This document shows positions 1-64,000 of a stretch of DNA of 64,000 nt, piece after piece; positions within the stretch are counted from its first letter, which is position 1, and every line of letters begins with the position of its first letter. The stretch lies in IMG/VR virus record IMGVR_UViG_3300032304_000956, positions 5,829 through 69,828 of that record. The stretch is one strand, 5' to 3'. The notes below the pieces were generated by a model. That model was not told where the DNA came from. It did no database searches and worked only from the letters and a program-made list of their open reading frames with translations. This stretch comes from a virus. The position numbers were made by a program, and so were the translations under genes.

Positions 1-627
1 ACAGAGTGTTGTTTTACCGTGTTTTTTGTATTTGGTGTGAATGTATCCTTCTTCTCCTCCAAATCCTCTGAAATTCTTGTTGAAACCGAGCCAACTATCT
101 TTTCTACAAGCAAAAAGCCCCAATCCTTGCGATGCAATTTCAAAAGGCTCATTATTAGGATCAATTCCTCGGTCATCAGTTCCCCATGTTCCCCACATAT
201 GCGAACGCCACTCTAAATTAAAGTGGGTTGATATGTTTTTCATGTCATCATACAACAATGGACCTTGTAAAAGATTACCTCGATCCTTCCCAGCATCAAA
301 AAACTCAATTAATTTCTTAATAGCGCCTGATTCTACGAACACATGGCTGTCCATACACAATACATAAGGAGTATCAGCCAATTCAAACACTTTATTTCGA
401 ACAATTGTTGAATTATACTTCGTAAATGGCAAATATTGAACAGGTTCTTGTATCCATTCAATATATTCGCGTAATGATTTACCGTGTTTGCTCGTTGGGT
501 TGTTATCAATGATAATAAACTCAACATCATCCAATATTTCCTTATGAAACATTCGAATTGATTGCAATGTAAAATAAATACCGTCAAAATCATCATGGAC
601 AGCCATGCCTATTGTTAATTTTTTCAC
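1..627 (-). CDS. GT2-family glycosyltransferase (runs off the window edge)
   Basis: Not in the ORF track. Manual translation from GTG at 627 gives MKKLTIGMAVHDDFDGIYFTLQSIRMFHKEILDDVEFIIIDNNP...CMDSHV...GFNKNFRGFGGEEGYIH, matching GT-A fold motifs (IIDN, DSH, GGEE). Confidence 0.8.
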   Translation of the reverse strand, partial: MKKLTIGMAVHDDFDGIYFTLQSIRMFHKEILDDVEFIIIDNNPTSKHGKSLREYIEWIQEPVQYLPFTKYNSTIVRNKVFELADTPYVLCMDSHVFVESGAIKKLIEFFDAGKDRGNLLQGPLLYDDMKNISTHFNLEWRSHMWGTWGTDDRGIDPNNEPFEIASQGLGLFACRKDSWLGFNKNFRGFGGEEGYIHTKYKKHGKTTLC

Positions 628-638
628 TTCTGTAATTA

Positions 639-1010
639 TCAGAATCCTAATTTATTGCAACTGCCAGTTTTAATAGAACATTCTAACACCAACGGAGATA
701 TTGTGGTGACTTTAGCGGTTGTTGTGCTTGTAGTGATGTAAATTACAGGACGTAGGGTCGTTGATATGCTAGAAGGGCTTGTAAAGCTTGGTGGTAGGAC
801 GAATGGACGTATCGTTGTTGTTGGAGATAATGTGACTGTTGATACAGGAGGAAATACAGTAGGTGTTGTAGTGGATGTATCTGTAGTGCCAGTTGATGTA
901 TTTGTGGTGCTCTCCGTAGTAGTATTTGTGGTCGGTCCTGCTGTAGTGCTAGTGCTAGTGCTGGTGCTAGTTGAAGTTTCCGGTGGGAATGATGTAGGGT
1001 CATCGGCCAT
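639..1010 (-). CDS. Thr/Ser/Pro-rich mucin-like protein
   Basis: 123-aa ORF dominated by T/S/P runs, co-oriented and tightly packed between tail genes and the glycosyltransferase. Confidence 0.65.
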   Translation of the reverse strand: MADDPTSFPPETSTSTSTSTSTTAGPTTNTTTESTTNTSTGTTDTSTTTPTVFPPVSTVTLSPTTTIRPFVLPPSFTSPSSISTTLRPVIYITTSTTTAKVTTISPLVLECSIKTGSCNKLGF

Positions 1011-1013
1011 ATG

Positions 1014-1826
1014 TTACGGATATACTCCAGATAAAGTGTTATAGGTTAATGATCCCAATGATTGTATCTTTGCAAAAGGAACAATTTCAGTAGTGGTATC
1101 TTGGGCGGTGCCTTGAACATGGAAATTCTTAAAAAACATAGTCGCTGGACTATTTAAAGATGATATTGGGGAACAGAATGTAAATCCAGCCTTCAATCCA
1201 ACTTTCTGCGTCAGATAATCTCCAATATATACAGATGTTAAAGTCTGATAAGATGAATCTGTATCATATTTAAAATCTATCGATATTGTATCTGTGTTTG
1301 CATATCTAAATCGCAACGTTTTGTAAGTTTTGGTAGATGAAAGTATTGAAAATGTTGAGTTAAGACTGGATAATGACACATTGTAAATTACATTATCTGA
1401 TCCTTCTCTTATTATGATACTGTTGCGCTTAGTTTGATCCAATCCAACTCCTCCTCTGTTTGCTGATGACAACGCGAACAATCCAGTAGTGTCAAATGCA
1501 ATACAAAGATCACCAACTGTATCATTTCCGTTATTGCCTTCTAATACAATTCGATTGTAATCTTCAGTAAGAATAAAATCACCAGATTCAGTTACTAAAA
1601 ACGCAGATGCTGGTAAATTATCGCTATATCCGAGATACTGGCCCGGAATGGCGGATGTGTTTTGCGTTCTTGATGTTAAAAACGTGCAAAATCCAGCTTC
1701 AGTTCCAGTCAACGCATATTGAAAACTCCAAGTTATATCATAGCTTGGGTTATATTCATTATTGTTATCAACAAACGCGAAGTATTTCGCATTTGCTGGT
1801 AATTTTATGTCCGCTGGGAAGCTCAT
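1014..1826 (-). CDS. virion structural protein (tail/baseplate associated)
   Basis: FLVTESGDFILTED motif typical of myovirus fibre/baseplate proteins; beta-rich; lies in the structural operon. Confidence 0.55.
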   Translation of the reverse strand: MSFPADIKLPANAKYFAFVDNNNEYNPSYDITWSFQYALTGTEAGFCTFLTSRTQNTSAIPGQYLGYSDNLPASAFLVTESGDFILTEDYNRIVLEGNNGNDTVGDLCIAFDTTGLFALSSANRGGVGLDQTKRNSIIIREGSDNVIYNVSLSSLNSTFSILSSTKTYKTLRFRYANTDTISIDFKYDTDSSYQTLTSVYIGDYLTQKVGLKAGFTFCSPISSLNSPATMFFKNFHVQGTAQDTTTEIVPFAKIQSLGSLTYNTLSGVYP

Positions 1827-2965
1827 ATAGTATCTTTAATCAATACAGTAACAGGTAAGTCATAACGAGCTAATAGATTAGCCAATGAAAAAACTTCAAC
1901 AACACAATATGCGCTGGTCGCTTCAGTAACTTTAGCAAACCAACCAAGTCTATCTGAAATTGTATCTGCGGTTACAAAAGGCATTTGTAGATTAGTAGCA
2001 GGATAAGAGAAGCGGAATGTGCCTCTTGACAATCTTGTTGCTGTTAAAGCTGTGGTATTTGATGTGAAAGTTGATAGTGGAGTAGTGAATGGTCCAACGT
2101 CTTGAATATTAAGAACACCCCATTTTTCACTCCATAGAAGACCGGAAGTTGTTTCAAATATAGTAGTAGCTGCGTTAATAGTTGACAATATGCTAGTATC
2201 AAGTCCCAAAACAATGGTGCTCGTCAATGGGTTTGTCGCCACTCCAGTTATGTTAATACCATTACCAGTTGCAGTTAGACCATTAGTGACTGTTATTGTA
2301 TTTGTGGATATGTCAACAGCTGATAATTTTGTCCAATTAAGAGTTCCATCGGCCTGTATTCTAGCAAAAGTATTATTAACTAATGTAGTCGATGGAAACG
2401 TATAAACACTTCCATTGATTCGCAGATTAGTTGGTAATGTTAGATCTGCTGCGCCTGCTGTTGTGATAACATTAACTGGGATAGTTGAAGACAGTGATAA
2501 TTTATTACTATTAGATGGATTTATGTAAATCGGCGCTGCGGCTGCACTTGGATGAATATTATCTGCTGATATTTGACCTACTCTTACAGAAGTGTTTGAA
2601 ATTAAGATACTTCCGTCACCTGCTGTATAAACTCCACCGATAACTGTCCAGTTTCCAGAAATGCTTCCCGGCAACGCAGTTAATTTGTATAGATACCCCT
2701 CATTGGTCGCAAATGCTAAATCTCCAACTTCCGAAGCTTGATAATCGGTTGCGATATTAGCCAATGTGGTTTGTTCGCCTCTGAATACATTACCAGCTGG
2801 AACTCCACCGTAAGTTGATCCATCTCCAATATATAATCTCTTGGTATCGGTGGAATACCCAAGTTCCCCGACACTTAAAACAATTTGTTTTCGTTGAGAG
2901 TCTGGACCCTGACGAACAATCAATTTCAGGAGAGTGTTTTCGTATATTTCAATAGATTTTGCCAT
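1823..2965 (-). CDS. tail fibre-like protein with Mtd_N-type N-terminal domain
   Basis: LIVRQG...VLSVGELGYSTDTKRLYIGDG matches the major tropism determinant N-terminal motif. Confidence 0.7.
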   Translation of the reverse strand: MAKSIEIYENTLLKLIVRQGPDSQRKQIVLSVGELGYSTDTKRLYIGDGSTYGGVPAGNVFRGEQTTLANIATDYQASEVGDLAFATNEGYLYKLTALPGSISGNWTVIGGVYTAGDGSILISNTSVRVGQISADNIHPSAAAAPIYINPSNSNKLSLSSTIPVNVITTAGAADLTLPTNLRINGSVYTFPSTTLVNNTFARIQADGTLNWTKLSAVDISTNTITVTNGLTATGNGINITGVATNPLTSTIVLGLDTSILSTINAATTIFETTSGLLWSEKWGVLNIQDVGPFTTPLSTFTSNTTALTATRLSRGTFRFSYPATNLQMPFVTADTISDRLGWFAKVTEATSAYCVVEVFSLANLLARYDLPVTVLIKDTI

Positions 2966-2973
2966 ACAATTAA

Positions 2974-4071
2974 TTAGTAAGCGAAGACTGGAATTGCAAA
3001 TCGTCCAACCGTTTTATCTCCAAGTCTGGTGGATGTATCCCCTTCAAATACTAGGAATCCAGCAGATGACAATTGAAGAACAGCTGAAGACAATCCACTT
3101 ACAGAAAGCGCAGTAACAACAGTTCTTGTATAACCGGGAAATGCAGTTAGCCCTTTTGTGATCACACCGTTGTAATTGAAATTGGCACCGTCAACACCTG
3201 ATAAGATATCATAAATAGATGATCTAATAGCAGCAATTCTACCATATTTATCTGACGATATAGCAGCCATTTCATTATAAAATGGGGCTCCCGCTCCCGT
3301 TTTTAAATCTAATGTGCCATTTGCATTTAAATCGAATGCGTCAGTATTGATGCCTGTAATAGCTGTTCTGATGGTAGATGTTGCGTTATCAAGTCGTAAT
3401 CCATTACCAATCCAAGAGCCTGTTAATGTAGGATAACTGAGAGTAGCAACATCCAAATTACCAGTCGCGTCTATCTTCAAGTTGGAAGCTAATTTAAGAC
3501 CCACTTTTCCTCCATTACCACCACTCAAACCATTTGTGAATGATGCGGATGCCAATTCAAATTCTGTGACACCTTGATTGTTAATTTGAAGAGCACTCAA
3601 TCCACTTAATTTGAATTGAGTAGAATCGTAGTTGACTTTAAGAATACCAGAATCAATTTTAAGACCGCCAGTTACATAAGATGGATTGATTTTAATTGGA
3701 AGTATTCCATTATCTTTTAACGTTATGTAATTGTTTGATGACAATTCAAAAAACCTATTGTCAATTCTTGGACCGACTGGATACCAAGATGATATTGAGG
3801 TGTAGGAAGAACCTGTTAATTGATAGAATTGGTTATTAGCATATACCAAATCGCCAACTTGAGAGTTTGTGCTAGTCAAAGAGGCATAACTGTTTGAAAC
3901 AGGATGCACTTTTGATCCCACTACAATACCACCAGATAGCGTTCCAGTCCCTACGAACACTCTACGAGTATCAACAGTATATCCCAACTCACCCTCATCT
4001 AAAATGACGGATTTGCGTTGAGAATCCAGTCCTCTACGAACTTTAAATTTTGTAATTTGAATACTTGACAT
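2974..4071 (-). CDS. tail fibre-like protein with Mtd_N-type N-terminal domain (paralogue)
   Basis: FKVRRG...ILDEGELGYTVDTRRVFVGTG. Confidence 0.7.
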   Translation of the reverse strand: MSSIQITKFKVRRGLDSQRKSVILDEGELGYTVDTRRVFVGTGTLSGGIVVGSKVHPVSNSYASLTSTNSQVGDLVYANNQFYQLTGSSYTSISSWYPVGPRIDNRFFELSSNNYITLKDNGILPIKINPSYVTGGLKIDSGILKVNYDSTQFKLSGLSALQINNQGVTEFELASASFTNGLSGGNGGKVGLKLASNLKIDATGNLDVATLSYPTLTGSWIGNGLRLDNATSTIRTAITGINTDAFDLNANGTLDLKTGAGAPFYNEMAAISSDKYGRIAAIRSSIYDILSGVDGANFNYNGVITKGLTAFPGYTRTVVTALSVSGLSSAVLQLSSAGFLVFEGDTSTRLGDKTVGRFAIPVFAY

Positions 4072-4074
4072 ATA

Positions 4075-4764
4075 TTAAGCGGTTCTTTTCCAAATGTAGA
4101 GACCAAATGAAGGAGGCGTGAGAGATACTGGTGATCCAAGACCGTCAGTTGCTGCTGTATTTCCTACTGTGGATGTTCTACCAAGAGTCGGCGCAGTTGT
4201 GCTACCTCTCAACAAATAAGCTTGGTCAAGTGATACAGCCGCACCGACAGCGACTGACTTACTTTCTGTGAGAGCATTTGCTGATGTCGCTTGAACTATG
4301 TCTGCATTTGAAACATAGTGATAATGCGGAGGCAGATTAGTAGAATCTAGTGACGTTTGGTATTTTCCTTGGTTACTACCAGCGACAACTGTATTTTGAT
4401 TACCTGTTGAATCTGTTCCTGTTCCAACACCAGCGACAAATCGACCATCTGCAATAATTGTCCAAGCACCACCCATGAATGTAGATGGGTTTTGATTTAC
4501 AGCAGTAAAATAAACACTTCCAACAGGGAACAACACATCAATCAACGGTTTGATATCTGTAGATGTTGGGTATGTCACATTACCAGCTGTAAAAGGACCG
4601 CTGATAACGGCCCCTTTATCTTTAGCTCCAAGAGATAGCGCGGTTTGTTTGCCATCGCCATCATAGATATCATCAACTCCTGATGAAGGAACTCCGTCGT
4701 TGGACAAAGTATGTAACAGTGATTTGTAAGTGTCAGAAATAAACTGGTTTTCCAAAGATTTCAT
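4075..4764 (-). CDS. baseplate/tail-collar protein (gp10 C-terminal-like)
   Basis: FPVGSVYFT..NP...GGAW....GRFVAGVG and C-terminal PPSFGLYIWKRTA. Confidence 0.7.
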   Translation of the reverse strand: MKSLENQFISDTYKSLLHTLSNDGVPSSGVDDIYDGDGKQTALSLGAKDKGAVISGPFTAGNVTYPTSTDIKPLIDVLFPVGSVYFTAVNQNPSTFMGGAWTIIADGRFVAGVGTGTDSTGNQNTVVAGSNQGKYQTSLDSTNLPPHYHYVSNADIVQATSANALTESKSVAVGAAVSLDQAYLLRGSTTAPTLGRTSTVGNTAATDGLGSPVSLTPPSFGLYIWKRTA

Positions 4765-4795
4765 TAGTTGTATTTAAGTTACAGATTTGATTATG

Positions 4796-6583
4796 TCAAA
4801 CTAAATTTAGTATTTTAGATTGAATTGCTACTATAGCAAGAAAAATTCTTTGAATAGAAACGATGTTTATCGTTTCGTTTCCGTTGATTAGTGTGTTTTC
4901 CAATTCAAATATTAAATTTTCGATTGGGATTGCATTGAAGCGGGGATCTGTTGATTTTTTAACCTTTGATGAATCTCTCGTTGTCCACAATAATTCATTC
5001 TTGTCGATTGATATGTTTGTTATTTTCCAGATATAATCATCAACTGTTATATTTTTAATAGATTTATAATCTTTGATCTGATAAGCAGTTGTATACAACG
5101 ATAGTAAGTCTTTAATCAGATTCAATATTCCAATATTGAACGCTATCCCTATACTATTGCCGCTACAGTTGAATTGTTTAAATTTTTTAGCCAAGTTTGT
5201 ATCTATTGTAGATGAATACATATCATACCTACCCTTAGAGGCATAAATTCGTCCTATGTTATGCACTATGGAGTATGCATGTCCATTATTTTGAACAGTA
5301 TTGAATGTTAAATTATTAAATCTATTAGATTGCATAGCATTTGAGTTATGCTTAATTTGAATTGTGTTCCAAGTATTCAATGTATCTTTCCAAAGATAAT
5401 CTCGAAGATAAAAATAACTAACATCTCCAGTAACTCCTATTGTGGCGTCAGGATTTGATATGATTCTGGATTCTATTCGTTTCTCAGTATCGACGGTGTG
5501 TGTTATCAAAAACACATCTGAATCCTCTGTTGAGAACGATAAATTATTAACAACATTTATTGTGGAAATTTGTGTTTTTTGTAAACTATTAGTAACATCT
5601 TCAACATCAAAAAAAATAAAATAATCAGAATCTCCATCATTTCCAATTAATATGATAGCGTCGTCATTTTTTCTAATGTCTAATGCTTTTATTGAACTTA
5701 TACCTAGGTCAAAATAGGTTACAGTCTGATAAATTTCATTCGAGTATCTATTTTTTATGTAAATGATATTATCTTTAACTTCAGTTCTCTTATCAGATCC
5801 CATTTTGAAAAAATTTTTAGTTTCTGGTGTTATGGTAGTTGATAAAGAATCTTTAAGAGTCAATGATCCACATATTGCGTATTTAGAAAAATCATATATT
5901 GAAATTTTATCCGTATGATAATAATACAATTCATTATTTGAATAGTCTCCATCAATTCTCAAAACATTTTCATTAGGCGATTGAGTTAGTAATTGGATAG
6001 CTTCTTTATTAACAAAGTCGCCACCTATTGAATAGGTGTTTGTATTGTTCATACAGTAGTATACAAAACTTTCATTTTCACCCATTACAAAAAATCCATC
6101 TGTAATAGTATCTAAAAACGCCCAATCAGGATTACCGGAAAAAGGATCGCTATGAGTATATACATTTTTACCAGTTGGTATGTCATCAGGAGTTCTAATA
6201 TCCAATTCAGTAGATGATAATGTATAAAAATGATTATTGTTGTAATCATATTTGATGAACTCTGGATTTAAATACACATGAGTCTTGAATATTTTTAAAT
6301 TATTATCATTTATATTTTGAAATAGATAATTTAAATTGGTTTCATCTAAAATATCAAATGCGTTTGGTGTAAAAATTGTTAAATCTTCAAAATTACCATC
6401 GAATATTGTCTCTTTCAAAAACAATTCAGTTAAAAATATTGATTTCGGAGTCAATTTCGCGGATTTGTTGGTTGGTTTCTTTTCCGAGTATGCCACACCG
6501 CTCAAGACATGAAAATATCCAGAGTAATCATTACCATTTAAGGTAAATGCATTTCCATTGTCGTATTTGAAGTAATAAATCAT
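4796..6583 (-). CDS. putative virion structural protein
   Basis: 595-aa beta-rich ORF in the baseplate operon. Confidence 0.5.
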   Translation of the reverse strand: MIYYFKYDNGNAFTLNGNDYSGYFHVLSGVAYSEKKPTNKSAKLTPKSIFLTELFLKETIFDGNFEDLTIFTPNAFDILDETNLNYLFQNINDNNLKIFKTHVYLNPEFIKYDYNNNHFYTLSSTELDIRTPDDIPTGKNVYTHSDPFSGNPDWAFLDTITDGFFVMGENESFVYYCMNNTNTYSIGGDFVNKEAIQLLTQSPNENVLRIDGDYSNNELYYYHTDKISIYDFSKYAICGSLTLKDSLSTTITPETKNFFKMGSDKRTEVKDNIIYIKNRYSNEIYQTVTYFDLGISSIKALDIRKNDDAIILIGNDGDSDYFIFFDVEDVTNSLQKTQISTINVVNNLSFSTEDSDVFLITHTVDTEKRIESRIISNPDATIGVTGDVSYFYLRDYLWKDTLNTWNTIQIKHNSNAMQSNRFNNLTFNTVQNNGHAYSIVHNIGRIYASKGRYDMYSSTIDTNLAKKFKQFNCSGNSIGIAFNIGILNLIKDLLSLYTTAYQIKDYKSIKNITVDDYIWKITNISIDKNELLWTTRDSSKVKKSTDPRFNAIPIENLIFELENTLINGNETINIVSIQRIFLAIVAIQSKILNLV

Positions 6584-8787
6584 ATGTAGTTGGTGAACTC
6601 AATTTTATTTATGGTTGTTGTAGCTGGAATATGATTTTTTATATTGGCTTCGATAGTATTTTTTAGAGAATCTAGGATTTCTGGATTTGAAATGTTCAAA
6701 TTGTCAATCGATACATTGATATAGTTACTTTTATTGGTATTCTTTTTACAGAATGATTGCAGATAGGACACATCATCAATGGAATTTCTCATACCACAAG
6801 GTAATGTCAGAACAATATCATCAATTTTTTGTTTTCCTTGCAGTATCGGAAGACTAAATGCTAAATCTTTATCAATAACATCATCCATCAAAATGATATT
6901 TGATATGTTGCGGGTAGGTAGCAACATATCTTGATCATTGTAATCAAAACGTCCATATAGGATCGTTTTATTTGCAAATTGACCAATTACTGTATTGAAT
7001 TCATACACAACTTCATTGTTCATGAAGAAGAATCCCTCACCTGTAAGACTATCATATGCAATACATACAAAGTTATCCTTCAGATATTTGAATTCGAGAG
7101 TCTTTTCAAATTTTAACACGTTGTTTGTAGAGTTATCGAATAAGTTAAGTTGAAATGTGACTGTAGTTGCTGTTTTAGTTACAGTAACTCCACCATCAAC
7201 GCTATTTCTTAAGCTTTTTATAGTCCAAGAATCACCATTGCCAACAAAGTAAAACGAAAATGTCATTTTACCAGATGTGTTTATGTTATCTTGATAATTA
7301 TACGATAAAGTATTACAAGTGATTAAGTTATTATACGAAAACGTATTCTTAAAACGCTCATATACATATTTTGTATTGGGAACAAACGTCAAATCACTTT
7401 TTTTATCAAATATTTTATTTGCCACGATACTTCCACTCAAAACAGAGTTTGAAGATATCAAATTTTCTAAAAGTTGATCATATGTTACGTCAAACACGCC
7501 TTTTGATTGCAATGCTTCTTGTTTTGATATAAAGTCTGGATAATAATATCTATCAACCCACACCTTCTCAGTTCCTGACGGAGAACCAGATAACCAAGTG
7601 CATAAAAATACTCGACCATCATCAGAGTAGTCGTTTCTTTCAAGTCGAAAGACCTTATCAGCATAAAATGGAGTTTGAAATGAGAATGATCCGCTTCTTA
7701 TGAACTTGGTATCATTGACATTCAATGCGCTGAAAGGATACATACTAGATGGTGATACAAACGTGGTTGATCCTGTTGTTATATTATATGGTTGGTTATA
7801 AAACACGTAGCTCAACGCCAATTCAGATGAATTTTCTGAATCAATTGGATTTGTAATAGCACTGTAATCACGAAATTCTTGAACAGCGTTCGTTTCAGAA
7901 GAAGATATCAGGTTCTGACCAGTTGTAAATACATCATCAACTGTAAGTTGATTCTTCAATACTAGAAATTCTTTGTATTCTGATGTATATGGCGAATGAA
8001 ACAGATAATTGTTAGTCAAATTGAAATCGCTTTTAGCATAATCAATAGAATTTGTATTGTTTTGATATGTTATGAACGATGTGTTGAGGTTAAAATCAAA
8101 TGTATATTTACGTGATCTTATAGTTTCGAATTTGTTAATCAATAATAATGACTTATCAGCACCTGATATAGCACTCAACGCTAAACTATTATTATTTTTA
8201 TTCAATATTTTATTGCCACTCGCTTCTGGTTTTATAAAGTAGATATAATTATTTGAATTATCAAATATAAAGATAAATGTTTGAGGTTGAATATCAGAAC
8301 CGTCGTCAGTTAAAAATATATCCCAAATAAAGAATATGTTGTCGTTATTATCAGATACTAGATAATATTTTCTACCCTCATAATCAAATGATATTGTGCA
8401 AGTTTGATCATCTGCAAATTCTAAAAGAAAATAACAGTCGTTGTCGAGAGTATCTGTGAATTGTTGTTCAACATACGAAATGCTTTCGGATATTAAGCTG
8501 CTTTTTTGTAGATATGAATCTCCAAATTTCAAATAGGTCAGCATTTTTTTATTGACGAACGTGTCAAAATTAATATCCAAGAACTCGTCCACCGTTTGAT
8601 CGGTTGATAAGTAAAAATTACTATATTCTTTCGTATTAAAGTCTGTAAATCCTGACAATGCAAGAGGGAAATTGAAAGAATACCCCCCTTGATACTTTCT
8701 AAACACTTGCTTGTATGCAATATCATCCGAGCTTGATTTCCAAGATTTAGATAATAAGTCAGACAATGACTTTACAATAGTTTCCAT
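6580..8787 (-). CDS. putative baseplate/virion structural protein
   Basis: 735-aa ORF with a TAAATA promoter 6 nt upstream; LS[AG] motifs. Confidence 0.5.
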   Translation of the reverse strand: METIVKSLSDLLSKSWKSSSDDIAYKQVFRKYQGGYSFNFPLALSGFTDFNTKEYSNFYLSTDQTVDEFLDINFDTFVNKKMLTYLKFGDSYLQKSSLISESISYVEQQFTDTLDNDCYFLLEFADDQTCTISFDYEGRKYYLVSDNNDNIFFIWDIFLTDDGSDIQPQTFIFIFDNSNNYIYFIKPEASGNKILNKNNNSLALSAISGADKSLLLINKFETIRSRKYTFDFNLNTSFITYQNNTNSIDYAKSDFNLTNNYLFHSPYTSEYKEFLVLKNQLTVDDVFTTGQNLISSSETNAVQEFRDYSAITNPIDSENSSELALSYVFYNQPYNITTGSTTFVSPSSMYPFSALNVNDTKFIRSGSFSFQTPFYADKVFRLERNDYSDDGRVFLCTWLSGSPSGTEKVWVDRYYYPDFISKQEALQSKGVFDVTYDQLLENLISSNSVLSGSIVANKIFDKKSDLTFVPNTKYVYERFKNTFSYNNLITCNTLSYNYQDNINTSGKMTFSFYFVGNGDSWTIKSLRNSVDGGVTVTKTATTVTFQLNLFDNSTNNVLKFEKTLEFKYLKDNFVCIAYDSLTGEGFFFMNNEVVYEFNTVIGQFANKTILYGRFDYNDQDMLLPTRNISNIILMDDVIDKDLAFSLPILQGKQKIDDIVLTLPCGMRNSIDDVSYLQSFCKKNTNKSNYINVSIDNLNISNPEILDSLKNTIEANIKNHIPATTTINKIEFTNYI

Positions 8788-8796
8788 TTGAAATAT

Positions 8797-9306
8797 TTAG
8801 GATTCGGATTCTATTAAGAAGCCACCGCGATCCACAGAAAATACAAATTGTTTTTTGTTGGTGTCTGTTGGTAGAATGTTTGTTTTAAGATGCTTCATAT
8901 CACCAACAGTTTCGAAATAGTCGCCTGTTGTGATTTTGAATGGCTGGACAATCGAACAAACCGATCCATCTATATATTGTATCAATATTTCAGCGGATAA
9001 TTGCTTGAATCTAGCTGATACAGATGGATAATATGTGTGAGATGCTACGTTTAGCAAAACAGAACTTCTAACATTATACAAAACTTCATTGAAAATACTT
9101 TCGGTTCTGTAATTTCTGTATAGTGTGTTATCAAAATACTCTATATTTCCATCGCCCCAGTTGATTGTGAGGTAAAGTGGAATGATTTGTTCAGATATTC
9201 TACTAAGAGTTAAGTTGACTGTGGTTAAATCATACAAATTCTGTTCAGCCTCAATCGCAGTTACGGCTGGTGTTGTTGTGTAGTAAGATAAATCTAAAGT
9301 ATTCAT
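8797..9306 (-). CDS. putative structural protein, PKD-like (INWGDG)
   Basis: WGDG motif; operon context. Confidence 0.45.
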   Translation of the reverse strand: MNTLDLSYYTTTPAVTAIEAEQNLYDLTTVNLTLSRISEQIIPLYLTINWGDGNIEYFDNTLYRNYRTESIFNEVLYNVRSSVLLNVASHTYYPSVSARFKQLSAEILIQYIDGSVCSIVQPFKITTGDYFETVGDMKHLKTNILPTDTNKKQFVFSVDRGGFLIESES

Positions 9307-12005
9307 ATGATAATTTCTTCGTTGATTGAAGTTACAGAAGTTGCGGATAGATAAACACCAACTGTGCTATTGTAATTAGTGTTCATTATGTTTGAATAGC
9401 TTTCAAATGTAGAGAAATACACATTATGCTTCAAGAACTCAACCGAAGGGCTTAGTATGAAATCATATTCGTGCAATGCTATCATATCATTCTGATCCTT
9501 TAACAAGAATGATATGTTGAAGATATTATTCTTCTTAGCATATGTAAATGTCGGCTTTTCCGCTTTTGTAAATCGGATATCTCCTCCAGAAACGCTGAAG
9601 AATTGTGTATTGTTGAGATAATCTGATGCTGTAACTGGGAATATCTTATGATTTCTATGAGACAATGTATCAAACTTGTATATTTCAGGATACAGTATAT
9701 AATTATTGGATGTTATAGTTGGTGTGTTTGTTTGCAACACACAGTAATATACATCAGACCCAACTTTAAATCGGTTTGATAGTTTATTAATCGGTGATGC
9801 GTTGTGTTCTATCTCATATACAACAGCAACTGGTGGATTGAATTTAGAATTTTCGTAATTTATTTTTTCAAATACAAGATAATTATCAGTTTCAATAAAC
9901 AATGTATCAAAACTCATTTCAAATTTTGAAATTGCTGATAATTGAGCAAACGCGCTTGGTGTGTATCTTGATGATAAGTAATAAAACTCGCTAGTCAAAT
10001 CATTTACAGTTTGTGTGTTGATGTTCTTGACGAATATATTACCATTTAAATCAATACGGTCATTGTAAGTGGTTGATGCTGTTACATCAACATTGTATTG
10101 ACTATTAACCAATACAGTATCATCGTAATAATACGATATTGTTGGCAATCTATATGTGAAATCAAATTCATCATTAAAATAACCACAATCGTTGCTTATA
10201 ATACCGTTTGTTCTTGTGTATTGAGCGTTCTGAGTGAAATTAGCAGAACTCAATCCTGTCGGTTTTATCAATGGACTGTAGCTGGACAGACCGCATTCCA
10301 TCAAAATACTGTAATAATAATTCAATGATCCCGGATATGATGGATCATCTGATGAAATAGGATCTAAAAATGGATCGCCTGATGATTTTGTGAAAAACCC
10401 ACCATCTCGCATCACAAGCTCATTGACGATTACATCCTCTGTAGGCGCTTTTAACTCTTGATATGGAGTGAAGTATCGGAAGAACAGCGTATTGACGCCT
10501 GAGAGGGCGCTGGCACCGCTAAATGTGCTTGTGTATGCCGACAGTCCTGACCTTTTCAGTTCATTGAATGATGATAAATTTTGAGTAGCGAAATTGAAGT
10601 TGTATCCTTGATCAAAAATATCATCATAAAAACGATAACCATTCAATTCAAGGCTTTTGATTGTTGTTGGCTCAACAACTTTAATTCCTTTTACAAAATT
10701 AATATTATTTTTGAACAACCCGTAGACGTTTCCATAAACATCTTCTTTTTGATCCTGCACAAAGCCAGAATCAAAAATGGATTCCAAGTTACAATCAAAT
10801 TTATTGATCTTTTCAGTTACATAACCGTAATATTTGGTGTCATTTTTATTAGATATCGGTTTGTTAACAGCATTTGATGATGTTAAGTTACGTTTTAAAT
10901 CCTCATCGTTGACATAAAATGTGATAATGTCCGCATTTCCCCCGAAAACATTTGGATCTGGGAAATAATATATGGAATTTGGTTCCAACTTATCGATATT
11001 GAATTGAAACGATTGATTTTTACCATCGACCAACACAATAGAGGTCTTTGAAGTTTTGAAAAATCCTATTTCATAGGTATCAATCAAAGTTCCTTGTAAA
11101 GTCGCTGGTATTGTCGGATAATTTCTGTTTAACAGACTTCTCGCCTTATTATCAGCTTCAAATAGAAGACCTGATACAAATTCAGATGTAGTTGGGCCTG
11201 TTGAAAGGTAATAGAAGTCAACTCCCATGCTTTGCTTGGTCAATTGACGCTTATTATCAAACAATTGATCAACTTCTTTGAGATTTTTAAGTTCATCACT
11301 AACGCCAGCGAAGATAGTTGAAATCAACGAAGCGTTATCCTTTAAAAAGATATCAGCACCGTAATCCAAATCCTTATTATCATAGATTTGTTCATTTGGA
11401 ACTTGATTGTAGTAGCTGCTATACACATTGTATAATTCGCTAACATCAACCTTCAATTTGGTTTTGATTTCTTCGATATCGTAATCGATAAGTGCGGTTT
11501 CTCTGTTATCTAAGAATGATATCGTCTTTTCGAAGATGGTTTTCTCCAAACCAGCGACACTGCCCATCGCTTTTTTTCGAGTTAGTTCATATTTTACATC
11601 ATCTCGCTTAGAATTGTAGTAATTTGCAATATCTACAAGCTTTTTGCTGTATAATCCGAGAACAGTATCCAAATCGTATGGATCGTTGAAGTCAATTTTC
11701 TTTAAATACTCTTGCTCTTCGATAGTTGTGTATTTCAGAGTGATATCTTTTATGAATTCTCTATACTTTTCAACTATCAACGCATCGTCATCAACTTGCT
11801 GGTTGTTCTTTTTTAAGTTCCACCTCTTCAAATACTCGGTATAATATGTTTGAAGAACTTCTGGATCAAAATTTACTGTAATTGTCTTGATGAAGACAAG
11901 GAATGACATTGGACTATTCAAGTCCAATGCATCATTCGCGTATACATTAGCATTTGTTATGCTTTTTGGGACTGGAGGATATCCATATTGCAAATTTGAA
12001 GACAT
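9303..12005 (-). CDS. large putative baseplate wedge protein
   Basis: 900-aa ORF downstream of gp6/gp25; TAAATA promoter. Confidence 0.5.
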   Translation of the reverse strand: MSSNLQYGYPPVPKSITNANVYANDALDLNSPMSFLVFIKTITVNFDPEVLQTYYTEYLKRWNLKKNNQQVDDDALIVEKYREFIKDITLKYTTIEEQEYLKKIDFNDPYDLDTVLGLYSKKLVDIANYYNSKRDDVKYELTRKKAMGSVAGLEKTIFEKTISFLDNRETALIDYDIEEIKTKLKVDVSELYNVYSSYYNQVPNEQIYDNKDLDYGADIFLKDNASLISTIFAGVSDELKNLKEVDQLFDNKRQLTKQSMGVDFYYLSTGPTTSEFVSGLLFEADNKARSLLNRNYPTIPATLQGTLIDTYEIGFFKTSKTSIVLVDGKNQSFQFNIDKLEPNSIYYFPDPNVFGGNADIITFYVNDEDLKRNLTSSNAVNKPISNKNDTKYYGYVTEKINKFDCNLESIFDSGFVQDQKEDVYGNVYGLFKNNINFVKGIKVVEPTTIKSLELNGYRFYDDIFDQGYNFNFATQNLSSFNELKRSGLSAYTSTFSGASALSGVNTLFFRYFTPYQELKAPTEDVIVNELVMRDGGFFTKSSGDPFLDPISSDDPSYPGSLNYYYSILMECGLSSYSPLIKPTGLSSANFTQNAQYTRTNGIISNDCGYFNDEFDFTYRLPTISYYYDDTVLVNSQYNVDVTASTTYNDRIDLNGNIFVKNINTQTVNDLTSEFYYLSSRYTPSAFAQLSAISKFEMSFDTLFIETDNYLVFEKINYENSKFNPPVAVVYEIEHNASPINKLSNRFKVGSDVYYCVLQTNTPTITSNNYILYPEIYKFDTLSHRNHKIFPVTASDYLNNTQFFSVSGGDIRFTKAEKPTFTYAKKNNIFNISFLLKDQNDMIALHEYDFILSPSVEFLKHNVYFSTFESYSNIMNTNYNSTVGVYLSATSVTSINEEIII

Positions 12006-12039
12006 TAACTCTATTTATTTTGCAGATCACGAAATGTAA

Positions 12040-14169
12040 TCACAAAGATAGCGATTGATAAAGAACATCCAAAAACATCGTTTCGAAAACACCGTTATCG
12101 CCCATCAAATATTGTGTAGATGGGTTAGCTGATATAATCGTGGTGTTGGTGTTGTTGAAATCGATCACATTATCAAATACTGTGCCGTCGTATTGATTGT
12201 TGAATTCAAAAAATAGATAATACTTTTCGAAATCTGATGTTTTGAACGGTGATGGTAGCACTAATGGCCAACCCCATGAATCAGAGTATGCTGACAGCTT
12301 GTAAAAGTTAGCAACTCCAGCGCACAGCGGTTGATAAGTGTTCAACTTAACATATTCGTTACCGAATTTCTCAAGTGCTACAATAGGAACGCCCGCTGTG
12401 ATTGTATATGTGGTTGTATTGATCTGGTTGCCCAAATTCACGCCAAATTTAGTCTTTTGAACTTGTCCTTTGGTGTCAAAGTTCTCTACGAACTTATTTG
12501 TAGTTCCTCTGAGCTTGTTTGTCTTGATTGATGCTAGATTTGTGATTCTTTTTATCTTTTCAGGATAATTGAAGAACCCTTTATCAAATTGAAGGTCATC
12601 AATATTCAAAAATGTAGTATCTGAGATGATAGCCTTGATATTTTCAGTATCAATGTCTCTATTGTTCATCACAAAGTTCTCAATACCTTCGTAAGTCTTA
12701 ACACCGATTGAATCGTGGTCATATGTGGTCGAACCCATTATAGATCCGATGAAATCTTCAAAAAATACAGGATTGTTTTTGATACTTTCTTGGAAAGCCA
12801 AGTCATTTAACGTTTCAGAAGCGTTAAAGTTCTCATTGACTTTGAATATGTCATAGGCTCCTTTTTCCAAAACATCAAATCGACCACTCACACCAGATAA
12901 TGAGAATGATGATAGATTTTCATTTGTTAAAGTAGCTCTAGCTGACAATTGAACGCCAGTTACAGATATTCCACTCTCTTTGAATTGAATGTAAGCTCTC
13001 GCTGATCCATTATGGTCAATATCACCCAATGTATCGTTGATAGACGACAATGTGTAGTAAGCAGAAGGCACAACACCAGTTGTCAGGATTGTTCTTTGCT
13101 TATTAGGAGCGGAAAGCACGTAATAACCATTGGAATCTTTCAAATATGTGGCAGAAAGAACAGATACAGTAAAATTGGTAATGGACAACTCGTTGAAATT
13201 TTTCAATGAGAAGTTATCCACATCTTTGATCTTTATCACAAACGGTATTTTGACATTATTGAACTTGATAGGTGATATGTTGAATGTGTCAATAGACACA
13301 CCTTCACCATCAAGACCGTTTGATGTGATTGTTAAACCAGATGCTGAGTTGTTAGGAACCACAACAACACTCAAAGAAATGTTTGTGTTGTTTAGATAGT
13401 TTTGATTGACTCCTTGAATGTAATTGTTTCTGGAATCGAACTTAAATCTCAAAACACCAGAAGAAACCGAATCGTCTTTGAAATATGTAGCGTTTACAGC
13501 AGACAATCCGACAAAGAATGCATTAAGATCGTTCTTTGAGCAGTTCACGATGGATGTTCCATCTATTCTAGCGTAAAGTTCAACTGGATTTGATATGGTA
13601 ATTGATGGAACTTCTTTGTATTGTGTCGCTGATAGATAATAATTGCTTACTGGATCAAAAATAGCGTATGTTTTTTGAAGTTGGGCGAATTTACTATCAG
13701 ATACAGCAAAGTAATCAACACTGTCGCTGCCTTCATAGACGTAGTTTATCTTGGTTACAGGCTGATACAATGGAAAATATGAAGCGACATACCACGGACC
13801 GTGTATTTTAGACTGTTGTAATGTCAAAAACTTATTAGTTGATGATAAATTTGTGAAATTGAACGTGTAAGGCACATAATCATGAATTATGATGTCTTGA
13901 GAATACACAGAAACACTTGCATTGTTGGCGCAATCGTAAACAACCAAATTTACGGTGTAAGTTCCGGGGAAATCGTAGTATTTGGAAGCGCACAGCATCT
14001 TTGACGTAGTGCCATCTCCAAAACTCCACACAACATCATGGTTAGAGTTTGGTGGTAGATCTGGAACGAATAGTAATGGCGTTGCCGACAATGCATAAGA
14101 ACTCAATACGTTCTCATTCTTGTAGTCGAATACGTCAAAATTTGAAAATGTTGTTTTAAGATTAGCCAT
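12040..14169 (-). CDS. baseplate-associated protein with N-terminal PKD domain
   Basis: WSFGDGTTS...YDFPGTYTVNLVV PKD motif; immediately follows gp6. Confidence 0.6.
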   Translation of the reverse strand: MANLKTTFSNFDVFDYKNENVLSSYALSATPLLFVPDLPPNSNHDVVWSFGDGTTSKMLCASKYYDFPGTYTVNLVVYDCANNASVSVYSQDIIIHDYVPYTFNFTNLSSTNKFLTLQQSKIHGPWYVASYFPLYQPVTKINYVYEGSDSVDYFAVSDSKFAQLQKTYAIFDPVSNYYLSATQYKEVPSITISNPVELYARIDGTSIVNCSKNDLNAFFVGLSAVNATYFKDDSVSSGVLRFKFDSRNNYIQGVNQNYLNNTNISLSVVVVPNNSASGLTITSNGLDGEGVSIDTFNISPIKFNNVKIPFVIKIKDVDNFSLKNFNELSITNFTVSVLSATYLKDSNGYYVLSAPNKQRTILTTGVVPSAYYTLSSINDTLGDIDHNGSARAYIQFKESGISVTGVQLSARATLTNENLSSFSLSGVSGRFDVLEKGAYDIFKVNENFNASETLNDLAFQESIKNNPVFFEDFIGSIMGSTTYDHDSIGVKTYEGIENFVMNNRDIDTENIKAIISDTTFLNIDDLQFDKGFFNYPEKIKRITNLASIKTNKLRGTTNKFVENFDTKGQVQKTKFGVNLGNQINTTTYTITAGVPIVALEKFGNEYVKLNTYQPLCAGVANFYKLSAYSDSWGWPLVLPSPFKTSDFEKYYLFFEFNNQYDGTVFDNVIDFNNTNTTIISANPSTQYLMGDNGVFETMFLDVLYQSLSL

Positions 14170-15973
14170 CTACGATATCTATTTTATTTATCAATGATTG
14201 AGGTGAATAAAAATAAGGGAACTTATAGAATGGCAACGTTATTGTCTGATTGACGATTTCATTGTCCAAATCTGGATAGATTGGGTTCCATGCTATGAAA
14301 GAAACGCCGTTGAAGAATATACCTTCGACTGTGTTTTCAGTTCTCAACGAGGCAACACCTTCAATACTTAAGATAGTAGAAGTTAAATCAGATAGATTCA
14401 ATGTTTGACCAAGTTGATTGTTTGAAGATTTGAAGAAATCCAAAATTGCACTGGAAACTCTTGATTTGATAGTGCTGTTGCTGATCTTATTGTTTCTTTC
14501 TTTAACAATCACTAATTTGGTTTGATTTGTAATATCAACAGATGTGTTGGTGTTACTAAAACCGATATCAAAAGCGTTGTAGATAGGATCTCTTGGAATA
14601 ACCTCATTTGTCACCATTTTTTTGTCTCTGGTGATATCTATGATCATGTTCTTGAATGTTTCGCTGATGTATGTTGGATATTGAGCATCCAATTGAATAT
14701 CAAACTTCGGAACACAGAAGACGTTGATGTTATTGAAATCGCAAGTGTCTGCAAAATTGACTTGGTTGATCAAAACTCTATTTGCTTTGTTTGGATCGAC
14801 GCAAATTCTGTAGAAGTAATTGATGTATTCTGCAATAAACACATCGTTATCAACTACCTTAACTGAATTTACGATATTTGGTAATGTTTTACCGATATAC
14901 TTTTCGTAATCTTGAGCAGTTACAAGACGATTTTGAGCAGTTATAAAGAATGGGACGTTACTTCTGATCTGATCAACTGTTTCAGCGTCGTAGATGGCTG
15001 TTGAGTTCAACGAGTTCACAAACGTCAAGCTGTTTCCAATTGTAGTTGTTACGATTTGAGAAGATGAAGATGCGGTATCGGCGTAGATTTGGTCAAACTC
15101 TGAAGATGTGTAGTTGAATATCTTGTTTCCGTTGATTACATTCTTGCTTATGACTCCTTTGAGTCCATCACTCAAGATGTAAATCACTTTGACAATATCA
15201 TTAGCGTCCAAACGCTTACTAAATACATTATTTCCAAACTTAACTTCATAATGACCATTTTCATTAAGTCTAAGTTCATATGACTTAGAAGTTGAAGTTG
15301 TCAAATACAAGTTATCAACTTCGGTGTATTCTACCCATGTGTTTGTGTTGGATTCTTTCACATACACTGAAATAGTGCCATCTGCGATGAACCTAGAATC
15401 AGTTGCTACTAAATTCTCCACAACAATAGGAAAGCTTTCAAAATCAACACCTTCTGCGGTGTAGTTTGGATATTCGTTTACCGTTCCTTGATATAGAATC
15501 AAGTTCTTGTTGATCGAATCGATAATCTCAGATGCTGTTGTGGTTTTTTCAAATGGAAAGTCTTCCAATACTGTGAATTGGATGTTGTCCACCAAGAAAT
15601 AGCTGTATTTCTTTAGAAGATAATCACCAATTGCCAAATCTGCACTGGCTGTGCAGTTGATAGGAAGAATAGATGTTTGTTTTCCAGTTGGTTTGTAACC
15701 AATCAACTTCACAATACGGTTCATGTTTTCATAAATCGTAGCTTGGTCGAATAAACTCTCAGAACTGTTTTGGTTTAAGTAAAACAACAATACGTGAGTG
15801 TAATAAGCAAGTATCTCTATTAAAAATGAAAGATTGCTACCTTCGTAGTTTTGATCTGTAAAGGTTGAATTTTCATTTAATCTATCGATTATGAAGCTTT
15901 TCAATGAAACAGCGTCGAAATTTACGTAAGCATCTTGCGGTAGGTCGTATGCTAATGTGTTGTTATCACTCAT
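14162..15973 (-). CDS. baseplate wedge subunit gp6
   Basis: FTDQNYEGSNLSFLIEILAYYTH, EVKFGNNVF, ETVDQIRSNVP...QNRLVTAQDY are T4 gp6/baseplate-J motifs. Confidence 0.9.
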   Translation of the reverse strand: MSDNNTLAYDLPQDAYVNFDAVSLKSFIIDRLNENSTFTDQNYEGSNLSFLIEILAYYTHVLLFYLNQNSSESLFDQATIYENMNRIVKLIGYKPTGKQTSILPINCTASADLAIGDYLLKKYSYFLVDNIQFTVLEDFPFEKTTTASEIIDSINKNLILYQGTVNEYPNYTAEGVDFESFPIVVENLVATDSRFIADGTISVYVKESNTNTWVEYTEVDNLYLTTSTSKSYELRLNENGHYEVKFGNNVFSKRLDANDIVKVIYILSDGLKGVISKNVINGNKIFNYTSSEFDQIYADTASSSSQIVTTTIGNSLTFVNSLNSTAIYDAETVDQIRSNVPFFITAQNRLVTAQDYEKYIGKTLPNIVNSVKVVDNDVFIAEYINYFYRICVDPNKANRVLINQVNFADTCDFNNINVFCVPKFDIQLDAQYPTYISETFKNMIIDITRDKKMVTNEVIPRDPIYNAFDIGFSNTNTSVDITNQTKLVIVKERNNKISNSTIKSRVSSAILDFFKSSNNQLGQTLNLSDLTSTILSIEGVASLRTENTVEGIFFNGVSFIAWNPIYPDLDNEIVNQTITLPFYKFPYFYSPQSLINKIDIVDG

Positions 15974-15997
15974 TTTGAGAATATTTAATGGCCCGAC

Positions 15998-16483
15998 TTA
16001 CAAAATAACGTATCCTGTATTCGATAGTTGTGATTTTAACTGCAATCCATAAACATTCAGAGAAGCAACGTCGATTTGAAACTCAATATCAATTTGATTT
16101 TCATCTGGAATTCCATTTACTTGTATGTTTGATACAGTAACTCTCGGTTCCATTATAGGAAGCTTGCTTGAAATCTCAGATCGGATGATATCTGTTGTGA
16201 AAACGGTAATAGGCTGGAAAAGAAAGCGTCTAAGATCAATTCCGTATGTTGGATTGAGTAATTTTTCTCCCGGTGATGTCAAAAACGCATTTTTTATGCT
16301 GTTTTTCACAGATTCTATGTCAAACAACGCCTGAATATCCTTGACATATTCTTTTTTATGCAGTTGTTTGTTGTAACTGTATTGAGGAGAGATATCAAGA
16401 AACAAATCTTTATACAAGAATCCATTTTTAAGGGATTCTTTGGAAAGTTTATCAACTTCTAAGGATTTAATTTTGATAGCCAT
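15998..16483 (-). CDS. baseplate wedge subunit gp25
   Basis: SVKNSIKNAFLTSPGEKLLNPTYGIDLRRFLFQP...EPRV. Confidence 0.9.
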   Translation of the reverse strand: MAIKIKSLEVDKLSKESLKNGFLYKDLFLDISPQYSYNKQLHKKEYVKDIQALFDIESVKNSIKNAFLTSPGEKLLNPTYGIDLRRFLFQPITVFTTDIIRSEISSKLPIMEPRVTVSNIQVNGIPDENQIDIEFQIDVASLNVYGLQLKSQLSNTGYVIL

Positions 16484-16506
16484 TGATAATATTTATCAAA
16501 TGGATA

Positions 16507-16833
16507 TTATTCTGATTTCTTTTTCGGAGTTTTCCAAGATACTCGTTCAGAACTTTTCTTTTTATACATTTTACCTTTAATCTTCTTACACTGTGCTTTT
16601 GTAGGGCGACATGCAGGATAAGATCCTTTTGAAGTGTTGTTTCTTCCACATGGACCACCTGTTTTGCAATTGATCCATCCTTTGAATTTCTTGCCTTTTT
16701 TATCAACATGCGGAGCAAACCAATCTCTTAGGTTTTCCAACAATTGCAGTTGTGTGTATTCTTCTACTGTGGATTCAGAAAAAGTTAAACGCTCTTCAAT
16801 TACAGAGTTGTATAATTTATCGAATGTATTCAT
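16507..16833 (-). CDS. small basic conserved phage protein (WINCKTGGPCGR...YPACRP family)
   Basis: Likely start ATG 16833 overlaps the upstream TAA; motif recognised from aquatic phage proteins. Confidence 0.65.
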   Translation of the reverse strand: MNTFDKLYNSVIEERLTFSESTVEEYTQLQLLENLRDWFAPHVDKKGKKFKGWINCKTGGPCGRNNTSKGSYPACRPTKAQCKKIKGKMYKKKSSERVSWKTPKKKSE

Positions 16834-17855
16834 TATTTCATTTTGCCTTTTCGTTTTACACACTTCTGAACATAACCAGAGTTGCCAGTTATTGATATAA
16901 TTCCACGACCATCTGTTTCTTGCATCATGACCCATGTGTTATTCTTAGTTTGGGGACACCAAACATCGCAATTATTTATGGTTTGTAATTTGAAATTTGA
17001 TGTGTTTTTATGACGTTTATTTGATATGTAAGTGCATGAATAAATATCTTTAGTTTTTGATTTTATCCAAGTTACAGATCCACCGTTTAAAAAAGCTGAT
17101 AATAAAAATGCATCTCTGTGCATTATATCTTTCTGTTTGAATGCAAAATGTTGTTTACCATGATGTCCATCATATTCCCATTCAAGAGGATCTACATTTT
17201 CAGTATTTTCTAACACACGTTCTGTTTTTTGTTGATTTCCATCATACACAATAGCACTAAATAGCCATGCTTGTCGCTGTCCAACATCACAGTCTAATAA
17301 ATATTTTATCCAATTATCACCGTATTTGTATATTTTATTTTTAGTCAAACTTTCACCGCCATGATATGGAGCGGACACTACGATATTTTTGTTATGTCTA
17401 TGATTTAATATACTGTCAGTATCTTCCAACCTAATTGTTCTATGGTCTGTTGAATCATTATTTTTTTTACTTGTTCTTTTTTTTGCAGATTTGACAACCC
17501 AGTTATGATTTCCCGTGCTTTCAAATATAAAACCAGTATGACCACTTCTTACAATTTTTGTCTCAGCGTCTTTGTAACGGTGTATGTTTTCAATTGGCTG
17601 AAACTCTAATTCATCTTTTTCTATATTGTAAGTTAATATATCCTCATTTATAGATAATTCATTTACTGATTTCCAACCATCTCTGGTCAACGCTTTCGAA
17701 GAAGACTCAGGAACACAAGCATATGCGCTGGGCCATACATCATACTTAGCTTTCGCTTTGGCCTGACAAGACGCTCTCACTTTCGAAACTTTCTTCTTTT
17801 TCTTCTTTGTATACTTTTCAAGAAGAAGATTGTATAATTTATCAAAATTGCTCAT
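16833..17855 (-). CDS. small basic protein (WPSAYA/SG family) containing an intein
   Basis: Start MSNFDKLY at 17855; the KYDVWPSAYA-SGYVQKC motif is split by a 279-aa insert. Confidence 0.75.
   Translation of the reverse strand: MSNFDKLYNLLLEKYTKKKKKKVSKVRASCQAKAKAKYDVWPSAYACVPESSSKALTRDGWKSVNELSINEDILTYNIEKDELEFQPIENIHRYKDAETKIVRSGHTGFIFESTGNHNWVVKSAKKRTSKKNNDSTDHRTIRLEDTDSILNHRHNKNIVVSAPYHGGESLTKNKIYKYGDNWIKYLLDCDVGQRQAWLFSAIVYDGNQQKTERVLENTENVDPLEWEYDGHHGKQHFAFKQKDIMHRDAFLLSAFLNGGSVTWIKSKTKDIYSCTYISNKRHKNTSNFKLQTINNCDVWCPQTKNNTWVMMQETDGRGIISITGNSGYVQKCVKRKGKMK
16881..17717 (-). mobile_element. intein (Hint domain, possibly with degenerate LAGLIDADG)
   Basis: Starts C-VPESSSKALTRDGWKSV (block A), has STGNHNWVV (block B TxxH) and DVWCPQTKNNTWV (block F), ends ITGN followed by Ser+1. 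Confidence 0.85.
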
Positions 17856-17959
17856 AAGTGTGGATTTTTTACTTCGAAGAATATTTAATTTATGTTCCAT
17901 TATTTATGATTATTTTGTATAATATTTTTAACACCAATCTCTACAAGCTAAATAATAGT

Positions 17960-18763
17960 ATGGATAAAAAATATTATGTTTATGGATTGTTTGAAGAAGA
18001 TAAAGACACGCCATTTTATATAGGGAAAGGATCTGGTAGACGAATTATTAGATATTCTTTAGATGATACTAGACATGGATATATGTTAGTGTGTAAATTT
18101 AAAAATTTAAAAGCTAAAAATAAAAAATTAGATAGGAAAATATTATTTAATGATCTTTCAGAACAAGAAGCATTTGATATAGAGAAGGAACTCATCAGTA
18201 AATATGGTAAAAGATGTGATAATACTGGAATATTATTCAATGTCACAAATGGAGGAGATCAACCACCATCTGTAGAATTTATTAAAAAACTTTACGGTGA
18301 AAAAAAATACATACAGCAACAAAATAAAAGAAATCACACTTTTTATGAAAATTATTATATTAAAAATTTTGAAAATGCTTTATTAATTGAAAAGATGCTT
18401 TCAGATAACATGTTAATAAAAGATATAGCTAAAAAAATTGCAAAACATAGAAACACTATTTCAAAATGGATTAAACTTTATAATATAAAATATGATAATA
18501 CTTATAAAAAATTATTGGAGATAGATAGATTAAATTTATATAGAGGTGATAATATGAAAAAAATCGATAAAAAGTCCAAAACTTATATTGTAGTAAATCC
18601 TATGGGTGAAGAGATAAAGGTTCTAAGATTGGTCAAATTTTGTAATGATAATAATTTAGATTATAGATCACTGAGAAATACTTACAAAAGATTTTGTAAA
18701 AATGGAAAACAAAGAAAATGTAAAAAGTTTTGGATCAAAGAACAAACTGACCCATCGACTTAA
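17960..18763 (+). CDS. GIY-YIG-type free-standing homing endonuclease
   Basis: YYVYGL...PFYIGKGSGRR, NVTNGGD, then an HTH; very AT-rich, opposite strand to its neighbours, own TAAATA promoter. Confidence 0.75.
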   Translation: MDKKYYVYGLFEEDKDTPFYIGKGSGRRIIRYSLDDTRHGYMLVCKFKNLKAKNKKLDRKILFNDLSEQEAFDIEKELISKYGKRCDNTGILFNVTNGGDQPPSVEFIKKLYGEKKYIQQQNKRNHTFYENYYIKNFENALLIEKMLSDNMLIKDIAKKIAKHRNTISKWIKLYNIKYDNTYKKLLEIDRLNLYRGDNMKKIDKKSKTYIVVNPMGEEIKVLRLVKFCNDNNLDYRSLRNTYKRFCKNGKQRKCKKFWIKEQTDPST

Positions 18764-19095
18764 TTCCAATCACGACAACTTTGATAATTTGGAGTTCCCG
18801 GTTTAGCATTCCCGCAATGATGTCTCGCTTTAAAGCTCTTCTTTCTCTTTGTGTTGCCTGATTTACCAGTTACACGAACACCAGCTTGTCCCCAATGGAT
18901 TCTCTTGTAAGAACCGTCTGATTGACGAGCGCACTTCATCCACTTCTTGCCTTTTCTTGTGCTGTGTGCTTTTTTAGTAGCTCCAGTGCATTTAGATGAC
19001 TTCTTTTCCATGATTTGCATCAAGTCCAATTCGTAATCGTCTTGATCAAATTCCAAAGATTCCATAATTGAGTCCACTACTTTATTAAAATTCAT
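18760..19095 (-). CDS. small basic conserved phage protein (KKSFKARHHC family)
   Basis: KKWMKC...IHWGQAG...RKKSFKARHHC...YQSCRDW. Confidence 0.65.
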   Translation of the reverse strand: MNFNKVVDSIMESLEFDQDDYELDLMQIMEKKSSKCTGATKKAHSTRKGKKWMKCARQSDGSYKRIHWGQAGVRVTGKSGNTKRKKSFKARHHCGNAKPGTPNYQSCRDWN

Positions 19096-19128
19096 ATCTT
19101 TATTTATCGAATGCGCTAAATAAATTAC
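19096..19128. promoter_or_regulatory. divergent pair of TAAATA late promoters
   Basis: TATTTA at 19101-19106 (5 nt from the minus-strand ATG) and TAAATA at 19117-19122 (6 nt from the plus-strand ATG). Confidence 0.65.
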
Positions 19129-19692
19129 ATGGGAAAATTATTTGATGAAATTTATGAATCGGTTGTAGCATCTACTAATCGTGGTGGTTACGTAGCAGGT
19201 CAATTGGTTAAGTTCAAACCCGGATATAAAAAGACTCCAGCTTATCAAAACATGACTTCACAATTGCAGAAGTCAGTTGATGAATTGGCTTCATCTGGCC
19301 TCAATATTCATATCATTGAGGTTGGAGACAATCAATCTGGAGCTAGTGCAGGAAACCAAAACAAAACAGCCAATGAAATTGTGTTGACAATTGCAGGCGA
19401 TCAAGGTGGTCGTAGATATTACGGTTCTGTTACTGTATCTCCTGATATGGTCGAAGTTTTCGAAGATGATGGCTTTAATTTACCAAAGGTTCCAGATCAA
19501 TTCAAGAAGGTTGATAAGATCACTATCAAACCAGAACCAGTTCAAGATTTCAGCGGTGAAACAAATCGCCAAACTGATAAAGGCGACGGTAAGAACACTC
19601 CAGCCAATTACAGATTGCCAGAAAGCACCATATTGAAAATGGATAATGCTAATATGGCGATGTTACTCGAAGATATCTTAACAAAAAACTAA
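19129..19692 (+). CDS. hypothetical protein, possible internal head protein
   Basis: 187-aa ORF with late promoter; N-terminus LFDEIYES. Confidence 0.55.
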   Translation: MGKLFDEIYESVVASTNRGGYVAGQLVKFKPGYKKTPAYQNMTSQLQKSVDELASSGLNIHIIEVGDNQSGASAGNQNKTANEIVLTIAGDQGGRRYYGSVTVSPDMVEVFEDDGFNLPKVPDQFKKVDKITIKPEPVQDFSGETNRQTDKGDGKNTPANYRLPESTILKMDNANMAMLLEDILTKN

Positions 19693-19700
19693 ATACTATT

Positions 19701-20339
19701 ATGTCACGTTTATCTAAACTCGATCAGGTGCTTCTTGCTGAAGCATATTCCGTTCAACTTTTTGAAGAATCCGCTCAATATATGACTATTGGCGAGCTTC
19801 AATCACGTATCCCAACTATGACCATTGAAGAAGCTCAAGTTATCGAAGAACTTTTTGGTAAGTTTGGTGATAAATTAGCACAAGCAGCTTCTGGCGCTAG
19901 TGCTCTTAAGAATGTTGCTGGAAATGCCCTTAAGCAAACTGTCGGTGGTGCCCTTAACAAGGCCAAGCAAGTCGGAGCAGGCACTTTAGCAGCTGGTAAA
20001 CAAGTTGCTAGTAATGTCAAGGAAATCGCCAGCAGCGGTGCCGTTGAAAGAGAAGCACAACAAAGCATTTTAAAGGCTGCTGAGTTGATGAATCAGGTCA
20101 CAGATTTGGTCGCTAAAGCTCAACAACAAAAACTTATCAAGTCACAGAAGCCTGTAACTGATATGTCTTTGTCTGAAATCATGAATGAATTGAAAACCGC
20201 TCAACAATCAGCCCAAACCTTTAAGCAAAATGCTAATGCAGGTGGTTTTACTGGCGGAATCGGTAAAGCTTACCAACAAGGCGCACAATCAGTTAAGCCA
20301 TCCCAACCAATGGGCATGGGAACTCGTCAAACCGCTTAA
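19701..20339 (+). CDS. Ala/Gln/Lys-rich helical protein, possible internal head protein
   Basis: 212-aa ORF with late promoter; LLAEAY near the N-terminus. Confidence 0.55.
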   Translation: MSRLSKLDQVLLAEAYSVQLFEESAQYMTIGELQSRIPTMTIEEAQVIEELFGKFGDKLAQAASGASALKNVAGNALKQTVGGALNKAKQVGAGTLAAGKQVASNVKEIASSGAVEREAQQSILKAAELMNQVTDLVAKAQQQKLIKSQKPVTDMSLSEIMNELKTAQQSAQTFKQNANAGGFTGGIGKAYQQGAQSVKPSQPMGMGTRQTA

Positions 20340-21247
20340 TTAACAATATCTTCCAATGCAAGGATACATGCGAAAGCGTTGATTTCCTTGTCAATAACGG
20401 AAAAACTCCTAAACAGGCTATCTGCAATTTGTATGATAGCCTGTTTCTTTTGTAGCTCGTTCATACTTACATCGTAGATGTAGTTGAGCAGATCAGTAAG
20501 TAATTGATCATAGTCGCTATCAAAAGTATGATCATTCTCGATCAAATACTTTCTGGTTTGCAAAGACGACTTGTTCAAAATGCCTGTCCAAATGTAACTA
20601 CACAGATCATTTGTGTTGGTTTTCTCACCAATGCTCAAAACACCACCAATGCAATGCTTTTGCATTTCGTTGATGCACTTACGAAGATCAGGAAACTGAT
20701 CTTTAACAAGACGAACAAGAAGTTTTTGCTGTTCTGCTGAAACTTTAATGTCTTCGTTTTTCAGAATATTCAAACATCTAAGCACAGCACTTTTTAAAGT
20801 TGGCTTGATATCCACACTTTGGCATCGACTTTGAAGAGGGGCGATGATTCTATGCTTATAGTTAGCTGTAAGGATGAATCTAGCGACTTTATGGTAATCT
20901 TCCATGAGATTACGCAAACAACGCTGAGCATCCTTACTGAGTCCGTCAGCTTCGTCAAGAACAACGACCTTAATACCGCCATCGAAACTTTTTGTCTGAA
21001 CAAATCCAGTCACTTTGGTTCGAATATTATCAATACCAGTTTCATCAGAAGCATTGATATACAAGTAGTCACATTTCAACACATCTTGAACTAGAATTCT
21101 AGCGATTGTGGTTTTACCAGTTCCCGCATGACCTGCGAACAGGTAATGGGGAATATCGGTCGTGATTTCATTGAAGATTTTCCTAGCAGCGTCTGATAAG
21201 CAAACTTCGTCAAATTTCGTTGGGCGGTATTTCTCGGTCCAGATCAT
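20336..21247 (-). CDS. clamp loader AAA+ subunit (T4 gp44/RFC-like)
   Basis: WTEKYRP, GHAGTGKTT, INASDE, LDEADGL, PLQSRC. Confidence 0.95.
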   Translation of the reverse strand: MIWTEKYRPTKFDEVCLSDAARKIFNEITTDIPHYLFAGHAGTGKTTIARILVQDVLKCDYLYINASDETGIDNIRTKVTGFVQTKSFDGGIKVVVLDEADGLSKDAQRCLRNLMEDYHKVARFILTANYKHRIIAPLQSRCQSVDIKPTLKSAVLRCLNILKNEDIKVSAEQQKLLVRLVKDQFPDLRKCINEMQKHCIGGVLSIGEKTNTNDLCSYIWTGILNKSSLQTRKYLIENDHTFDSDYDQLLTDLLNYIYDVSMNELQKKQAIIQIADSLFRSFSVIDKEINAFACILALEDIVN

Positions 21248-21987
21248 ATTTCTTGTAGTCCTAGTTTTTTGTTGGATCGATGCGTTATTGTTCTAACCAA
21301 GTTAGCGCAATCTAAGAGGCTATCAAACGATCCAACGTCAAACCAGAGGATATCACGCAATTCTTCAACGTCAACACCCTCAACCACATTTAATTCTTTG
21401 ATCAAATCGACAATTTCAAGCTCTTTTCGTTTGGATGGCTTTAAAGTTTTAGCAATTTGAACTGCTGCGTTCGTAAACACATACAACCCAACAACAGCAT
21501 CATCACTAACATACTCAGTAGGCTTTTCCACAATGTCAATCAAACTACCATTTTCATCAATAGATGCAACGCCATAAGCTTCTGGATTTTTGACTTTATA
21601 TGTGTAGATGGTATTTGGCTGAATTGAAAGAGTTTGATCACCGATGAAGATATTATCACCCAAAATGAGAGTAACATCATCTCCTCCGATCCATTTATCA
21701 GCTATGATGAACGCTTCAGGTAATCCATTTGGTTTGTCTTGGATTCTGTATTCAAAACGCATACCATATTTTTTACCATTGCCAAGCAAATCATAAAACA
21801 TGGTGAGTTGGTGCTTATCAGCGCAGATGATCATAACATCAACATATCCCATCTTCTGCAAAGTGCCAAGACTATACATAATAACAGGCTTGTCATAAAT
21901 TGGAAGAAGTTGTTTACTAATTCCAAATTGAGTTAGTGGATACAATCTGGTTGCTTTGCCACCAGCAAGAACAATTGCCTTACCCAT
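21244..21987 (-). CDS. rmlA: glucose-1-phosphate thymidylyltransferase
   Basis: LAGGKATRLYPLT..SKQLLPIYDKP, QDKPNGLPEAF, LILGDNIF, ELEI. Confidence 0.92.
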   Translation of the reverse strand: MGKAIVLAGGKATRLYPLTQFGISKQLLPIYDKPVIMYSLGTLQKMGYVDVMIICADKHQLTMFYDLLGNGKKYGMRFEYRIQDKPNGLPEAFIIADKWIGGDDVTLILGDNIFIGDQTLSIQPNTIYTYKVKNPEAYGVASIDENGSLIDIVEKPTEYVSDDAVVGLYVFTNAAVQIAKTLKPSKRKELEIVDLIKELNVVEGVDVEELRDILWFDVGSFDSLLDCANLVRTITHRSNKKLGLQEI

Positions 21988-22864
21988 TTAGCACCTCCTG
22001 TAGAATTTCTTTTTCACTTCTCATACGATGAATTTTCATAGCTTTTTCGTTGTTTAATACACAGTTACTGCGTCCAGCAATGATCGGAATATCTTCAATT
22101 GGAACAAACTCCCATTCTGGATTGCCTTCTCCAAATGAATTTACAATTCGCACCAACTCTTTAGTGTCTAAAGGTTCTGGATTGACAACATTGTAAATGT
22201 CCTGTCCAGTCCATTTAGTGTCTGGATTGCTTATGAGCTTGTTTACAAAAATACAAAGATCTGGAATGTATGTTTTGCTGTTTTTGTAATCGATCAGCTT
22301 GTTATACTTCTTTATTTTTGATAGATAGCTGCGGGAATCGTTCAAACTACTGATCGGCATTCGAATTCTTACTATCTTAACTGGCAGATGCCTCGTCATC
22401 AATTCAAAGGCGTGTTTTGTTTTGCTATAGAATGAGCTTTCGTTGTCAAATAGACCGAAATTTGGAGCATCCTCTTCTGTGTATTCTTTGGTGTAATCAG
22501 TATAAATGCAACCGCTGCCTATGTGGATGTATCGTTTGCCAGCTTTTTGACAAAGTTCAGCGCATTGAAATGGGGACGTTACATTAAGATGCCAACAAAG
22601 ATCCTTTTTGGATTCAGCTTCGTCAATATTTGGTCTTCCTGTAAATCCACTGCAATTGATAACGATCAATGGATCGTAATTGGCGATCAGTTCCATCCAC
22701 AAATCGCGGCGATTGTGATAATCAAGATCAGAGGAATCTACAATTTTAACGGTGTGTCCTTGAATTGACAGGTAACTTTGAAGGTAATTGCCGATATAGC
22801 CGTTACCCAAAATTAGTATTTTACTCAGGATCGTATTCTTCTTCGATGAAGGTTCGGATATCAT
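21980..22864 (-). CDS. NDP-4-keto-6-deoxyglucose 3,5-epimerase/4-reductase (NRS/ER-type, RmlD-like SDR)
   Basis: GNGYIG, TGRPNIDEAE, GCIY, EEDAPNF..SFYSKTK, RIRMPISS resemble the bifunctional NRS/ER type; start codon uncertain. Confidence 0.8.
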   Translation of the reverse strand: MISEPSSKKNTILSKILILGNGYIGNYLQSYLSIQGHTVKIVDSSDLDYHNRRDLWMELIANYDPLIVINCSGFTGRPNIDEAESKKDLCWHLNVTSPFQCAELCQKAGKRYIHIGSGCIYTDYTKEYTEEDAPNFGLFDNESSFYSKTKHAFELMTRHLPVKIVRIRMPISSLNDSRSYLSKIKKYNKLIDYKNSKTYIPDLCIFVNKLISNPDTKWTGQDIYNVVNPEPLDTKELVRIVNSFGEGNPEWEFVPIEDIPIIAGRSNCVLNNEKAMKIHRMRSEKEILQEVLNG

Positions 22865-23042
22865 ATATGTTCAATGTATCGTTGTTTTGCAAAAAGTCAA
22901 CTACCATTGAATACAATTCGTTGCCCATGCTCGAAAGTTCTTCATCTTCAGTAGAATCCAAAAAGGTCTGTAAATCTTCGATTGCGTCAAGAATTTTTTC
23001 TTCTTTTTGTGTGAGTCCTTTTAAAAGTTTTGTTTTGTTCAT
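22821..23042 (-). CDS. hypothetical acidic protein
   Basis: 73-aa ORF heading the rml/clamp-loader operon. Confidence 0.55.
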   Translation of the reverse strand: MNKTKLLKGLTQKEEKILDAIEDLQTFLDSTEDEELSSMGNELYSMVVDFLQNNDTLNIYDIRTFIEEEYDPE

Positions 23043-23083
23043 GATATTTGATGTTATTTAGGTAGTTAATAATAAATATTAAC

Positions 23084-24334
23084 ATGTCAACAAAAATCTC
23101 TGAACTTAACGTAAATAGTTCCGGTTATACTGGAGCGGAACTTATACCGTTGGTCAAAAATGGGCAGACTGTTTCGGGAGCGGTTAGCGGTCTTCCATTT
23201 GCAAGGACCACAGTTAATAATAATTTTACAACAAGTCAGACCATTTTTGGTTCTTTAACATCAAGTTCTGTTGTATTGAGTGGAAACATTTTAAATTTAA
23301 AAAGCATAGGAAGCTCATCTATCGGAATTACTAATACCAATATAACAGGTTTGACTGATTCATTTTTTGTTGGTCGAGGCGCAGGCAGTAATGCATCTGG
23401 AGCAAATAGATCGACGTTTATTGGATTAAGTGCTGGTCAAGATGCTACAAATGCATCTAATTCTAATTTCTTAGGTCAAAATGCTGGTCAGAGTGCTAGA
23501 AATGCTAGCAATTCTAATTTCTTAGGGTTATCCGCTGGTAGTGGTGCTACAGATGCTAGTAGTTCTAATTTCTTAGGATATTATGCTGGTTATAATGCTA
23601 CAGATGCTAGTAGTTCTAATTTCTTAGGATATTATGCTGGTTATAATGCTACAAATGCTAATGGTTCTAATTTCTTAGGGAGTGATGCTGGTAGTGATGC
23701 TACATATGCTAGTTATTCTAATTTCTTAGGGAATGCTGCTGGTATTGGTGCTACACTTGCTAATGGTTCTAATTTCTTAGGGAGTGATGCTGGTAATGGT
23801 GCTACAAATGCTAGTTATTCTAATTTCTTAGGGAGTGAGGCTGGTAGTGGTGCTACTAATGCTAATAATTCTAATTTCTTAGGGGCTAATGCTGGTTATG
23901 ATGCTATAGATGCCTCAAGTTCCAATTTCTTCGGACGAAATGCTGGTAAAAGTGCAAGCTACGGCGTTGCCTCTAATTTTATTGGAAATTATGCTGGTGA
24001 AAATGCTACCTATGCCTCATTTTCCAATTTTATCGGTTTAAGTGCTGGTGCTAATAGCACCACTGCATCAGAATCAGTCTTTATTGGAGCTTATTCTGGT
24101 GGTGGTGTTACTGGTGCTCGTAATACATTTCTTGGAGCGACCACTAAAACGACTTCTCCCAGTTTTTCTGGATGTTTAGCATTAGGTTATGGTGCGCAAG
24201 CAAATAGAAACAATCAACTGGCAATAGGATCAACTCAAGTCCCTCTTGTAACAGCTAATACAGGAACTTCGACTGGAAGTTATCTTATAGTTCGTATAAA
24301 CGGTGTTGATAGAAAGCTTTTAATTTTTGATTAA
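23084..24334 (+). CDS. tail fibre-like protein with 14-aa SNFLGxxAG repeats
   Basis: N-terminal KISEL fibre motif, repeat stack, C-terminal IVRINGVDRKL; TAAATA promoter. Confidence 0.7.
   Translation: MSTKISELNVNSSGYTGAELIPLVKNGQTVSGAVSGLPFARTTVNNNFTTSQTIFGSLTSSSVVLSGNILNLKSIGSSSIGITNTNITGLTDSFFVGRGAGSNASGANRSTFIGLSAGQDATNASNSNFLGQNAGQSARNASNSNFLGLSAGSGATDASSSNFLGYYAGYNATDASSSNFLGYYAGYNATNANGSNFLGSDAGSDATYASYSNFLGNAAGIGATLANGSNFLGSDAGNGATNASYSNFLGSEAGSGATNANNSNFLGANAGYDAIDASSSNFFGRNAGKSASYGVASNFIGNYAGENATYASFSNFIGLSAGANSTTASESVFIGAYSGGGVTGARNTFLGATTKTTSPSFSGCLALGYGAQANRNNQLAIGSTQVPLVTANTGTSTGSYLIVRINGVDRKLLIFD
23400..24060 (+). repeat. 42-bp coding tandem repeats (core tctaatttcttagg)
   Basis: About 15 copies by eye, including near-identical adjacent units around 23547-23655. 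Confidence 0.85.
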
Positions 24335-24350
24335 ACAAGTAAATAATGCT

Positions 24351-24698
24351 ATGAGCTTACTAACGCAAACTCCACAAACCCCATCAGATTCTGAAAAATT
24401 GAAAAGAATTTCAAACAATATCAAATCAATTTCATCCAGAACTTACAATGATCTTGTAAGAGTTCAAAAAACAGGCATTGATTCTGTTTGGAATAATAGA
24501 GAATTCACACCACAACAAATTATCGATGCGTTGGGAGACGACGCTATTAAGATTTTTGATGTTCATGGCAAATTGACTGATTATTTGGTAAGCATCAGCG
24601 CAATTGATGGAATCGATTATGTCCCAGCACTACCAACCAACGCATTCATAGTCGAAGACGGTAAGATAACAATTACCGATTTGCCATACATTCCATAA
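24351..24698 (+). CDS. hypothetical protein (possible fibre chaperone)
   Basis: ATG 5 nt after TAAATA; follows the fibre gene. Confidence 0.55.
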   Translation: MSLLTQTPQTPSDSEKLKRISNNIKSISSRTYNDLVRVQKTGIDSVWNNREFTPQQIIDALGDDAIKIFDVHGKLTDYLVSISAIDGIDYVPALPTNAFIVEDGKITITDLPYIP

Positions 24699-24722
24699 GT
24701 TTTTCACTATTCATACGGTAAA

Positions 24723-24760
24723 CAAAAAACGCTCACTTAACTGTGAGCGTTTTTTTTTGT
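24723..24760. terminator. bidirectional intrinsic terminator
   Basis: aaaaacgctcac-ttaact-gtgagcgttttt between convergent genes. Confidence 0.85.
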
Positions 24761-25561
24761 TTAAAAGTAATCTCCGTAGATTGACGTATCATTTACTGAA
24801 TTGTCAAACACTTTCTCTTTGACAATTTTATCAACATCCATCGGATATGATTTCGGCCAGCTACTCAATTGAGTTGTGGACAATTGATCCAATAATGTTA
24901 TTGAACTTGAAAGAACGCCACTGAATGAATTCTCATAAACCTGAACGTTATTGTCTTCTCCTTCAAAACCGGGTTCAAAGCTGTAATCGTATCTCTTAGC
25001 TGTTATTTTCCATACATAATGGCCAGCTAATGGGTTGATCGTTGTGCTATCTTCATCAATAGCTTCTGTAATCACGAATCGTTTAGCGACTCTACCGTTG
25101 GGGCGATCACAACCAAATGGAGTCAATACCATTCCATCATCGGCTTTTGGTTCAACTCGTTGACCGTTAATCTGATGTATGTTAATGTTTGCAAAAGCAG
25201 CTTGAAATCCTTTAATGTGGATATACATTGTGATGGTATCGTCTGGTTCCCATCCATAAGTCTGTAAAGGAACGCCATTCATAGCATATTGCACATATGC
25301 TCTGATGGTAACAGGACCATAATAAGGAGCTATTGTGTGTTCACCATAAAAGTTGTTGGCACTTGATAAGTTATAAGTGTGAACATAGTAATCAATGTCC
25401 ACGCCGTAATTATTAATCTGTTCAGCAAACCCACTGCTATAGATAGCGCGTTCTGCTTGAAATTTAGACGGATCAGCAAAACCAGCACAAGCAGGTTTAT
25501 ACAACCCAGCGAAAATATTAGCTGGTTCAAGACATGATAGTGGTGTTGTTGGGCATCCCAT
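24761..25561 (-). CDS. neck/head-closure protein (gp14-like)
   Basis: INNYGVDIDYY..YGEH..IRAY..YGW..D..EPKADD, resembling T4 gp14. Confidence 0.65.
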   Translation of the reverse strand: MGCPTTPLSCLEPANIFAGLYKPACAGFADPSKFQAERAIYSSGFAEQINNYGVDIDYYVHTYNLSSANNFYGEHTIAPYYGPVTIRAYVQYAMNGVPLQTYGWEPDDTITMYIHIKGFQAAFANINIHQINGQRVEPKADDGMVLTPFGCDRPNGRVAKRFVITEAIDEDSTTINPLAGHYVWKITAKRYDYSFEPGFEGEDNNVQVYENSFSGVLSSSITLLDQLSTTQLSSWPKSYPMDVDKIVKEKVFDNSVNDTSIYGDYF

Positions 25562-25565
25562 ATTC

Positions 25566-25910
25566 TTATTTAACTTGAATTACCTGAGCTTTGTTACCTT
25601 GTGGAGTTACAAACATCTGCAATGCATATGGACTGCTTTTTATCTTGGATATTTTACCATCTTTGAATTCCAAGTTGTATGTCACCAACACATCAGTAAG
25701 TTCATTGCCGACAAATACATAACCAAGCTTATGAACTTTTGCGTTGAGCGGTTTGTATGGTCCCTTAGTAGTGACATATTTACGTGTCATGTCATTTGGT
25801 TTTGCGATGTCTCTACTTCCCTTTTTATTACTTGCATATATAGTAAGTTTAGGGGTGCCATCTGCCATGTTATGAGCATATTCTAAGAAGAATGTTTGGA
25901 AGGATACCAT
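25566..25910 (-). CDS. putative internal head protein (MVSFQTFFLE leader)
   Basis: N-terminus resembles the T4 capsid-targeting sequence. Confidence 0.55.
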   Translation of the reverse strand: MVSFQTFFLEYAHNMADGTPKLTIYASNKKGSRDIAKPNDMTRKYVTTKGPYKPLNAKVHKLGYVFVGNELTDVLVTYNLEFKDGKISKIKSSPYALQMFVTPQGNKAQVIQVK

Positions 25911-26322
25911 ATTTTTATTTAGGCGATTGCACGCGGGTCATAAATTAATTCTGAGTTTTTAGAAATGCAAAACTCTATTAATTTTTCTCTTTGTATTGGA
26001 TTAGGATCATTTTTACTACCCCGAACATATACAATTTTATTAGTTATATCAAATACTATGAATAAAAGATTATTTTCTACTTTATAATCTATCATCCAAT
26101 CTGATATCCATTCCCAATCTTTATCCCAATCTGGATCTTCTCCGAATTGAGCATTCCAAAATGAAGTAATGTCATCTTCTAAATCAAAATCTTCAATCAC
26201 CTGTGATAGATGGTCAGTATGGACATCATGGATGACACCATCTGAAGTCATATAATACGCTTTCGCATTATCTATAAAATATTCTAAGAAGAATGTTTGG
26301 AAGGATACCATATTTTTATTTA
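25878..26322. repeat. identical 44-nt direct repeat (25878-25921 and 26279-26322)
   Basis: atattctaagaagaatgtttggaaggataccatatttttattta, i.e. late promoter plus the first 11 codons. Confidence 0.9.
25919..26311 (-). CDS. putative internal head protein (MVSFQTFFLE leader)
   Basis: Same leader as its neighbour with an unrelated body. Confidence 0.55.
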   Translation of the reverse strand: MVSFQTFFLEYFIDNAKAYYMTSDGVIHDVHTDHLSQVIEDFDLEDDITSFWNAQFGEDPDWDKDWEWISDWMIDYKVENNLLFIVFDITNKIVYVRGSKNDPNPIQREKLIEFCISKNSELIYDPRAIA

Positions 26323-26324
26323 AT

Positions 26325-26355
26325 AAAAAAGGGAGCCATTTACGGCTCCCTTTTT
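26325..26355. terminator. intrinsic terminator
   Basis: aaaaaagggagcc-atttac-ggctcccttttt downstream of the acidic protein gene. Confidence 0.85.
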
Positions 26356-26378
26356 CGGTCTTTAATTATCTAAATTGT

Positions 26379-27263
26379 TTATTGGAAGTAACCAGAACCC
26401 GGCTTGTATGCCTTGCCGACCTTGTTTCCAGAACCAGTTCCCATGTTAACATTGGTTCCAAAGTTTTCCTTGGTTCCAACTTCATCAGTTACCTTAGCGG
26501 AAGCGGAAGACTTCTTAGCCTTACCAAGAGTTCCACCAACCTTGTTGTTCTTACCAGTCAAGGAGTGTCCGGCGGTAGATGGAAGTTCAGAAGCTTCACC
26601 TTCTTCATCTTCTTCATTTTCACCGTATTCACCATCATCTTCACCACCAAAATCGAGATCATCATCACCTTCGTAATCGTCGTCTTCACCACCGAAGTCA
26701 CCTTCGAGATTGTCATCCAACACTCCAGCGAAGATATTGTGGAATTGCTGTGCAAGAGACTTTGGCAGAGTAATGGTAACTTCTTCGTCATCGCCGCCTT
26801 CTTCACCACCGAATTCATCATCCATTGGCTTATCTTCAAGGCCGAGAGCGTCGATAGATTCATCTTCTGCATCTTCCATGCCCCAGTTTTCTTTAATAAC
26901 ACGGGCATACAACTTATCAAAACTTAGTGTTTTCTTGGTCATAACAGTATTTAGTATTTGTTTTCCAATTTTTCTACTTTCTTCTTTAATTTCTTCCTGA
27001 TCATCGTCTTCCTTTTCGATATCATCGTCTTCAAGCTCTTCGTCTTCAAGCTCTTCGTCCTCTTCATTGTGTTTGGAACAACCACAATCATCCAGAGCAA
27101 CGTGGAAACCATCCACATGTGGACCTTTTCCATCGAGCGGCATACCATCATTGAAATCGTTACCTCCCTTTTTGATTTTACCTTCTTTTACTAGATTATA
27201 CTTAAAAGTGTTCAACATACCACCGTATATATCACCTAAGTTATTGATATCGCGTTTTGCCAT
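26379..27263 (-). CDS. highly acidic protein, putative prohead core/scaffold component
   Basis: D/E runs, internal SFDKLYARVIKE, late promoter and terminator. Confidence 0.55.
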   Translation of the reverse strand: MAKRDINNLGDIYGGMLNTFKYNLVKEGKIKKGGNDFNDGMPLDGKGPHVDGFHVALDDCGCSKHNEEDEELEDEELEDDDIEKEDDDQEEIKEESRKIGKQILNTVMTKKTLSFDKLYARVIKENWGMEDAEDESIDALGLEDKPMDDEFGGEEGGDDEEVTITLPKSLAQQFHNIFAGVLDDNLEGDFGGEDDDYEGDDDLDFGGEDDGEYGENEEDEEGEASELPSTAGHSLTGKNNKVGGTLGKAKKSSASAKVTDEVGTKENFGTNVNMGTGSGNKVGKAYKPGSGYFQ

Positions 27264-27300
27264 ATTGTTATTTATGCGTTTTGATCTTAAATAATCAATT
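27264..27300. promoter_or_regulatory. divergent TAAATA late promoters
   Basis: TATTTA at 27269-27274 and TAAATA at 27288-27293. Confidence 0.6.
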
Positions 27301-29073
27301 ATGGCGAAAAAACAAGAAGCTAAATTTTATATGGGTAATGCGAACCTTCCTTCAAAAGGTTCTACATTCGCATATACAGAAGCTGAAATCAAAGAATTCG
27401 ACAAATGCACCAAGAATATCTTGCATTTCGCTGAGAACTATTTCTTCATTTTGAAAGTTGGTAAGGGTAAGGAAAAGATCAAACTATACAAGGCTCAGAA
27501 AAGAGCACTGAAGAAAATGATGGACAATCCATACTTTGTTTTACTTGCTAGTAGACAAGTGGGCAAAAGTACCCTTATGACAATTTACATTCTATGGATG
27601 GCGAACTTCTTCCCAGACCAAAGAATTCTTCTGGTTGCCAACAAAGAAGCAACTGCTATTGAAATTTTCAGTCGAGTTCGTATGGCATATGAGTTATTGC
27701 CAAACTGGCTCAAGTCCCCTGTTGTTGAATATGCCAAGACAAGTATGGAGCTTGAAAACGGAAGCCGTATCAGTATTACAACAACAACTGGAACTGCTGC
27801 CCGTGGTCAGAGCGTCTCGGTTTTGATCATTGATGAGGTTGCGTTTATCGAACCCCACTTAATGGAACCATTCTGGGCATCTGTATTTCCTATTGTATCA
27901 TCGTCTCCAGATTCAAAGGTATTCATGTGCTCCACTCCAAATGGAACTGGTAATTTGTTTTATGATATTTATACAGGAGCTATAGAGGGCACTAATGGAT
28001 GGGCACATGATAAAATTTTATGGAGCGAAATTCCCGGAAGAGATGAAAAATGGGTTAAAAAAATCAAAAGCGGTCTAGCGTCTGAAGAAAAGTTTCGCCA
28101 AGAATTCGAATGTGAGTTTGTAAATGCTGGAACTGGTTCATTGAGTGAGGAAGTATATAACAAACTCAAATCAAACATCGCAGATCCTGTTGAAACTTTA
28201 ATGGATGGCAAATACAAGATATTTGAACTCTATGATCCTGAGAAAATCTATGTAGCAGGCGTTGATACCGCTGACGGTATCGGCAAAGACTTCAGCTGTA
28301 TTAAGATTTTGGACATTACAGATCCTTGTGAAATCATCGAAGCTGCTGAATACTATGATAATACAATGCCAGTTGCTGAATTTTCCAATAAGGTGTATGA
28401 AATACTATGCCATTGGGGTAAACCTGTTGTGTGTATTGAAAGAAACAACCAAGGTGGACAAGTTGCTGACCGTTTGGGTATAGATATGGGCTACATGGAT
28501 CGTGTTGTTTCTTGGGGAAGTAAACTAGCTGGTCGTAAAAACACTCAATTGTTGGGTATGATCAGTTCAAGAAACACAAAATACAATGCTGTTGCGAATG
28601 CACGTTACTATTATAGTGAAAAAATGGCATTGGTTTTCAAAAATAAAGATTCATTGGATGAAGTTTGTAAAGATTTCGTCAAATTGCCAAATGATTCGTG
28701 GGGTGCTGTATCTGGAAAGCACGATGATAGAACAATGGCGCTTGTTTGGGCGCTTATGGTCCTTCATGACGAAATTATCGATCAATACTTCACAGTTGAT
28801 GAGGTTGATGATTGCGGAAAACCCGCAAAAATATCCCGTTTGCCATTTGGTCTTACATTTGAAAAGGCAACTTCAATTTATACCAATGAATTTGTCGATG
28901 GTATTGAAAATAGCTTCATAGCACCTATTGCATTTGGAACTCGATCAGCATTGAGCGATGATTTGGCTGAATTGGAAGCTGAAGGTTGGGTATGTCTAAA
29001 TGGATCAGCATATGGTGATGGATATAGAGAATTGAACGACTATGAAACAACATTTTTTGATAAATACTTTTAA
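27301..29073 (+). CDS. terL: terminase large subunit (T4 gp17-like)
   Basis: SRQVGKST, IIDEVAF, STPNG, FRQEFECEF, GVDTADG, HDDRTMAL. Confidence 0.95.
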   Translation: MAKKQEAKFYMGNANLPSKGSTFAYTEAEIKEFDKCTKNILHFAENYFFILKVGKGKEKIKLYKAQKRALKKMMDNPYFVLLASRQVGKSTLMTIYILWMANFFPDQRILLVANKEATAIEIFSRVRMAYELLPNWLKSPVVEYAKTSMELENGSRISITTTTGTAARGQSVSVLIIDEVAFIEPHLMEPFWASVFPIVSSSPDSKVFMCSTPNGTGNLFYDIYTGAIEGTNGWAHDKILWSEIPGRDEKWVKKIKSGLASEEKFRQEFECEFVNAGTGSLSEEVYNKLKSNIADPVETLMDGKYKIFELYDPEKIYVAGVDTADGIGKDFSCIKILDITDPCEIIEAAEYYDNTMPVAEFSNKVYEILCHWGKPVVCIERNNQGGQVADRLGIDMGYMDRVVSWGSKLAGRKNTQLLGMISSRNTKYNAVANARYYYSEKMALVFKNKDSLDEVCKDFVKLPNDSWGAVSGKHDDRTMALVWALMVLHDEIIDQYFTVDEVDDCGKPAKISRLPFGLTFEKATSIYTNEFVDGIENSFIAPIAFGTRSALSDDLAELEAEGWVCLNGSAYGDGYRELNDYETTFFDKYF

Positions 29074-29075
29074 TA

Positions 29076-29654
29076 ATGAGTGAAGAAATCAGACAAAGCC
29101 CATTGAATCAAGCAGCAAAAGATAAATTCCTTTTGGTGTTTGATTTGCCTCCTATTCTAAAGACATTTTCGAAGACTTATGAAAGGAACAACAGTTCTGT
29201 GATTCCTGATAACGTTCAATTCTCTATTTGGGGAACTAGCGTTCCTGAAATCACAGTTCCCGGTGTTGAAACTAGATACTCAGGTTCTACATTGTATGTA
29301 TCAAGCCACAACAAGAATAGTTACCCTCCAGTTTCAATTGACTTTGCGATTGATGACCAATACAACAACTATTGGTGTATATATCAATGGTTGAACTTGA
29401 TGCATGACCAAAAGACAGGGCAATATGACGAAAGACAAGTATTTGTAGATGCCAACTTCAACGATTACCAAACAGACATAACAGTTTACGGATTGGATGA
29501 ATATGGCAAAAAGAAAATCAAATTCGTTTATAAAAAAGCATTCCCAACCACTCTAAAAGGAATTGAGTATAATTATCAAGCAACTGGTGATATGCGAATT
29601 ACAAGCGGTTTTGTGTTCTTGTATAGTCAATTGCATGTAGAATTAATTGATTGA
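29076..29654 (+). CDS. tail completion/tube terminator (gp3-like)
   Basis: FAIDDQYNNYWCIYQWL...AFPTTL; tube-fold motifs next to the sheath gene. Confidence 0.65.
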   Translation: MSEEIRQSPLNQAAKDKFLLVFDLPPILKTFSKTYERNNSSVIPDNVQFSIWGTSVPEITVPGVETRYSGSTLYVSSHNKNSYPPVSIDFAIDDQYNNYWCIYQWLNLMHDQKTGQYDERQVFVDANFNDYQTDITVYGLDEYGKKKIKFVYKKAFPTTLKGIEYNYQATGDMRITSGFVFLYSQLHVELID

Positions 29655-29691
29655 ATTGAAAAAACATGCGACGATTTTTCTAAATAATAGC

Positions 29692-32019
29692 ATGGCAACA
29701 AGAACAATTAATAGCGCGGGGGTCCAAATCCTTGAGCGTGATCTTTCCTTGAGACTGCCACAAAACGTTGGAACAAACGTTTTTGTGACTGGATTTACAA
29801 ATCAAGGACCGACTGACGAAGTTATAAAGATTTCAACAAGGGACGAATTCGAACAAATTTACGGCACTCCTACAAATAGTGCTGAACGTTACTTCTATTA
29901 CTCTGTGAGAGAGCTTCTCAACTCTCCTGCAAACATCTACACCTATCGTTTACCTTACGGTGCTAACTCTGGTGATGGATTTGGAAGTCAATACTCCGCT
30001 TTGCTTTACCCAGTTCAATCAGTTGATCTCAACAGTCCAACTGCTGGTTCTTCTAACCTTGACTTGAGTGGTAATTGCGCTTATTTCTTAGGTGAACCAA
30101 CACACATTGATTTGAACGAAGCTCAATATAACCAAGCTTTGGAAGGAACTTTATTCGATTGGAGCACAACTGCTACTAACGCAGCATCTTTCAGCGCAAC
30201 TTCAGCATATGGTAAAGCTGGTGTTATCGTCCTTAACAAGGCGAAAACTACCATCAATAGCCAATTTGAAGGATATTATATTGGTCTTGCAGACAACACA
30301 AACATCAACCCAGCGACTGACTACGATGCAATTAAGGGTGTTCAGACTTTGAGCCTTACAGGAAACTATGTCAACAACCTTTCTGGTGCGTTTACATACA
30401 CCCCAGTTCCTGTTGGCACTCTTCAGTTTAGCCTCACTGCAACTCCAACTGGTGTTGCTAACAGCGTTTCTCAAATCATGGAGAACCTTACTGACTATAA
30501 CATCGATGACAGAGAAGATGATGACCTTCTTAATCTCGGTGTGTTCAAGCTTCGTAAGAGTCTTTATGCTACCGAGAGCTTCAAGTTGGATTATCTTCTT
30601 GAAGATGCTATCGTTGGTTCCATCGACAGCTTCAGAACTCAGTTGAACCCAAGCGGTGGTCCAGCAATTCCATTCTTCTTGGAACAGCAAGACACAAACA
30701 GCCGCAACGTTGAGATTTTGGTTAACCCATACATCTCCAATAAGTTCCGTCAGTCCAGCTTGGATTCAAGTGGTATCCCAACTAAGAAGGTTAGAGTGTT
30801 GACAAGTGGTATGATCACCAACTATGCAAAAATCTCATCCTCTCTTAACAGCATCCCACTCTCAACTATCCAATCCCTAAGCTCAACACTTGGTTTTGCT
30901 GATAATCTTTATCCGCTTGGCGCTTACAGCAACACTGTAATCAAGCAAAAGCTTATCGGTAGCATCCCAAGCAAAATTGATCGTGCTTTGGATAGCATCA
31001 GAAATGATGAAGTTTACGACATTGATGTTATTGCAGAAGCTGGTCTTGGCACCATCTTTGCAGTTGCTTCAGCGGCAGGAACTGAATACTATGATGATAC
31101 TCTCTACACTTCGGCTCTTAAAACTAAGATCGATGCGATGAGAACATCGCAAGATCTCACGAATACTGATATCCGTGCTAACTACACTAACATCTTCAAC
31201 AAGTTTGAAAACTTCTGTAACCTTCCAAGTAACACTGGTGGTCGTGGAGACTGCGTGTTTATCGCTGACCCAATCCGCCACTTCCTTGTAACTGGAAGAA
31301 ACACTAAGATTCTTAGCGATAAGAATAAGAATTTCCAAACTGATGTTTACTGGCCGATCAGACACCAATTCGAATTGACAAACTCTTCATATGCCATCAC
31401 CTACGGAAACTGGGTGTTGATCTATGATGACTTTACTGGTGAAAATGTCTGGATTCCATTCTCTCCATTTGCAGCTTCTGCAATGGCAAGAACAGATGCC
31501 AATGAATATCCATGGAGTGCGCCCGCTGGTTACACCAGAGGTATCGTAACAACAGCACTTGATATCGCTGTCAACCCTAACCAAAAGCAACGTGATGAAC
31601 TCTACAAGAGCAACATCAACCCGCTTACATTCAGCGCATCAGATGGTATCGTTATCATCGGTCAAAAGACCCTTAATAAGAAGCCAAGTGCATTCGACAG
31701 AATCAACGTTCGCCGCTTGTTCTTGACACTTGAACGTCCAACCAAGAAAGTAGCCAAATACTTCTTGTTTGAGCCGAACAACGACTTCACAAGAACTCGC
31801 TTCGTGAATACTTTGACTCCGCTCTTTGAATACGCGAAGCAAAACGGTGGTTGCTATGATTACTTGATTGTTTGTGACGAAAGGAATAATACAGCGGAAG
31901 TGATTGACGCTAATGAATTACATGCTGATGTGTTTATCAAACCAACTAAAACAGCAGAATTTATAACAGTAACATTCACAGCGACAAGAACAGACGCCAA
32001 CTTTAACGAAATTATATAA
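29692..32019 (+). CDS. tail sheath protein (gp18-like)
   Basis: SAGVQILERDLS, PWSAPAGYTRG, SAFDRINVRRLFL, FEPNNDFTR, KPTKTAEFI. Confidence 0.95.
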   Translation: MATRTINSAGVQILERDLSLRLPQNVGTNVFVTGFTNQGPTDEVIKISTRDEFEQIYGTPTNSAERYFYYSVRELLNSPANIYTYRLPYGANSGDGFGSQYSALLYPVQSVDLNSPTAGSSNLDLSGNCAYFLGEPTHIDLNEAQYNQALEGTLFDWSTTATNAASFSATSAYGKAGVIVLNKAKTTINSQFEGYYIGLADNTNINPATDYDAIKGVQTLSLTGNYVNNLSGAFTYTPVPVGTLQFSLTATPTGVANSVSQIMENLTDYNIDDREDDDLLNLGVFKLRKSLYATESFKLDYLLEDAIVGSIDSFRTQLNPSGGPAIPFFLEQQDTNSRNVEILVNPYISNKFRQSSLDSSGIPTKKVRVLTSGMITNYAKISSSLNSIPLSTIQSLSSTLGFADNLYPLGAYSNTVIKQKLIGSIPSKIDRALDSIRNDEVYDIDVIAEAGLGTIFAVASAAGTEYYDDTLYTSALKTKIDAMRTSQDLTNTDIRANYTNIFNKFENFCNLPSNTGGRGDCVFIADPIRHFLVTGRNTKILSDKNKNFQTDVYWPIRHQFELTNSSYAITYGNWVLIYDDFTGENVWIPFSPFAASAMARTDANEYPWSAPAGYTRGIVTTALDIAVNPNQKQRDELYKSNINPLTFSASDGIVIIGQKTLNKKPSAFDRINVRRLFLTLERPTKKVAKYFLFEPNNDFTRTRFVNTLTPLFEYAKQNGGCYDYLIVCDERNNTAEVIDANELHADVFIKPTKTAEFITVTFTATRTDANFNEII

Positions 32020-32023
32020 TAAC

Positions 32024-32058
32024 AAGAAAAAGTCAAGATTTAATCTTGACTTTTTCTT
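32024..32058. terminator. perfect 17-bp inverted repeat/terminator after the sheath gene
   Basis: aagaaaaagtcaagatt-t-aatcttgactttttctt. Confidence 0.7.
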
Positions 32059-32101
32059 TAGTTGATTGATAATTATGAAAATTACAAAGTATTAAGAAAT
32101 C

Positions 32102-33805
32102 ATGAATTTAAAAAATGAAATACGTAAATGTTTTGATGTTAAGGGCAACTTAAGTTTTAAAAAAATATCAAAAAATTTATTAAATGAGATAATAAAAGCA
32201 ACGTCATTTCTCGATGAATATAATGCGAAGCCCCAAGAGCGAGTTTATTGCATACTTAATGATATTAAAGAAATTATAAAATGTCCAATTACAAATAAAA
32301 AATTAAGATATTCTCCGCAGAATAAAAAATACAACAATTCATTTAATTATAGTCAAAAAAACAAAGTTGTAAAAAATAAATTCAATTACACAGAAAAAAA
32401 CAAAAGATCATCTGATGAATTGAAACAAAAATATTTAAATTCTGATTATAGTTTAATGAGTAAAGAAGAGTGTTCTGCATTTTTTCATAAACATTCAACC
32501 CAAGATAATGTTTCGTTTAGCATCTCTCGACTATCAAAATATCCTAATTTTGCATGTAGTGTTTTTTATTACACTCCATTCATTACATTGGATGATTTTT
32601 CAATATCTGAACGTGTTTATTGCATAGAACATAATATACAGACAACCCCAACAGATGATGAAAATAATCCTCTACCATTTATAAACAGGAAAAAAGGATA
32701 TAGTAAATATGCATCCCGCAAAGACATGCATGAAAAACAAATGATAACTATATCATCTCAAATAGAAGAAAAATTTGAAATCTTATCGTTCATTAAAGAC
32801 CAAAATACGACTACAACATCCAGAGTTGAAGTTAAATGCAAACAATGTGAACACATTTTCAAACCATTATTTAAAAATAAATTATGGAGCGTTATATATT
32901 GCCCTAATTGCAATGGTCATTCTGGCAGATCAAGAGAAGAAAATGAAGTTGTTGACTTTTTAAAAACTTTAGGGGTTGATAATATCATTTTAAATGACAG
33001 AAACGTGCTTAATGGACATGAATTGGATATTTATCTCCCCGACCATTCATTGGCAATTGAATACAATGGAATTTTGTGGCATTCATTCGGAACAACATTT
33101 CCGAATAACGCGGAAGATGAATCATATAAAAAACATAAACATTTAAAAAAGTATGAACAATGTTTAGATCAAGGGATATCTTTGATTACGATATTTGACA
33201 ATGAATGGAAATTGAAAAAAGATATAATAAAATCGATATTGTGTAATAAATTGAAAAAAACGTCTAATAAAATATATGCTCGTAAATGTAAATACAGTGA
33301 GGTTGGTTTGGATATTGCTAAAAAATTTCTTGATGTAAATCATAGACAAGGTTCTTGTAAATTTACAAAAGCTATTGGGTTATATTACAATAATGAACTG
33401 GTATCTTTGATGTGTTTTGGAAATAGAAAAATTACCAGAGGGGCATCAACATATGAATTAATTCGATTTTGTAATTTATTAAATACTCAAGTTATTGGGG
33501 GTGCTAGTAAAATTTTAAAACATTCAAACATTAAAAAATTTATATCTTATTGCGATTTGAGATACAGTAATGGCGAATTATATAAAAAATTAAATATGAA
33601 ATTAATATCAAAATCAAAACCAAACTATTATTATACATCAGACAACATCGTTCTATTACATAGAATGAATTTTCAAAAACACACATTGATAAAAACGGCG
33701 TCTGATAAAGAGAAAACAGAAAGAGAATTAATGTATGAAAGGGGTTACAGGAGAATCTACGATTGCGGCAATCTGGTATTTTTGTATGACGCGGACGCTT
33801 TTTGA
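32102..33805 (+). CDS. Hef-like homing endonuclease (repeats, Zn ribbon, PD-(D/E)xK, C-terminal GNAT-like domain)
   Basis: ERVYCI twice, CKQC..CPNC, ELDIYLPD..AIEYNG..WHS, IYARKC...YELIRFC...GGASK...RIYDCG; AT-rich insert between sheath and tube. Confidence 0.75.
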   Translation: MNLKNEIRKCFDVKGNLSFKKISKNLLNEIIKATSFLDEYNAKPQERVYCILNDIKEIIKCPITNKKLRYSPQNKKYNNSFNYSQKNKVVKNKFNYTEKNKRSSDELKQKYLNSDYSLMSKEECSAFFHKHSTQDNVSFSISRLSKYPNFACSVFYYTPFITLDDFSISERVYCIEHNIQTTPTDDENNPLPFINRKKGYSKYASRKDMHEKQMITISSQIEEKFEILSFIKDQNTTTTSRVEVKCKQCEHIFKPLFKNKLWSVIYCPNCNGHSGRSREENEVVDFLKTLGVDNIILNDRNVLNGHELDIYLPDHSLAIEYNGILWHSFGTTFPNNAEDESYKKHKHLKKYEQCLDQGISLITIFDNEWKLKKDIIKSILCNKLKKTSNKIYARKCKYSEVGLDIAKKFLDVNHRQGSCKFTKAIGLYYNNELVSLMCFGNRKITRGASTYELIRFCNLLNTQVIGGASKILKHSNIKKFISYCDLRYSNGELYKKLNMKLISKSKPNYYYTSDNIVLLHRMNFQKHTLIKTASDKEKTERELMYERGYRRIYDCGNLVFLYDADAF

Positions 33806-33828
33806 TAATCACATAACTAAATAACTAT

Positions 33829-34398
33829 ATGCCAGCGAATATTGAAACATTCTTCTCTCAAGCTTCCCAAAAGCAATTTGCCAGAGACTTCCTATTTAGA
33901 ATCAAAGACATTTCCTTTCCGGGTCTTTCCTTAAGGGGAGAAACCGATCTTGTTTATGCCAAGGCGGGAACTTTACCGGGCCGAACAATTGAAAACAAAA
34001 CTGTCAGTTATGCTGGTCAAGTTTTCAATATCGGAGGTAGAGCTACCTATGAAGGTGCTGAAGGTTATTCCATCAGCTTCTATTCAGACCAAGCCCTTGA
34101 TCTTAGAACAAAGCTTGAAAACGCTTCCCGAGTAGCGTTCAACAACGAAGACACTACTGCGAATCTTTGTATGCCCGGACCAGAAAGCTCCATCACTCTT
34201 GATATTCTTGCAATTCCTTGCACAAGAGATATCAATGCAACTTCAGGTCAACCACTTCAAATCGTCAAGACCATCAAGTTGATTGGTGTTGGCATTCGTA
34301 ATATCGGAGCTTTGACTTATTCTATCGCAGAAGGAACTGGTGATATTGTATCATTTGATGCTACATTTAGTTATCACTGGTATGAAGATTTCAGTTGA
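33829..34398 (+). CDS. tail tube protein (gp19-like)
   Basis: YAKAGTLPGRTI...YAG...GRATYEG, FDATFSYHWYE. Confidence 0.8.
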   Translation: MPANIETFFSQASQKQFARDFLFRIKDISFPGLSLRGETDLVYAKAGTLPGRTIENKTVSYAGQVFNIGGRATYEGAEGYSISFYSDQALDLRTKLENASRVAFNNEDTTANLCMPGPESSITLDILAIPCTRDINATSGQPLQIVKTIKLIGVGIRNIGALTYSIAEGTGDIVSFDATFSYHWYEDFS

Positions 34399-34414
34399 TC
34401 ACTAAATAGTTGAT

Positions 34415-35035
34415 ATGGGAATGCCAATCCAAATCAACGATTTCTTACAATCATTTAGCAGGGAGGCCAAATTTTGTTTGAGCCTCCCTGTCTTTTGGTC
34501 AATTTCAATTGATGGAGTTACAACAGGTGCGATAAATAATCAGTTGGAAAAAGCAGGTGAAAAATGGAAAGCTAATACAACGCCAAATGATATGAGTAAA
34601 GGTGATGCTGGCTCTATTTTAGTTGCTCAGAGTGTAACATTACCAACTGAATCATCAGAATTTGTAGCGTTGGACTTTGGCACAGGCAAAGGTGGTTTCT
34701 TACCAACTCATGCCCTGAATAATCGAATAAATTTCTTGAACAGAACTTTCTCTGTTAACATTTTGGAAACTGCCCAAGATTTGGAGCATGAATTTTTTAG
34801 ACCTTGGATGATTGCAGTAGGTATAAAAGGACTTATCGAAGATGGATCTCCTAGCTTAAAAGCCACTATGGTTGTGAAGCAATATGATAACCAAGGAAAC
34901 TTCAGAAAAGGTTATAAGCTTAATGGTGTTCATCCGACTGCTGTTGAGGGTTATACTTTAGATTATGATAATACCACGTTCACTATTAAAAGTGTAACGA
35001 TGGCTTGTTTGAATTATGAACCAATAGTTGGATAA
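34415..35035 (+). CDS. tail-tube-like baseplate protein (gp54-like)
   Basis: AQSVTLPTES, FFRPWM, VHPTAV. Confidence 0.55.
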   Translation: MGMPIQINDFLQSFSREAKFCLSLPVFWSISIDGVTTGAINNQLEKAGEKWKANTTPNDMSKGDAGSILVAQSVTLPTESSEFVALDFGTGKGGFLPTHALNNRINFLNRTFSVNILETAQDLEHEFFRPWMIAVGIKGLIEDGSPSLKATMVVKQYDNQGNFRKGYKLNGVHPTAVEGYTLDYDNTTFTIKSVTMACLNYEPIVG

Positions 35036-35760
35036 TGTTATCATTCCGCAAATTAAAAGAAGTGTCCTCATTTATAGAAACGGGAAGAGATGATAAATTC
35101 TATGAATTTTTGAATGAATTTGAAGGAGATACCGTTCAAGAAAAATTTAAATCTATTTTAAATGCATGGGAATATCATGTTAGCGATACTATAACATTTT
35201 CATTAGAAGGTAAAGAAATAACAATTCAATTATCTTATCTTGTAAATCAACTGTCTCAAAATTTAAATGATATTGTTATTATAAAAGATAATGATAACAC
35301 ATATGAATTGGGGATACCAGAAGAATTCACGTTCAATACAAATGATGTAATGCCTATTTATAACTTATTGAAAGTAGTTAAGTTTTCTGATATATCTTTA
35401 AATTTATCATCGTTATCTAAATCTGATAAACAATTGGTTATCAATAAATTACCAGCCAAGGTATTCTCTAAGATAGCAGAACATATTGCAAAAGACAAAT
35501 CTAAAGTTTACAAACTTGATAATCCGCTGTTAAGTTCGATAACAATTAATTTTTACACAAACCAACCTTATATTTTCTTAAAAGGATTGTTTTCTAATTA
35601 CACAAAAGAATATTTCCAAGATGTTATTTTTTACTTATCCAAGCGCATCGATGGAAATATTTTAATGGACTCTGACATTAAAGATATCAGCTTCTACATG
35701 AAGAAATACAACGATGAAATGCAAAGTCAACAAAATAACACTCCAAGACTTGATTTCTAA
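35035..35760 (+). CDS. baseplate hub assembly protein (gp26/gp51-like)
   Basis: Position and weak similarity to the downstream gp26-like gene. Confidence 0.4.
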   Translation: MLSFRKLKEVSSFIETGRDDKFYEFLNEFEGDTVQEKFKSILNAWEYHVSDTITFSLEGKEITIQLSYLVNQLSQNLNDIVIIKDNDNTYELGIPEEFTFNTNDVMPIYNLLKVVKFSDISLNLSSLSKSDKQLVINKLPAKVFSKIAEHIAKDKSKVYKLDNPLLSSITINFYTNQPYIFLKGLFSNYTKEYFQDVIFYLSKRIDGNILMDSDIKDISFYMKKYNDEMQSQQNNTPRLDF

Positions 35761-35782
35761 AAGTTTCAGGTAAATAGCAAAT

Positions 35783-36520
35783 ATGGACGACAACGTTAAG
35801 TCATTTCTTGAAAAAATCAACGAAATTAAATCTGATAAATTAAAGGTTGATGTAATATCTACTGGCAAACAAATTGAATGCGAGCCTTTGACATTCAAAC
35901 AACAAAAGGAAATCATTTCTACAATTACAGAAGGTATTGTAGGGGCTCTCAAGTTTCAAAAAGTAGTCAACGATGCAATTTTGGAAAACACAGGAGATAA
36001 AAACCTAACGGTCGTTGATAGACTTTTAATCTCCCTTCAATTGCGCTCTAATAGCGTTGGAACGGTTGTTAAATTTGACGATGAGAAATACGATGTGTTG
36101 TCTGAAGTTATTGAAAAATTGAAGTCGGTCAAGCCCACTACAACAAAAAAAATCCAAGGGATTATTAGCCTCGAATTGGAAATTCCTACATTGGTAGCAG
36201 AAAATCAAATTATAACATCTTGCGTCGATATTTTAAAGAAAGATGCTGATAAAGATATTGGTAAAAGCGTTGGAGATATTTACACATTTGAAATTGTCAA
36301 ATACATCAAAAACGTGACGATTGGAGAAGATTCAATTAACTTTAGTAATTTAGCTGTTCGCGATAGAGTTAAGATCGTGAATAATCTACCCCTTGTCTTG
36401 AATAAAGAAATTACTGCATTCATTCAAGCTTACAAAACTCTTGAAAACGATGCTCTTACTGTTCGTATTAAGGATTCTGATCGTTTAATTGATGTTGATG
36501 TCGCTTTCTTTGATTCATGA
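35783..36520 (+). CDS. baseplate hub assembly protein gp26-like
   Basis: PLTFKQQKEII...LTVVDRLLISLQLRSNSVG. Confidence 0.7.
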   Translation: MDDNVKSFLEKINEIKSDKLKVDVISTGKQIECEPLTFKQQKEIISTITEGIVGALKFQKVVNDAILENTGDKNLTVVDRLLISLQLRSNSVGTVVKFDDEKYDVLSEVIEKLKSVKPTTTKKIQGIISLELEIPTLVAENQIITSCVDILKKDADKDIGKSVGDIYTFEIVKYIKNVTIGEDSINFSNLAVRDRVKIVNNLPLVLNKEITAFIQAYKTLENDALTVRIKDSDRLIDVDVAFFDS

Positions 36521-36535
36521 TTCTAAATAAGTAAT

Positions 36536-38581
36536 GTGGAATCAAATGTTGAAATATTACCTACTTTAAATCGAATTCTTGGTTTTTTACAAACCATGGA
36601 AGGTGATAAAGGTATGCCAAAACAAGATAAATTGGCAGAAACCAATATTATTAATTCATCGATTGGTAATAGAGAAGCTTCGAAAAATACATTATCATCT
36701 CAAGAAAAAAACAAAACTACTGAGTTTGCAAAAATATTCAGTGACGTATTTGTTGAAATACAAAATGCGAAAAAACCGGATGTTGCTGAGAAAACAATCG
36801 TAGGTAGTATTGCCAAATCACAAACCAAAGCAACCACACCGATATCTCAAAAGCCCAAAGAAGAAATGTCATTACTGTCTGGTCTTGGAACTGGGTTGAT
36901 GTTAATTGTTGGGGGCATAGCCGCTCTTGTGAGTGGTTTGATGAATGATGGTCCTTTTAGAGGAGCATTAAAAATTCTATCCAGAATAGGAATAGAAGGC
37001 GGGATAGCGATATTGAAAAGAGTCGTTTCAACTGTATTTACATTGCTTAAAGAATTACCTGAGAAACTTTTTGGAAAACTTGGAGGGAAGTTTACAAAAT
37101 TTATAGGAGAATTTTCTGGTGGTTTGGGTGGTAAAGTTTTGGCCAAACTTGAAAAAGGATTTCTTGGAAAGATGGCCGTTAAAGTGCTCAAACCGCTATC
37201 CAAGGTTTTAACAAAAATTCCACTTATTGGAACTCTTATATCATTAGGGTTTGCGTATATACGTTTTAAAGACGGTGATATTGTCGGTGGTGTTATTGAT
37301 ACTGTAAGTGCTCTTGTTGGACTGTTGAGCTTAGTTCCCGGAGCAGCAGCATTTGTAATACCTATACAACTCGGTCTCGATGCGCTTAACGCTTTTCTCG
37401 ATTATAAATCAGATCAAGGCGAAGGAAAGCCGAAACTTTCTAAATTGGATATATTGGGAGATATGGTTAAATCGATTGGAAGTTTCTTGTGGGAAAACGC
37501 TAAAGATATTCCATTATTGGGAACATTTAAATATCTGGGAATGTCGTGGGATTCGTTTAAAAGTGGTAATCTTAATGAAGCTCTCAAATATCTCGCTTAT
37601 GGTATAGTCGCTATCATACCGGGCGGCGGCTTGATAATACGAGGTATTGATACATTGATGGCTTATCTCAATCCAGATGCCAAACCAGAAGAACCGAATC
37701 TTAATATAGCAGCTGCCGCTTCCTCCATATCATCATGGGCTAAGTCGATTGGCGATTGGATATGGTCAAACGGCGAAAAGATTCCAATTATTTCATCTTT
37801 TAAATATCTCTCAAAAGCTTGGGATTCATTTTCAAGTGGTGATATATTAAAGGGTCTTGAATACGTAGCACGTAGCATTCCGGGTATGGATATGCTTATA
37901 CAAGGTTACAATATGTTGTCGTCTTTATTCTCAACTACTGAATCAACTGACACATCAATTGGAAATACTAACACTAACTGGATTGGTAAAGTTAAAGATT
38001 TTGTTCGTTCTAAAATGAAAGACTTACCAATGGTTTTAAGAAAGCCGTTGGAGTGGCTGGGTATTGTGTCTGAGGACGCCGCCTCTTCCATGCAAACATC
38101 GACAATGGTATCAAATTTAAAAGATTCTGTGAGTTCTGGTTTTGAGAAATCAAAAAACTTTTTCAAAAATGTTTGGAGCGGTATCTCCAACACTGTATCA
38201 ACTAAGGTTGAACAAATAAAATCATTTGCATCTGGCACCTTAGATTCATTGAAGCCAGCTATCGAAGCACCTGTTAATAATGCACAAGCCATTCAAAACG
38301 GTAATGATAAGGTCGGTCAAAGAATGGCAAACATATCTTCTGTTCAAACTGAACGTTTGGGCTTAATGATATCTTTGTCTCAAAAGCACTTAACCGCATT
38401 GAATAATCTTATTACAATAGGTAATATGAGCTTGAATGAGCTTAAGAGAATGAACTCCTCTGCACAAACAGCGGCTATTCCAAATATACCTCAAATAAAT
38501 CCAATGCCAACAAAAGACATAATTGAATTTGATGATAATCGAGATGGTTATTTCACAAGTGTGTATAGATTGGGTGCCTAA
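36536..38581 (+). CDS. tape-measure/gp29-like protein
   Basis: Helical, hydrophobic segments, internal repeats (IPLLGTFKYL / IPIISSFKYL); position after gp26. Confidence 0.6.
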   Translation: MESNVEILPTLNRILGFLQTMEGDKGMPKQDKLAETNIINSSIGNREASKNTLSSQEKNKTTEFAKIFSDVFVEIQNAKKPDVAEKTIVGSIAKSQTKATTPISQKPKEEMSLLSGLGTGLMLIVGGIAALVSGLMNDGPFRGALKILSRIGIEGGIAILKRVVSTVFTLLKELPEKLFGKLGGKFTKFIGEFSGGLGGKVLAKLEKGFLGKMAVKVLKPLSKVLTKIPLIGTLISLGFAYIRFKDGDIVGGVIDTVSALVGLLSLVPGAAAFVIPIQLGLDALNAFLDYKSDQGEGKPKLSKLDILGDMVKSIGSFLWENAKDIPLLGTFKYLGMSWDSFKSGNLNEALKYLAYGIVAIIPGGGLIIRGIDTLMAYLNPDAKPEEPNLNIAAAASSISSWAKSIGDWIWSNGEKIPIISSFKYLSKAWDSFSSGDILKGLEYVARSIPGMDMLIQGYNMLSSLFSTTESTDTSIGNTNTNWIGKVKDFVRSKMKDLPMVLRKPLEWLGIVSEDAASSMQTSTMVSNLKDSVSSGFEKSKNFFKNVWSGISNTVSTKVEQIKSFASGTLDSLKPAIEAPVNNAQAIQNGNDKVGQRMANISSVQTERLGLMISLSQKHLTALNNLITIGNMSLNELKRMNSSAQTAAIPNIPQINPMPTKDIIEFDDNRDGYFTSVYRLGA

Positions 38582-38589
38582 ATATTAAC

Positions 38590-39486
38590 ATGGCTTACGA
38601 TATTATCAATGATTATGACTGGACAAGTATGCCAAAGGGCTCCCCTTTGCGTTATAATACTCCGCAGTTATTTGTTAAAGCGTATGATTTGGATAAAAAT
38701 CTAACTATTAACAGGTTTAGAAATTACGTTACGGTAGTAACAGAACAAGATCCGTTGAAATTTTATGATAAGCTGTATAGTGATGCCACAACAGCAACAA
38801 ATGATTATTACTTATTTCCATTTTTCGGAGATAATATAAGAAGCTTTACCAATTCATTTGGTGATACTTTTAAAAATGGTTTTGGAGGAAGCGGTGGTGT
38901 AGGAGAAGCATTAGATGCTGGAATACAATCACTTGGAGGAACCGCTGTAGATTTAGCTCAAACGGCAGCTGCTGGTGCTGGAATGTTGGGATCTTTTATA
39001 AAAAATAGTGGATACGATTTCGCCTCTATTGGATCTACTTTATCAAAATTAGATGGGGATGGCAATGCTGGATCATATATTGAAACTCCTAAATTTTATG
39101 ACTTTACGTCAGCTTCTGAAGGTCCATTAGAAGTTAACTTCGTTCTTTCTAACACAATAAATGCTGATTCTGTAGAACTTAACTATAAATTCATCACAGA
39201 ATTCATGAAGCATAATAGACCAACGAGAAAAACATCAGTTGCAATGACCCCACCTAGAATATATGAAGTTACATTAAAGGGCTGGCGTTACATGCGTTGG
39301 GCATATTGCAGCGCATTGTCTATTCAGTTCTTGGGAGCACGTAAAATGATTGGAGCTAAAATCGTTCCCGAAGGTTATGGCATTACCATGGCATTCACTC
39401 CACTCACAATCGAACCTTCCAACTTCATCGATTATCTATCAAATACAACTGGTGGTGGATTTGCTGGTGCCGCTCCTCAACAATAA
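38590..39486 (+). CDS. baseplate tail-tube cap (gp48-like)
   Basis: Position; TPPRIYEV...AYCSALSIQF. Confidence 0.5.
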   Translation: MAYDIINDYDWTSMPKGSPLRYNTPQLFVKAYDLDKNLTINRFRNYVTVVTEQDPLKFYDKLYSDATTATNDYYLFPFFGDNIRSFTNSFGDTFKNGFGGSGGVGEALDAGIQSLGGTAVDLAQTAAAGAGMLGSFIKNSGYDFASIGSTLSKLDGDGNAGSYIETPKFYDFTSASEGPLEVNFVLSNTINADSVELNYKFITEFMKHNRPTRKTSVAMTPPRIYEVTLKGWRYMRWAYCSALSIQFLGARKMIGAKIVPEGYGITMAFTPLTIEPSNFIDYLSNTTGGGFAGAAPQQ

Positions 39487-39494
39487 ATAATATA

Positions 39495-39893
39495 ATGATC
39501 GACGTAGGACAATATAGGGACCAAATCTCAGCATTAGAAGCTTTGAATATCAAAAGCTATGAACGTATTTTCAAAGTGTTTACCCAATCACTCGATGATA
39601 AGGATTTCTACACATACAATACATTGAAGAAGATTGATTTTCCAGTAATTGATAGCGATTACCTCGGATTTTACGATGTCAAAACTCGTATGGCGCTAAC
39701 CACGATATCATACAAAATTTATGGCGATATTCAAAGTTGGTGGATACTTTATCTCCTAAATAAAGATAAGTTTGACGGAGCCCCATTTTATGTAAATGGG
39801 GGAGTTCAATTGTCTTACATCGATCCCGGTGTCACCACATTGATTTATTCTGATATAACCAATTCTACTATTTTCGGAGGACGACATTATTAA
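39495..39893 (+). CDS. baseplate wedge gp53-like (LysM)
   Basis: LTTISYKIYGDIQSWWILYLLN. Confidence 0.75.
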   Translation: MIDVGQYRDQISALEALNIKSYERIFKVFTQSLDDKDFYTYNTLKKIDFPVIDSDYLGFYDVKTRMALTTISYKIYGDIQSWWILYLLNKDKFDGAPFYVNGGVQLSYIDPGVTTLIYSDITNSTIFGGRHY

Positions 39894-41293
39894 TGGAAAC
39901 ATTTAAAATAAATGGACTTGATTATGAATGTGAATTTAAACTTAAAAATGCCGATGGCTTAGAAGTTGAATTCACAAAATCAGCTATTCGAGGAATGACA
40001 TTAGTTGATAACTTTTTCGAACCATTCGAAAGTGGCACCATAAGTATTGCAAATCCATATGACTTCATAGAAAACGATAAGTTTTTCTTAAGAGGTGATG
40101 GTAGAGATCGTATTAGAATTTACTTCAAATTGAAGACAGATCCAGATGAACGTAAATACGACAACACGTTTGCTATTATAGATGAGTCGAATCATGGCAA
40201 TCCAGTTACTCGGTCTTCAAATATTAAAACTTTTAAGTTGGTAGATGAAAAAGCTATACCATTTATGGAACAAATTCCATACAATAAAAAATACGAAGGT
40301 AAAGTCGGTGATTTAATTAAAGAATTGTTTGTGGAGTTATTGGGTGGTAGTTATGTAAATTCTGGAAAATGGGAATCTGGTGATTTCACTTTAACTTATA
40401 TACCTCCTGTAAACTGGAGATATCTCGATCTTCTTTATCATTTCTTGCGTATCTTTTACATGAAGTCCGGGGACATTCATACAAAAGCATTTATAAATTA
40501 CGATCATATCACCAAACAATTCTCGTTCACTTCTCTTACAAAAATATTCCAAGACAATCAAAAACCAGAAAATCTACTGGACGCATTTGCCTTGGGCGAT
40601 TTGTCGTATGGAGGCGCTGATACAAATAACCCAAACAACCCCCCTACTGGTGGTGAAGTTAATAGGAACAAGCCTGACCCCACCTCTAATATCAGTTATT
40701 CAACTCCTTTTTACTCAGTAACCAATGAATTCTTTGTTAGTCGATTGGTGCATGGATACGATCCAATTTCAGGAGAACAAAAAATTAAAAAAGTTGATAT
40801 CTATAAATTGAAACCGAAATGGAAAACTCAATTTGTTGATGTGTTTAGATCTCTCGGAGGTGAAGTGTTGCCATTCCTTGTTTTAAACGAGAGTAATAAG
40901 AAGAAATTCGTGCATTTCAGACTTCCATATCCTATCGAAGATAGTGTTAAATTAGTAGAAGCTGAAATGACATCAGCGTTGGTATTTTATAATCTACAAT
41001 CAACATTTAGCAATATCGGAGACTCTAAGCGAACTAGCGGAAAATTTATGGACATCTATTCTACTAGAGGCGCTGAGATATTTAGAAGTGATGAAAAATT
41101 ATTAGGCCGATGGTTTGTGAGCGAACTTCGCCACGTTTTTGTAGGAGATCTTTATCAAAATCAAATGATGTGTTGTAAAACGTATGTTGGTCCGACCGCA
41201 ACAAAGAGTAAAAATATATTGAAATTGAATTTAGAAAGAAATAAAGAGCTTGATACCAGAAAACAAAATTTGTATTCTGATACTGTGATATAA
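39893..41293 (+). CDS. baseplate hub protein (gp27-like)
   Basis: DNFFEPFESGTISI...GDGRD, GRWFVSELRHVF. Confidence 0.65.
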   Translation: METFKINGLDYECEFKLKNADGLEVEFTKSAIRGMTLVDNFFEPFESGTISIANPYDFIENDKFFLRGDGRDRIRIYFKLKTDPDERKYDNTFAIIDESNHGNPVTRSSNIKTFKLVDEKAIPFMEQIPYNKKYEGKVGDLIKELFVELLGGSYVNSGKWESGDFTLTYIPPVNWRYLDLLYHFLRIFYMKSGDIHTKAFINYDHITKQFSFTSLTKIFQDNQKPENLLDAFALGDLSYGGADTNNPNNPPTGGEVNRNKPDPTSNISYSTPFYSVTNEFFVSRLVHGYDPISGEQKIKKVDIYKLKPKWKTQFVDVFRSLGGEVLPFLVLNESNKKKFVHFRLPYPIEDSVKLVEAEMTSALVFYNLQSTFSNIGDSKRTSGKFMDIYSTRGAEIFRSDEKLLGRWFVSELRHVFVGDLYQNQMMCCKTYVGPTATKSKNILKLNLERNKELDTRKQNLYSDTVI

Positions 41294-41301
41294 TTAATAA
41301 T

Positions 41302-42258
41302 ATGCGTAATCAAATAGAACTTCTAAGAACTGTGTTATTCACAAAGGATGATTTATCCAATGTGGAGAACTTAAACGTTCTTGCCAATTTCTCAGACAAA
41401 GAGATTGAATTCATGGAAGAGTTCAAAAAGGTATTTGAACTTGGGTTAAATCAATTGGAAAAATTCATCAATAAATTAAACGATGAAGGTTCTCAATTAG
41501 ACGAATACAGTATCAAATACTATGTATCCCAATTGTTGGCATCTCCATTGGCATCACATGCTGCTACTCTAGGTGAAGGTAAAAATTATTTCATTCAAAC
41601 TCCTAGCTGTATGGGAAGCTGTGGTAATGTTCAGTTTGGATGCAGCAGCACCCCAATTACTCCAAAAGCCAATGTTCCAAATGGCACATCAAATGATATT
41701 CAGAATAAACTGCCTCCATTTCTTAAAACTCTTATTAAGAACTCTGTGAGTCAGAGCGAAGAAGTTTTTAGAAGCGGTATGAGTGGTAGCATTTTTGCTG
41801 ACAATACTTTACCTCTTGTAGACAAGAATCCTCAAGGTAGATATAATTCAGAATCGAGCGGTAGTTGGCTCAATACAGCACACGGTTCGTATTGTGTTAA
41901 AGATACAGGCACAGCAGCCGTTTTAAACGCATCAAGTTCAAATATTTTTAATCAAGTATCCAATTACTTAAACTCTGAGAATTATAGACTTTTTGTAGAC
42001 AACAAGACCTATAATCCATTTGACATTAACAGTAACACTTCAAATTCTAAGAACTATGAAATCAATAAAAAATACACTAACGAGAGCGGAGCCACAGAAA
42101 CCCTTACATGCGACCTTTTTGGAAATGTCATTGATTCGTTTGATCAACGAAGTAAGTCTTTCAAGGTGGATGGTGTTGATAAGAATGTTGAATACTATCT
42201 GAACAGCAACCAAGGACAGCTTGGCGCAAAACCGTCAAATGTCAATAACGTCGTCTGA
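41302..42258 (+). CDS. hypothetical protein
   Basis: 318-aa ORF ending the tail operon. Confidence 0.55.
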   Translation: MRNQIELLRTVLFTKDDLSNVENLNVLANFSDKEIEFMEEFKKVFELGLNQLEKFINKLNDEGSQLDEYSIKYYVSQLLASPLASHAATLGEGKNYFIQTPSCMGSCGNVQFGCSSTPITPKANVPNGTSNDIQNKLPPFLKTLIKNSVSQSEEVFRSGMSGSIFADNTLPLVDKNPQGRYNSESSGSWLNTAHGSYCVKDTGTAAVLNASSSNIFNQVSNYLNSENYRLFVDNKTYNPFDINSNTSNSKNYEINKKYTNESGATETLTCDLFGNVIDSFDQRSKSFKVDGVDKNVEYYLNSNQGQLGAKPSNVNNVV

Positions 42259-42741
42259 TGGTTTTGCATCTTTTGGCTGCTTATCAGCCAATTTTTGCTG
42301 AATCATGATTTTGAAAAGTTCCTCACGGCTCATTGTAATGCGATGATTTTCTTCGCGTTCTTGAGTTTCTTTCTTGCTTTCAATGTCCATCTCTTTGATC
42401 TTGATCGCAGTTTGATTTTTATTGTCAGCGATGTTTCTTTTCTGCAATACTTCAAGGTTTCCTTGGAATGATTTAGCAAGCTCTGCAAGGGCTACAACCT
42501 GCTTGTCGTCTCCTGTTTGGCGAACTATTTCTGTCTGACTCTTAAGAGCGTCAGCAAGCTCTATGACCGCAATGGAGCCGTATTTAAGCACAAACGCATC
42601 AACCTGTTCTGGAGTGAGTTCAGGATATTCACGTTCTACATTTTTCAAGCTTTTTGTTTGATTTTTGAGTTGGTTGATGATGTCATTGGCAACGTCGTCA
42701 AGTTCCGCATCTAAATCGTCATCGTCTGCAAAGTATTCCAT
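42235..42741 (-). CDS. terminase small subunit (gp16-like)
   Basis: Helical VALAELAKSF core, C-terminal MSREELFKIM; TAAATA 5 nt upstream of ATG 42741. Confidence 0.55.
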   Translation of the reverse strand: MEYFADDDDLDAELDDVANDIINQLKNQTKSLKNVEREYPELTPEQVDAFVLKYGSIAVIELADALKSQTEIVRQTGDDKQVVALAELAKSFQGNLEVLQKRNIADNKNQTAIKIKEMDIESKKETQEREENHRITMSREELFKIMIQQKLADKQPKDAKPSDDVIDI

Positions 42742-42801
42742 AGTGTTATTTAACCACAGAAAAAGGATTTGACAAGTGAGCATTTGGTGCTAAATGTAGG
42801 T

Positions 42802-43791
42802 ATGCTCAATCTGAATCACAAAAACATATTAATTACTGGAGGTAATGGATTTATTGGAAGTAATTTTATAGAATATATTAATAAACATTATACTTATGTT
42901 AATATTATAAATATAGATAAACAAGGAGTGGGATGGAGAGAAATAAGGTCTATTAAGTTTATTAATCATAATACTTATACTGAAATAGTTCGTAGTGTAT
43001 GTGATATTGATAATATTGGGGGATATATAGATACTATTGATTATGATTATGTATTCCATTTTGCAGCAGAATCTCATGTAGATAGATCTATTACCAATCC
43101 ATCATCCTTTGTATACAATAATTCTTATGGGACTGCTGTATTATTGGAATATCTATTAAAGAAAAAGTCTAACGCTAGAATTATCTGTATTTCTACAGAT
43201 GAAGTGTATGGCCATTTACACTTAGATGATCCTGCATTTACAGAGGATACTCCTCTCAATCCAAGAAGTCCATATTCTTCTTCTAAAGCTGCTAGTGATT
43301 TAATTGCATTGTCATTCCAAAGCACATTTGGTATAGATATTATTGTTACTCGTTGTTGTAATAATTTTGGACCGCATCAGAATGATGAGAAATTCATTCC
43401 TACCATTATTAAGAATGTTGTAAATGGTAAGAAGATTCCTGTTTATGGTCAAGGCACCAATATTAGAGAGTGGATTCACGTTGATGACCACAATAAGAGT
43501 ATTCTTGAAATTGCTGAAAGTGGCGAATCTGGTAAAGTATACAACATTGGCAGCGGTGTGGAAAAAACAAATTTGGAATTGATTCGAGAAATCATTGACA
43601 TTCTGCATCCAGATGCTACGGTCGATTCAAATTCATTCATCGAATTCGTAGAAGATCGTAAAGGTCATGATTTTCGCTATGCTATTGATACAGTAAATTA
43701 CACCAGAGCATTTGAACCAATGGACTTCAGCTATGCTTTAAAGGCGACCGTTGAATTCTACAAAAACAAATTCACCCCTAGCACATCATGA
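42802..43791 (+). CDS. rmlB: dTDP-glucose 4,6-dehydratase
   Basis: ITGGNGFIGSNF, HFAAESHVDRSI, STDEVYG, PYSSSKA, NIREWIHV, DRKGHDFRYAI. Confidence 0.95.
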   Translation: MLNLNHKNILITGGNGFIGSNFIEYINKHYTYVNIINIDKQGVGWREIRSIKFINHNTYTEIVRSVCDIDNIGGYIDTIDYDYVFHFAAESHVDRSITNPSSFVYNNSYGTAVLLEYLLKKKSNARIICISTDEVYGHLHLDDPAFTEDTPLNPRSPYSSSKAASDLIALSFQSTFGIDIIVTRCCNNFGPHQNDEKFIPTIIKNVVNGKKIPVYGQGTNIREWIHVDDHNKSILEIAESGESGKVYNIGSGVEKTNLELIREIIDILHPDATVDSNSFIEFVEDRKGHDFRYAIDTVNYTRAFEPMDFSYALKATVEFYKNKFTPSTS

Positions 43792-43934
43792 CAGCAACAG
43801 AAGAATCCAAATTGATCGATTACATCGAAACCACGATCAATGAATTTAAAAAGATCGCAATCGTTGAGATCGAAGATTACGATGACGTTGTTTATAAAAT
43901 TAAAATCGCTGTAGAAAACTATAAAAAAATATGA
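43788..43934 (+). CDS. small hypothetical protein
   Basis: Manual ORF MTATEESKLIDYIE...; ATGA overlaps on both sides. Confidence 0.55.
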   Translation: MTATEESKLIDYIETTINEFKKIAIVEIEDYDDVVYKIKIAVENYKKI

Positions 43935-44191
43935 GCAGGAATGATATTACAGGAGATGAAATCAAGTCCAAGGTGGCGTCCAACGAATACAGAACCAATT
44001 ATGACAATATCTTTAAAAAGCAAAACGCTTTTAAATGGCTGGCGGAAATCTACGGCGAAACAGCGGAATTTGTGGATACCAAAGGTTGGTATATTGACAA
44101 TACCGATCTTGTGTGTAAAATCACCAAATCTGAATTTGAACGTCGCTGTGACAACAGCCAAATCCAATTCAATATGGATTACGATCAATAA
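43931..44191 (+). CDS. hypothetical protein
   Basis: RNDITGDEIKSK..YRTNYDNIF phage motif. Confidence 0.6.
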   Translation: MSRNDITGDEIKSKVASNEYRTNYDNIFKKQNAFKWLAEIYGETAEFVDTKGWYIDNTDLVCKITKSEFERRCDNSQIQFNMDYDQ

Positions 44192-44193
44192 TA

Positions 44194-44217
44194 AAACACT
44201 GACCTACTTTACGTTCC
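44194..44217 (+). promoter_or_regulatory. AAACACTG-N3-TAnnnT promoter, copy 1
   Basis: aaacactg acc tacttt acgttcc ATG. Confidence 0.65.
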
Positions 44218-44655
44218 ATGGGCAAACTATTCGACAAACACAAAATCCTTCACGGGCTTCCGAAGGTCGGTCAAAAGATCAAGTTTCGAGAAGCTGCTAA
44301 GTTCGCGTTCATTCCACAAACCGCTCAAGCTGAGTTTAACTTGCTAGAGAAGGGTCAAGAATATACAGTTCGTGAAGTCGAACTGAACTCTTCAACCACT
44401 TACGTTTGGTTGGAAGAATTTCCCGATGATGGTCCAAGTGAAGTATTCTTCAACATGCATTCTTTTGAATGGGACGCACCTGAACTTGATCCTGAAGAGC
44501 TTATCGGTTTTTACGATAGCGATCTTGGTATTCTTAGATACAAGAGGCCAAATATTGGTATCGAAATTGACGGAGAACTTCGATATGAAGGAACGCCAAC
44601 ATACTCATTTGAGACGAAAGACTGTCGAATTATAAATGCTAAAATTAAAAATTGA
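44218..44655 (+). CDS. hypothetical protein
   Basis: 145-aa ORF directly after the promoter motif. Confidence 0.6.
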   Translation: MGKLFDKHKILHGLPKVGQKIKFREAAKFAFIPQTAQAEFNLLEKGQEYTVREVELNSSTTYVWLEEFPDDGPSEVFFNMHSFEWDAPELDPEELIGFYDSDLGILRYKRPNIGIEIDGELRYEGTPTYSFETKDCRIINAKIKN

Positions 44656-44819
44656 AAAGCATAAAAAGAATTTAGAGAATTTGGGCAAAGGCGATGGGTC
44701 CGAAAGTAACTGATCATGATGGAGAAGCAGACATTGCTGCAATCATACGAACTGTGTTCTGGGTGGTTAACCTCATTACCTGCTTCTTTATTATCGCTAA
44801 CACAATAAGACACTGGTAA
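44652..44819 (+). pseudogene. small membrane protein gene (WRIWAKA...IRHW family) with in-frame TAG
   Basis: LKSIKRI*RIWAKAMG...EADIAAIIRT...IRHW; TAG at 44673-44675 where Trp (TGG) is expected. Confidence 0.55.
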
Positions 44820-44821
44820 GC

Positions 44822-45034
44822 ATGAATACAATAGATGAACGAATCGTTGAGATTGAAAAATTGTTCCCTCACGCCGAAGGAATTCATGGGACGACCATAA
44901 CCCGAATTCTTACTCAAGACCGTGGACAAATTTGGTCTATTGGATTTGGCGCGATGTATCAACCGAAACGTTTTTTTGAAGGGTTGACAATCGAAGAAGC
45001 GTTGTATAATGCAGAGAAAGAATACTTCAATTAA
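44822..45034 (+). CDS. hypothetical protein
   Basis: 70-aa ORF abutting pth2. Confidence 0.55.
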   Translation: MNTIDERIVEIEKLFPHAEGIHGTTITRILTQDRGQIWSIGFGAMYQPKRFFEGLTIEEALYNAEKEYFN

Positions 45035-45445
45035 ATGGATACAAAACAAGTCATCGTAATGCGCAAAGATCTGAACATGCGCAAAGGAAAAATGATTGCG
45101 CAAGGCAGTCACGCCAGCATGGCATTCCTCACGAAAGGAATGTATTGGGCATCTGTGAATGATGGGTTCGAATTTTCCACGGAGACAATTTACGATTGGC
45201 GAGAAGTAGAAGAAATCAATCACTGGCTTAACAATTCATTTCGTAAAATTTGTGTCTATGTGAACAGCGAAGAAGAACTTCGTGAATTACATCAGAAGGC
45301 ACTTGACAATGGTTTGATCTCTCATATGATCACTGACAACGGAGCAACCGAATTCAATGGAGTTCCTACAATGACATGCTGCGCAATCGGACCACATTTT
45401 TGTCATAAATTTGAAGGGTTGACTGATCATTTACCACTACTATAA
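45035..45445 (+). CDS. pth2: peptidyl-tRNA hydrolase, Pth2 type
   Basis: KQVIVMRKDLNMRKGKMIAQGSHA, KICV, DNGATEF, AIGP, TDHLPLL. Confidence 0.9.
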   Translation: MDTKQVIVMRKDLNMRKGKMIAQGSHASMAFLTKGMYWASVNDGFEFSTETIYDWREVEEINHWLNNSFRKICVYVNSEEELRELHQKALDNGLISHMITDNGATEFNGVPTMTCCAIGPHFCHKFEGLTDHLPLL

Positions 45446-46309
45446 GTAACTCCAATACAATTTCATAGACGTTCTCATGAAAGGTTTCGCTAAAGCTTGA
45501 TTTATAGAGGATGAGTCACAATCATATTCTCTAGCAGCTTCGGAAATAAAATCAAATTCTTTGATCAAATTTTTCTGCTTATCATAACAAGCGACCCTTC
45601 TATGTTTCATATGAATTCTTTTTTCAATTTTTGGATCGTAGGTCGTCCACCCTTTGTGGCTTTTGTATCTATCTGGCGTTGTAAATAGACGGTGTATGAC
45701 TTTTTCATTTAAATTATATTTTCTGGCAAATGCGCACATATTTTCCCCAACTTTAACCTCTCCATAGTCTTTATGATATAACACTCTATTTTTTCTGTTT
45801 AATTCAGATTGATCATATTCCAACTCTGCTGAACACCATCCTTTCATTTGTTTCTTTTTACCTTTTAATAATTTTGCCATAGATGACCTATCAACATCTA
45901 TATACTCAGATGCATTTGTTATACTCGAAAAGGTTAAAATTTCACCAGTATAGATATTTTTAATTTTACATGGTATCACTCCCTGTCCTAGAGTTCCATC
46001 TCCACCATCGGTTAAATTGAATAACAGAGTTCCATTAGATTTAAATTTTTTAATAGTGACAATTTCTTTAAGCTTTAATTCTTCAAAAGTTAAATTCTCA
46101 CAAATCTCTAGGATGCTGAAAATTAAGTCTTCAAATCCATATTTATTAACATGATTCTGTAGAATAATATTTTTGTGTTTCTGAGATGCCAGCGAGTTTT
46201 TGTGATATTGCCATCTTCGATCTATAGAATTTGCAATCCCGATATAAACTCTTTTAGTTTGTTGACTTTCTATTTTGTAGAGTCCTCGAATTTGTGGTCT
46301 TTTAGCCAT
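45440..46309 (-). CDS. GIY-YIG (Seg-like) homing endonuclease
   Basis: GLYKI...VYIGIA..RRW..H, FNLTDGGDG, NUMOD1-like tail; TAAATA 5 nt before ATG 46309. Confidence 0.85.
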   Translation of the reverse strand: MAKRPQIRGLYKIESQQTKRVYIGIANSIDRRWQYHKNSLASQKHKNIILQNHVNKYGFEDLIFSILEICENLTFEELKLKEIVTIKKFKSNGTLLFNLTDGGDGTLGQGVIPCKIKNIYTGEILTFSSITNASEYIDVDRSSMAKLLKGKKKQMKGWCSAELEYDQSELNRKNRVLYHKDYGEVKVGENMCAFARKYNLNEKVIHRLFTTPDRYKSHKGWTTYDPKIEKRIHMKHRRVACYDKQKNLIKEFDFISEAAREYDCDSSSINQALAKPFMRTSMKLYWSYL

Positions 46310-46323
46310 ACATGTATTTACAC

Positions 46324-46351
46324 TTGACAATCCAAAAATCCATGATATTAT
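46324..46351 (+). promoter_or_regulatory. sigma70-like early promoter
   Basis: TTGACA-16 nt-TATTAT with an extended TG. Confidence 0.55.
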
Positions 46352-46550
46352 GAATAAAAATATGAAACCGATAAAGTCTGAACAAGAAATTAATATAATC
46401 CGAGGTAAAATGATGTGCGGTCATGCGACTGTCGAAGATCTCCACGATTTTTTATACTATGTTTCTAAATTGGAAAGTATGGTGCAAGAAGCGTCTGATG
46501 AAGATTTCTATGGCACTGAAGGATGGGAACATTACATCGGATGGTCTTAA
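46350..46550 (+). CDS. hypothetical protein
   Basis: 66-aa ORF (start may be 46362). Confidence 0.55.
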   Translation: MNKNMKPIKSEQEINIIRGKMMCGHATVEDLHDFLYYVSKLESMVQEASDEDFYGTEGWEHYIGWS

Positions 46551-46562
46551 AAACTAAACTAC

Positions 46563-46601
46563 AATTTTGAAGGGATCACTGATAAACTACCATTACTATG
46601 A
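46563..46601 (+). pseudogene. duplicated pth2 3' end
   Basis: Encodes NFEGITDKLPLL* versus KFEGLTDHLPLL* at the end of pth2. Confidence 0.7.
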
Positions 46602-47071
46602 AACATATTTTAGATAGGCTAACGGCAAATTTCAATGAACGTCTTAAAGGTTTGGAGGTTGCATTTGAGAAACACAAAGATTGGGAAGTTCTCAAACGAA
46701 CATTAAACCTGCGTTCCCAAAGCTGTTATAAGTTGTTTGGTGTAGGCAACACAACACTTGAAGATGTTGAATACTTATTTGCACTATTCATTAATTGTTT
46801 TCTTGATGACTCTACAATGGTTATTAAGAAAATAACAAATTCTTACTATGAAGTTCGGCATTTTACTTATGGTGATGATGATTATATTGGAATTAGAGAA
46901 TCTGAAATGCTTGAAGTTCTCAGTTTGATCGAAAGATACGAAGAATGTTACGATGAGAACGACAAATTCATTGACAATGACCAAGGTAAGCATTACTATT
47001 CACTCGTCCGCGCCGTCAAAGCAAAAATAAAAGAACTAGAAACAAAACAAGAAGAAACCAAATGGAGATGA
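46598..47071 (+). CDS. hypothetical protein
   Basis: 157-aa ORF. Confidence 0.6.
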   Translation: MKHILDRLTANFNERLKGLEVAFEKHKDWEVLKRTLNLRSQSCYKLFGVGNTTLEDVEYLFALFINCFLDDSTMVIKKITNSYYEVRHFTYGDDDYIGIRESEMLEVLSLIERYEECYDENDKFIDNDQGKHYYSLVRAVKAKIKELETKQEETKWR

Positions 47072-47099
47072 ACAACACGCTCAAGACTTGAGAGATTTC

Positions 47100-47261
47100 A
47101 TGGTAGCGATGAATGACTTTGACAAAGAACATAAATTGATTGACTACAAATTTATGTCTGGTAGCGATGTCAATTCTGCTACACCTGATCAATTTCTTAT
47201 TGCCGCTGCAAAATTACTTCAGAGCGAAGGTGAACAATTCGAAGAAAGAGACAGACTATGA
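47100..47261 (+). CDS. small hypothetical protein
   Basis: Manual ORF MVAMNDFDKEHK...; ATGA overlap with the next gene. Confidence 0.45.
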   Translation: MVAMNDFDKEHKLIDYKFMSGSDVNSATPDQFLIAAAKLLQSEGEQFEERDRL

Positions 47262-47524
47262 CAAGCACAATTAAAGAACTAATAAAATCACAAAACCTTC
47301 TTATCTGTCCAGCTTGTGATGGCGAAGGGGAAATCGGATATTTCTGTGGTCATGAGACGACCACGAATTGCTATCATTGTGCAGGTCATGGAATGATCCG
47401 CTCTCTAAAGAAACAAAAGCAAAGTAAAAAATGTAGTATCTGCAAAGGTAGAGACGGTGGATGTGGAGGCTGCAACTCTAATCCTAAAGGGCTTATTGAA
47501 TGGGAAAGTTACGAATTAATATGA
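47258..47524 (+). CDS. DnaJ-type zinc-finger protein
   Basis: CPACDGEG, CYHCAGHG, CSICKG, CGGC. Confidence 0.65.
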   Translation: MTSTIKELIKSQNLLICPACDGEGEIGYFCGHETTTNCYHCAGHGMIRSLKKQKQSKKCSICKGRDGGCGGCNSNPKGLIEWESYELI

Positions 47525-47694
47525 AAGAAAAAACATTATACTATCTTGTAGCATGGGCAGATGATCGGTCCACATCATACAATTGGGTATCAATTGAAGA
47601 TATTCAAAAGAATCCTGACAAATATTCACACAGTCGATGCACAATCTATCAAAAAGTAGACATAGAACAACTATTAAAGAATGAAAAAAATTAA
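47521..47694 (+). CDS. hypothetical protein
   Basis: ATGA overlap with the upstream gene. Confidence 0.5.
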   Translation: MKEKTLYYLVAWADDRSTSYNWVSIEDIQKNPDKYSHSRCTIYQKVDIEQLLKNEKN

Positions 47695-47971
47695 ATCTAA
47701 AGAACTGTTGAGGCTTGAAATTGAAGGTAGTCTTGACGACACTATAAAACAATTAGAAGATTACAAAAAGAGATATTCTGAATATACAAATCTTAGAATT
47801 GTAGAAGAGAGTGTATATGAAGGTGGTTATTATTATGATCTGTATGGTGATAAACTTGAAACTGATTTAGAAGAAAGCAATCGAATTGCCGCTGAAAAAG
47901 AACGTGATGAACGTCGATTGGAATACGAACGCAAACAATACGAAGCGTTAAAGGCAAAATTTGAAAAATAA
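47681..47971 (+). CDS. hypothetical protein
   Basis: ETDLEE...ERKQYEALKAKFE phage motif. Confidence 0.6.
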   Translation: MKKIKSKELLRLEIEGSLDDTIKQLEDYKKRYSEYTNLRIVEESVYEGGYYYDLYGDKLETDLEESNRIAAEKERDERRLEYERKQYEALKAKFEK

Positions 47972-47973
47972 TC

Positions 47974-48117
47974 ATGATTGACTTTCTCACACACTCATAT
48001 ACAATAACAATGCCACTATGGGGCTGGGTGCTATCAGCATTGGCGGTTTCAGCAGCATTGATTGTTGGGACATTTTTATTCATCTGTGCAACCTGCATGT
48101 CAGGCTTTAAATTCTAA
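47974..48117 (+). CDS. small membrane protein
   Basis: Manual ORF MIDFLTHSYTITMPLWGWVLSALAVSAALIVGTFLFICATCMSGFKF. Confidence 0.5.
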   Translation: MIDFLTHSYTITMPLWGWVLSALAVSAALIVGTFLFICATCMSGFKF

Positions 48118-48128
48118 CTACTAAACAA

Positions 48129-48578
48129 ATGAACCTATTCTTAGACGACATCCGTTTTCCGAAAGACGCTTGGATCTACCCAAGACGAGACGAAAAAAAG
48201 CAAATCATTTCTGGTAAATCCCTCGAAAATATTTGTGGTATTCCCAATGGTAATTGGGATATTGTTCGAACTTATAAAGATTTCGTAGCGTATATTGAGA
48301 AGAACGGTATTCCTGATGTGATCAGCTTTGATCACGACTTATCCGATGAGATGAAGCGATATTACCATGTAGTAACAAGCAAAACTGGCATAATTAACTA
48401 TGATGATATAACTACCAAAAGCGGCAAACATTGCGCTGAATATTTGATTGACAAGTGGAACGAGTCTGGTAGGATCAAAACTCCAACCTGCTACGTTCAC
48501 AGCGCAAACCAATGGGGAGCGAAAAACATCAAAGAAGTCTTAAAGCAACTTTGGCTTGACGGAGAAGAAACACAATAA
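48129..48578 (+). CDS. cyclic-phosphate-processing receiver-domain protein
   Basis: LFLDDIR, ISFDHDL, SGKHCAEYL, VHSANQWG. Confidence 0.75.
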   Translation: MNLFLDDIRFPKDAWIYPRRDEKKQIISGKSLENICGIPNGNWDIVRTYKDFVAYIEKNGIPDVISFDHDLSDEMKRYYHVVTSKTGIINYDDITTKSGKHCAEYLIDKWNESGRIKTPTCYVHSANQWGAKNIKEVLKQLWLDGEETQ

Positions 48579-48590
48579 AACTAAATTACT

Positions 48591-49145
48591 ATGATAAACA
48601 AAATCTATTTTGATATCGACGAGACTATGATACATACACTTTGGGATGAACCAAACCAAAACCATGTTCAGTTTTCTCTTGGTGATGGTGGCTTTACATA
48701 CCACACAATCATTCGTCCATGCAGTTATGCGCTGATTCGTTTCAGTCGTGAATTGGTCGGCAAGGAAAACGTGCATATTCTCACCACAGCAACCAGAGAT
48801 TATGCTGAAAAAATCAACGAACTTGCTGGTTGGGATTTTGATCCAAAGGACATCTTTGCGCGTGAAGATCAAGAAGCTGCAAGAGTTTGGGTTTCTACAG
48901 CGTATGGTGGTAGATATGGTGCAATCACTCCACATGAATACGCCAATCCAAATAACGTTTTGATTGACAATCTTATACCTCGGGAAAATCAAGGTAAGAT
49001 ACAATTCATCGGTATTGATGATAACTACGAGACAAATTATCTCAAAATTCAAGATTACTACGGTGTTGATTTTCCTGAAGATCCATTTGAAGAGGATGTG
49101 AGAGAGTTTCTTATTGAGCGCCATAAAAATAAAACACTGCCATAA
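48591..49145 (+). CDS. HAD-superfamily (NIF/FCP1-like) phosphatase
   Basis: FDIDETMIH, IRP, LTTATRDYA, LIDN. Confidence 0.75.
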   Translation: MINKIYFDIDETMIHTLWDEPNQNHVQFSLGDGGFTYHTIIRPCSYALIRFSRELVGKENVHILTTATRDYAEKINELAGWDFDPKDIFAREDQEAARVWVSTAYGGRYGAITPHEYANPNNVLIDNLIPRENQGKIQFIGIDDNYETNYLKIQDYYGVDFPEDPFEEDVREFLIERHKNKTLP

Positions 49146-49157
49146 CCTTCAAACATC

Positions 49158-49235
49158 ATGAACATCAGCGAAGTTATATTGACGATCTCGTTAAGTTTTG
49201 TAATATTATACAGTATCTACTTCAATCGATTGTAA
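49158..49235 (+). CDS. 25-aa membrane peptide
   Basis: MNISEVILTISLSFVILYSIYFNRL, directly after an AAACACTG motif at 49132. Confidence 0.4.
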   Translation: MNISEVILTISLSFVILYSIYFNRL

Positions 49236-49292
49236 TAAACAAAGCTTGACAAATCAAGGGAATGGGGGTATGATATCTCCATTCTCTTTTTT

Positions 49293-49496
49293 ATGTGTGA
49301 CAATAACCTATTAGATACTGACGCAGACCAACTATTTTTCAATAACTTCAAGAGCATGGCAATTGCCATATTGGAAGCAGGTGGTGAACCATTTAGTGTG
49401 CTTGAACCACACATCGAATGGATCAAATCAATGAGCAACAACAACATCGAAATATCATTCAAATACAAAAATGAAAAGCATCTGGTTATCAATTAA
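49293..49496 (+). CDS. hypothetical protein
   Basis: 67-aa ORF; TTGACA...TATGAT upstream. Confidence 0.5.
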   Translation: MCDNNLLDTDADQLFFNNFKSMAIAILEAGGEPFSVLEPHIEWIKSMSNNNIEISFKYKNEKHLVIN

Positions 49497-49860
49497 AGAA
49501 TTCTTCAGCCCTAAGCAACGCTGGTTGACCAAGAAGATTCCTAATCATTGGATGGATAAGCCTGAATTGATTCAGCTTGTTCTGTTTGAAACTCTCATCG
49601 ATTATGTTGAGAATGAAGAAGGACTTAAGGATCAATTTGATTTCTCTGAAGATCTTCAAGCGGGCTACATTAAGCAGGAATATGTTGATAATGTAAAAGC
49701 TGTTGACGGAGAACTTCGAAGAGTTTACAACTACATCAAGAATGAACGTCCAAAACTTGAAGAAAATTGGGATTGTTATAAAGATTTACAAGAGCTAGAT
49801 CGTCGTGATTTAGACGCTATGACTACAATCGTCAAGTATTCAGGCTACCTCTGGACATGA
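49471..49860 (+). CDS. hypothetical conserved phage protein
   Basis: WMDKPELI..LFETLIDYVENE...SGYLWT. Confidence 0.6.
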   Translation: MKSIWLSIKEFFSPKQRWLTKKIPNHWMDKPELIQLVLFETLIDYVENEEGLKDQFDFSEDLQAGYIKQEYVDNVKAVDGELRRVYNYIKNERPKLEENWDCYKDLQELDRRDLDAMTTIVKYSGYLWT

Positions 49861-49863
49861 ATT

Positions 49864-49886
49864 AAACACTGACGTATTCTACTAAC
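49864..49886 (+). promoter_or_regulatory. AAACACTG-N3-TAnnnT promoter
   Basis: aaacactg acg tattct actaac ATG. Confidence 0.65.
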
Positions 49887-50669
49887 ATGCCTAGAGAAAC
49901 ACTAATCATCGGTTCACACGCAATGCAAGCGTGGTTCCCGGATTTCAAACGAAATCCCAAAGACCTTGATGTTATTTCAAAAACTCCTCATATGTCTAGG
50001 GAGACGCAGCATTATTGGGTTGACAGCTTTCAATACATTCTTGATAACAACAAGAGTAATATTTACGTCGATCCTAATTTTCTGCTAACGATTAAGCAAT
50101 CACATTCGGGTTGGGATATTCACTGGGAGAAAACCATGGCAGACATTCTCTTTTTGAAAAAGCGGGGATGCGTGGTTGACAAAGAATTGTATTACCGTCT
50201 TGTTAAAGATTGGATTGGCGTTCACGGTAAGAAGTGGGCAAGTCTCAAAGGTAAGACGAGCACTACATTCTTCGAGGATGCAGTTCCTCGTAAATACATC
50301 CACGATGATATCCATGAAGTTGTTGCCGTTTACGACAAACCGCTTTATGAAAAACTGATTGTCGAAGGTGTAAATTGTTCTCAATCAGGATTTGACAAAC
50401 TTTCATTTGATGATAAAATACTCATGACAAAAGAAGAAATTTGGGTAACTGCTCTTGAGCGTTATCACATTCCTTCTAATTTCACATGCGGTCATGCTGC
50501 TGCATATGGAAAAAGTCTCAAGAAACTTGCAACCACGATGTCATCCGGGTGGTTCAAGTTCTTCATTCTGGATAATTTCCAGCATCTAACTGGATGCAAA
50601 GACAAAAACTACATTGAAAAATTTCAACAAGCAGAATCTCAAAACAAACTACGAAAATATGAAAACTAA
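49887..50669 (+). CDS. putative nucleotidyltransferase (Pol-beta-like GS..DxD)
   Basis: IIGSHAM...PKDLDV; LLTIKQSH; YIHDDIHE. Confidence 0.65.
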   Translation: MPRETLIIGSHAMQAWFPDFKRNPKDLDVISKTPHMSRETQHYWVDSFQYILDNNKSNIYVDPNFLLTIKQSHSGWDIHWEKTMADILFLKKRGCVVDKELYYRLVKDWIGVHGKKWASLKGKTSTTFFEDAVPRKYIHDDIHEVVAVYDKPLYEKLIVEGVNCSQSGFDKLSFDDKILMTKEEIWVTALERYHIPSNFTCGHAAAYGKSLKKLATTMSSGWFKFFILDNFQHLTGCKDKNYIEKFQQAESQNKLRKYEN

Positions 50670-51183
50670 TACTCCAGCATCAATCGACACCACTATCGAA
50701 TCCCTCAATCAACAGCTTGCCAATCTTGAAGCTGTCAAGAAGAAGCAGGAAAAGGCATTGAAGGATGAAATCGCTCGACAGGAACAACTCAAGGCTGAAA
50801 TCGCATCCAAGAATAAGTTCAATGGTTGGACTCCTACCGAGAAGAGCCTCATTAGTGTTATCCAAATGTCAGAAAATCAAGCCAATCTGCCATTCTTCAA
50901 GAATCTTAAATACACTTCTAGTGTGTATGGACTCGCTCATGACGATGTAGAGTTGAAATTTGGTGATGGTTGGAAGATTGAAAATCACTATCGTCATGGC
51001 GGCGGCGAAGGTGATGGATCAGAACATTATGTTGTTCTCAAGGTCACTCAGAATGACATCAATGAAACGTTCTGGATGGTTCCGGGATATTATGAATCCT
51101 ACAACGGTAGTGAGCTAGAATTGGATTGTATTCATCAGGTCGAGCCATACCAAAAGACTGTTACCGACTACAGGGCGATCTAA
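50659..51183 (+). CDS. hypothetical conserved phage protein
   Basis: GGGEGDG..YVVLKV..GYYESYNGSE. Confidence 0.6.
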   Translation: MKTNTPASIDTTIESLNQQLANLEAVKKKQEKALKDEIARQEQLKAEIASKNKFNGWTPTEKSLISVIQMSENQANLPFFKNLKYTSSVYGLAHDDVELKFGDGWKIENHYRHGGGEGDGSEHYVVLKVTQNDINETFWMVPGYYESYNGSELELDCIHQVEPYQKTVTDYRAI

Positions 51184-51184
51184 T

Positions 51185-51454
51185 ATGTCTACCGTTGATC
51201 GATACATCTTCCGGGTGAATTTCTCCCATGCTTATAAAATCACATCAGCTGGACTTTATACTCACCCGGAAGGTGATTATGTAAAATATTCAGATTACAA
51301 ACATCTCTCCGATTATTGTGATCACCTTGTCAGCTTTAGTAAGCTTCCATGTCTTCCTAAAGATTTAGAAAATCTCAGAAATGCAAATGCATTCTTCGCA
51401 ACCGAAAACCAAAAACTAAAAGATGAAATTGAAAGACTCAAGCGTTCCATTTGA
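51185..51454 (+). CDS. hypothetical protein
   Basis: GDYVKYSDY motif with coiled-coil end. Confidence 0.55.
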   Translation: MSTVDRYIFRVNFSHAYKITSAGLYTHPEGDYVKYSDYKHLSDYCDHLVSFSKLPCLPKDLENLRNANAFFATENQKLKDEIERLKRSI

Positions 51455-52076
51455 TGAATATTTAATTAAACGGTATCCCACTCTCTTTCCTAAAGATGAG
51501 CAGGGCAATCCAATTCAGCCATCATGTGGTATTTGGTGTCCTGTAGGTTGGGAGAATCTTGTGGATGATTTGTGTAAAGCTCTGTCATCATATTGCTGCA
51601 TGCAGCAAGTGTATACGGAGAAATACAAGCCGATTCGAATTGTTAAAGAATGGTTCTATAAGAAGATTTTCTCAAAGGTCTTCGATCCTATCTACAATAG
51701 ACTCAACCCATATAAGAAACAAATCTTCCTCACCGCTGCACAAAGAGCTAAGTTTCAAGAAGAAAATAAACTCAAAATGGGTATTTGGAATTGTCTGAAT
51801 AAAATCAGAAAGATTTTCTATCCATACTACAAGTGGGATATCTCACCAGTTCCACCTGTTACGATTGATCAGATCAAAGAAAAGTTCGGACAACTCCGAG
51901 TTTACTATGACGGTGGTGATAAAAAAGTTGCTGGTATGATTAGCTTCGCTGAATTTCTATCATCTACTATTTGTCAATATACTGGAAACAGAGGCAGTCT
52001 TTGTAAAAGGGGTGGATGGTATGCTACGCTGAGTCCAGAAGAAGCAGAAAAACATAATTACAAAAAACAAGCTTAA
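51423..52076 (+). CDS. conserved phage protein (QIKEKFGxLRxY family)
   Basis: GWENLVDDLC...QIKEKFGQLRVYY...SSTICQYTG. Confidence 0.65.
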   Translation: MKLKDSSVPFDEYLIKRYPTLFPKDEQGNPIQPSCGIWCPVGWENLVDDLCKALSSYCCMQQVYTEKYKPIRIVKEWFYKKIFSKVFDPIYNRLNPYKKQIFLTAAQRAKFQEENKLKMGIWNCLNKIRKIFYPYYKWDISPVPPVTIDQIKEKFGQLRVYYDGGDKKVAGMISFAEFLSSTICQYTGNRGSLCKRGGWYATLSPEEAEKHNYKKQA

Positions 52077-52077
52077 T

Positions 52078-52335
52078 ATGCAACAAGAACAATACATATA
52101 CATTAACAAATATGATCATAAGATTTACTACAAAGACCGAGCGATGACTATCTGTCACCGCCTAGATGGACCAGCAATTGAATATGCTAATGGATATAAA
52201 GAATGGTATGTCGATGGTAAACGTCTATCAAAAGAACAGTTCAATGCTCTTACAGCACCAGCATTAGAATTGACATTGGAAGATATTGCAAGTAAGTTTG
52301 GTATTGATGTAAGCAAGATCAAGATCAAGAAGTAA
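52078..52335 (+). CDS. HRxDGPA-repeat family protein (single unit)
   Basis: HRLDGPAIEYANGYKEWYVDGKR. Confidence 0.65.
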   Translation: MQQEQYIYINKYDHKIYYKDRAMTICHRLDGPAIEYANGYKEWYVDGKRLSKEQFNALTAPALELTLEDIASKFGIDVSKIKIKK

Positions 52336-52357
52336 GGAGCAGTAATAAAATAAACAT

Positions 52358-52744
52358 ATGCAATCAAAGGAATACATTCTTATCACACGACCAATCAAAC
52401 CTCTTGAATATTACAAAGGCGGCGAGGTGATTTCTGTAGAAAGAATCAGCGAAGATGAAAAATTGAATTTTGATCCTGATTATGATTATTATCTCGCAAG
52501 AGATTATGATTATGATGATCCATTTGCTATGAAGTTGTTGAAGTCTGCAAAGCCAAACTTTAAAAATCCTAATTACGAGCAGGAGAAAGCAAAGTATGAC
52601 GATGATTATAGGCAATACAAGAGCCAATTAAAGAAATGGAACACTGCGAACAAACTGTATGAAGCTGAACAAGCAGAACTGACCAAGCAAAAGGAAATGC
52701 AACTGCTGAAACAACTCCAAGAAAAATACGGCAAAATCGATTAA
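52358..52744 (+). CDS. hypothetical protein
   Basis: 128-aa ORF. Confidence 0.6.
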   Translation: MQSKEYILITRPIKPLEYYKGGEVISVERISEDEKLNFDPDYDYYLARDYDYDDPFAMKLLKSAKPNFKNPNYEQEKAKYDDDYRQYKSQLKKWNTANKLYEAEQAELTKQKEMQLLKQLQEKYGKID

Positions 52745-52761
52745 AAGCAAAGTAATGAATG

Positions 52762-53322
52762 TTATTTCGGGTTCTTCGACCAGTTACTGACAACCAACAT
52801 GCAATAGTTTATAAAATCATCTTTGTTTAAATCTTTTTTCATTAAATTTATAACATGGGTGCATATCACAATGTTATCAGGTTCGTAGCCCATTTTGGAA
52901 TCGATTCTATCAATAGAAAAATGATCAGGGTTGTTGGGGGTCACTTTCATTTTCAATCCGGTGTAATAACAATATCCTTGCTGTTTATTCCATTGATTTA
53001 CAACGTCTTCAACTGTTAAATTAAACGCTCTCCCTTTTTGACCACTTCGATATTTTGCTTGATAGAATTTATAACGTATAGCCTCTTCCAACGTTTGTGT
53101 TTTTCTGCTGTCGTGCCACCTCTTCTTGCCAATTTCATTTTCGCATTTTCTACATCGTCTTCTGTATAAATGTTTATTTTTTCCAAAATCTTCTAAATAT
53201 TTCACATCTTTACAATTACAACATCGCCTAACTCCTATCTTAAATAATTCTCGTTGTGCTTTTTGTGGAGATGGATAAGTATCTTCAATTATTTTTATTT
53301 GTTTTTCAATGTCATCATTCAT
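52762..53322 (-). CDS. HNH-type homing endonuclease
   Basis: CCNC..CRKC, CYYTG, SIDRIDSKMGYEPDNIVIC...NLMK; opposite strand; TAAATA upstream. Confidence 0.8.
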   Translation of the reverse strand: MNDDIEKQIKIIEDTYPSPQKAQRELFKIGVRRCCNCKDVKYLEDFGKNKHLYRRRCRKCENEIGKKRWHDSRKTQTLEEAIRYKFYQAKYRSGQKGRAFNLTVEDVVNQWNKQQGYCYYTGLKMKVTPNNPDHFSIDRIDSKMGYEPDNIVICTHVINLMKKDLNKDDFINYCMLVVSNWSKNPK

Positions 53323-53372
53323 AATATTATTTAGTCAAATTTGTCATTTTTTTGCACGAAAGTTCGAATCTT

Positions 53373-53650
53373 TTGTTCAGATTCTGCGTCTTTGCAGAGT
53401 GGGCATTCAATTTTTCACCGATGGTCAATACATGGTGAATGTTAAAGAATTCAATCCTGAGTATCACAAACTGCTTATGGATATCAAGACCTGCCCTGAG
53501 AAATATGAAAGGGATCAACTTGAACAGATGGTGAATGATGAATTTGCCGAGCTTGAACAGGTGATTGATAATACCGATGTTGAATACAAATTTGATGATG
53601 AGCTTGCTGCTCAAATCATTCTTGATGGACGCAAGCATTTTATAGATTAA
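53373..53650 (+). pseudogene. 3' fragment of an RlaP/YcgL-like nucleotidyltransferase
   Basis: FVQILRLCRVGIQFFTDG..VNV...LLMDIK resembles the C-terminal helical domain; no catalytic N-terminal half. Confidence 0.5.
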
Positions 53651-53671
53651 ACACTGTAATAAAATAAAGAA
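53649..53671 (+). promoter_or_regulatory. AAACACTG-N3-TAnnnT promoter
   Basis: aaacactg taa taaaat aaagaa ATG. Confidence 0.65.
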
Positions 53672-54322
53672 ATGAAAAAAACAACATACGGTATCATCAT
53701 TGATACAGAACAATACGCTGGAAATTTTGAACGTGAACTTTGCGCATTTCTTACGGGAAGAGTCGGAGAATGTGGCGTCGGAGACGAATATGAAGATGAA
53801 AATCCTTTGTTTGAAAATGTAATCGACGTTCCTGATGAGGATGGTTGCGAACGACCATGTTCAATTTACCCAACAAAAGGATGGTTTAATCATGGCTTTG
53901 GCGGGAATTTTAAAGAAGGTCAAGAACAGGAGGCACTTGAGGATTATAGAAAACAGGTATCAGCATATTATAATCAAGGAATCAAGAATTTAAAGATAAT
54001 CGAAAAAGATCTTAAAGCGGGTAAAACCGTTGGAAACTGGACTCTTGAAGCTATTGCGAGAGATCGAAAACATAAAGAATCGGAAATTGAAAAAGCCGAA
54101 AAGCTCGAAACTGTTAATAAATATCCAGCAGCTTTAAGCGTGGTAATATACATGGACTCACCGCCAACACAAGAGCAAATCGATTACATCAAAAACAAAA
54201 TTGGCGGATTTCGAGAAGCTTTCTTAAAAGAACATACTTACAAAGATGATTTCGAGTTTACCGTTACTGGCATACGAACGATGAAATCTTCAACAAACGA
54301 AGAAACTTTTGACGTAGCATGA
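53672..54322 (+). CDS. conserved phage protein (DTEQYAGNFERELCA family)
   Basis: N-terminal motif recognised; 216 aa. Confidence 0.6.
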   Translation: MKKTTYGIIIDTEQYAGNFERELCAFLTGRVGECGVGDEYEDENPLFENVIDVPDEDGCERPCSIYPTKGWFNHGFGGNFKEGQEQEALEDYRKQVSAYYNQGIKNLKIIEKDLKAGKTVGNWTLEAIARDRKHKESEIEKAEKLETVNKYPAALSVVIYMDSPPTQEQIDYIKNKIGGFREAFLKEHTYKDDFEFTVTGIRTMKSSTNEETFDVA

Positions 54323-54729
54323 GAGAACTTAAATTTCGCGTTTGGGACAATTTGAAAAAAGAATGGATCTCAAACAAACACATCTGGAGAATGCGAACAG
54401 ATGAGCATGGCGTCGGAGAAATTCTTCCAAATACATTTTACTGGAAGCAACATCCAGATGGATTGACTTACCAGCAATACACTGGCTTGAAAGACAAAGA
54501 CGGTGTTGAGATTTATGAAGGGGATATTATCGTGTTTCCATTGTTCGAAAATGATAATACTGTGTCATATAATTATTTTCAAGTGATATGGGATAATTTT
54601 TATTCTGCTTGGTCTTTTGCAAAAAAAGACGGGAAGCCACTTACACATACAGGTTGGAGAATTTATTATAGCGATGCAACTGAAGTCATCGGAAACCTGT
54701 TTGAAAATCCCGAACTACTAGAACATTGA
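54319..54729 (+). CDS. YopX-family protein 1
   Basis: RELKFRVWD / QYTGLKDKDGVEIYEGDI / EVIGNLFENPELL. Confidence 0.9.
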   Translation: MRELKFRVWDNLKKEWISNKHIWRMRTDEHGVGEILPNTFYWKQHPDGLTYQQYTGLKDKDGVEIYEGDIIVFPLFENDNTVSYNYFQVIWDNFYSAWSFAKKDGKPLTHTGWRIYYSDATEVIGNLFENPELLEH

Positions 54730-54986
54730 AAAAGAAATCAGACAATCAAATAGCACTTGATCGTGCTCTCAATGACATTGATGCGATGGGTATTCTCAGT
54801 CTGATGTCTTATATGAAAAGTGTTGTGGTGCAAGAATTTGATCGTGATAGAAATAAAATTCTACAGTATCACTTAACTGGTTACGCTGATACAGCACTCT
54901 CAAATCTTGATAAAGTTAGAGATAAGTTTGAAGAGGTTTACGACCGAGAATTTAAAAAATTATACGACCAAAGAGAACAAGAATAA
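54726..54986 (+). CDS. hypothetical protein (cargo in YopX array)
   Basis: TTG start overlapping the YopX1 stop. Confidence 0.5.
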   Translation: MKKKSDNQIALDRALNDIDAMGILSLMSYMKSVVVQEFDRDRNKILQYHLTGYADTALSNLDKVRDKFEEVYDREFKKLYDQREQE

Positions 54987-54989
54987 ATC

Positions 54990-55199
54990 ATGAATATCAA
55001 AACACTAGATCAGGCAATTATTGAGACACTCGACAAAACCATTTCCTTACAAATCAAGGTATTGAATAAACTTCTCAAAAATAGTCAACTCAACCCCGGT
55101 CCTTTGCTTGAAAAGGTCAAGGAGTTATCTCAATCCCTTGTTGACCATGGATATGAACCTATTCCATATGTTGAAGAAATGCCAGAAGACAAGGTGTAA
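54990..55199 (+). CDS. hypothetical protein (cargo in YopX array)
   Basis: 69-aa ORF. Confidence 0.5.
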   Translation: MNIKTLDQAIIETLDKTISLQIKVLNKLLKNSQLNPGPLLEKVKELSQSLVDHGYEPIPYVEEMPEDKV

Positions 55200-55217
55200 A
55201 CAAGTCTAATAGAACAA

Positions 55218-55319
55218 ATGAGAACCGTTTTAAACTACCTGATTCTTATTGCATGGTTTGTCGTTGCATTCGTTGAAATTTCCACATCATTAGTCATTGA
55301 TAAATTTACAAAACGCTGA
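55218..55319 (+). CDS. 33-aa membrane peptide
   Basis: Manual ORF MRTVLNYLILIAWFVVAFVEISTSLVIDKFTKR. Confidence 0.4.
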   Translation: MRTVLNYLILIAWFVVAFVEISTSLVIDKFTKR

Positions 55320-55334
55320 ACTACTAGAACAGAA

Positions 55335-55802
55335 ATGAAGGAAATTAAATTTAGAGTGTGGTCGAAAGAGGATAAATCATTTTTACATGCTGATGATATT
55401 GCTATCCGTAATAATGGCAATGTTCTCATTTATGATTGGCATCGCGATTACCGTAAATCATGGAGTTCATCATATGACAATCATACCATTCAGCAATACA
55501 CAGGTCTCAAAGACAAAGACGGCAACGAAATCTATGAAGGTGATATTGTTCGATTCAACGAACCTGTGGAATTGTCAGACGGACTTTTTCTTTCGACTTT
55601 GTATGTTTTTGAATTTTACAATGGCTCTTTCTTGAGACCATACATTTACCAATCTCTCAACGGTGGCAAGTTCATAAACCTCGGGGAAAACAAACTGAAT
55701 CCAACAGGAAGAGCGAAATTGGAGGATAATCCATATTTCGACTTGACTAAAGCAGAGATTGTTGGTAATATCTTCGAAACACCTTTTGAAATAGACTTAT
55801 GA
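55335..55802 (+). CDS. YopX-family protein 2
   Basis: All three YopX motifs present. Confidence 0.9.
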   Translation: MKEIKFRVWSKEDKSFLHADDIAIRNNGNVLIYDWHRDYRKSWSSSYDNHTIQQYTGLKDKDGNEIYEGDIVRFNEPVELSDGLFLSTLYVFEFYNGSFLRPYIYQSLNGGKFINLGENKLNPTGRAKLEDNPYFDLTKAEIVGNIFETPFEIDL

Positions 55803-55864
55803 GAGAACTAAAATTCAGAGTATATGCAAAAGTAAACGATAACGACGAAGATTATGATTCCTGA
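55799..55864 (+). pseudogene. YopX N-terminal remnant
   Basis: MRELKFRVYAKVNDNDEDYDS*. Confidence 0.65.
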
Positions 55865-56069
55865 AAAAGACAAGAAATACGCAATTGCTTTTTATCACCC
55901 TCACTGGCGTGAATGTGACTTTGTTGGAATTGCAACGTGTAACGGTGAGCTTGATGGATTTGGAGATGAAGATAACTATGAGCAATGGTATGGCTTTACC
56001 AATCCAAAATATCCAACTGAAACTTTATGGTTTGCGTCTCAGGATATTGTATGTGAAGTGAATCCATAA
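55854..56069 (+). CDS. hypothetical protein (cargo in YopX array)
   Basis: 71-aa ORF between the YopX remnant and YopX3. Confidence 0.55.
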   Translation: MIPEKDKKYAIAFYHPHWRECDFVGIATCNGELDGFGDEDNYEQWYGFTNPKYPTETLWFASQDIVCEVNP

Positions 56070-56443
56070 TGAGCAGAGAACTTAAATTTAGAATTTTCGA
56101 CAAAGACGTTAAACGATTCTTAACAGAAGAGGATGTTAAAGATTTTGAATTATTCCTAACTACAAACGGTGAGGTATATAGTCAAAAGTTTGGAACCATT
56201 CACACATCATACAAAGCTCAACAATACACTGGCTTGAAAGACAAGAACGGCGTGGAGATTTACGAAGGGGATATTCTTAAACATGATATTGGACTTGGAC
56301 CACTGTATTGGCAAGTGGTTTGGGACTCTGTAGCTGGTCAATGGAGAATTAACAAAGAACACGGGGGAAATACTGGAGAATGGTTTGACAATTATTCGGT
56401 AGCTGGTAATATCTTCGAAAACCCTGAACTAATTAAACAATGA
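56069..56443 (+). CDS. YopX-family protein 3
   Basis: All three YopX motifs present. Confidence 0.9.
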   Translation: MSRELKFRIFDKDVKRFLTEEDVKDFELFLTTNGEVYSQKFGTIHTSYKAQQYTGLKDKNGVEIYEGDILKHDIGLGPLYWQVVWDSVAGQWRINKEHGGNTGEWFDNYSVAGNIFENPELIKQ

Positions 56444-56871
56444 GCAGAGAAATTAAATTTAGAGTTTGGTCCAAAATTCGTAATAAGTTTACAAAATTTG
56501 TAAATGATTTAATCGGAAATGATATATACTTTACTATTTCTATCTATGGTGAGATTGTAGCTATTGATAGATATGGAGATGAAATAGACATAAATCAAAA
56601 TGATTTCGAGATTCAACAATACACTGGCCTGAAAGACAAGAACGGTGTGGAGATTTATGAAGGTGATATCGTATCCGAACAGTTTACCCAAGAAATGGCA
56701 GCAAATGGGGAGTCGGCAAATATAGGTCGTATTTTTTTTGCTGCTGGAACTTTTATGATTGATGGTGATGGGCCATTGTATGAACATACATTCTCACTCA
56801 CACCAGATATACTTGAGGATTATGTTGTTATCGGCAACATCTACAAAAACCCTGAACTACTAGAACAATGA
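56440..56871 (+). CDS. YopX-family protein 4
   Basis: All three YopX motifs present. Confidence 0.9.
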   Translation: MSREIKFRVWSKIRNKFTKFVNDLIGNDIYFTISIYGEIVAIDRYGDEIDINQNDFEIQQYTGLKDKNGVEIYEGDIVSEQFTQEMAANGESANIGRIFFAAGTFMIDGDGPLYEHTFSLTPDILEDYVVIGNIYKNPELLEQ

Positions 56872-57323
56872 GCAGAGAAATTAAATTTAAAGTATGGGAC
56901 AATGAATATAAAGAATATTCAAATTGGACTAACCGTGATCCTTTTTTTAGCGTATCTCATGGCAAATTATTCTTTTGGGAAAGAACTCAAAATGAAGATG
57001 GAAAATATAGCGGAGATATAATTTTAGAAGACAATGGTGATAGATTCACGCTGCTTCAATACACTGGTCTGAAAGACAAGAACGGTGTGGAGATTTATGA
57101 AGGTGATATTGTCAAAGCCCATCCCGCTGAACGTTGGGGAATGGGTATTGATCAGTCTCAATACGACTACTATTTGCTGAAATCTCCAAAGGTGGTTTTG
57201 TATAAAAATCTATCATTTAAATTATTTGACAATAATGAAGACAATTCATATAGTTATTATTTGGATCAGCACGTTGAAGTCATCGGAAACCTTTACGAAA
57301 ATCCAGAACTATTAAAACAATGA
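56868..57323 (+). CDS. YopX-family protein 5
   Basis: All three YopX motifs present. Confidence 0.9.
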   Translation: MSREIKFKVWDNEYKEYSNWTNRDPFFSVSHGKLFFWERTQNEDGKYSGDIILEDNGDRFTLLQYTGLKDKNGVEIYEGDIVKAHPAERWGMGIDQSQYDYYLLKSPKVVLYKNLSFKLFDNNEDNSYSYYLDQHVEVIGNLYENPELLKQ

Positions 57324-57670
57324 AAAGAGAAATTAAATTCCGAATCTGGATTAGCGATACTGCTCGCTTCATCTATTTTAATGTATTGGATATATTGACC
57401 GATGTTAGAGAAAAAGATCGAGAAAATGTTCAACAATACACTGGCCTAAAAGACAAAAATGGTAAGGAAATCTATGAAGGTGATATTATCAATGGTGAAA
57501 TTTGGATAAATGATCCAAATGGAAAAAGTGGATTTGCCAAAATTACAAATCGGAAGATCTACTTCCAAAGTGGAACTTTCATGGTTGATATTAGAGATTA
57601 TATACATAATGTGTATAAGATCGAAGTGGTCGGCAACCTTTACGAAAACCCTGAACTACTAAAACAATGA
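57320..57670 (+). CDS. YopX-family protein 6
   Basis: All three YopX motifs present. Confidence 0.9.
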   Translation: MKREIKFRIWISDTARFIYFNVLDILTDVREKDRENVQQYTGLKDKNGKEIYEGDIINGEIWINDPNGKSGFAKITNRKIYFQSGTFMVDIRDYIHNVYKIEVVGNLYENPELLKQ

Positions 57671-58374
57671 GCAATTATATCAAACCCGTTCTCCTGATTG
57701 GAGACATTCATGGTGCTTTTGGTCGCTTGAAAAATCTTGTTCACCAACAAGGTATCGAAAACTGTTACCTTATTTGTGTTGGTGATCTTGGCATTGGATT
57801 TAAAAGAACACAAAATGGTGAAATGCTTGCTTGTGGTGATCTTAATGATTATTTTGCCAAGAAGAATATCCACTTCATGTCGATTCATGGCAACCACGAT
57901 GATCCGGCTTATTTCAATGGTGAACATCGTATCAGAATGGGCAACTTTGAATTGCTGCCTGACTACGAAACCAAAGAGCTTAATGGTGAAAAATTCCTTT
58001 TTGTCGGAGGAGCTATCAGCATTGACCGTAAACACAGAGTTCCCGGTCAGAGTTATTGGCACGACGAAACATTCGTTCTAAAGCCAGAATTGGTTACAGA
58101 ATGTGATGTGCTGGTTACTCACTCTGGCCCGTCTTGGAATGGACCCATGGACAAGGACGGGTTATCAGGTTGGTGTGATAAAGACCCGGAGCTTTGGGAT
58201 GAATGTCTCAAAGAGCGTAAAGATCACGATGAACTAATTCGTCTTGCTAAACCCAAGATGCATTATTGTGGACACTTCCATTCATACCACTGGGTTGAAA
58301 TGAATGGATGTTACTCCACGATTCTTGCCATTGAGCAAGTCAAAGAGCATAAACTTATCGAATCTACCTTTTAA
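57667..58374 (+). CDS. calcineurin-like metallophosphoesterase
   Basis: GDIHG, VGDLG, HGNHD, VTH, CGHFH. Confidence 0.88.
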   Translation: MSNYIKPVLLIGDIHGAFGRLKNLVHQQGIENCYLICVGDLGIGFKRTQNGEMLACGDLNDYFAKKNIHFMSIHGNHDDPAYFNGEHRIRMGNFELLPDYETKELNGEKFLFVGGAISIDRKHRVPGQSYWHDETFVLKPELVTECDVLVTHSGPSWNGPMDKDGLSGWCDKDPELWDECLKERKDHDELIRLAKPKMHYCGHFHSYHWVEMNGCYSTILAIEQVKEHKLIESTF

Positions 58375-58397
58375 ACACTGCATTACAATAACATTAC
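58373..58397 (+). promoter_or_regulatory. AAACACTG-N3-TAnnnT promoter
   Basis: aaacactg cat tacaat aacattac ATG. Confidence 0.65.
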
Positions 58398-58838
58398 ATG
58401 AAAACTAAAATACAAGAAGATTTGGTCGTCGCTATGCGAGCCAAAGACACCACGAAGCTTAATGTTTTGCGATCAATCAAGACCGCAATTACCAATGCTG
58501 AAAAGGCAAACAAAGACAATCCTCTGGCTGATCTTGAATTGGTGAACGTTGTTCGTAAATTGGTGAATCAGCGCAATGATAGTATTGATCAATTTGTTAA
58601 TGCCAAGCGTTTTGATTTGGCTGATAACGAACGCCTCGAAAAACAAATTCTTGAAAAATATCTTCCACAGTCTTTGACCGAAGATGAACTGAATACTCTG
58701 GTTAATACAACTATTGAGGAGTTGCAAGCAACTACCAAAAAGGACATGGGCAAGGTTATCAAGGCAGTTCAAGAAAAGGCTCAAGGACGGGCTGATAACA
58801 AGGCCATTTCTCAATTGGTCAGTTTCAAACTTAACTGA
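58398..58838 (+). CDS. yqeY: YqeY/GatB-like protein
   Basis: AMRAKD..LNVLRSIK, QRNDSIDQF..AKRFDLA..E..ILEKYLPQ, DMGKVI. Confidence 0.88.
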   Translation: MKTKIQEDLVVAMRAKDTTKLNVLRSIKTAITNAEKANKDNPLADLELVNVVRKLVNQRNDSIDQFVNAKRFDLADNERLEKQILEKYLPQSLTEDELNTLVNTTIEELQATTKKDMGKVIKAVQEKAQGRADNKAISQLVSFKLN

Positions 58839-58843
58839 GAGAT

Positions 58844-59089
58844 ATGGAAGGTAAATTTTACAAATGTGATTGTGGTCATGGTGGTCTTTATGTCCAATAT
58901 GACAATGAGTATGGATTGGAGATTTCACACTTCCAATATGACGTTTCTCGTAGTTTCTGGAATCGTATTAAATTTGCATGGAAATGCTTGACAGGAAAGC
59001 CATACTGTGATATGGTGTTACTCTCCGATTCTAAAATCGCAGATTTAGTGGATCAACTGATTCATGTTCAAAACACTGACCTAAAATAA
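58844..59089 (+). CDS. hypothetical protein
   Basis: CDCGH...FWNRIKFAWK phage motif. Confidence 0.6.
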   Translation: MEGKFYKCDCGHGGLYVQYDNEYGLEISHFQYDVSRSFWNRIKFAWKCLTGKPYCDMVLLSDSKIADLVDQLIHVQNTDLK

Positions 59090-59094
59090 ACAAG
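59071..59094 (+). promoter_or_regulatory. AAACACTG-N3-TAnnnT promoter
   Basis: aaacactg acc taaaat aaacaag ATG. Confidence 0.65.
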
Positions 59095-60153
59095 ATGAAA
59101 AAAATTGCTAGTATTGAAAAGATTGTAGAAGTTTGCGATCACCCGAACGCAGAGCGATTGGAAATTGTTAAAGTTCTTGGCTATCAGTGTGTAACTCAAA
59201 AGGGTCTACATAAAACTGGTGACACGATCATTTATATCCAACCCGACAGCATTCTTCCTGAACAACCATGGGCGGAAGATTACCGCAAGTATTCACCTTC
59301 TCGTATTCGCGCCGTAAAATTGAGGGGAGAATATAGTGAAGGGGTTGTTGTTCGCCTTGAACAAGTTGCTGAATTCTTGCCTGCTGATGGTGATATTCAA
59401 GAAGGGGATGATATGGCTGCTATTCTTGGTGTCGAACATTATGAACCACCAGCGCCTCAAGATCTTAGTGCCAAGGGACTTCTTCCATTTGGAATTCCAA
59501 AGACTGATGAAGAACGTTGGGAAAATATCGTCTCTGTTCTTCCTATTGGAGAAGCTGTTGATGTTACTCTTAAGGTTGATGGTCAGAGTTGGAGTGCATA
59601 CTACAAACTTGATCAAGACGCATTTGGGGTTCTTGGCCGAACCATGGAATACAAGCTTGAATGTAGTAATCGTTACACCGCTCAAATTGATCGTTATGGC
59701 ATTGAAGAAAAGCTTCGTGCGTTTGGTCGGAAACATAATGTCTCTATTTGTATTCGTGGTGAAAGCTACGGAGAAGGATTGCAGAACTTTGCACATAATC
59801 CACATACCAAGGAAAAGGCTGGGCTTGCGCTGTTTAGCGTGTATTTGATTGATGAACGTCGTTATGCTCGTAAGGGTGATCCGTTCTATGTTGATATTGT
59901 CGCTGCTGAACTTGGTCTTCATACCGTTGAATTCATCGAACGTGACGTTGTTCTTACTGAAGAACTCATTCAGAAGTATTCTGTTGGTATTGATAAGATC
60001 AACGGCAAGCCATTCGAAGGTGTGGTTGTCAACCATGGCGCATACGTTAAGCCGAAAACCATTCAGACTCCAGACGGTGATAAGGTAGTTGATTACAACT
60101 ACTCTCCGGGTTCGTTCAAGATCATCAACAAGAATTACGACAGCAAGAAGTAA
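59095..60153 (+). CDS. RNA ligase, DRB0094/Rnl5 family
   Basis: HPNAERLE, IRAVKLRGEYSEG, IPKTDEER, motif I KVDG, RGESYG, FEGVVV, FKIIN. Confidence 0.9.
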   Translation: MKKIASIEKIVEVCDHPNAERLEIVKVLGYQCVTQKGLHKTGDTIIYIQPDSILPEQPWAEDYRKYSPSRIRAVKLRGEYSEGVVVRLEQVAEFLPADGDIQEGDDMAAILGVEHYEPPAPQDLSAKGLLPFGIPKTDEERWENIVSVLPIGEAVDVTLKVDGQSWSAYYKLDQDAFGVLGRTMEYKLECSNRYTAQIDRYGIEEKLRAFGRKHNVSICIRGESYGEGLQNFAHNPHTKEKAGLALFSVYLIDERRYARKGDPFYVDIVAAELGLHTVEFIERDVVLTEELIQKYSVGIDKINGKPFEGVVVNHGAYVKPKTIQTPDGDKVVDYNYSPGSFKIINKNYDSKK

Positions 60154-60320
60154 TGGATGATAGTGGAGCCACTATGAAATTCAGCCACCAATATCCTACA
60201 TACATTGGATATTGGTGGCTGAGTCATGGACAGATCAGAGTGATGACAACCGCCCGTCCTTCATTATGGACGAGGTTTTGGTTTTCGTTTTTCTTTGGCG
60301 TTGAGTGGATCAGTTATTGA
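60153..60320 (+). CDS. small Trp-rich protein
   Basis: Manual ORF ...YIGYWWL...RPSLWTRFWFSFFFGVEW; TAATG overlap with the ligase. Confidence 0.55.
   Translation: MDDSGATMKFSHQYPTYIGYWWLSHGQIRVMTTARPSLWTRFWFSFFFGVEWISY
60181..60222. other. perfect 16-bp inverted repeat
   Basis: tcagccaccaatatcc-10 nt-ggatattggtggctga. Confidence 0.85.
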
Positions 60321-60357
60321 CATTTCAAAATATCGTGCTAAAACTAAATATAGTAGC

Positions 60358-60567
60358 ATGAGAAACAAAAACGGAACTGGCTATGAGATTGTCGATAACC
60401 ACGACGGCACTTACACATTACTTGAATTGCATGGTGAGAAAACATACGTCGTTGTTGCTAATGTTACTCTTGATGAAGTTTTGGAAGCCAAGAAGGATCT
60501 GGAATCAGATGCAACCCGAACCGATTTTGAAACTTTTTTCAAAAACATCTACACCGATAAAAAATAA
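60358..60567 (+). CDS. hypothetical protein
   Basis: ATG after TTGACA...TAAAAC/TAAATA. Confidence 0.55.
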   Translation: MRNKNGTGYEIVDNHDGTYTLLELHGEKTYVVVANVTLDEVLEAKKDLESDATRTDFETFFKNIYTDKK

Positions 60568-60577
60568 TCAAAATACT

Positions 60578-61645
60578 ATGAACATAAAAGAGCAAGTAAT
60601 AGACGCAAAGAGTCAAGGTTTATCTTACAGACAAATTCATGAAACCTTTGGAATTCCAAGATCAACTGCATATGATTGGATCAAAGCTAGTCAGACCACT
60701 TCACAAGTGACTGGAACCGTTAATGAAAATCTCAAACGAGAAAAAGATGTTAAGTTTGAGAAAACAGCAGAAAATGTTTTGGAATTCTTGGAGCAACTTG
60801 CCCCTATTGAAATTGCGCCTGCTGCACACACCACAATATCATCAGTCGCTGATTGTGGCTATGCTGTGGTCATCGGGGATATGCATTTCCCTAAACAATG
60901 CGATAAGACCATCAGCATATTCATGCAAGTGGTAGAGCGTCTTCAACCAAAGACTGTCATTTTAAACGGCGATACTGTTGATCTACTAGCAGTTTCCCGT
61001 TATCCAAAGGATATCCGTAATCAATACAATCTATTGGATGAACGCAAAGCGTATCATCAGTTCTTGGATAGTCTTATTTCTATTGTTCCTGATGATACGC
61101 AAATCATCGAAGTGAATGCAAACCACAGCGGTAACGATGTTACTGGACGTTGGTGGAGATATTTGTCCGAGCGCATTGGAGAATTGGCTGTGTTGCCAGA
61201 AATCCGTGCTGTGTTGTCTTATGAAAATGTCTTCCTTGGCAATTACAAGGATCGTGTCTCTCTTGTTGATTATGTCAACATCACCGATGATTTCGTTATT
61301 CTTCACGGTGACGTAGTTCGTAAGAACGGCGGATACTCTGCTAGAGGTATGCTTGATAAGCTCAACATTTCTTTGATGCACAATCACACTCACCGTATTG
61401 GTTCTACTGCTCAAAGAATACCCGGTATTGGCAAGCGTAAAGACAGGCAAATCTTCGCATGGGAAAATGGTTGCGCTTGCGATCTAAATCCAGTTTATGC
61501 AAGCAGCCCGAATTGGCAAAATGGATTCAGCATCATTGGATTGGATTCCAATTGCAAAGAACAGCCATATTCAGTTGAGCAAGTGATGGTCCTTGATGGA
61601 GTTGCACACGTTGCTACTCTTGGAGAAACAATCATAGCAATCTAA
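60578..61645 (+). CDS. HTH plus metallophosphoesterase
   Basis: GLSYRQIHETFGIPRSTAYDW; GDMHF, NGDTVD, ANH, HGD, HTHR. Confidence 0.8.
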   Translation: MNIKEQVIDAKSQGLSYRQIHETFGIPRSTAYDWIKASQTTSQVTGTVNENLKREKDVKFEKTAENVLEFLEQLAPIEIAPAAHTTISSVADCGYAVVIGDMHFPKQCDKTISIFMQVVERLQPKTVILNGDTVDLLAVSRYPKDIRNQYNLLDERKAYHQFLDSLISIVPDDTQIIEVNANHSGNDVTGRWWRYLSERIGELAVLPEIRAVLSYENVFLGNYKDRVSLVDYVNITDDFVILHGDVVRKNGGYSARGMLDKLNISLMHNHTHRIGSTAQRIPGIGKRKDRQIFAWENGCACDLNPVYASSPNWQNGFSIIGLDSNCKEQPYSVEQVMVLDGVAHVATLGETIIAI

Positions 61646-61657
61646 CAATGGTTTTGT

Positions 61658-61843
61658 ATGAAAAAGCCAACTGCGAAAAAGCCTTTTGATTATGGACAGT
61701 ATCGCATCGAATACCGAACTGTCCGTAACGGAGAATTACGTTTTCTTAAAAAGAAAATAACAGATTTACAAGCAGCGTTGAACGAATCTTCAAAACTGAG
61801 AGATTTGGGATACGATGATGTAACAGTAAGAACAAATACATGA
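61658..61843 (+). CDS. hypothetical protein
   Basis: 61-aa ORF. Confidence 0.5.
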   Translation: MKKPTAKKPFDYGQYRIEYRTVRNGELRFLKKKITDLQAALNESSKLRDLGYDDVTVRTNT

Positions 61844-61848
61844 AATAA

Positions 61849-62037
61849 ATGAATAAATACGAAGCTGAAATTGACGGGCATTCTTTCTTGATGGTTGATG
61901 ACACCACCATAGAAGTTTGGGATAATTATGAAAGTGAACATCCAGTTAGTTATATTACTGTAAAAGCTGGTAGTGTTAAATCTGAGAAGGACTTTCATTA
62001 TGAAGTAATGGATTGGTCAGCAAAGAATATATTGTAA
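61849..62037 (+). CDS. hypothetical protein
   Basis: 62-aa ORF. Confidence 0.55.
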   Translation: MNKYEAEIDGHSFLMVDDTTIEVWDNYESEHPVSYITVKAGSVKSEKDFHYEVMDWSAKNIL

Positions 62038-62057
62038 ATGCGATGATTTGATGAATT

Positions 62058-62080
62058 AAACACTGTGGTAGTTTAGTGGC
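62058..62080 (+). promoter_or_regulatory. AAACACTG-N3-TAnnnT promoter
   Basis: aaacactg tgg tagttt agtggc ATG. Confidence 0.65.
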
Positions 62081-63046
62081 ATGAATCTGAACTACAAAGA
62101 GGTTGCCTTTACCCGAATTAAAGACGTTGAAATTCCTTCGGAATTTTACAATCGCCTGATGACAGGCATTGATAGTTTGGATAATATTTTTGGCGGTGGA
62201 ATCTTTCCCGGTTCTACCGCCACTCTTATTTCTGATCCGGGTGTTGGCAAAAGTATTTTCTCATTGCAACTTGCTGAATACTTGACCAAAAAGCAATACA
62301 ACGTTGCTTATTCTTCTGGCGAAGAAGACATTTCTCAAATTGCTTTCAATGCGAATCGTCTCAATGTTGAAGATTTGCGAATTGGCACCATTACTGATGT
62401 TGACAAGCTGACTGCTGCAATGACAGATTTGGATTTTATTGTGATCGACAGTTTCCAATGTTTGAAGACTGTCAACGATTTGAATTCACAGGAATTGGTA
62501 AAATACATTTCCAACACAATGATCAAACAGGCTAAAGCGACCAAGTGTTCGCTGCTGTTTATTGTGCAACTCACCTCTAGCGGCGATATGCGAGGCGGAA
62601 CAATGCTGCCGTTTGCAGTTGATACCAACATGCGGATTTCAAAACATGACGATGACGAAGATCAACGTATCATCAATGTTTATAAAAATCGGTTTGGTAA
62701 AACTGGTAAGCATATCGCTATGATGACCGAGCAAGGATATGATTTCTTGGGTGATTACGTGGAAGAAAAGAAAACCAAAGCTTCTCGCGTTAGTGTCAAT
62801 GAAAGTCGAAAGGAACAAATTCTTTCGATGGTGGACCATCCATTCATCACAGTCAATCGCATCGTTTCAGAGTGTAATGTTGGAATTCAAACTGCCAATA
62901 ATCTACTTCGGGAGTTGACTGCTCTTGGTAAGGTTGATAAAGTGGGTCGAGGTTCCACAGCAGTTTGGATAAGTGAACGCTTGACAAAGCAAGACTTTCT
63001 GATAAAATCCCTGCACTCCCTAAACCAAGGATTACAAAATGTCTGA
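62081..63046 (+). CDS. RadA/Sms-like ATPase with C-terminal winged HTH
   Basis: GGGIFPG, DPGVGKS, SGEE, VIDSFQ, KNRFG. Confidence 0.8.
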   Translation: MNLNYKEVAFTRIKDVEIPSEFYNRLMTGIDSLDNIFGGGIFPGSTATLISDPGVGKSIFSLQLAEYLTKKQYNVAYSSGEEDISQIAFNANRLNVEDLRIGTITDVDKLTAAMTDLDFIVIDSFQCLKTVNDLNSQELVKYISNTMIKQAKATKCSLLFIVQLTSSGDMRGGTMLPFAVDTNMRISKHDDDEDQRIINVYKNRFGKTGKHIAMMTEQGYDFLGDYVEEKKTKASRVSVNESRKEQILSMVDHPFITVNRIVSECNVGIQTANNLLRELTALGKVDKVGRGSTAVWISERLTKQDFLIKSLHSLNQGLQNV

Positions 63047-63269
63047 TCAACCAACAATAACAATTCCAACAAGCATTCTGGATCAAGATTTGTCAACTGC
63101 TGAGATTGGAGCCATTGCAATATTAATGTGCTTTCCTTACACCTCACCAGTTATCAAAAATCTATGGATTCAAGATAGAACATTCGCGTCAAGCATGCTC
63201 AGTTTAGATGCTAAACAAATCATATCAATTAAAGATGATGTGGCAACCATTAATTTTGAAAATATTTAA
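63039..63269 (+). CDS. hypothetical protein
   Basis: 76-aa ORF. Confidence 0.5.
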   Translation: MSDQPTITIPTSILDQDLSTAEIGAIAILMCFPYTSPVIKNLWIQDRTFASSMLSLDAKQIISIKDDVATINFENI

Positions 63270-63271
63270 TT

Positions 63272-63433
63272 ATGTCCACGATTGAATCAATAATGAGAGA
63301 ACTTAAAATTGCGTGGGGCTATGACACAACTGAACTTCGACATATTAAAGATTTGCTTGAAGAATATGGAGCGATTCAATATGTTCGAGGTGCATTGAGC
63401 CGACAATTTCAAGACGATGAAACCGAAGAATAA
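63272..63433 (+). CDS. small hypothetical protein
   Basis: Manual ORF MSTIESIMRELKIAWG.... Confidence 0.5.
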   Translation: MSTIESIMRELKIAWGYDTTELRHIKDLLEEYGAIQYVRGALSRQFQDDETEE

Positions 63434-63455
63434 AACACTGACACAATATACAAAC

Positions 63456-64000
63456 ATGATCGCTTATAAAGCCACCTACAATTTCAAGTGCCGTAATCAG
63501 GAATACAAAGTCGGTAAGACTTATACTTCTGACCGCATGCAACTATGTCAGCATGGTTTCCATTTCTGCCAAAAGATGGAAGATGTCCTCAATTATTATT
63601 CATTTTCTTCTGATTTCGTTCTACTGGAAATTGAAATCCTTGGTAAGATCGAAACGAATGGTGACAAATCCGTTACGGATAAACTGAAAGTTCTTCGTGT
63701 TATTCCCTTTGAGGAATACACCGATAGCATGAAATCTCAAATTACCATCTATGAATATGATAAACGGAATAATCTGATTTCCGAAACGTATCCAAATGGT
63801 GAAAAGTATACCTTTGAATATGATGATAGGAATAACAAGATTTCTGAAACGTATCCAAATGGTGAAAAGTGTACCTTTGAATATGATGATAGGAATAACA
63901 AGATTTCTCAGACGTATCCAAATGGTAAAAAGTATACCTTTGAATATGATGAAAGGAATAACAATATTTCCTTGACGTATTCAAGTGGTGAAAAGTATAC
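63456..64000 (+). CDS. GFHFC-domain protein with YD-like repeats (runs off the window edge)
   Basis: Manual translation MIAYKATYNFKCRNQEYKVGKTY...LCQHGFHFC...KSVTDKLKVLR then repeats of YEYDDRNNKISETYPNGEKYTF; AAACACTG motif at 63433. Confidence 0.8.
   Translation, partial: MIAYKATYNFKCRNQEYKVGKTYTSDRMQLCQHGFHFCQKMEDVLNYYSFSSDFVLLEIEILGKIETNGDKSVTDKLKVLRVIPFEEYTDSMKSQITIYEYDKRNNLISETYPNGEKYTFEYDDRNNKISETYPNGEKCTFEYDDRNNKISQTYPNGKKYTFEYDERNNNISLTYSSGEKY
63752..64000 (+). repeat. 63-bp coding tandem repeat (at least 4 copies)
   Basis: Units start at 63752, 63815, 63878 and 63941 (tgaatatgat...). Confidence 0.9.

Follow-up and report, generated by a model that had tools for sequence, protein, structure and literature searches.

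A Leu-Ser-[Ala/Gly/Ser] tripeptide enriched in the outer virion proteins of an uncultured T4-like phage and its relatives

The tripeptide L-S-[A/G/S], hereafter LS[AGS], is found about 5-10 times above chance in outer proteins of the baseplate and fibres of an uncultured, T4-like phage and of many of its relatives. The evidence supports a protein-level signal under selection, for which neither duplication nor composition nor DNA motifs account. We read L-S-[A>G,S,C] as a short linear motif on which positive selection acts in the presumably solvent-exposed parts of the baseplate periphery, the fibres and the outer sheath domains. Our best, still tentative, reading is that LS[AGS] may be a sequon by which an enzyme recognises the Ser for post-translational modification, for example one that would coat the virion with sugar.

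Enrichment in the baseplate and fibre module

The window (the whole 64,000-nucleotide stretch of DNA analysed) carries a baseplate and fibre module followed by a GT2-family glycosyltransferase gene (Table 1). The nine ORFs of positions 1014-14169 (4352 aa) contain 41 LS[AGS], against 7.38 ± 2.64 in whole-protein shuffles, of which none in 5000 reached 41 (maximum 20). Shuffling within blocks of 100 or 40 residues gave means of 7.5 and 8.2 and a maximum of 18 in 3000 shuffles each, and all three conditional tests gave p < 1e-12. The remaining 66 ORFs (15,517 aa) hold 21 copies versus 17.05 expected, a number reached by 1007 of 5000 shuffles. The first-pass annotation had counted about 12, 8 and 8 copies by eye in the 709-aa protein, the 365-aa fibre and the C-terminal half of the 900-aa protein, and none in the terminase, clamp loader or gp6; these counts were exact, and the shuffles bear out the contrast between the nine module ORFs and the rest. 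The additional copies it noticed in the sheath (3 vs 1.18 expected from composition) and the 416-aa repeat fibre (4 vs 2.02) are also present. The sheath motifs fall outside the conserved core, residues 576-788.

Table 1. Features of the window discussed in the text, with LS[AGS] counts (observed vs expected)
Feature	Position	Strand	LS[AGS]	Remarks
GT2-family glycosyltransferase, 270 aa	1..606, on to genome position 5622	-		PF00535, 46.3 bits, E 2.8e-11
Mucin-like ORF, 123 aa	639..1010	-	0	Ser/Thr/Pro-rich; poly-(TS) and poly-T runs
270-aa distal fibre protein	1014..1826	-	4 vs 0.62	
380-aa fibre, Mtd_N N-terminus	1823..2965	-	2 vs 0.87	BLAST similarity to 365-aa fibre
365-aa fibre, Mtd_N N-terminus	2974..4071	-	8 vs 1.23	PF18454, E 1.6e-7
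229-aa protein, Gp10_C domain	4075..4764	-	0 vs 0.60	PF21939, E 1.8e-19
595-aa module protein	4796..6583	-	2 vs 0.56	
735-aa baseplate or fibre protein	6580..8787	-	4 vs 1.14	
169-aa ORF	8797..9306	-	1 vs 0.25	Conserved in relatives
900-aa baseplate or fibre protein	9303..12005	-	8 vs 1.10	No family match
709-aa protein, directly after gp6	12040..14169	-	12 vs 1.09	PKD_4, E 2.1e-8
gp6-like inner baseplate wedge protein	14162..15973	-	0	Gp6-like_1st 23.3 bits, below cut-off of 27
Clamp loader	20336-21247		0	
RmlA-like glucose-1-phosphate thymidylyltransferase	21244-21987	-		NTP_transferase E 5.3e-46; rmlA 237 bits vs cut-off 361
RmlD-like SDR	21980-22864	-		RmlD_sub_bind E 3.4e-15; rmlD 58 bits vs cut-off 224
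266-aa ORF	24761-25561		3 vs 0.19	
Terminase	27301-29073		0	
RmlB-like dTDP-glucose 4,6-dehydratase	42769..43791	+		TIGR01181 337.5 bits vs cut-off 365

An unbiased scan of the 1014-14169 proteins returned LSA (14 vs 1.78), LSS (16 vs 3.52) and LSG (11 vs 2.16) as the top three tripeptides, with a best p of 7e-9, and LS as the top dipeptide (67 vs 35.9). The same scan of T4 gp7-gp12 plus wac and of three cyanophage baseplate proteins gave a best p of about 1e-4. Other sequons are not enriched in the window, namely N-X-S/T (66 vs 70.3), D-[ST]-[AILVMT] (24 vs 20.5) and [DE]-x-N-x-[ST] (5 vs 7.7). Ser and small residues are commoner in the outer proteins.

That composition, and the real LSAG-containing repeats of one fibre, would favour reading the enrichment as an artefact, whether of composition, of cryptic repeats, of signals in the DNA or of the way ORFs were called. 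We regard this as very improbable, since neither whole-protein nor block shuffles ever exceeded 20 and same-composition permutations of the motif occur 8-22 times. Each of the six Leu codons and each of the six Ser codons is used at the motif, in background proportions, and this variation places the signal at the protein level. Homology does not account for it either: BLAST among the nine proteins found a sole similarity, between the Mtd_N N-termini of the two fibres, and in the 709-aa protein the four beta-sandwich domains show no relatedness to one another (hhalign probability at most 1.3%). Duplication, which the first-pass annotation had dismissed, is thus no explanation. The signal is moreover replicated in independent relatives.

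The enrichment extends across a large aquatic clade of T4-like phages, all uncultured, which share ancestry, and counts across them are not independent events. As internal negative and as marker for finding relatives (35 loci) we used the gp6-like protein, which has less than 30% identity to cyanophage gp6. The protein following it, our 709-aa protein and the positional equivalent of T4 gp7, has 3-15 motifs in each of 17 homologues, versus about 1-2 expected. In G005, a relative with a complete genome, p falls below 0.01 for 11 of 232 ORFs, most of them in the baseplate/fibre block, and the rest of the genome holds 65 copies versus 55.0. Fibre-side ORFs at 51 GT2 loci contain 1098 versus 271.5, and enrichment is also found in the distant relative G007 (18 vs 2.37, 15 vs 2.73 and 7 vs 0.48). 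There is no enrichment in T4 gp7-wac (2 vs 3.93), in a 4225-aa cyanophage gp7-like protein (0 vs 4.97) or at the distant outgroup loci L033 and L035 (1-3 vs 0.8-2.1 per protein).

Residue preference, conservation and structural setting of the sites

Residue specificity was measured in an independent set of 37 proteins from relatives, non-redundant at 70% identity (23,793 aa), which contains 200 LS[AGS] versus 35.4 expected. At position 1, Leu is enriched 5.6x (Ile 1.7x, Val 1.6x, Phe 1.2x); at position 2, Ser 5.6x versus Thr 1.35x; and at position 3, Ala 10.7x, Gly 4.8x, Ser 4.5x, Cys 4.7x and Thr 2.0x, with Pro at 0.15x. The motif is therefore sharply defined: Leu rather than Ile or Val comes first, Ser rather than Thr second, and one of Ala, Gly, Ser and Cys third. 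Such a preference would not be expected of a generic beta-strand pattern; beta-strand propensities run opposite to the preference for Leu over Ile, Val and Phe and for Ser over Thr.

The motifs lie in variable outer parts of proteins without detectable homology to each other. In the 709-aa protein, 11 of 12 are within residues 22-426, and the conserved core is the C-terminal part. The N-terminal ~436 residues are predicted to form an array of Ig-like/PKD beta-sandwich domains, as judged from an all-beta AF2 model (pLDDT 64.7; residues 1-436 mostly >75). In the 900-aa protein, all eight motifs are at residues 477-886, in the variable C-terminal half; its 14-member family has six motifs in the N-terminal half (identity 0.48-0.56) and 52 in the C-terminal half (0.30-0.36).

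The 709-aa family contains 150 LS[AGS] versus 20.9 expected, across 49 alignment columns, of which 21 are singletons and 10 are common to at least five of 17 homologues. Fifteen control motifs occupy 5-30 columns each, with 2-13 singletons. The whole motif is retained in 34% of pairs at 30-60% identity, versus 6-21% for LT[AGS], [IVFM]S[AGS] and [^L]S[AGS]. This evolution, partly at conserved and partly at new positions, is behaviour like that of a sequon. In homologues without the motif, hydrophobic residues make up 58% of the L column and 14% of the S column (background 38%), which suggests that the motif Ser is surface-exposed. The first-pass annotation had proposed a convergently selected modification site, most plausibly for O-glycosylation: selection at the protein level and an exposed-like Ser column agree with such a site, and the sugar is putative.

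A lineage-specific structural or folding motif, unmodified and repeatedly favoured in the outer beta-sandwich and fibre folds of the clade, is possible if somewhat doubtful. Leu would anchor in the core, Ser would cap or hydrogen-bond, and the small residue would allow tight packing. Consistent with this, the region of the 709-aa protein that holds most motifs is all-beta and Ig-like, hydrophobic residues prevail in the L column, the third position is small, and the ten shared columns include an invariant L625-S626 within the conserved core. Spacings of 5 residues (10 vs 2.2) and 10-12 residues (16 vs 6.3) are over-represented, an 11-residue double motif recurs (NVLSSYALSAT, ENLSSFSLSGV), and three of the four LSAG of the 416-aa repeat fibre lie within a true sequence repeat. 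However, beta-rich and Ig-like outer proteins of T4 and a cyanophage show no enrichment, Leu is favoured 3-5 fold over Ile/Val/Phe and Ser 4 fold over Thr, the motif-bearing domains are not homologous, and singleton columns outnumber those of every control. About half of the motifs are inside predicted beta-strands, and the 12 sites of the 709-aa model are spread over strands, the starts of strands and loops, mixed contexts that do not fit a single structural micro-motif. Some of these observations also count against a sequon, as in-strand motifs would give limited access to an enzyme acting on folded protein, and the ten widely conserved columns and the L625-S626 pair resemble structural residues.

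Glycosyltransferase, mucin-like neighbour and nucleotide-sugar genes

The GT2 gene closes the fibre module, and its product is without a hydrophobic segment (maximum Kyte-Doolittle 19-residue mean 0.96). Orthologues (67-69%) occupy the same position in four of five large relatives, and the gene stays last in the fibre module even after relocation of the module. Between it and the last fibre gene sits the mucin-like ORF, which has conserved C-terminal Cys residues and counterparts in G001, G002, G003 and G005; a Ser/Thr/Pro-rich ORF or C-terminal domain free of LS[AGS] adjoins GT2 in most of the 51 loci. The unrelated phage G006 also has a mucin-like region and an orthologue of GT2 with 60% identity, and shows no LS[AGS] enrichment (35 vs 34.3). 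The first-pass annotation had assigned the modification to the phage glycosyltransferase. That GT2 is encoded last in the fibre module fits, but this enzyme more probably serves the mucin-like protein than the LS[AGS] proteins. The motif-free mucin-like ORF is a likely substrate, judging from gene order, and this better candidate, together with the orthologue in G006, argues against the sequon.

The GT2 model is poor (pLDDT 56.2). In the PDB it matches best to the TDP-rhamnose structure of RmlT (8bz8, E 1.6e-6) and to polypeptide GalNAc-transferases (2d7i, 8v9q), aligned at rmsd 12-18 Å, and the family profile has no PDB sequence match at E <= 1. Glyco_transf_7C is present in 20-82% of members of the related Atlas clusters. 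We take the likeness to Listeria RmlT and the GalNAc-transferases as possible leads, not as family membership. GT2 adjoins a mucin-like Ser/Thr/Pro-rich protein, as in mucin-type O-glycosylation; unlike polypeptide GalNAc-transferases, it is without a lectin domain and has only 270 aa.

RmlA, RmlB and the RmlD-like SDR are conserved among relatives, with RmlA- and RmlD-like homologues in G005 and at 10-11 gp6 loci. A search for RmlC (PF00908) in this contig and two complete relatives gave no match and the RmlD-like match is weak (Table 1), so that phage-made L-rhamnose is unsupported; the first-pass annotation had named phage-made NDP-rhamnose as donor. By its gene content the phage encodes a dTDP-6-deoxyhexose route, but no demonstrable L-rhamnose route. 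With eight GT2 matches in G005, five in G007 and four in G002, these phages may possess the means for glycosylation.

A possible Ser modification and comparison with known systems

Two further readings have to be weighed. The motif could be a sequon for a non-sugar Ser modification (phosphorylation, acylation, or a phospho- or nucleotide-linked group) by a phage or host enzyme. The same sequence evidence would apply, no part of it specifies a sugar, and nothing ties the GT2 of the fibre module to the motif; we nevertheless consider this unlikely, as genes for glycosyltransferases and nucleotide sugars are conspicuously abundant in these phages. It is similarly improbable that a non-enzymatic partner reads the motif, either an assembly chaperone of the outer proteins or the docking mucin-like or another decoration protein. 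The motif is confined to late-assembling peripheral proteins, and the same module encodes the conserved mucin-like protein with its Cys-containing C-terminus, but three residues offer little binding energy and up to 15 sites per protein shift in position.

The envelope N-X-S/T sequons of eukaryotic viruses form a glycan shield on exposed proteins and are partly conserved, partly gained and lost. LS[AGS] is likewise a three-residue motif, enriched on outer virion proteins, in part conserved and in part gained; it differs in using Ser instead of Asn, and in place of an ER oligosaccharyltransferase there would be a cytoplasmic enzyme, encoded by phage or host. Bacterial oligosaccharyltransferases act in the periplasm, out of reach of assembling phage proteins. 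The PglL, PglS, TfpO, TfpM, Maf and Bacteroidetes systems share Ser/Thr O-linkage on surface proteins, and some prefer Ser-Ala adjacency; the Bacteroidetes sequon is D-[ST]-[AILVMT]. The sites described in the excerpt of the review PMC12645811 are Ser at a C-terminus, Ser inside a pilin or disordered regions rich in Ala, with no known sequon for Maf flagellin glycosyltransferases, and none is L-S-[AGS].

Mycobacteriophages O-glycosylate virion proteins with their own glycosyltransferases, encoded beside structural genes (Freeman et al., 2023, Cell Host Microbe, as given in an excerpt of PMC12619734), and the glycans are reported at the C-terminal ends of the subunits of capsid and tail tube (same excerpt). 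Ours is also a tailed phage with such a gene beside structural genes; the sites of its putative modification would be LS[AGS] tripeptides within the chains of baseplate and fibre proteins. Giant viruses (Megavirinae with their fibrils, and chloroviruses) encode pathways for nucleotide sugars as well as glycosyltransferases, which are proposed to decorate surface fibrils (excerpts of PMC10117803 and PMC9614988); these viruses have eukaryotic hosts and different proteins, and the excerpts describe no LS[AGS]-type sequon. The N-terminal 436 residues of the 709-aa protein best match RB49 Hoc (3shs, E 4.5e-9), a fold resemblance only (TM 0.12-0.23 over the multi-domain model), and T4 Hoc, another Ig decoration, has 0 LS[AGS] versus 0.19 expected.

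Non-virion proteins of the window and of G005 show no avoidance of the motif, a counterpoint to the sequon because a promiscuous cytoplasmic enzyme might select for avoidance. On balance we infer, tentatively, that an enzyme reads L-S-[A>G,S,C] and modifies its Ser inside the infected cell. The favoured chemistry would be O-glycosylation by one of the several cytoplasmic glycosyltransferases of the phage, with a phage-made dTDP-6-deoxyhexose as the sugar donor.

Setting of the outer-virion module

The source virus is a distant T4-like myovirus, represented by a contig of 69,828 bases that CheckV estimates to be 34% complete; the window covers its bases 5829-69828. Its gp6-like protein is less than 30% identical to cyanophage gp6, and no close cultured relative was found in the phage collection by megablast of the region or by tblastn of the 709-aa protein. 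Nine outer-virion ORFs lie 3' of the gp6-like gene; sheath, terminase, tape measure and clamp loader are encoded elsewhere in the window. PKD, Gp10_C and Mtd_N are the only Pfam matches among the nine ORFs, and none of the ten outer-module proteins searched matched a PHROG family. We list the features discussed here in the table.

Features of the window and of related contigs (contig or locus in brackets where not the window)
Feature	Position	Strand
GT2-family glycosyltransferase (GT2), crossing the left edge	1-606	minus
Mucin-like ORF, 123 aa	639-1010	minus
Nine outer-virion ORFs, 3' of the gp6-like gene	down to 1014	minus
365-aa fibre	2974-4071	minus
900-aa protein	9303-12005	minus
709-aa post-gp6 protein	12040-14169	minus
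gp6-like protein	14162-15973	minus
gp25-like wedge protein	15998-16483	minus
HTH-containing 301-aa ORF	17858-18763	plus
RmlA- and RmlD-like genes	21244-22864	minus
416-aa repeat fibre	23084-24334	plus
567-aa endonuclease-like ORF	32102-33805	plus
182-aa ORF	42235-42783	
RmlB-like gene	42769-43791	plus
GIY-YIG/NUMOD endonuclease gene	45440-46330	minus
Double motif sites, 709-aa protein	residues 20-30, 417-427	
Double motif site, 900-aa protein	residues 475-490	
Mucin-like counterpart (G005)	151552-151899	
Mucin-like counterparts (L055, L056, L057)		
Six further GT2-family matches (G005, locus L053)	186-193 kb	
Four tandem Gp10_C-domain paralogues (G004, locus L147)	131409-134912	

The 567-aa ORF lies between the sheath and putative tube genes, within the lowest-GC stretch of the window (32-36 kb, 0.308), and is similar to PHROG families labelled as homing or HNH endonucleases (E 1.9e-96). 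The GIY-YIG/NUMOD gene and the HTH-containing ORF, the latter within the baseplate region and with a weak transposase-type HTH match, are each on the strand opposite to their neighbours and look like mobile insertions. The single Gp10_C-domain gene of the window corresponds to four tandem paralogues in one relative, G004.

Enrichment of L-S-[A/G/S] in the window and its relatives

The tripeptide L-S-[A/G/S], hereafter LS[AGS], occurs 12 times in the 709-aa protein (1.09 expected), 8 times in the 365-aa fibre (1.23 expected) and 8 times in the 900-aa protein (1.10 expected), where all sites fall within residues 477-886; gp6, terminase and clamp loader have none. The by-eye counts of the first-pass annotation, including these zeros, were exact, and the enrichment that it had noticed is borne out against shuffled sequences. 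Together the nine ORFs, 4352 aa in all, contain 41 sites, against 7.38 ± 2.64 in whole-protein shuffles (maximum 20, none of 5000 reaching 41), and the remaining 66 ORFs of the window hold 21 against 17.05 expected, which is not significant. Shuffling confined to blocks of 100 or of 40 residues gave 7.5 and 8.2 sites in the nine ORFs, so that neither overall nor local composition is the source. In a blind tripeptide scan LSA, LSS and LSG ranked as the three most enriched, and LS was the top dipeptide. The residue after LS is A, G or S in 61% of cases (20% from composition) and the residue before S[AGS] is L in 36% (8.5%), while permutations of LS[AGS] with the same composition occur 8-22 times each.

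Because the motif is encoded with all six Leu codons and all six Ser codons, the signal lies in the protein and a DNA-level motif is ruled out. The same rejection comes from the third position, where enrichment tracks residue size and does not depend on the first base of the codon (LSD, LSE and LSV are close to onefold). A lipobox-like L-[AS]-[GAS]-C can also be dismissed, since Cys follows the motif at none of the 41 window sites. The 416-aa fibre, outside the module, is rich in Ser, Gly and Ala and contains a genuine repeat, ...F(I/L)GLSAG..A(T/S)(D/N)AS.S; it is not independent evidence because three of its four sites come from that repeat.

This fibre is the exception to the finding, made for the nine proteins, that duplication, internal repeats or cryptic domain homology do not account for the motif. 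Among the nine proteins, BLAST detected similarity only between the Mtd_N N-termini common to two fibres, and the four domains of the 709-aa family are unrelated, with mutual profile comparison (hhalign) probabilities of at most 1.3%. The first-pass annotation was thus right that gene duplication does not explain the recurrence.

The signal extends well beyond the window. A gp6 search found 35 related loci, and each of 17 homologues of the post-gp6 protein, some only 31-33% identical, has 3-15 motifs. The complete relative G005 (206,590 bases, 232 ORFs) holds 119 sites against 63.1 expected; 11 ORFs have p < 0.01, nearly all in the baseplate/fibre block, and the remainder hold 65 against 55.0. 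A Pfam scan of seven other enriched proteins of G005 and the window returned one weak gp15-like match. Even in G007, a distant relative with terminase and sheath 41% and 43% identical, three proteins carry 18, 15 and 7 sites against 2.37, 2.73 and 0.48 expected.

LS[AGS] enrichment is not a general trait of T4-like outer proteins. T4 gp7-wac has 2 sites (3.93 expected), a cyanophage 4225-aa gp7-like protein has none (4.97 expected), and proteins from two outgroup loci, whose gp6 is about 25% identical, carry 1-3 each (0.8-2.1 expected). The blind scan applied to T4 gp7-gp12 plus wac and to cyanophage baseplate proteins gave a best p of about 1e-4. Nor are known bacterial sequons enriched in the outer proteins: N-X-S/T occurs 66 times (70.3 expected), D/E-X-N-X-S/T 5 times (7.7) and the Bacteroidetes D-[ST]-[AILVMT] 24 times (20.5).

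Glycosyltransferase, mucin-like neighbour and nucleotide-sugar genes

The fibre module ends with the gene for GT2, a soluble protein of 270 aa. The protein matches the GT-A domain profile PF00535 at 44.1-46.3 bits (curated cut-off 23.3), and the residues D34-N-N-P and D86-x-H88 are invariant in eight orthologues. In four of the five large relatives (G001, G002, G003 and G005) an orthologue with 67-69% identity is found at the corresponding position, even when the module lies away from gp6. The contig of the fifth, G004, ends within the fibre module, and it was therefore dropped as an uninformative case of motif without GT2. At 51 loci found with a GT2 profile, LS[AGS]-rich genes flank GT2 in most; ORFs on the fibre side total 1098 sites against 271.5 expected, and those on the other side 221 against 138.1, an excess due to fibres that some loci carry there.

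We found 407 GT2-encoding stretches in IMG/VR, and metagenomes contain more than 2200 homologues of the family, some from Tara, without an informative name. No PDB sequence matches the family profile. A low-confidence model (pLDDT 56.2) resembles Listeria RmlT and pp-GalNAc-transferases, and related Atlas clusters carry Glyco_transf_7C; these matches are taken as leads only. The contig has no match to the GT1 family (PF00534). The clade carries many glycosyltransferases besides the fibre-module GT2, and six further GT2-family matches are clustered in G005.

The neighbouring 123-aa ORF, situated between the last fibre gene and GT2, consists mostly of Ser, Thr and Pro, with poly-(TS) and poly-T runs, and contains no LS[AGS]. 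A mucin-like counterpart, or a mucin-like C-terminal domain of a large protein, adjoins GT2 in most loci. In relatives the ORF encodes 104-157 aa with poly-T runs, conserved Cys residues and a C-terminal ...L(N/G)(F/Y), and in many it lies 32-33 bases upstream of GT2; at other loci this position is taken by a protein of 676-2058 aa that has a mucin-like stretch as its C-terminus. The mucin-like ORF is the obvious candidate substrate of GT2. A phage-encoded pair of mucin-type substrate and enzyme is plausible, and we found no description of one in the literature searched.

This neighbour loosens the link between GT2 and LS[AGS], as does G006, which encodes an orthologue of GT2 at 60% identity together with a mucin-like region and has 35 LS[AGS] sites against 34.3 expected. 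G006 is an unrelated phage, since only 3 of its 62 ORFs are common with the clade. On the co-occurrence of motif and glycosyltransferase, which the first-pass annotation had suggested checking, four of the five large relatives agree and G006 does not.

RmlA-, RmlB- and RmlD-like genes are present and conserved in relatives. The RmlA-like protein matches TIGR01207 (E 1.7e-70, 237 bits), below the 361-bit equivalog cut-off, and PF00483 (E 5.3e-46); the RmlB-like protein matches TIGR01181 (E 7e-101, 337.5 bits, cut-off 365). The RmlD-like protein reaches 58.4 bits against TIGR01214 (cut-off 224), over residues 15-169 only, and is an SDR of uncertain specificity. RmlC (PF00908) was found in none of three records (the source contig, G005 and G010, the last two 100% complete by CheckV), and the 182-aa ORF adjoining the RmlB-like gene matches no Pfam or NCBIfam family. 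The genes thus encode a pathway to a dTDP-6-deoxyhexose. Unless the host supplies RmlC, this nucleotide sugar is probably something other than dTDP-L-rhamnose. The phage-made NDP-rhamnose proposed at first pass is not supported, given that no RmlC was found and that the RmlD match is weak.

Possible nature of the motif

Residue preferences were taken from 37 homologues in related contigs (non-redundant at 70% identity, 23,793 aa), which contain 200 LS[AGS] against 35.4 expected. At the first position Leu is enriched 5.6-fold (Ile 1.7, Val 1.6, Met 1.8, Phe 1.2), and at the second Ser 5.6-fold and Thr 1.35-fold. The third favours Ala (10.7), Gly (4.8), Cys (4.7) and Ser (4.5), with Thr at 2.0, Pro at 0.15 and others near onefold. 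The flanks show weak preferences and a depletion of upstream acidic residues. This specificity is far sharper than expected of an alternating hydrophobic/polar strand pattern.

Within the 709-aa family, 150 sites (20.9 expected) are spread over 49 alignment columns: 21 hold a single motif, 28 are filled in at least two sequences and 10 in at least five. For comparison, fifteen control motifs with similar expected counts fill 5-30 columns, of which 2-13 are singletons. When sequences 30-60% identical are compared in pairs, the motif is retained in full in 34% of cases, and the motif Ser in 56%, compared with 40% for Ser generally. Sites are therefore conserved above background and also gained at new places. 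The 14 sequences of the 900-aa family have 6 motifs in the conserved N-terminal half and 52 in the variable C-terminal half.

The AF2 model of the 709-aa protein (pLDDT 64.7, mostly above 75 for residues 1-436) shows beta-sandwich domains arranged in series; among PDB structures they most resemble the Ig-like Hoc of RB49. Of its 12 sites, five are in strands, three at strand starts and four in loops or edges. In homologues without the motif, hydrophobic residues make up 58% of the Leu column and 14% of the Ser column (background 38%), which suggests a buried Leu anchor beside a Ser that may be exposed. Sites also recur at fixed distances, with 10 pairs at a spacing of five in the clade set (2.2 expected) and a further peak at 10-12 residues. 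A double motif, N-x-LSS-(Y/F)-x-LS-(A/G), whose LS pairs are spaced by five residues, recurs in non-homologous domains.

A purely structural motif would fit the all-beta setting, the columns kept among homologues and the preferred spacings of 5 and 10-12 residues. We consider that explanation, the main rival, somewhat unlikely: it leaves unexplained why Leu is preferred over Ile or Val and Ser over Thr, and why comparable proteins in T4 and one cyanophage lack the motif.

Because the signal is short, highly specific, free to change position and confined to surface proteins of one lineage, we favour a modification sequon, with O-glycosylation as the preferred chemistry; on such sequence evidence we regard it as quite possible, stopping short of probable. 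Of the original proposal of a modification site, the protein-level, residue-specific enrichment in unrelated outer proteins stands and phage-made L-rhamnose is not supported. As in mycobacteriophage-type virion glycosylation, a glycosyltransferase gene lies beside structural genes. There the glycans are reported on C-terminal extensions of the major capsid protein and of the tail tube protein (PMC12619734). In the present contig, in which no capsid gene was recognised, the motif is internal and in baseplate and fibre proteins. The O-linked sequons tabulated in a 2025 review include none of L-S-[AGS] form (PMC12645811), and full-text literature searches returned no LS[AGS]-type sequon and no description of glycosylated fibres in T4-like phages.

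In its fullest form, which we think unlikely, the sequon reading would have virions of this clade bear O-linked 6-deoxyhexose glycans at L-S-[A/G/S/C] together with a separately glycosylated mucin-like protein, a phage glycocalyx with a readable code. The coat would cover the baseplate periphery, fibres and outer sheath in a clade of uncultured T4-like aquatic phages that is abundant worldwide. Phage-encoded cytoplasmic glycosyltransferases would attach the glycans at a Ser-specific sequon of a previously unknown kind, and the mucin-like, fibre-associated protein would be glycosylated apart from it.

On either reading the signal is strong enough for a direct test without phage culture. If structural, the motif would be an unusual three-residue element repeatedly selected in unrelated folds of one lineage. 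If it is a sequon, tailed-phage virions would have their first O-modification code defined by sequence, with modified sites predictable from metagenomic sequence alone and a compact Ser-specific tag for glyco-engineering. It would then point to shielding by glycans, or adhesion through them, in phages of a clade found in hundreds of contigs.

Follow-up and report, generated by a model that had tools for sequence, protein, structure and literature searches.

Results

Six YopX genes in an accessory region of a freshwater myovirus

The DNA analysed here, a stretch of 64,000 nucleotides (hereafter the window), derives from the genome (~200 kb) of an uncultured freshwater myovirus and carries six full-length YopX genes (W1 to W6) between positions 54319 and 57670, all on the plus strand. 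The sequence-only reading had described this segment as a six-copy YopX array, and profile searches bear this out: 6/6 genes score above the 22.4-bit cut-off of PF09643 (63-80 bits, E 2e-22 to 3e-17) and 5/6 above the 41.3-bit cut-off of TIGR01671, W3 reaching 38.6 bits. Pfam returned YopX only for the six genes, plus a sub-threshold DUF6089 row for W2 (16.4 versus 23.2 bits). The YopX PHROG is phrog_98, annotated as 'unknown function' and without a PHROG category, and a PADLOC scan yielded nothing meaningful.

The array sits in an accessory region among genes for an RNA ligase, a phosphoesterase and YqeY, outside of the tail module (1-17900 and 29076-38581). On its left lies a 216-residue gene (53672..54322, plus strand; phrog_23621, unknown function) whose stop overlaps the W1 start and whose relatives do not exceed 44% identity; neither the array-spanning locus of L001, the one close relative with a complete genome (197.7 kb, with terminal repeats), nor the other loci of that contig covered here yielded one. 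On its right, the start of a calcineurin-like metallophosphoesterase gene (57667..58374, plus strand; PF00149, E 8.8e-12) overlaps the W6 stop, and this conserved flank (87% amino acid identity) directly follows the array of L001 as well. Between window and L001 the gene content of the array region differs wholly, though the flanks are conserved. Promoter-like sites occurred at chance level (34 versus 32.6 ± 6.4).

All six genes follow one plan, in which an N-block, an N-module, an M-block, a C-module and a T-block succeed each other. The constant blocks are an initial KFRVW, a central QYTGLKDKNGxEIYEGDI (M, 18 residues) and a terminal GNxxENPELL, and the alternation of constant and variable segments that had been proposed is evident at the DNA level: the N-, M- and T-blocks have nucleotide identities of 0.80, 0.83 and 0.69, respectively, versus 0.37 in all other aligned columns. 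A repeat finder likewise returned the M-block and the stop/start junction, each as a six-copy family.

Read from left to right on the plus strand, the array begins with W1 (54319..54729, 136 aa, modules N1 and C1, Pfam E 2.1e-22; N-block 54319-54345, M-block 54475-54528, T-block 54691-54729). It is then interrupted by two small unrelated ORFs, one of 86 aa with a TTG start (54726..54986), which over its first ~25 nt shares homology with the extended 3' end of the L001 gene 4845-5282, and one of 69 aa (54990..55199). A decayed YopX T-block follows at 55294..55338, reading SLINLQNAELLEQK up to a stop and overlapping the ATG of W2; it overlaps a copy of repeat family D2 (55295-55349) with 64% identity to the T-block/start junction. 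W2 itself (55335..55802, 155 aa, N2 and C2, E 3.1e-17) has its M-block at 55494-55547 and a variant T-block at 55764-55802, ending in GNIFETPFEIDL. Between W2 and W3 lie an N-block relic of 21 codons (55799..55864; MRELKFRVY... and then a stop, as read in frame) and a 71-residue stand-alone gene (55854..56069) that occupies the place of an N-module in relatives. This gene belongs to an unnamed small family with 14 library matches at E<=1e-3, 11 of which, at 62-76 aa, align over their full length; neither it nor the two small ORFs has a Pfam, PHROG or PADLOC match.

The remaining genes are W3 (56069..56443, 124 aa, N3 and C3, E 4.2e-20; M-block 56222-56275, T-block 56405-56443), W4 (56440..56871, 143 aa, N4 and C4, E 6.7e-20; M-block 56617-56670, T-block 56833-56871), W5 (56868..57323, 151 aa, N5 and C5, E 4.4e-22; M-block 57057-57110, T-block 57285-57323) and W6 (57320..57670, 116 aa, N6 and C6, E 1.5e-19; M-block 57434-57487, T-block 57632-57670). 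From W3 to W6 successive genes overlap by 4 nt (ATGA at the W3 stop/W4 start) and so leave no intergenic room. The picture of one array thus holds for the six copies but not for their contiguity, which is broken by the small ORFs, the relics and the 71-residue gene.

The three blocks are core motifs of the whole family, recurring in the solved YopX structures 2qyz, 2ox7, 2p84 and 2i2l from other organisms. An AlphaFold model of W2, the sole copy modelled (pLDDT 79.7), matched these structures (2ox7, Z 10.0, 122 aligned residues, rmsd 4.5; 2qyz, Z 9.9; 2p84, Z 8.3; 2i2l, Z 6.7), and beyond these uncharacterised YopX structures all chains found in the fold search had Z scores of 3.0 or less. In this model the blocks map to strands at residues 6-10, 50-59/65-67/70-73 and 141-145, and the constant blocks are accordingly predicted to be the core strands of the YopX fold.

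Modules of the array recur beside other partners

We compared the array at the DNA level with L001, with the IMG/VR contig L104 and with Logan contigs. Two L001 genes are chimeras of window modules. The gene at 5488-5985 joins an N5-type module (73% amino acid identity) to a C2-type module (69%), all other module pairs being 11-36% identical, and the gene at 4845-5282 has an N1 module 77% identical to that of W1 in front of a different C-module, with homology to W1 running from the ATG to the end of M, ceasing across the C-module and resuming from the T-block into downstream DNA. On L104, gene A combines N1 (96.8% nucleotide identity) with C2 (97.6%): relative to W1, its N part matches at 151/156 positions and its C part at 46.9%, whereas relative to W2 the N part is 46.6% identical and the C part matches at 249/255. 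The adjoining gene B carries C1 behind an unrelated N-module and compares with W1 at 44.4% in N, 46/54 in M, 161/162 in the C-module, 36/39 in T and 45% downstream. The same pair of genes, N1 with C2 and another N with C1, is also found as P0009/P0241 on 140,550-bp contigs from two sources.

This pattern extends to a protein set drawn mostly from metagenome assemblies and picked by similarity to window queries. Among the metagenome module matches at >=70% identity, 101/105 have a different partner module: none of the 15 proteins with C3 carries N3 (one, P0087, carries N5), none of the 17 with C4 carries N4 and none of the 11 with N5 carries C5. At the same threshold N2 has one relative, which retains C2 as its partner, and C5 has none. 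P0126 is a natural fusion of N4 (98%) with C6 (100%). Overall, 345 proteins fall into 127 N clusters and 152 C clusters that form 257 combinations and 51 four-gamete squares, the C2 cluster alone combining with 23 N clusters. Where two proteins have the N-module but not the C-module in common (403 pairs), identity is high up to M18 and drops from position +2; where they have C but not N in common (549 pairs), it rises at position -3. These profiles place the exchange junction inside the 18-residue M-block, and the N- and C-modules are discrete cassettes that assort independently among paralogues and related phages. Reassortment of the variable segments had been part of the sequence-only reading, which had also named fixed segment pairings across strains as the observation that would speak against it; pairings are clearly not fixed, given the 101/105 differing partners and the L001 and L104 chimeras, in which unrelated DNA adjoins module DNA of 97-99% identity.

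The modules are kept by purifying selection, with dN/dS values of at most ~0.1 for N1, N5 and C2 between window and L001.

Junctions at the blocks also change gene number and order

Joints were read from assembled Logan contigs of four runs, three belonging to the source study, including the probable sample of origin, and one to another study. All 11 joints lie at block edges, as do 21 of their 22 ends. In run X5, a joint 56445->57326 cleanly removes W4 and W5 with 14 nt shared, a joint 57490->57630 swaps C6 (139 nt) for 148 other nt between the end of M and the start of T, and a joint 57673->55341 brings the end of a complete YopX gene directly before W2; N4 is joined in this run to another short C-module and placed before W2. 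A further joint (55821->56218), present in X2 and X5, two runs of two studies, connects the relic N-block through 102 other nt to the M-block and C3 of W3. Block junctions also delete, fuse or reorder whole genes, and the proposal that copy number changes at the constant blocks finds backing in the loss of W4 and W5 and in the N4-C6 fusion.

Protein constraint explains most of the likeness of M-block DNA

The M-blocks had been taken for nearly identical DNA, which proved an overstatement: mean nucleotide identity among the copies is 85% versus 78% between unrelated low-GC phage YopX genes, and near-identity is limited to some pairs. The best pair reaches 96% with an exact run of 41 nt, most paralogue pairs share runs of 8-23 nt, and the median run is 14 nt among copies versus 11 nt between unrelated low-GC phages. 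Synonymous sites of the M-block, whose saturation was to tell protein-level conservation from conservation of the DNA, have mostly diverged (pS 0.18-0.87, mean 0.57), and a small excess of identical codons persists (same-codon fraction 0.67 versus 0.51 for unrelated phages and 0.48 expected from codon usage). Protein constraint explains most of the M-block likeness, and the DNA bears no strong mark of conversion. Since the blocks are the family core and their DNA excess is small, the data accord both with crossovers caused by homology and with the selective survival of those crossovers that are in register at the core of the fold. Of the idea that the blocks act as microhomology sites, the location of the junctions stands and a special conservation of block DNA does not.

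Discussion

How the junctions may arise

That YopX genes are shuffled is strongly supported by these sequence comparisons. Our main reading, to which we assign a probability of roughly 80%, is an interrupted six-gene YopX array whose modules reassort at the blocks, presumably by homologous recombination, and yield a combinatorial repertoire. Either a RecA/UvsX-type recombinase encoded by the phage itself would carry out the exchanges, or they would take place while breaks made by homing endonucleases are mended. Block DNA is ~78-85% identical, with exact runs of 11-41 nt, in any pair of family members, and because crossovers would start and end in this block-coding DNA, every product would be in frame and foldable. 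The conserved core would then provide a shared activity or scaffold, and specificity would be set by the two modules.

The most serious competitor, which we nevertheless hold to be unlikely, dispenses with block microhomology: breaks would occur anywhere, through illegitimate recombination, template switching or repair of cuts by neighbouring homing endonucleases, and only joins at equivalent points of the core would fold and survive. The blocks are indeed the core strands of the fold, their DNA identity in the array lies near that of unrelated YopX genes, at a median of 14 nt the exact runs are short for RecA-type recombination, and homing endonuclease genes adjoin the arrays both in the window (52762-53322) and on L104 (1174-1944, GIY-YIG motif read in the translation). 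On the other hand, the observed crossovers are all in register and without indels at the junction, the joint that deletes whole genes has its 14 nt in common to either side, two crossovers lie at separate points of one M-block, as homology tracts predict, and the lineage has a recombinase of its own, a RecA-family protein being encoded in the complete relative genome. Recombination guided by block homology must also be weighed against faulty assembly, since assemblies supply most of the evidence and assemblers could have switched from one paralogue to another at the repeated M-block. In the source sample, Logan contigs are indeed broken at the W4 and W5 M-blocks (ends 56658, 57098 and 57109), and a stretch of 41 nt (57069-57109), the length of the longest exact M-block run, is present in two contigs and overlaps the broken M-blocks. 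We regard this explanation as very improbable: the runs of 8-23 nt shared by most paralogue pairs are below usual k-mer sizes, L001 is a complete genome without the reciprocal halves, the modules of the chimeras differ by 3-30% from those of the window and were therefore not cut from the same reads, and both the L104 gene pair and the joint 55821->56218 recur in more than one source (P0009/P0241 and two runs of two studies, respectively).

Two other accounts deserve hardly any credence. For the window taken alone it would suffice that the genes are old duplicates whose loops have diverged past recognition while protein-level constraint kept the motifs, which are family-wide and largely diverged at synonymous sites of the M-block. 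Yet modules 94-99% identical stand beside unrelated partners, the 'variable' modules evolve at dN/dS ~0.1, and the 51 four-gamete squares, the N5-C2 gene of L001 and the L104 chimeras contradict such a history. A dedicated diversity machine, whether a diversity-generating retroelement, integron-type attC cassettes or T4-type promoter/stem-loop cassettes, is just as implausible. A reverse transcriptase (PF00078) occurs in 0/2 records, namely the window's record, which is 34% complete, and that of the complete relative; boundary hairpins or inverted repeats of >=14 nt within 200 nt number zero in 54200-57800; the overlapping genes W3-W6 offer no intergenic room; and the unit exchanged is half a gene rather than a gene. 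Within these two records and this interval we have rejected both the retroelement and the cassette candidates.

A possible recognition repertoire

What homology-guided reassortment at the blocks might serve is more speculative. YopX arrays could be a phage-borne combinatorial recognition repertoire that follows host targets which vary, for instance defence proteins, a suggestion we put forward tentatively and consider rather doubtful as it stands. The sequence-only reading had suggested that the proteins may be anti-defence or host-factor binders. The beta core would supply a single shared activity or scaffold, the two modules would jointly form a two-part specificity surface, and recombination guided by the blocks, inside the array as well as with co-infecting phages, would draw new combinations of N and C from a module pool common to several freshwater phage lineages. 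If true, this would be a recombination-based counterpart of antigenic-variation cassette systems for a non-structural phage protein.

Comparison with known systems

The six genes are members of the YopX family (PF09643/TIGR01671) by sequence, and W2 also by fold, and the constant blocks are motifs of that family. In the portion of the literature consulted, YopX features as a single-copy gene of unknown function, often misnamed a Yersinia virulence protein, and that portion mentions neither a six-copy array nor the reassortment of YopX half-genes as two modules.

In its working, YopX shuffling resembles the motif shuffling of T-even adhesins. In T-even gp38 adhesins and distal tail-fibre genes, hypervariable segments lie between conserved glycine-rich motifs (PMC3157838, Trojet et al. 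2011; Tetart et al. 1996/1998 cited there), and both systems split variable segments by conserved motifs of the structural core and draw on a pool of interchangeable segments across related phages. Membership in the gp38-type adhesins was rejected: the YopX genes have no sequence relation to them (Pfam returned YopX only) and their constant blocks are not glycine-rich. Moreover, gp38 is a single-copy receptor-binding protein of the virion with a known role, whereas YopX is a small protein in a tandem array with no known role, and YopX junctions, unlike those of gp38, also alter copy number.

Polymorphic toxins such as CdiA and Rhs exchange variable C-terminal domains with stand-alone cassettes (PMC3482391, Zhang et al. 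2012). As in the YopX array, a constant part bears swappable ends, diversity comes from recombination and not from mutation, and leftover fragments lie beside the genes. Short conserved pre-toxin motifs have a role in the exchange of these toxins. In YopX, by contrast, both halves are swapped and not the C-terminal end alone, the carrier is a phage genome rather than a bacterial conflict locus, and the Pfam, PHROG and PADLOC scans of the array and small ORFs, which cover known domains only, found no toxin or immunity family.

The hyperplastic accessory regions of T4-type phages reportedly undergo gene shuffling mediated by promoters and stem-loops, in work ascribed to Arbiol et al. 2010. The YopX region is like them in that its gene content differs wholly from that of a relative between conserved flanks, and unlike them in having no such repeats (54200-57800). 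T4-type regions exchange whole genes bounded by intergenic regulatory repeats, whereas the YopX array exchanges half genes bounded by coding motifs.

Architecture and surroundings of the YopX array

The record from which the window derives (69.8 kb, estimated 34% complete, 36% G+C) carries the large genes of a big contractile-tailed phage, including large terminase, tail sheath, tube, baseplate wedge and clamp loader, and also several homing endonucleases. One of these, an HNH homing endonuclease of 567 aa (32102-33805), is encoded between the genes for the tail sheath (29692-32019) and a tube-like protein (33829-34398); another tube-like gene (29076-29654) precedes that of the sheath. A third homing endonuclease gene of the window, at 45440-46309 on the minus strand, has its best match in phrog_314 and a weaker one in phrog_5123, which carries a GIY-YIG motif. 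Two further genes, at 21980-22864 (minus strand) and 42802-43791 (plus strand), match the nucleotide-sugar epimerase family phrog_540, one of them strongly (E 2e-75). Upstream of the array, a nucleotidyltransferase gene is truncated within 52078-53650, such that only its 3' part remains (53309-53650; 71 of 92 residues identical to residues 159-250 of a 251-aa gene of the related genome L001). Its 5' part is replaced by two small ORFs and an HNH/endonuclease VII-like gene (52762-53322, minus strand), in what looks like a replacement associated with a homing endonuclease.

The region 54319-57670 encodes six full-length genes, W1 to W6, all of which score above the Pfam YopX cut-off and five of which also pass that of TIGR01671. 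In each gene an N-block (xREIKFRVW), an M-block (QYTGLKDKNGxEIYEGDI) and a T-block (GNxxENPELLxx) enclose two variable modules (N1-N6 before and C1-C6 after the M-block). The alignment has 22 invariant columns, and nucleotide identity is 0.80 in the N-block, 0.83 in the M-block and 0.69 in the T-block, versus 0.37 elsewhere, bearing out the six-copy array of constant blocks and alternating variable segments described in the sequence-only reading.

Overlaps of 4 nt (ATGA) chain W3-W6 and the next gene, encoding a phosphoesterase, and the array is broken at two places. The W1-W2 interval contains two small ORFs unrelated to YopX and a decayed relic of a YopX 3' end (55294-55338); a 25-codon ORF directly 5' of this relic (55218-55293), with the strongly hydrophobic product MRTVLNYLILIAWFVVAFVEISTSL, may be a small membrane peptide or a chance ORF. 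Between W2 and W3 are a 21-codon relic of a YopX start, comprising the N-block (55799-55864), and ORF71, a 71-aa gene (55854-56069) with no Pfam or PHROG match. ORF71 belongs to a family of stand-alone small proteins (14 matches, best E 5.8e-23, 11 of the 14 being 62-76 aa long), and because this family stands alone at the same length we rejected the reading of relic and ORF71 as a frameshifted seventh YopX gene. Promoter-like sites in the array were at chance level in a promoter scan. A terminator scan returned 11 sites versus 4.9 ± 2.3 expected, none of which splits the genes in a meaningful way. PADLOC returned a single stray TPR match for the locus (E 0.004) and nothing else.

The blocks are conserved mainly as protein

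As a control for DNA-level constancy we used 47 M-blocks of unrelated low-GC phages (44 loci), which have a pairwise identity of 0.78 and exact runs with a median of 11 nt, compared to 0.85 and 14 nt (maximum 41) for the six M-blocks of the array. Where M-block residues are identical, the codon is also the same in 170 of 253 cases within the array (0.67), in 178 of 290 between the array and L001 (0.61) and in 8965 of 17544 among unrelated phages (0.51). For the three blocks together the count is 311 of 474, above the 0.48 expected from codon usage of the window (2000 simulated draws: mean 226, sd 14, maximum 276). Some constancies are family-wide, the first tyrosine of the motif being encoded by TAC in 34 of 43 unrelated genes, and the constant blocks are motifs that are also present in the four solved YopX structures from other organisms. 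Given the control from unrelated phages, the codon use and the synonymous difference among the six M-blocks (mean 0.57, range 0.18-0.87), the blocks are conserved mainly as protein, with a modest excess of DNA identity. The near identity of block DNA was therefore overstated in the sequence-only reading, a modest excess over the control remaining, and the M-blocks are much diverged at synonymous sites, yet with pairs as close as 0.18.

Chimeric genes in related phages

Among the accessible IMG/VR records, searches with the flanking genes yielded a single close relative, L001, and a more distant one, L002, which lacks YopX at the corresponding place. L001 is a complete genome of 197,682 bp with terminal repeats; it carries four YopX genes at the equivalent place, ahead of an 87%-identical phosphoesterase gene, and one solo copy elsewhere. 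We divided every YopX gene of the window and of L001 at the M-block and found only three related module pairs, all others being 11-36% identical: N1 with the L001 gene at 4845-5282 (77% aa), and both N5 (73% aa) and C2 (69% aa) with the L001 gene at 5488-5985. The latter gene is thus a chimera of N5-type and C2-type modules, and the former a fusion of N1 to a new C-module. At the DNA level, W1 and L001 4845-5282 are alike from the ATG through the end of the M-block and unrelated in the C-module, after which similarity resumes at the T-block and extends to ~25 nt past the gene; this is a cassette swapped by two crossovers. An exact-peptide search with the L001 chimera matched only itself and distant YopX genes, and a megablast of the locus against public phage records (n=50,697) returned nothing but a 42-nt match.

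Another IMG/VR contig, L104, lies much closer to the window than L001 and gives decisive evidence of module exchange. In its N part, L104 gene A matches W1 at 151 of 156 nt; in its C part, it matches W2 at 249 of 255 nt. In L104 gene B, the N part is unrelated (44%), the C-module matches W1 at 161 of 162 nt, the M-block at 46 of 54 and the T-block at 36 of 39, and nothing matches past the stop codon. The M-block crossover sites of the two genes differ, lying in the 5' part for gene A and in the last dozen bases for gene B. The pairing of modules is thus not fixed across related genomes. The gene directly after the L104 YopX genes (1174-1944) has a GIY-YIG-like N-terminus.

Breadth of module pairing in metagenomes

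From a collection of 5.8 billion proteins we drew 345 distinct YopX proteins and counted those at least 70% identical to each window module; as they were picked by similarity to the queries, the counts reflect diversity, not frequencies. Matches numbered 38 for N1, 1 for N2, 3 for N3, 3 for N4, 11 for N5 and 2 for N6, and 2 for C1, 12 for C2, 15 for C3, 17 for C4, none for C5 and 1 for C6. The partner present in the window accompanied the module once each for N1, C1, N2 and C2 and never for N3, C3, N4, C4, N5, N6 and C6, such that 101 of 105 matches have a different partner, as anticipated from the proposal that variable segments reassort. Window modules occur in the novel pairs N1+C2, N1+C3, N1+C4, N5+C3 and N4+C6, and in one alignment a C2 half, 94-97% identical, stands behind ~10 unrelated N halves. 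Clustering of the 345 proteins at 60% gave 127 N clusters, 152 C clusters, 257 combinations and 51 four-gamete squares. A separate metagenome scan with the C2 module gave 219 pattern matches, 0 of them confirmed.

YopX arrays are uncommon in the sample of 182 sources: 79 have one copy and 17 have two, four copies are confined to L175 and the L001 contig, and six to the window. L175, a different phage contig of 108.8 kb, has four tandem YopX genes at 7058-8791; one of its C-modules matches that of the metagenome protein P0279, where the partner is N6, and another resembles C4, which argues that the module pool spans several phage lineages.

Junctions and copy-number change

A junction profile was built on the first 130 proteins. 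Pairs sharing N but not C (403) are alike through the last M-block residue and 6-27% alike from the second residue beyond, whereas in pairs sharing C but not N (549) similarity is ~5% up to three residues ahead of the M-block and high from the first M-block residue onwards. We also aligned to the locus the Logan contigs of four sequencing runs, three from the source study (likely including the source sample) and one from a second study; contigs of runs X2, X3 and X5 cover the locus partly, and their gaps are not read as absence, while runs X4 and X6-X20, containing small shares of the locus, were left aside. All 11 listed contig joints lie at block edges, where block coordinates place 21 of their 22 ends. 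In the freshwater run of the second study, a 13.3-kb contig carries N4 with another short C-module and a T-block, then the entire W2, an N-block followed by 102 other nt and C3, N6 followed by 148 other nt and a T-block, and the phosphoesterase gene; W4 and W5 are gone at a joint sharing 14 nt. The joint of 55821 to 56218 is present in two runs and shows the N-block relic of the window to be the remainder of the gene with N-block, 102 other nt and C3, its N-module having been replaced by ORF71 and N3. Protein P0126 fuses N4 (98%) to C6 (100%), as expected of a crossover joining the W4 M-block to that of W6. Loss of W4 and W5, this fusion and the joints at block edges support the proposed copy-number change at constant blocks.

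Recombination as the probable source of the chimeras

The exchanges would start and finish in block-coding DNA and would represent ordinary homologous recombination or break repair, since neither of the two records has a reverse transcriptase, the array has no hairpins, W3-W6 leave no room between genes, the relative genome encodes a RecA-family protein and endonuclease genes flank the arrays. That later selection, and not homology, fixed the position of the junctions seems less likely. An assembly artefact is unlikely to have produced the chimeras, because most exact runs fall short of the word length of assemblers, L001 is a closed genome without the reciprocal halves, and the same chimeras recur across independent assemblies. 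The sequence comparisons support both module shuffling and changes in copy number at the blocks.

A fixed core with two exchangeable modules

A W2 structure model from a 15-sequence alignment (pLDDT 59.1) was replaced by one from 149 sequences (pLDDT 79.7), in which the blocks are predicted to lie on core strands. The model matched YopX structures at Z 6.7-10.0 and nothing else above Z 3.0 in the fold search. SAWADEE, KOW and Tudor small-barrel look-alikes were too weak (Foldseek probability at most 0.25, Z at most 3.0), and for the same scores we did not accept a two-barrel build or a function drawn from them. At the YEGD and GN residues the 149 sequences show no or almost no variation, which would be consistent with a shared site on the core. 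Synonymous sites compared between the window and L001 are at or near saturation, yet dN/dS is at most ~0.1 for N1, N5 and C2; the modules are not hypermutating loops. On this evidence the YopX protein consists of a fixed core and two independently exchangeable, selectively maintained modules.

To our knowledge, YopX is among the commonest phage protein families without known function, with four solved structures and no assay. The family can now be reframed as a testable design, with a putative core activity in common and putative specificity in the modules, and the hundreds of natural N x C combinations include chimeras usable as ready-made specificity-swap experiments. For annotation, YopX 'orthologues' of related phages will often be chimeras. 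Several phage genome papers call YopX 'Yersinia outer protein X', a virulence or pathogenicity factor; the solved structure 2i2l is 'Protein yopX from Bacillus subtilis', and the Yersinia label looks like a name confusion spreading through annotations.

We found no description of YopX arrays or module exchange in the open full-text papers that we searched. For T-even adhesins, PMC3157838 describes hypervariable segments that are exchanged at the conserved motifs lying between them, and polymorphic toxins (PMC3482391) offer a second system for comparison. The YopX array resembles the T-even adhesins in exchanging at conserved motifs and differs in being a small non-structural gene family, to which the adhesin principle thus extends, with the same junctions also driving copy-number change.
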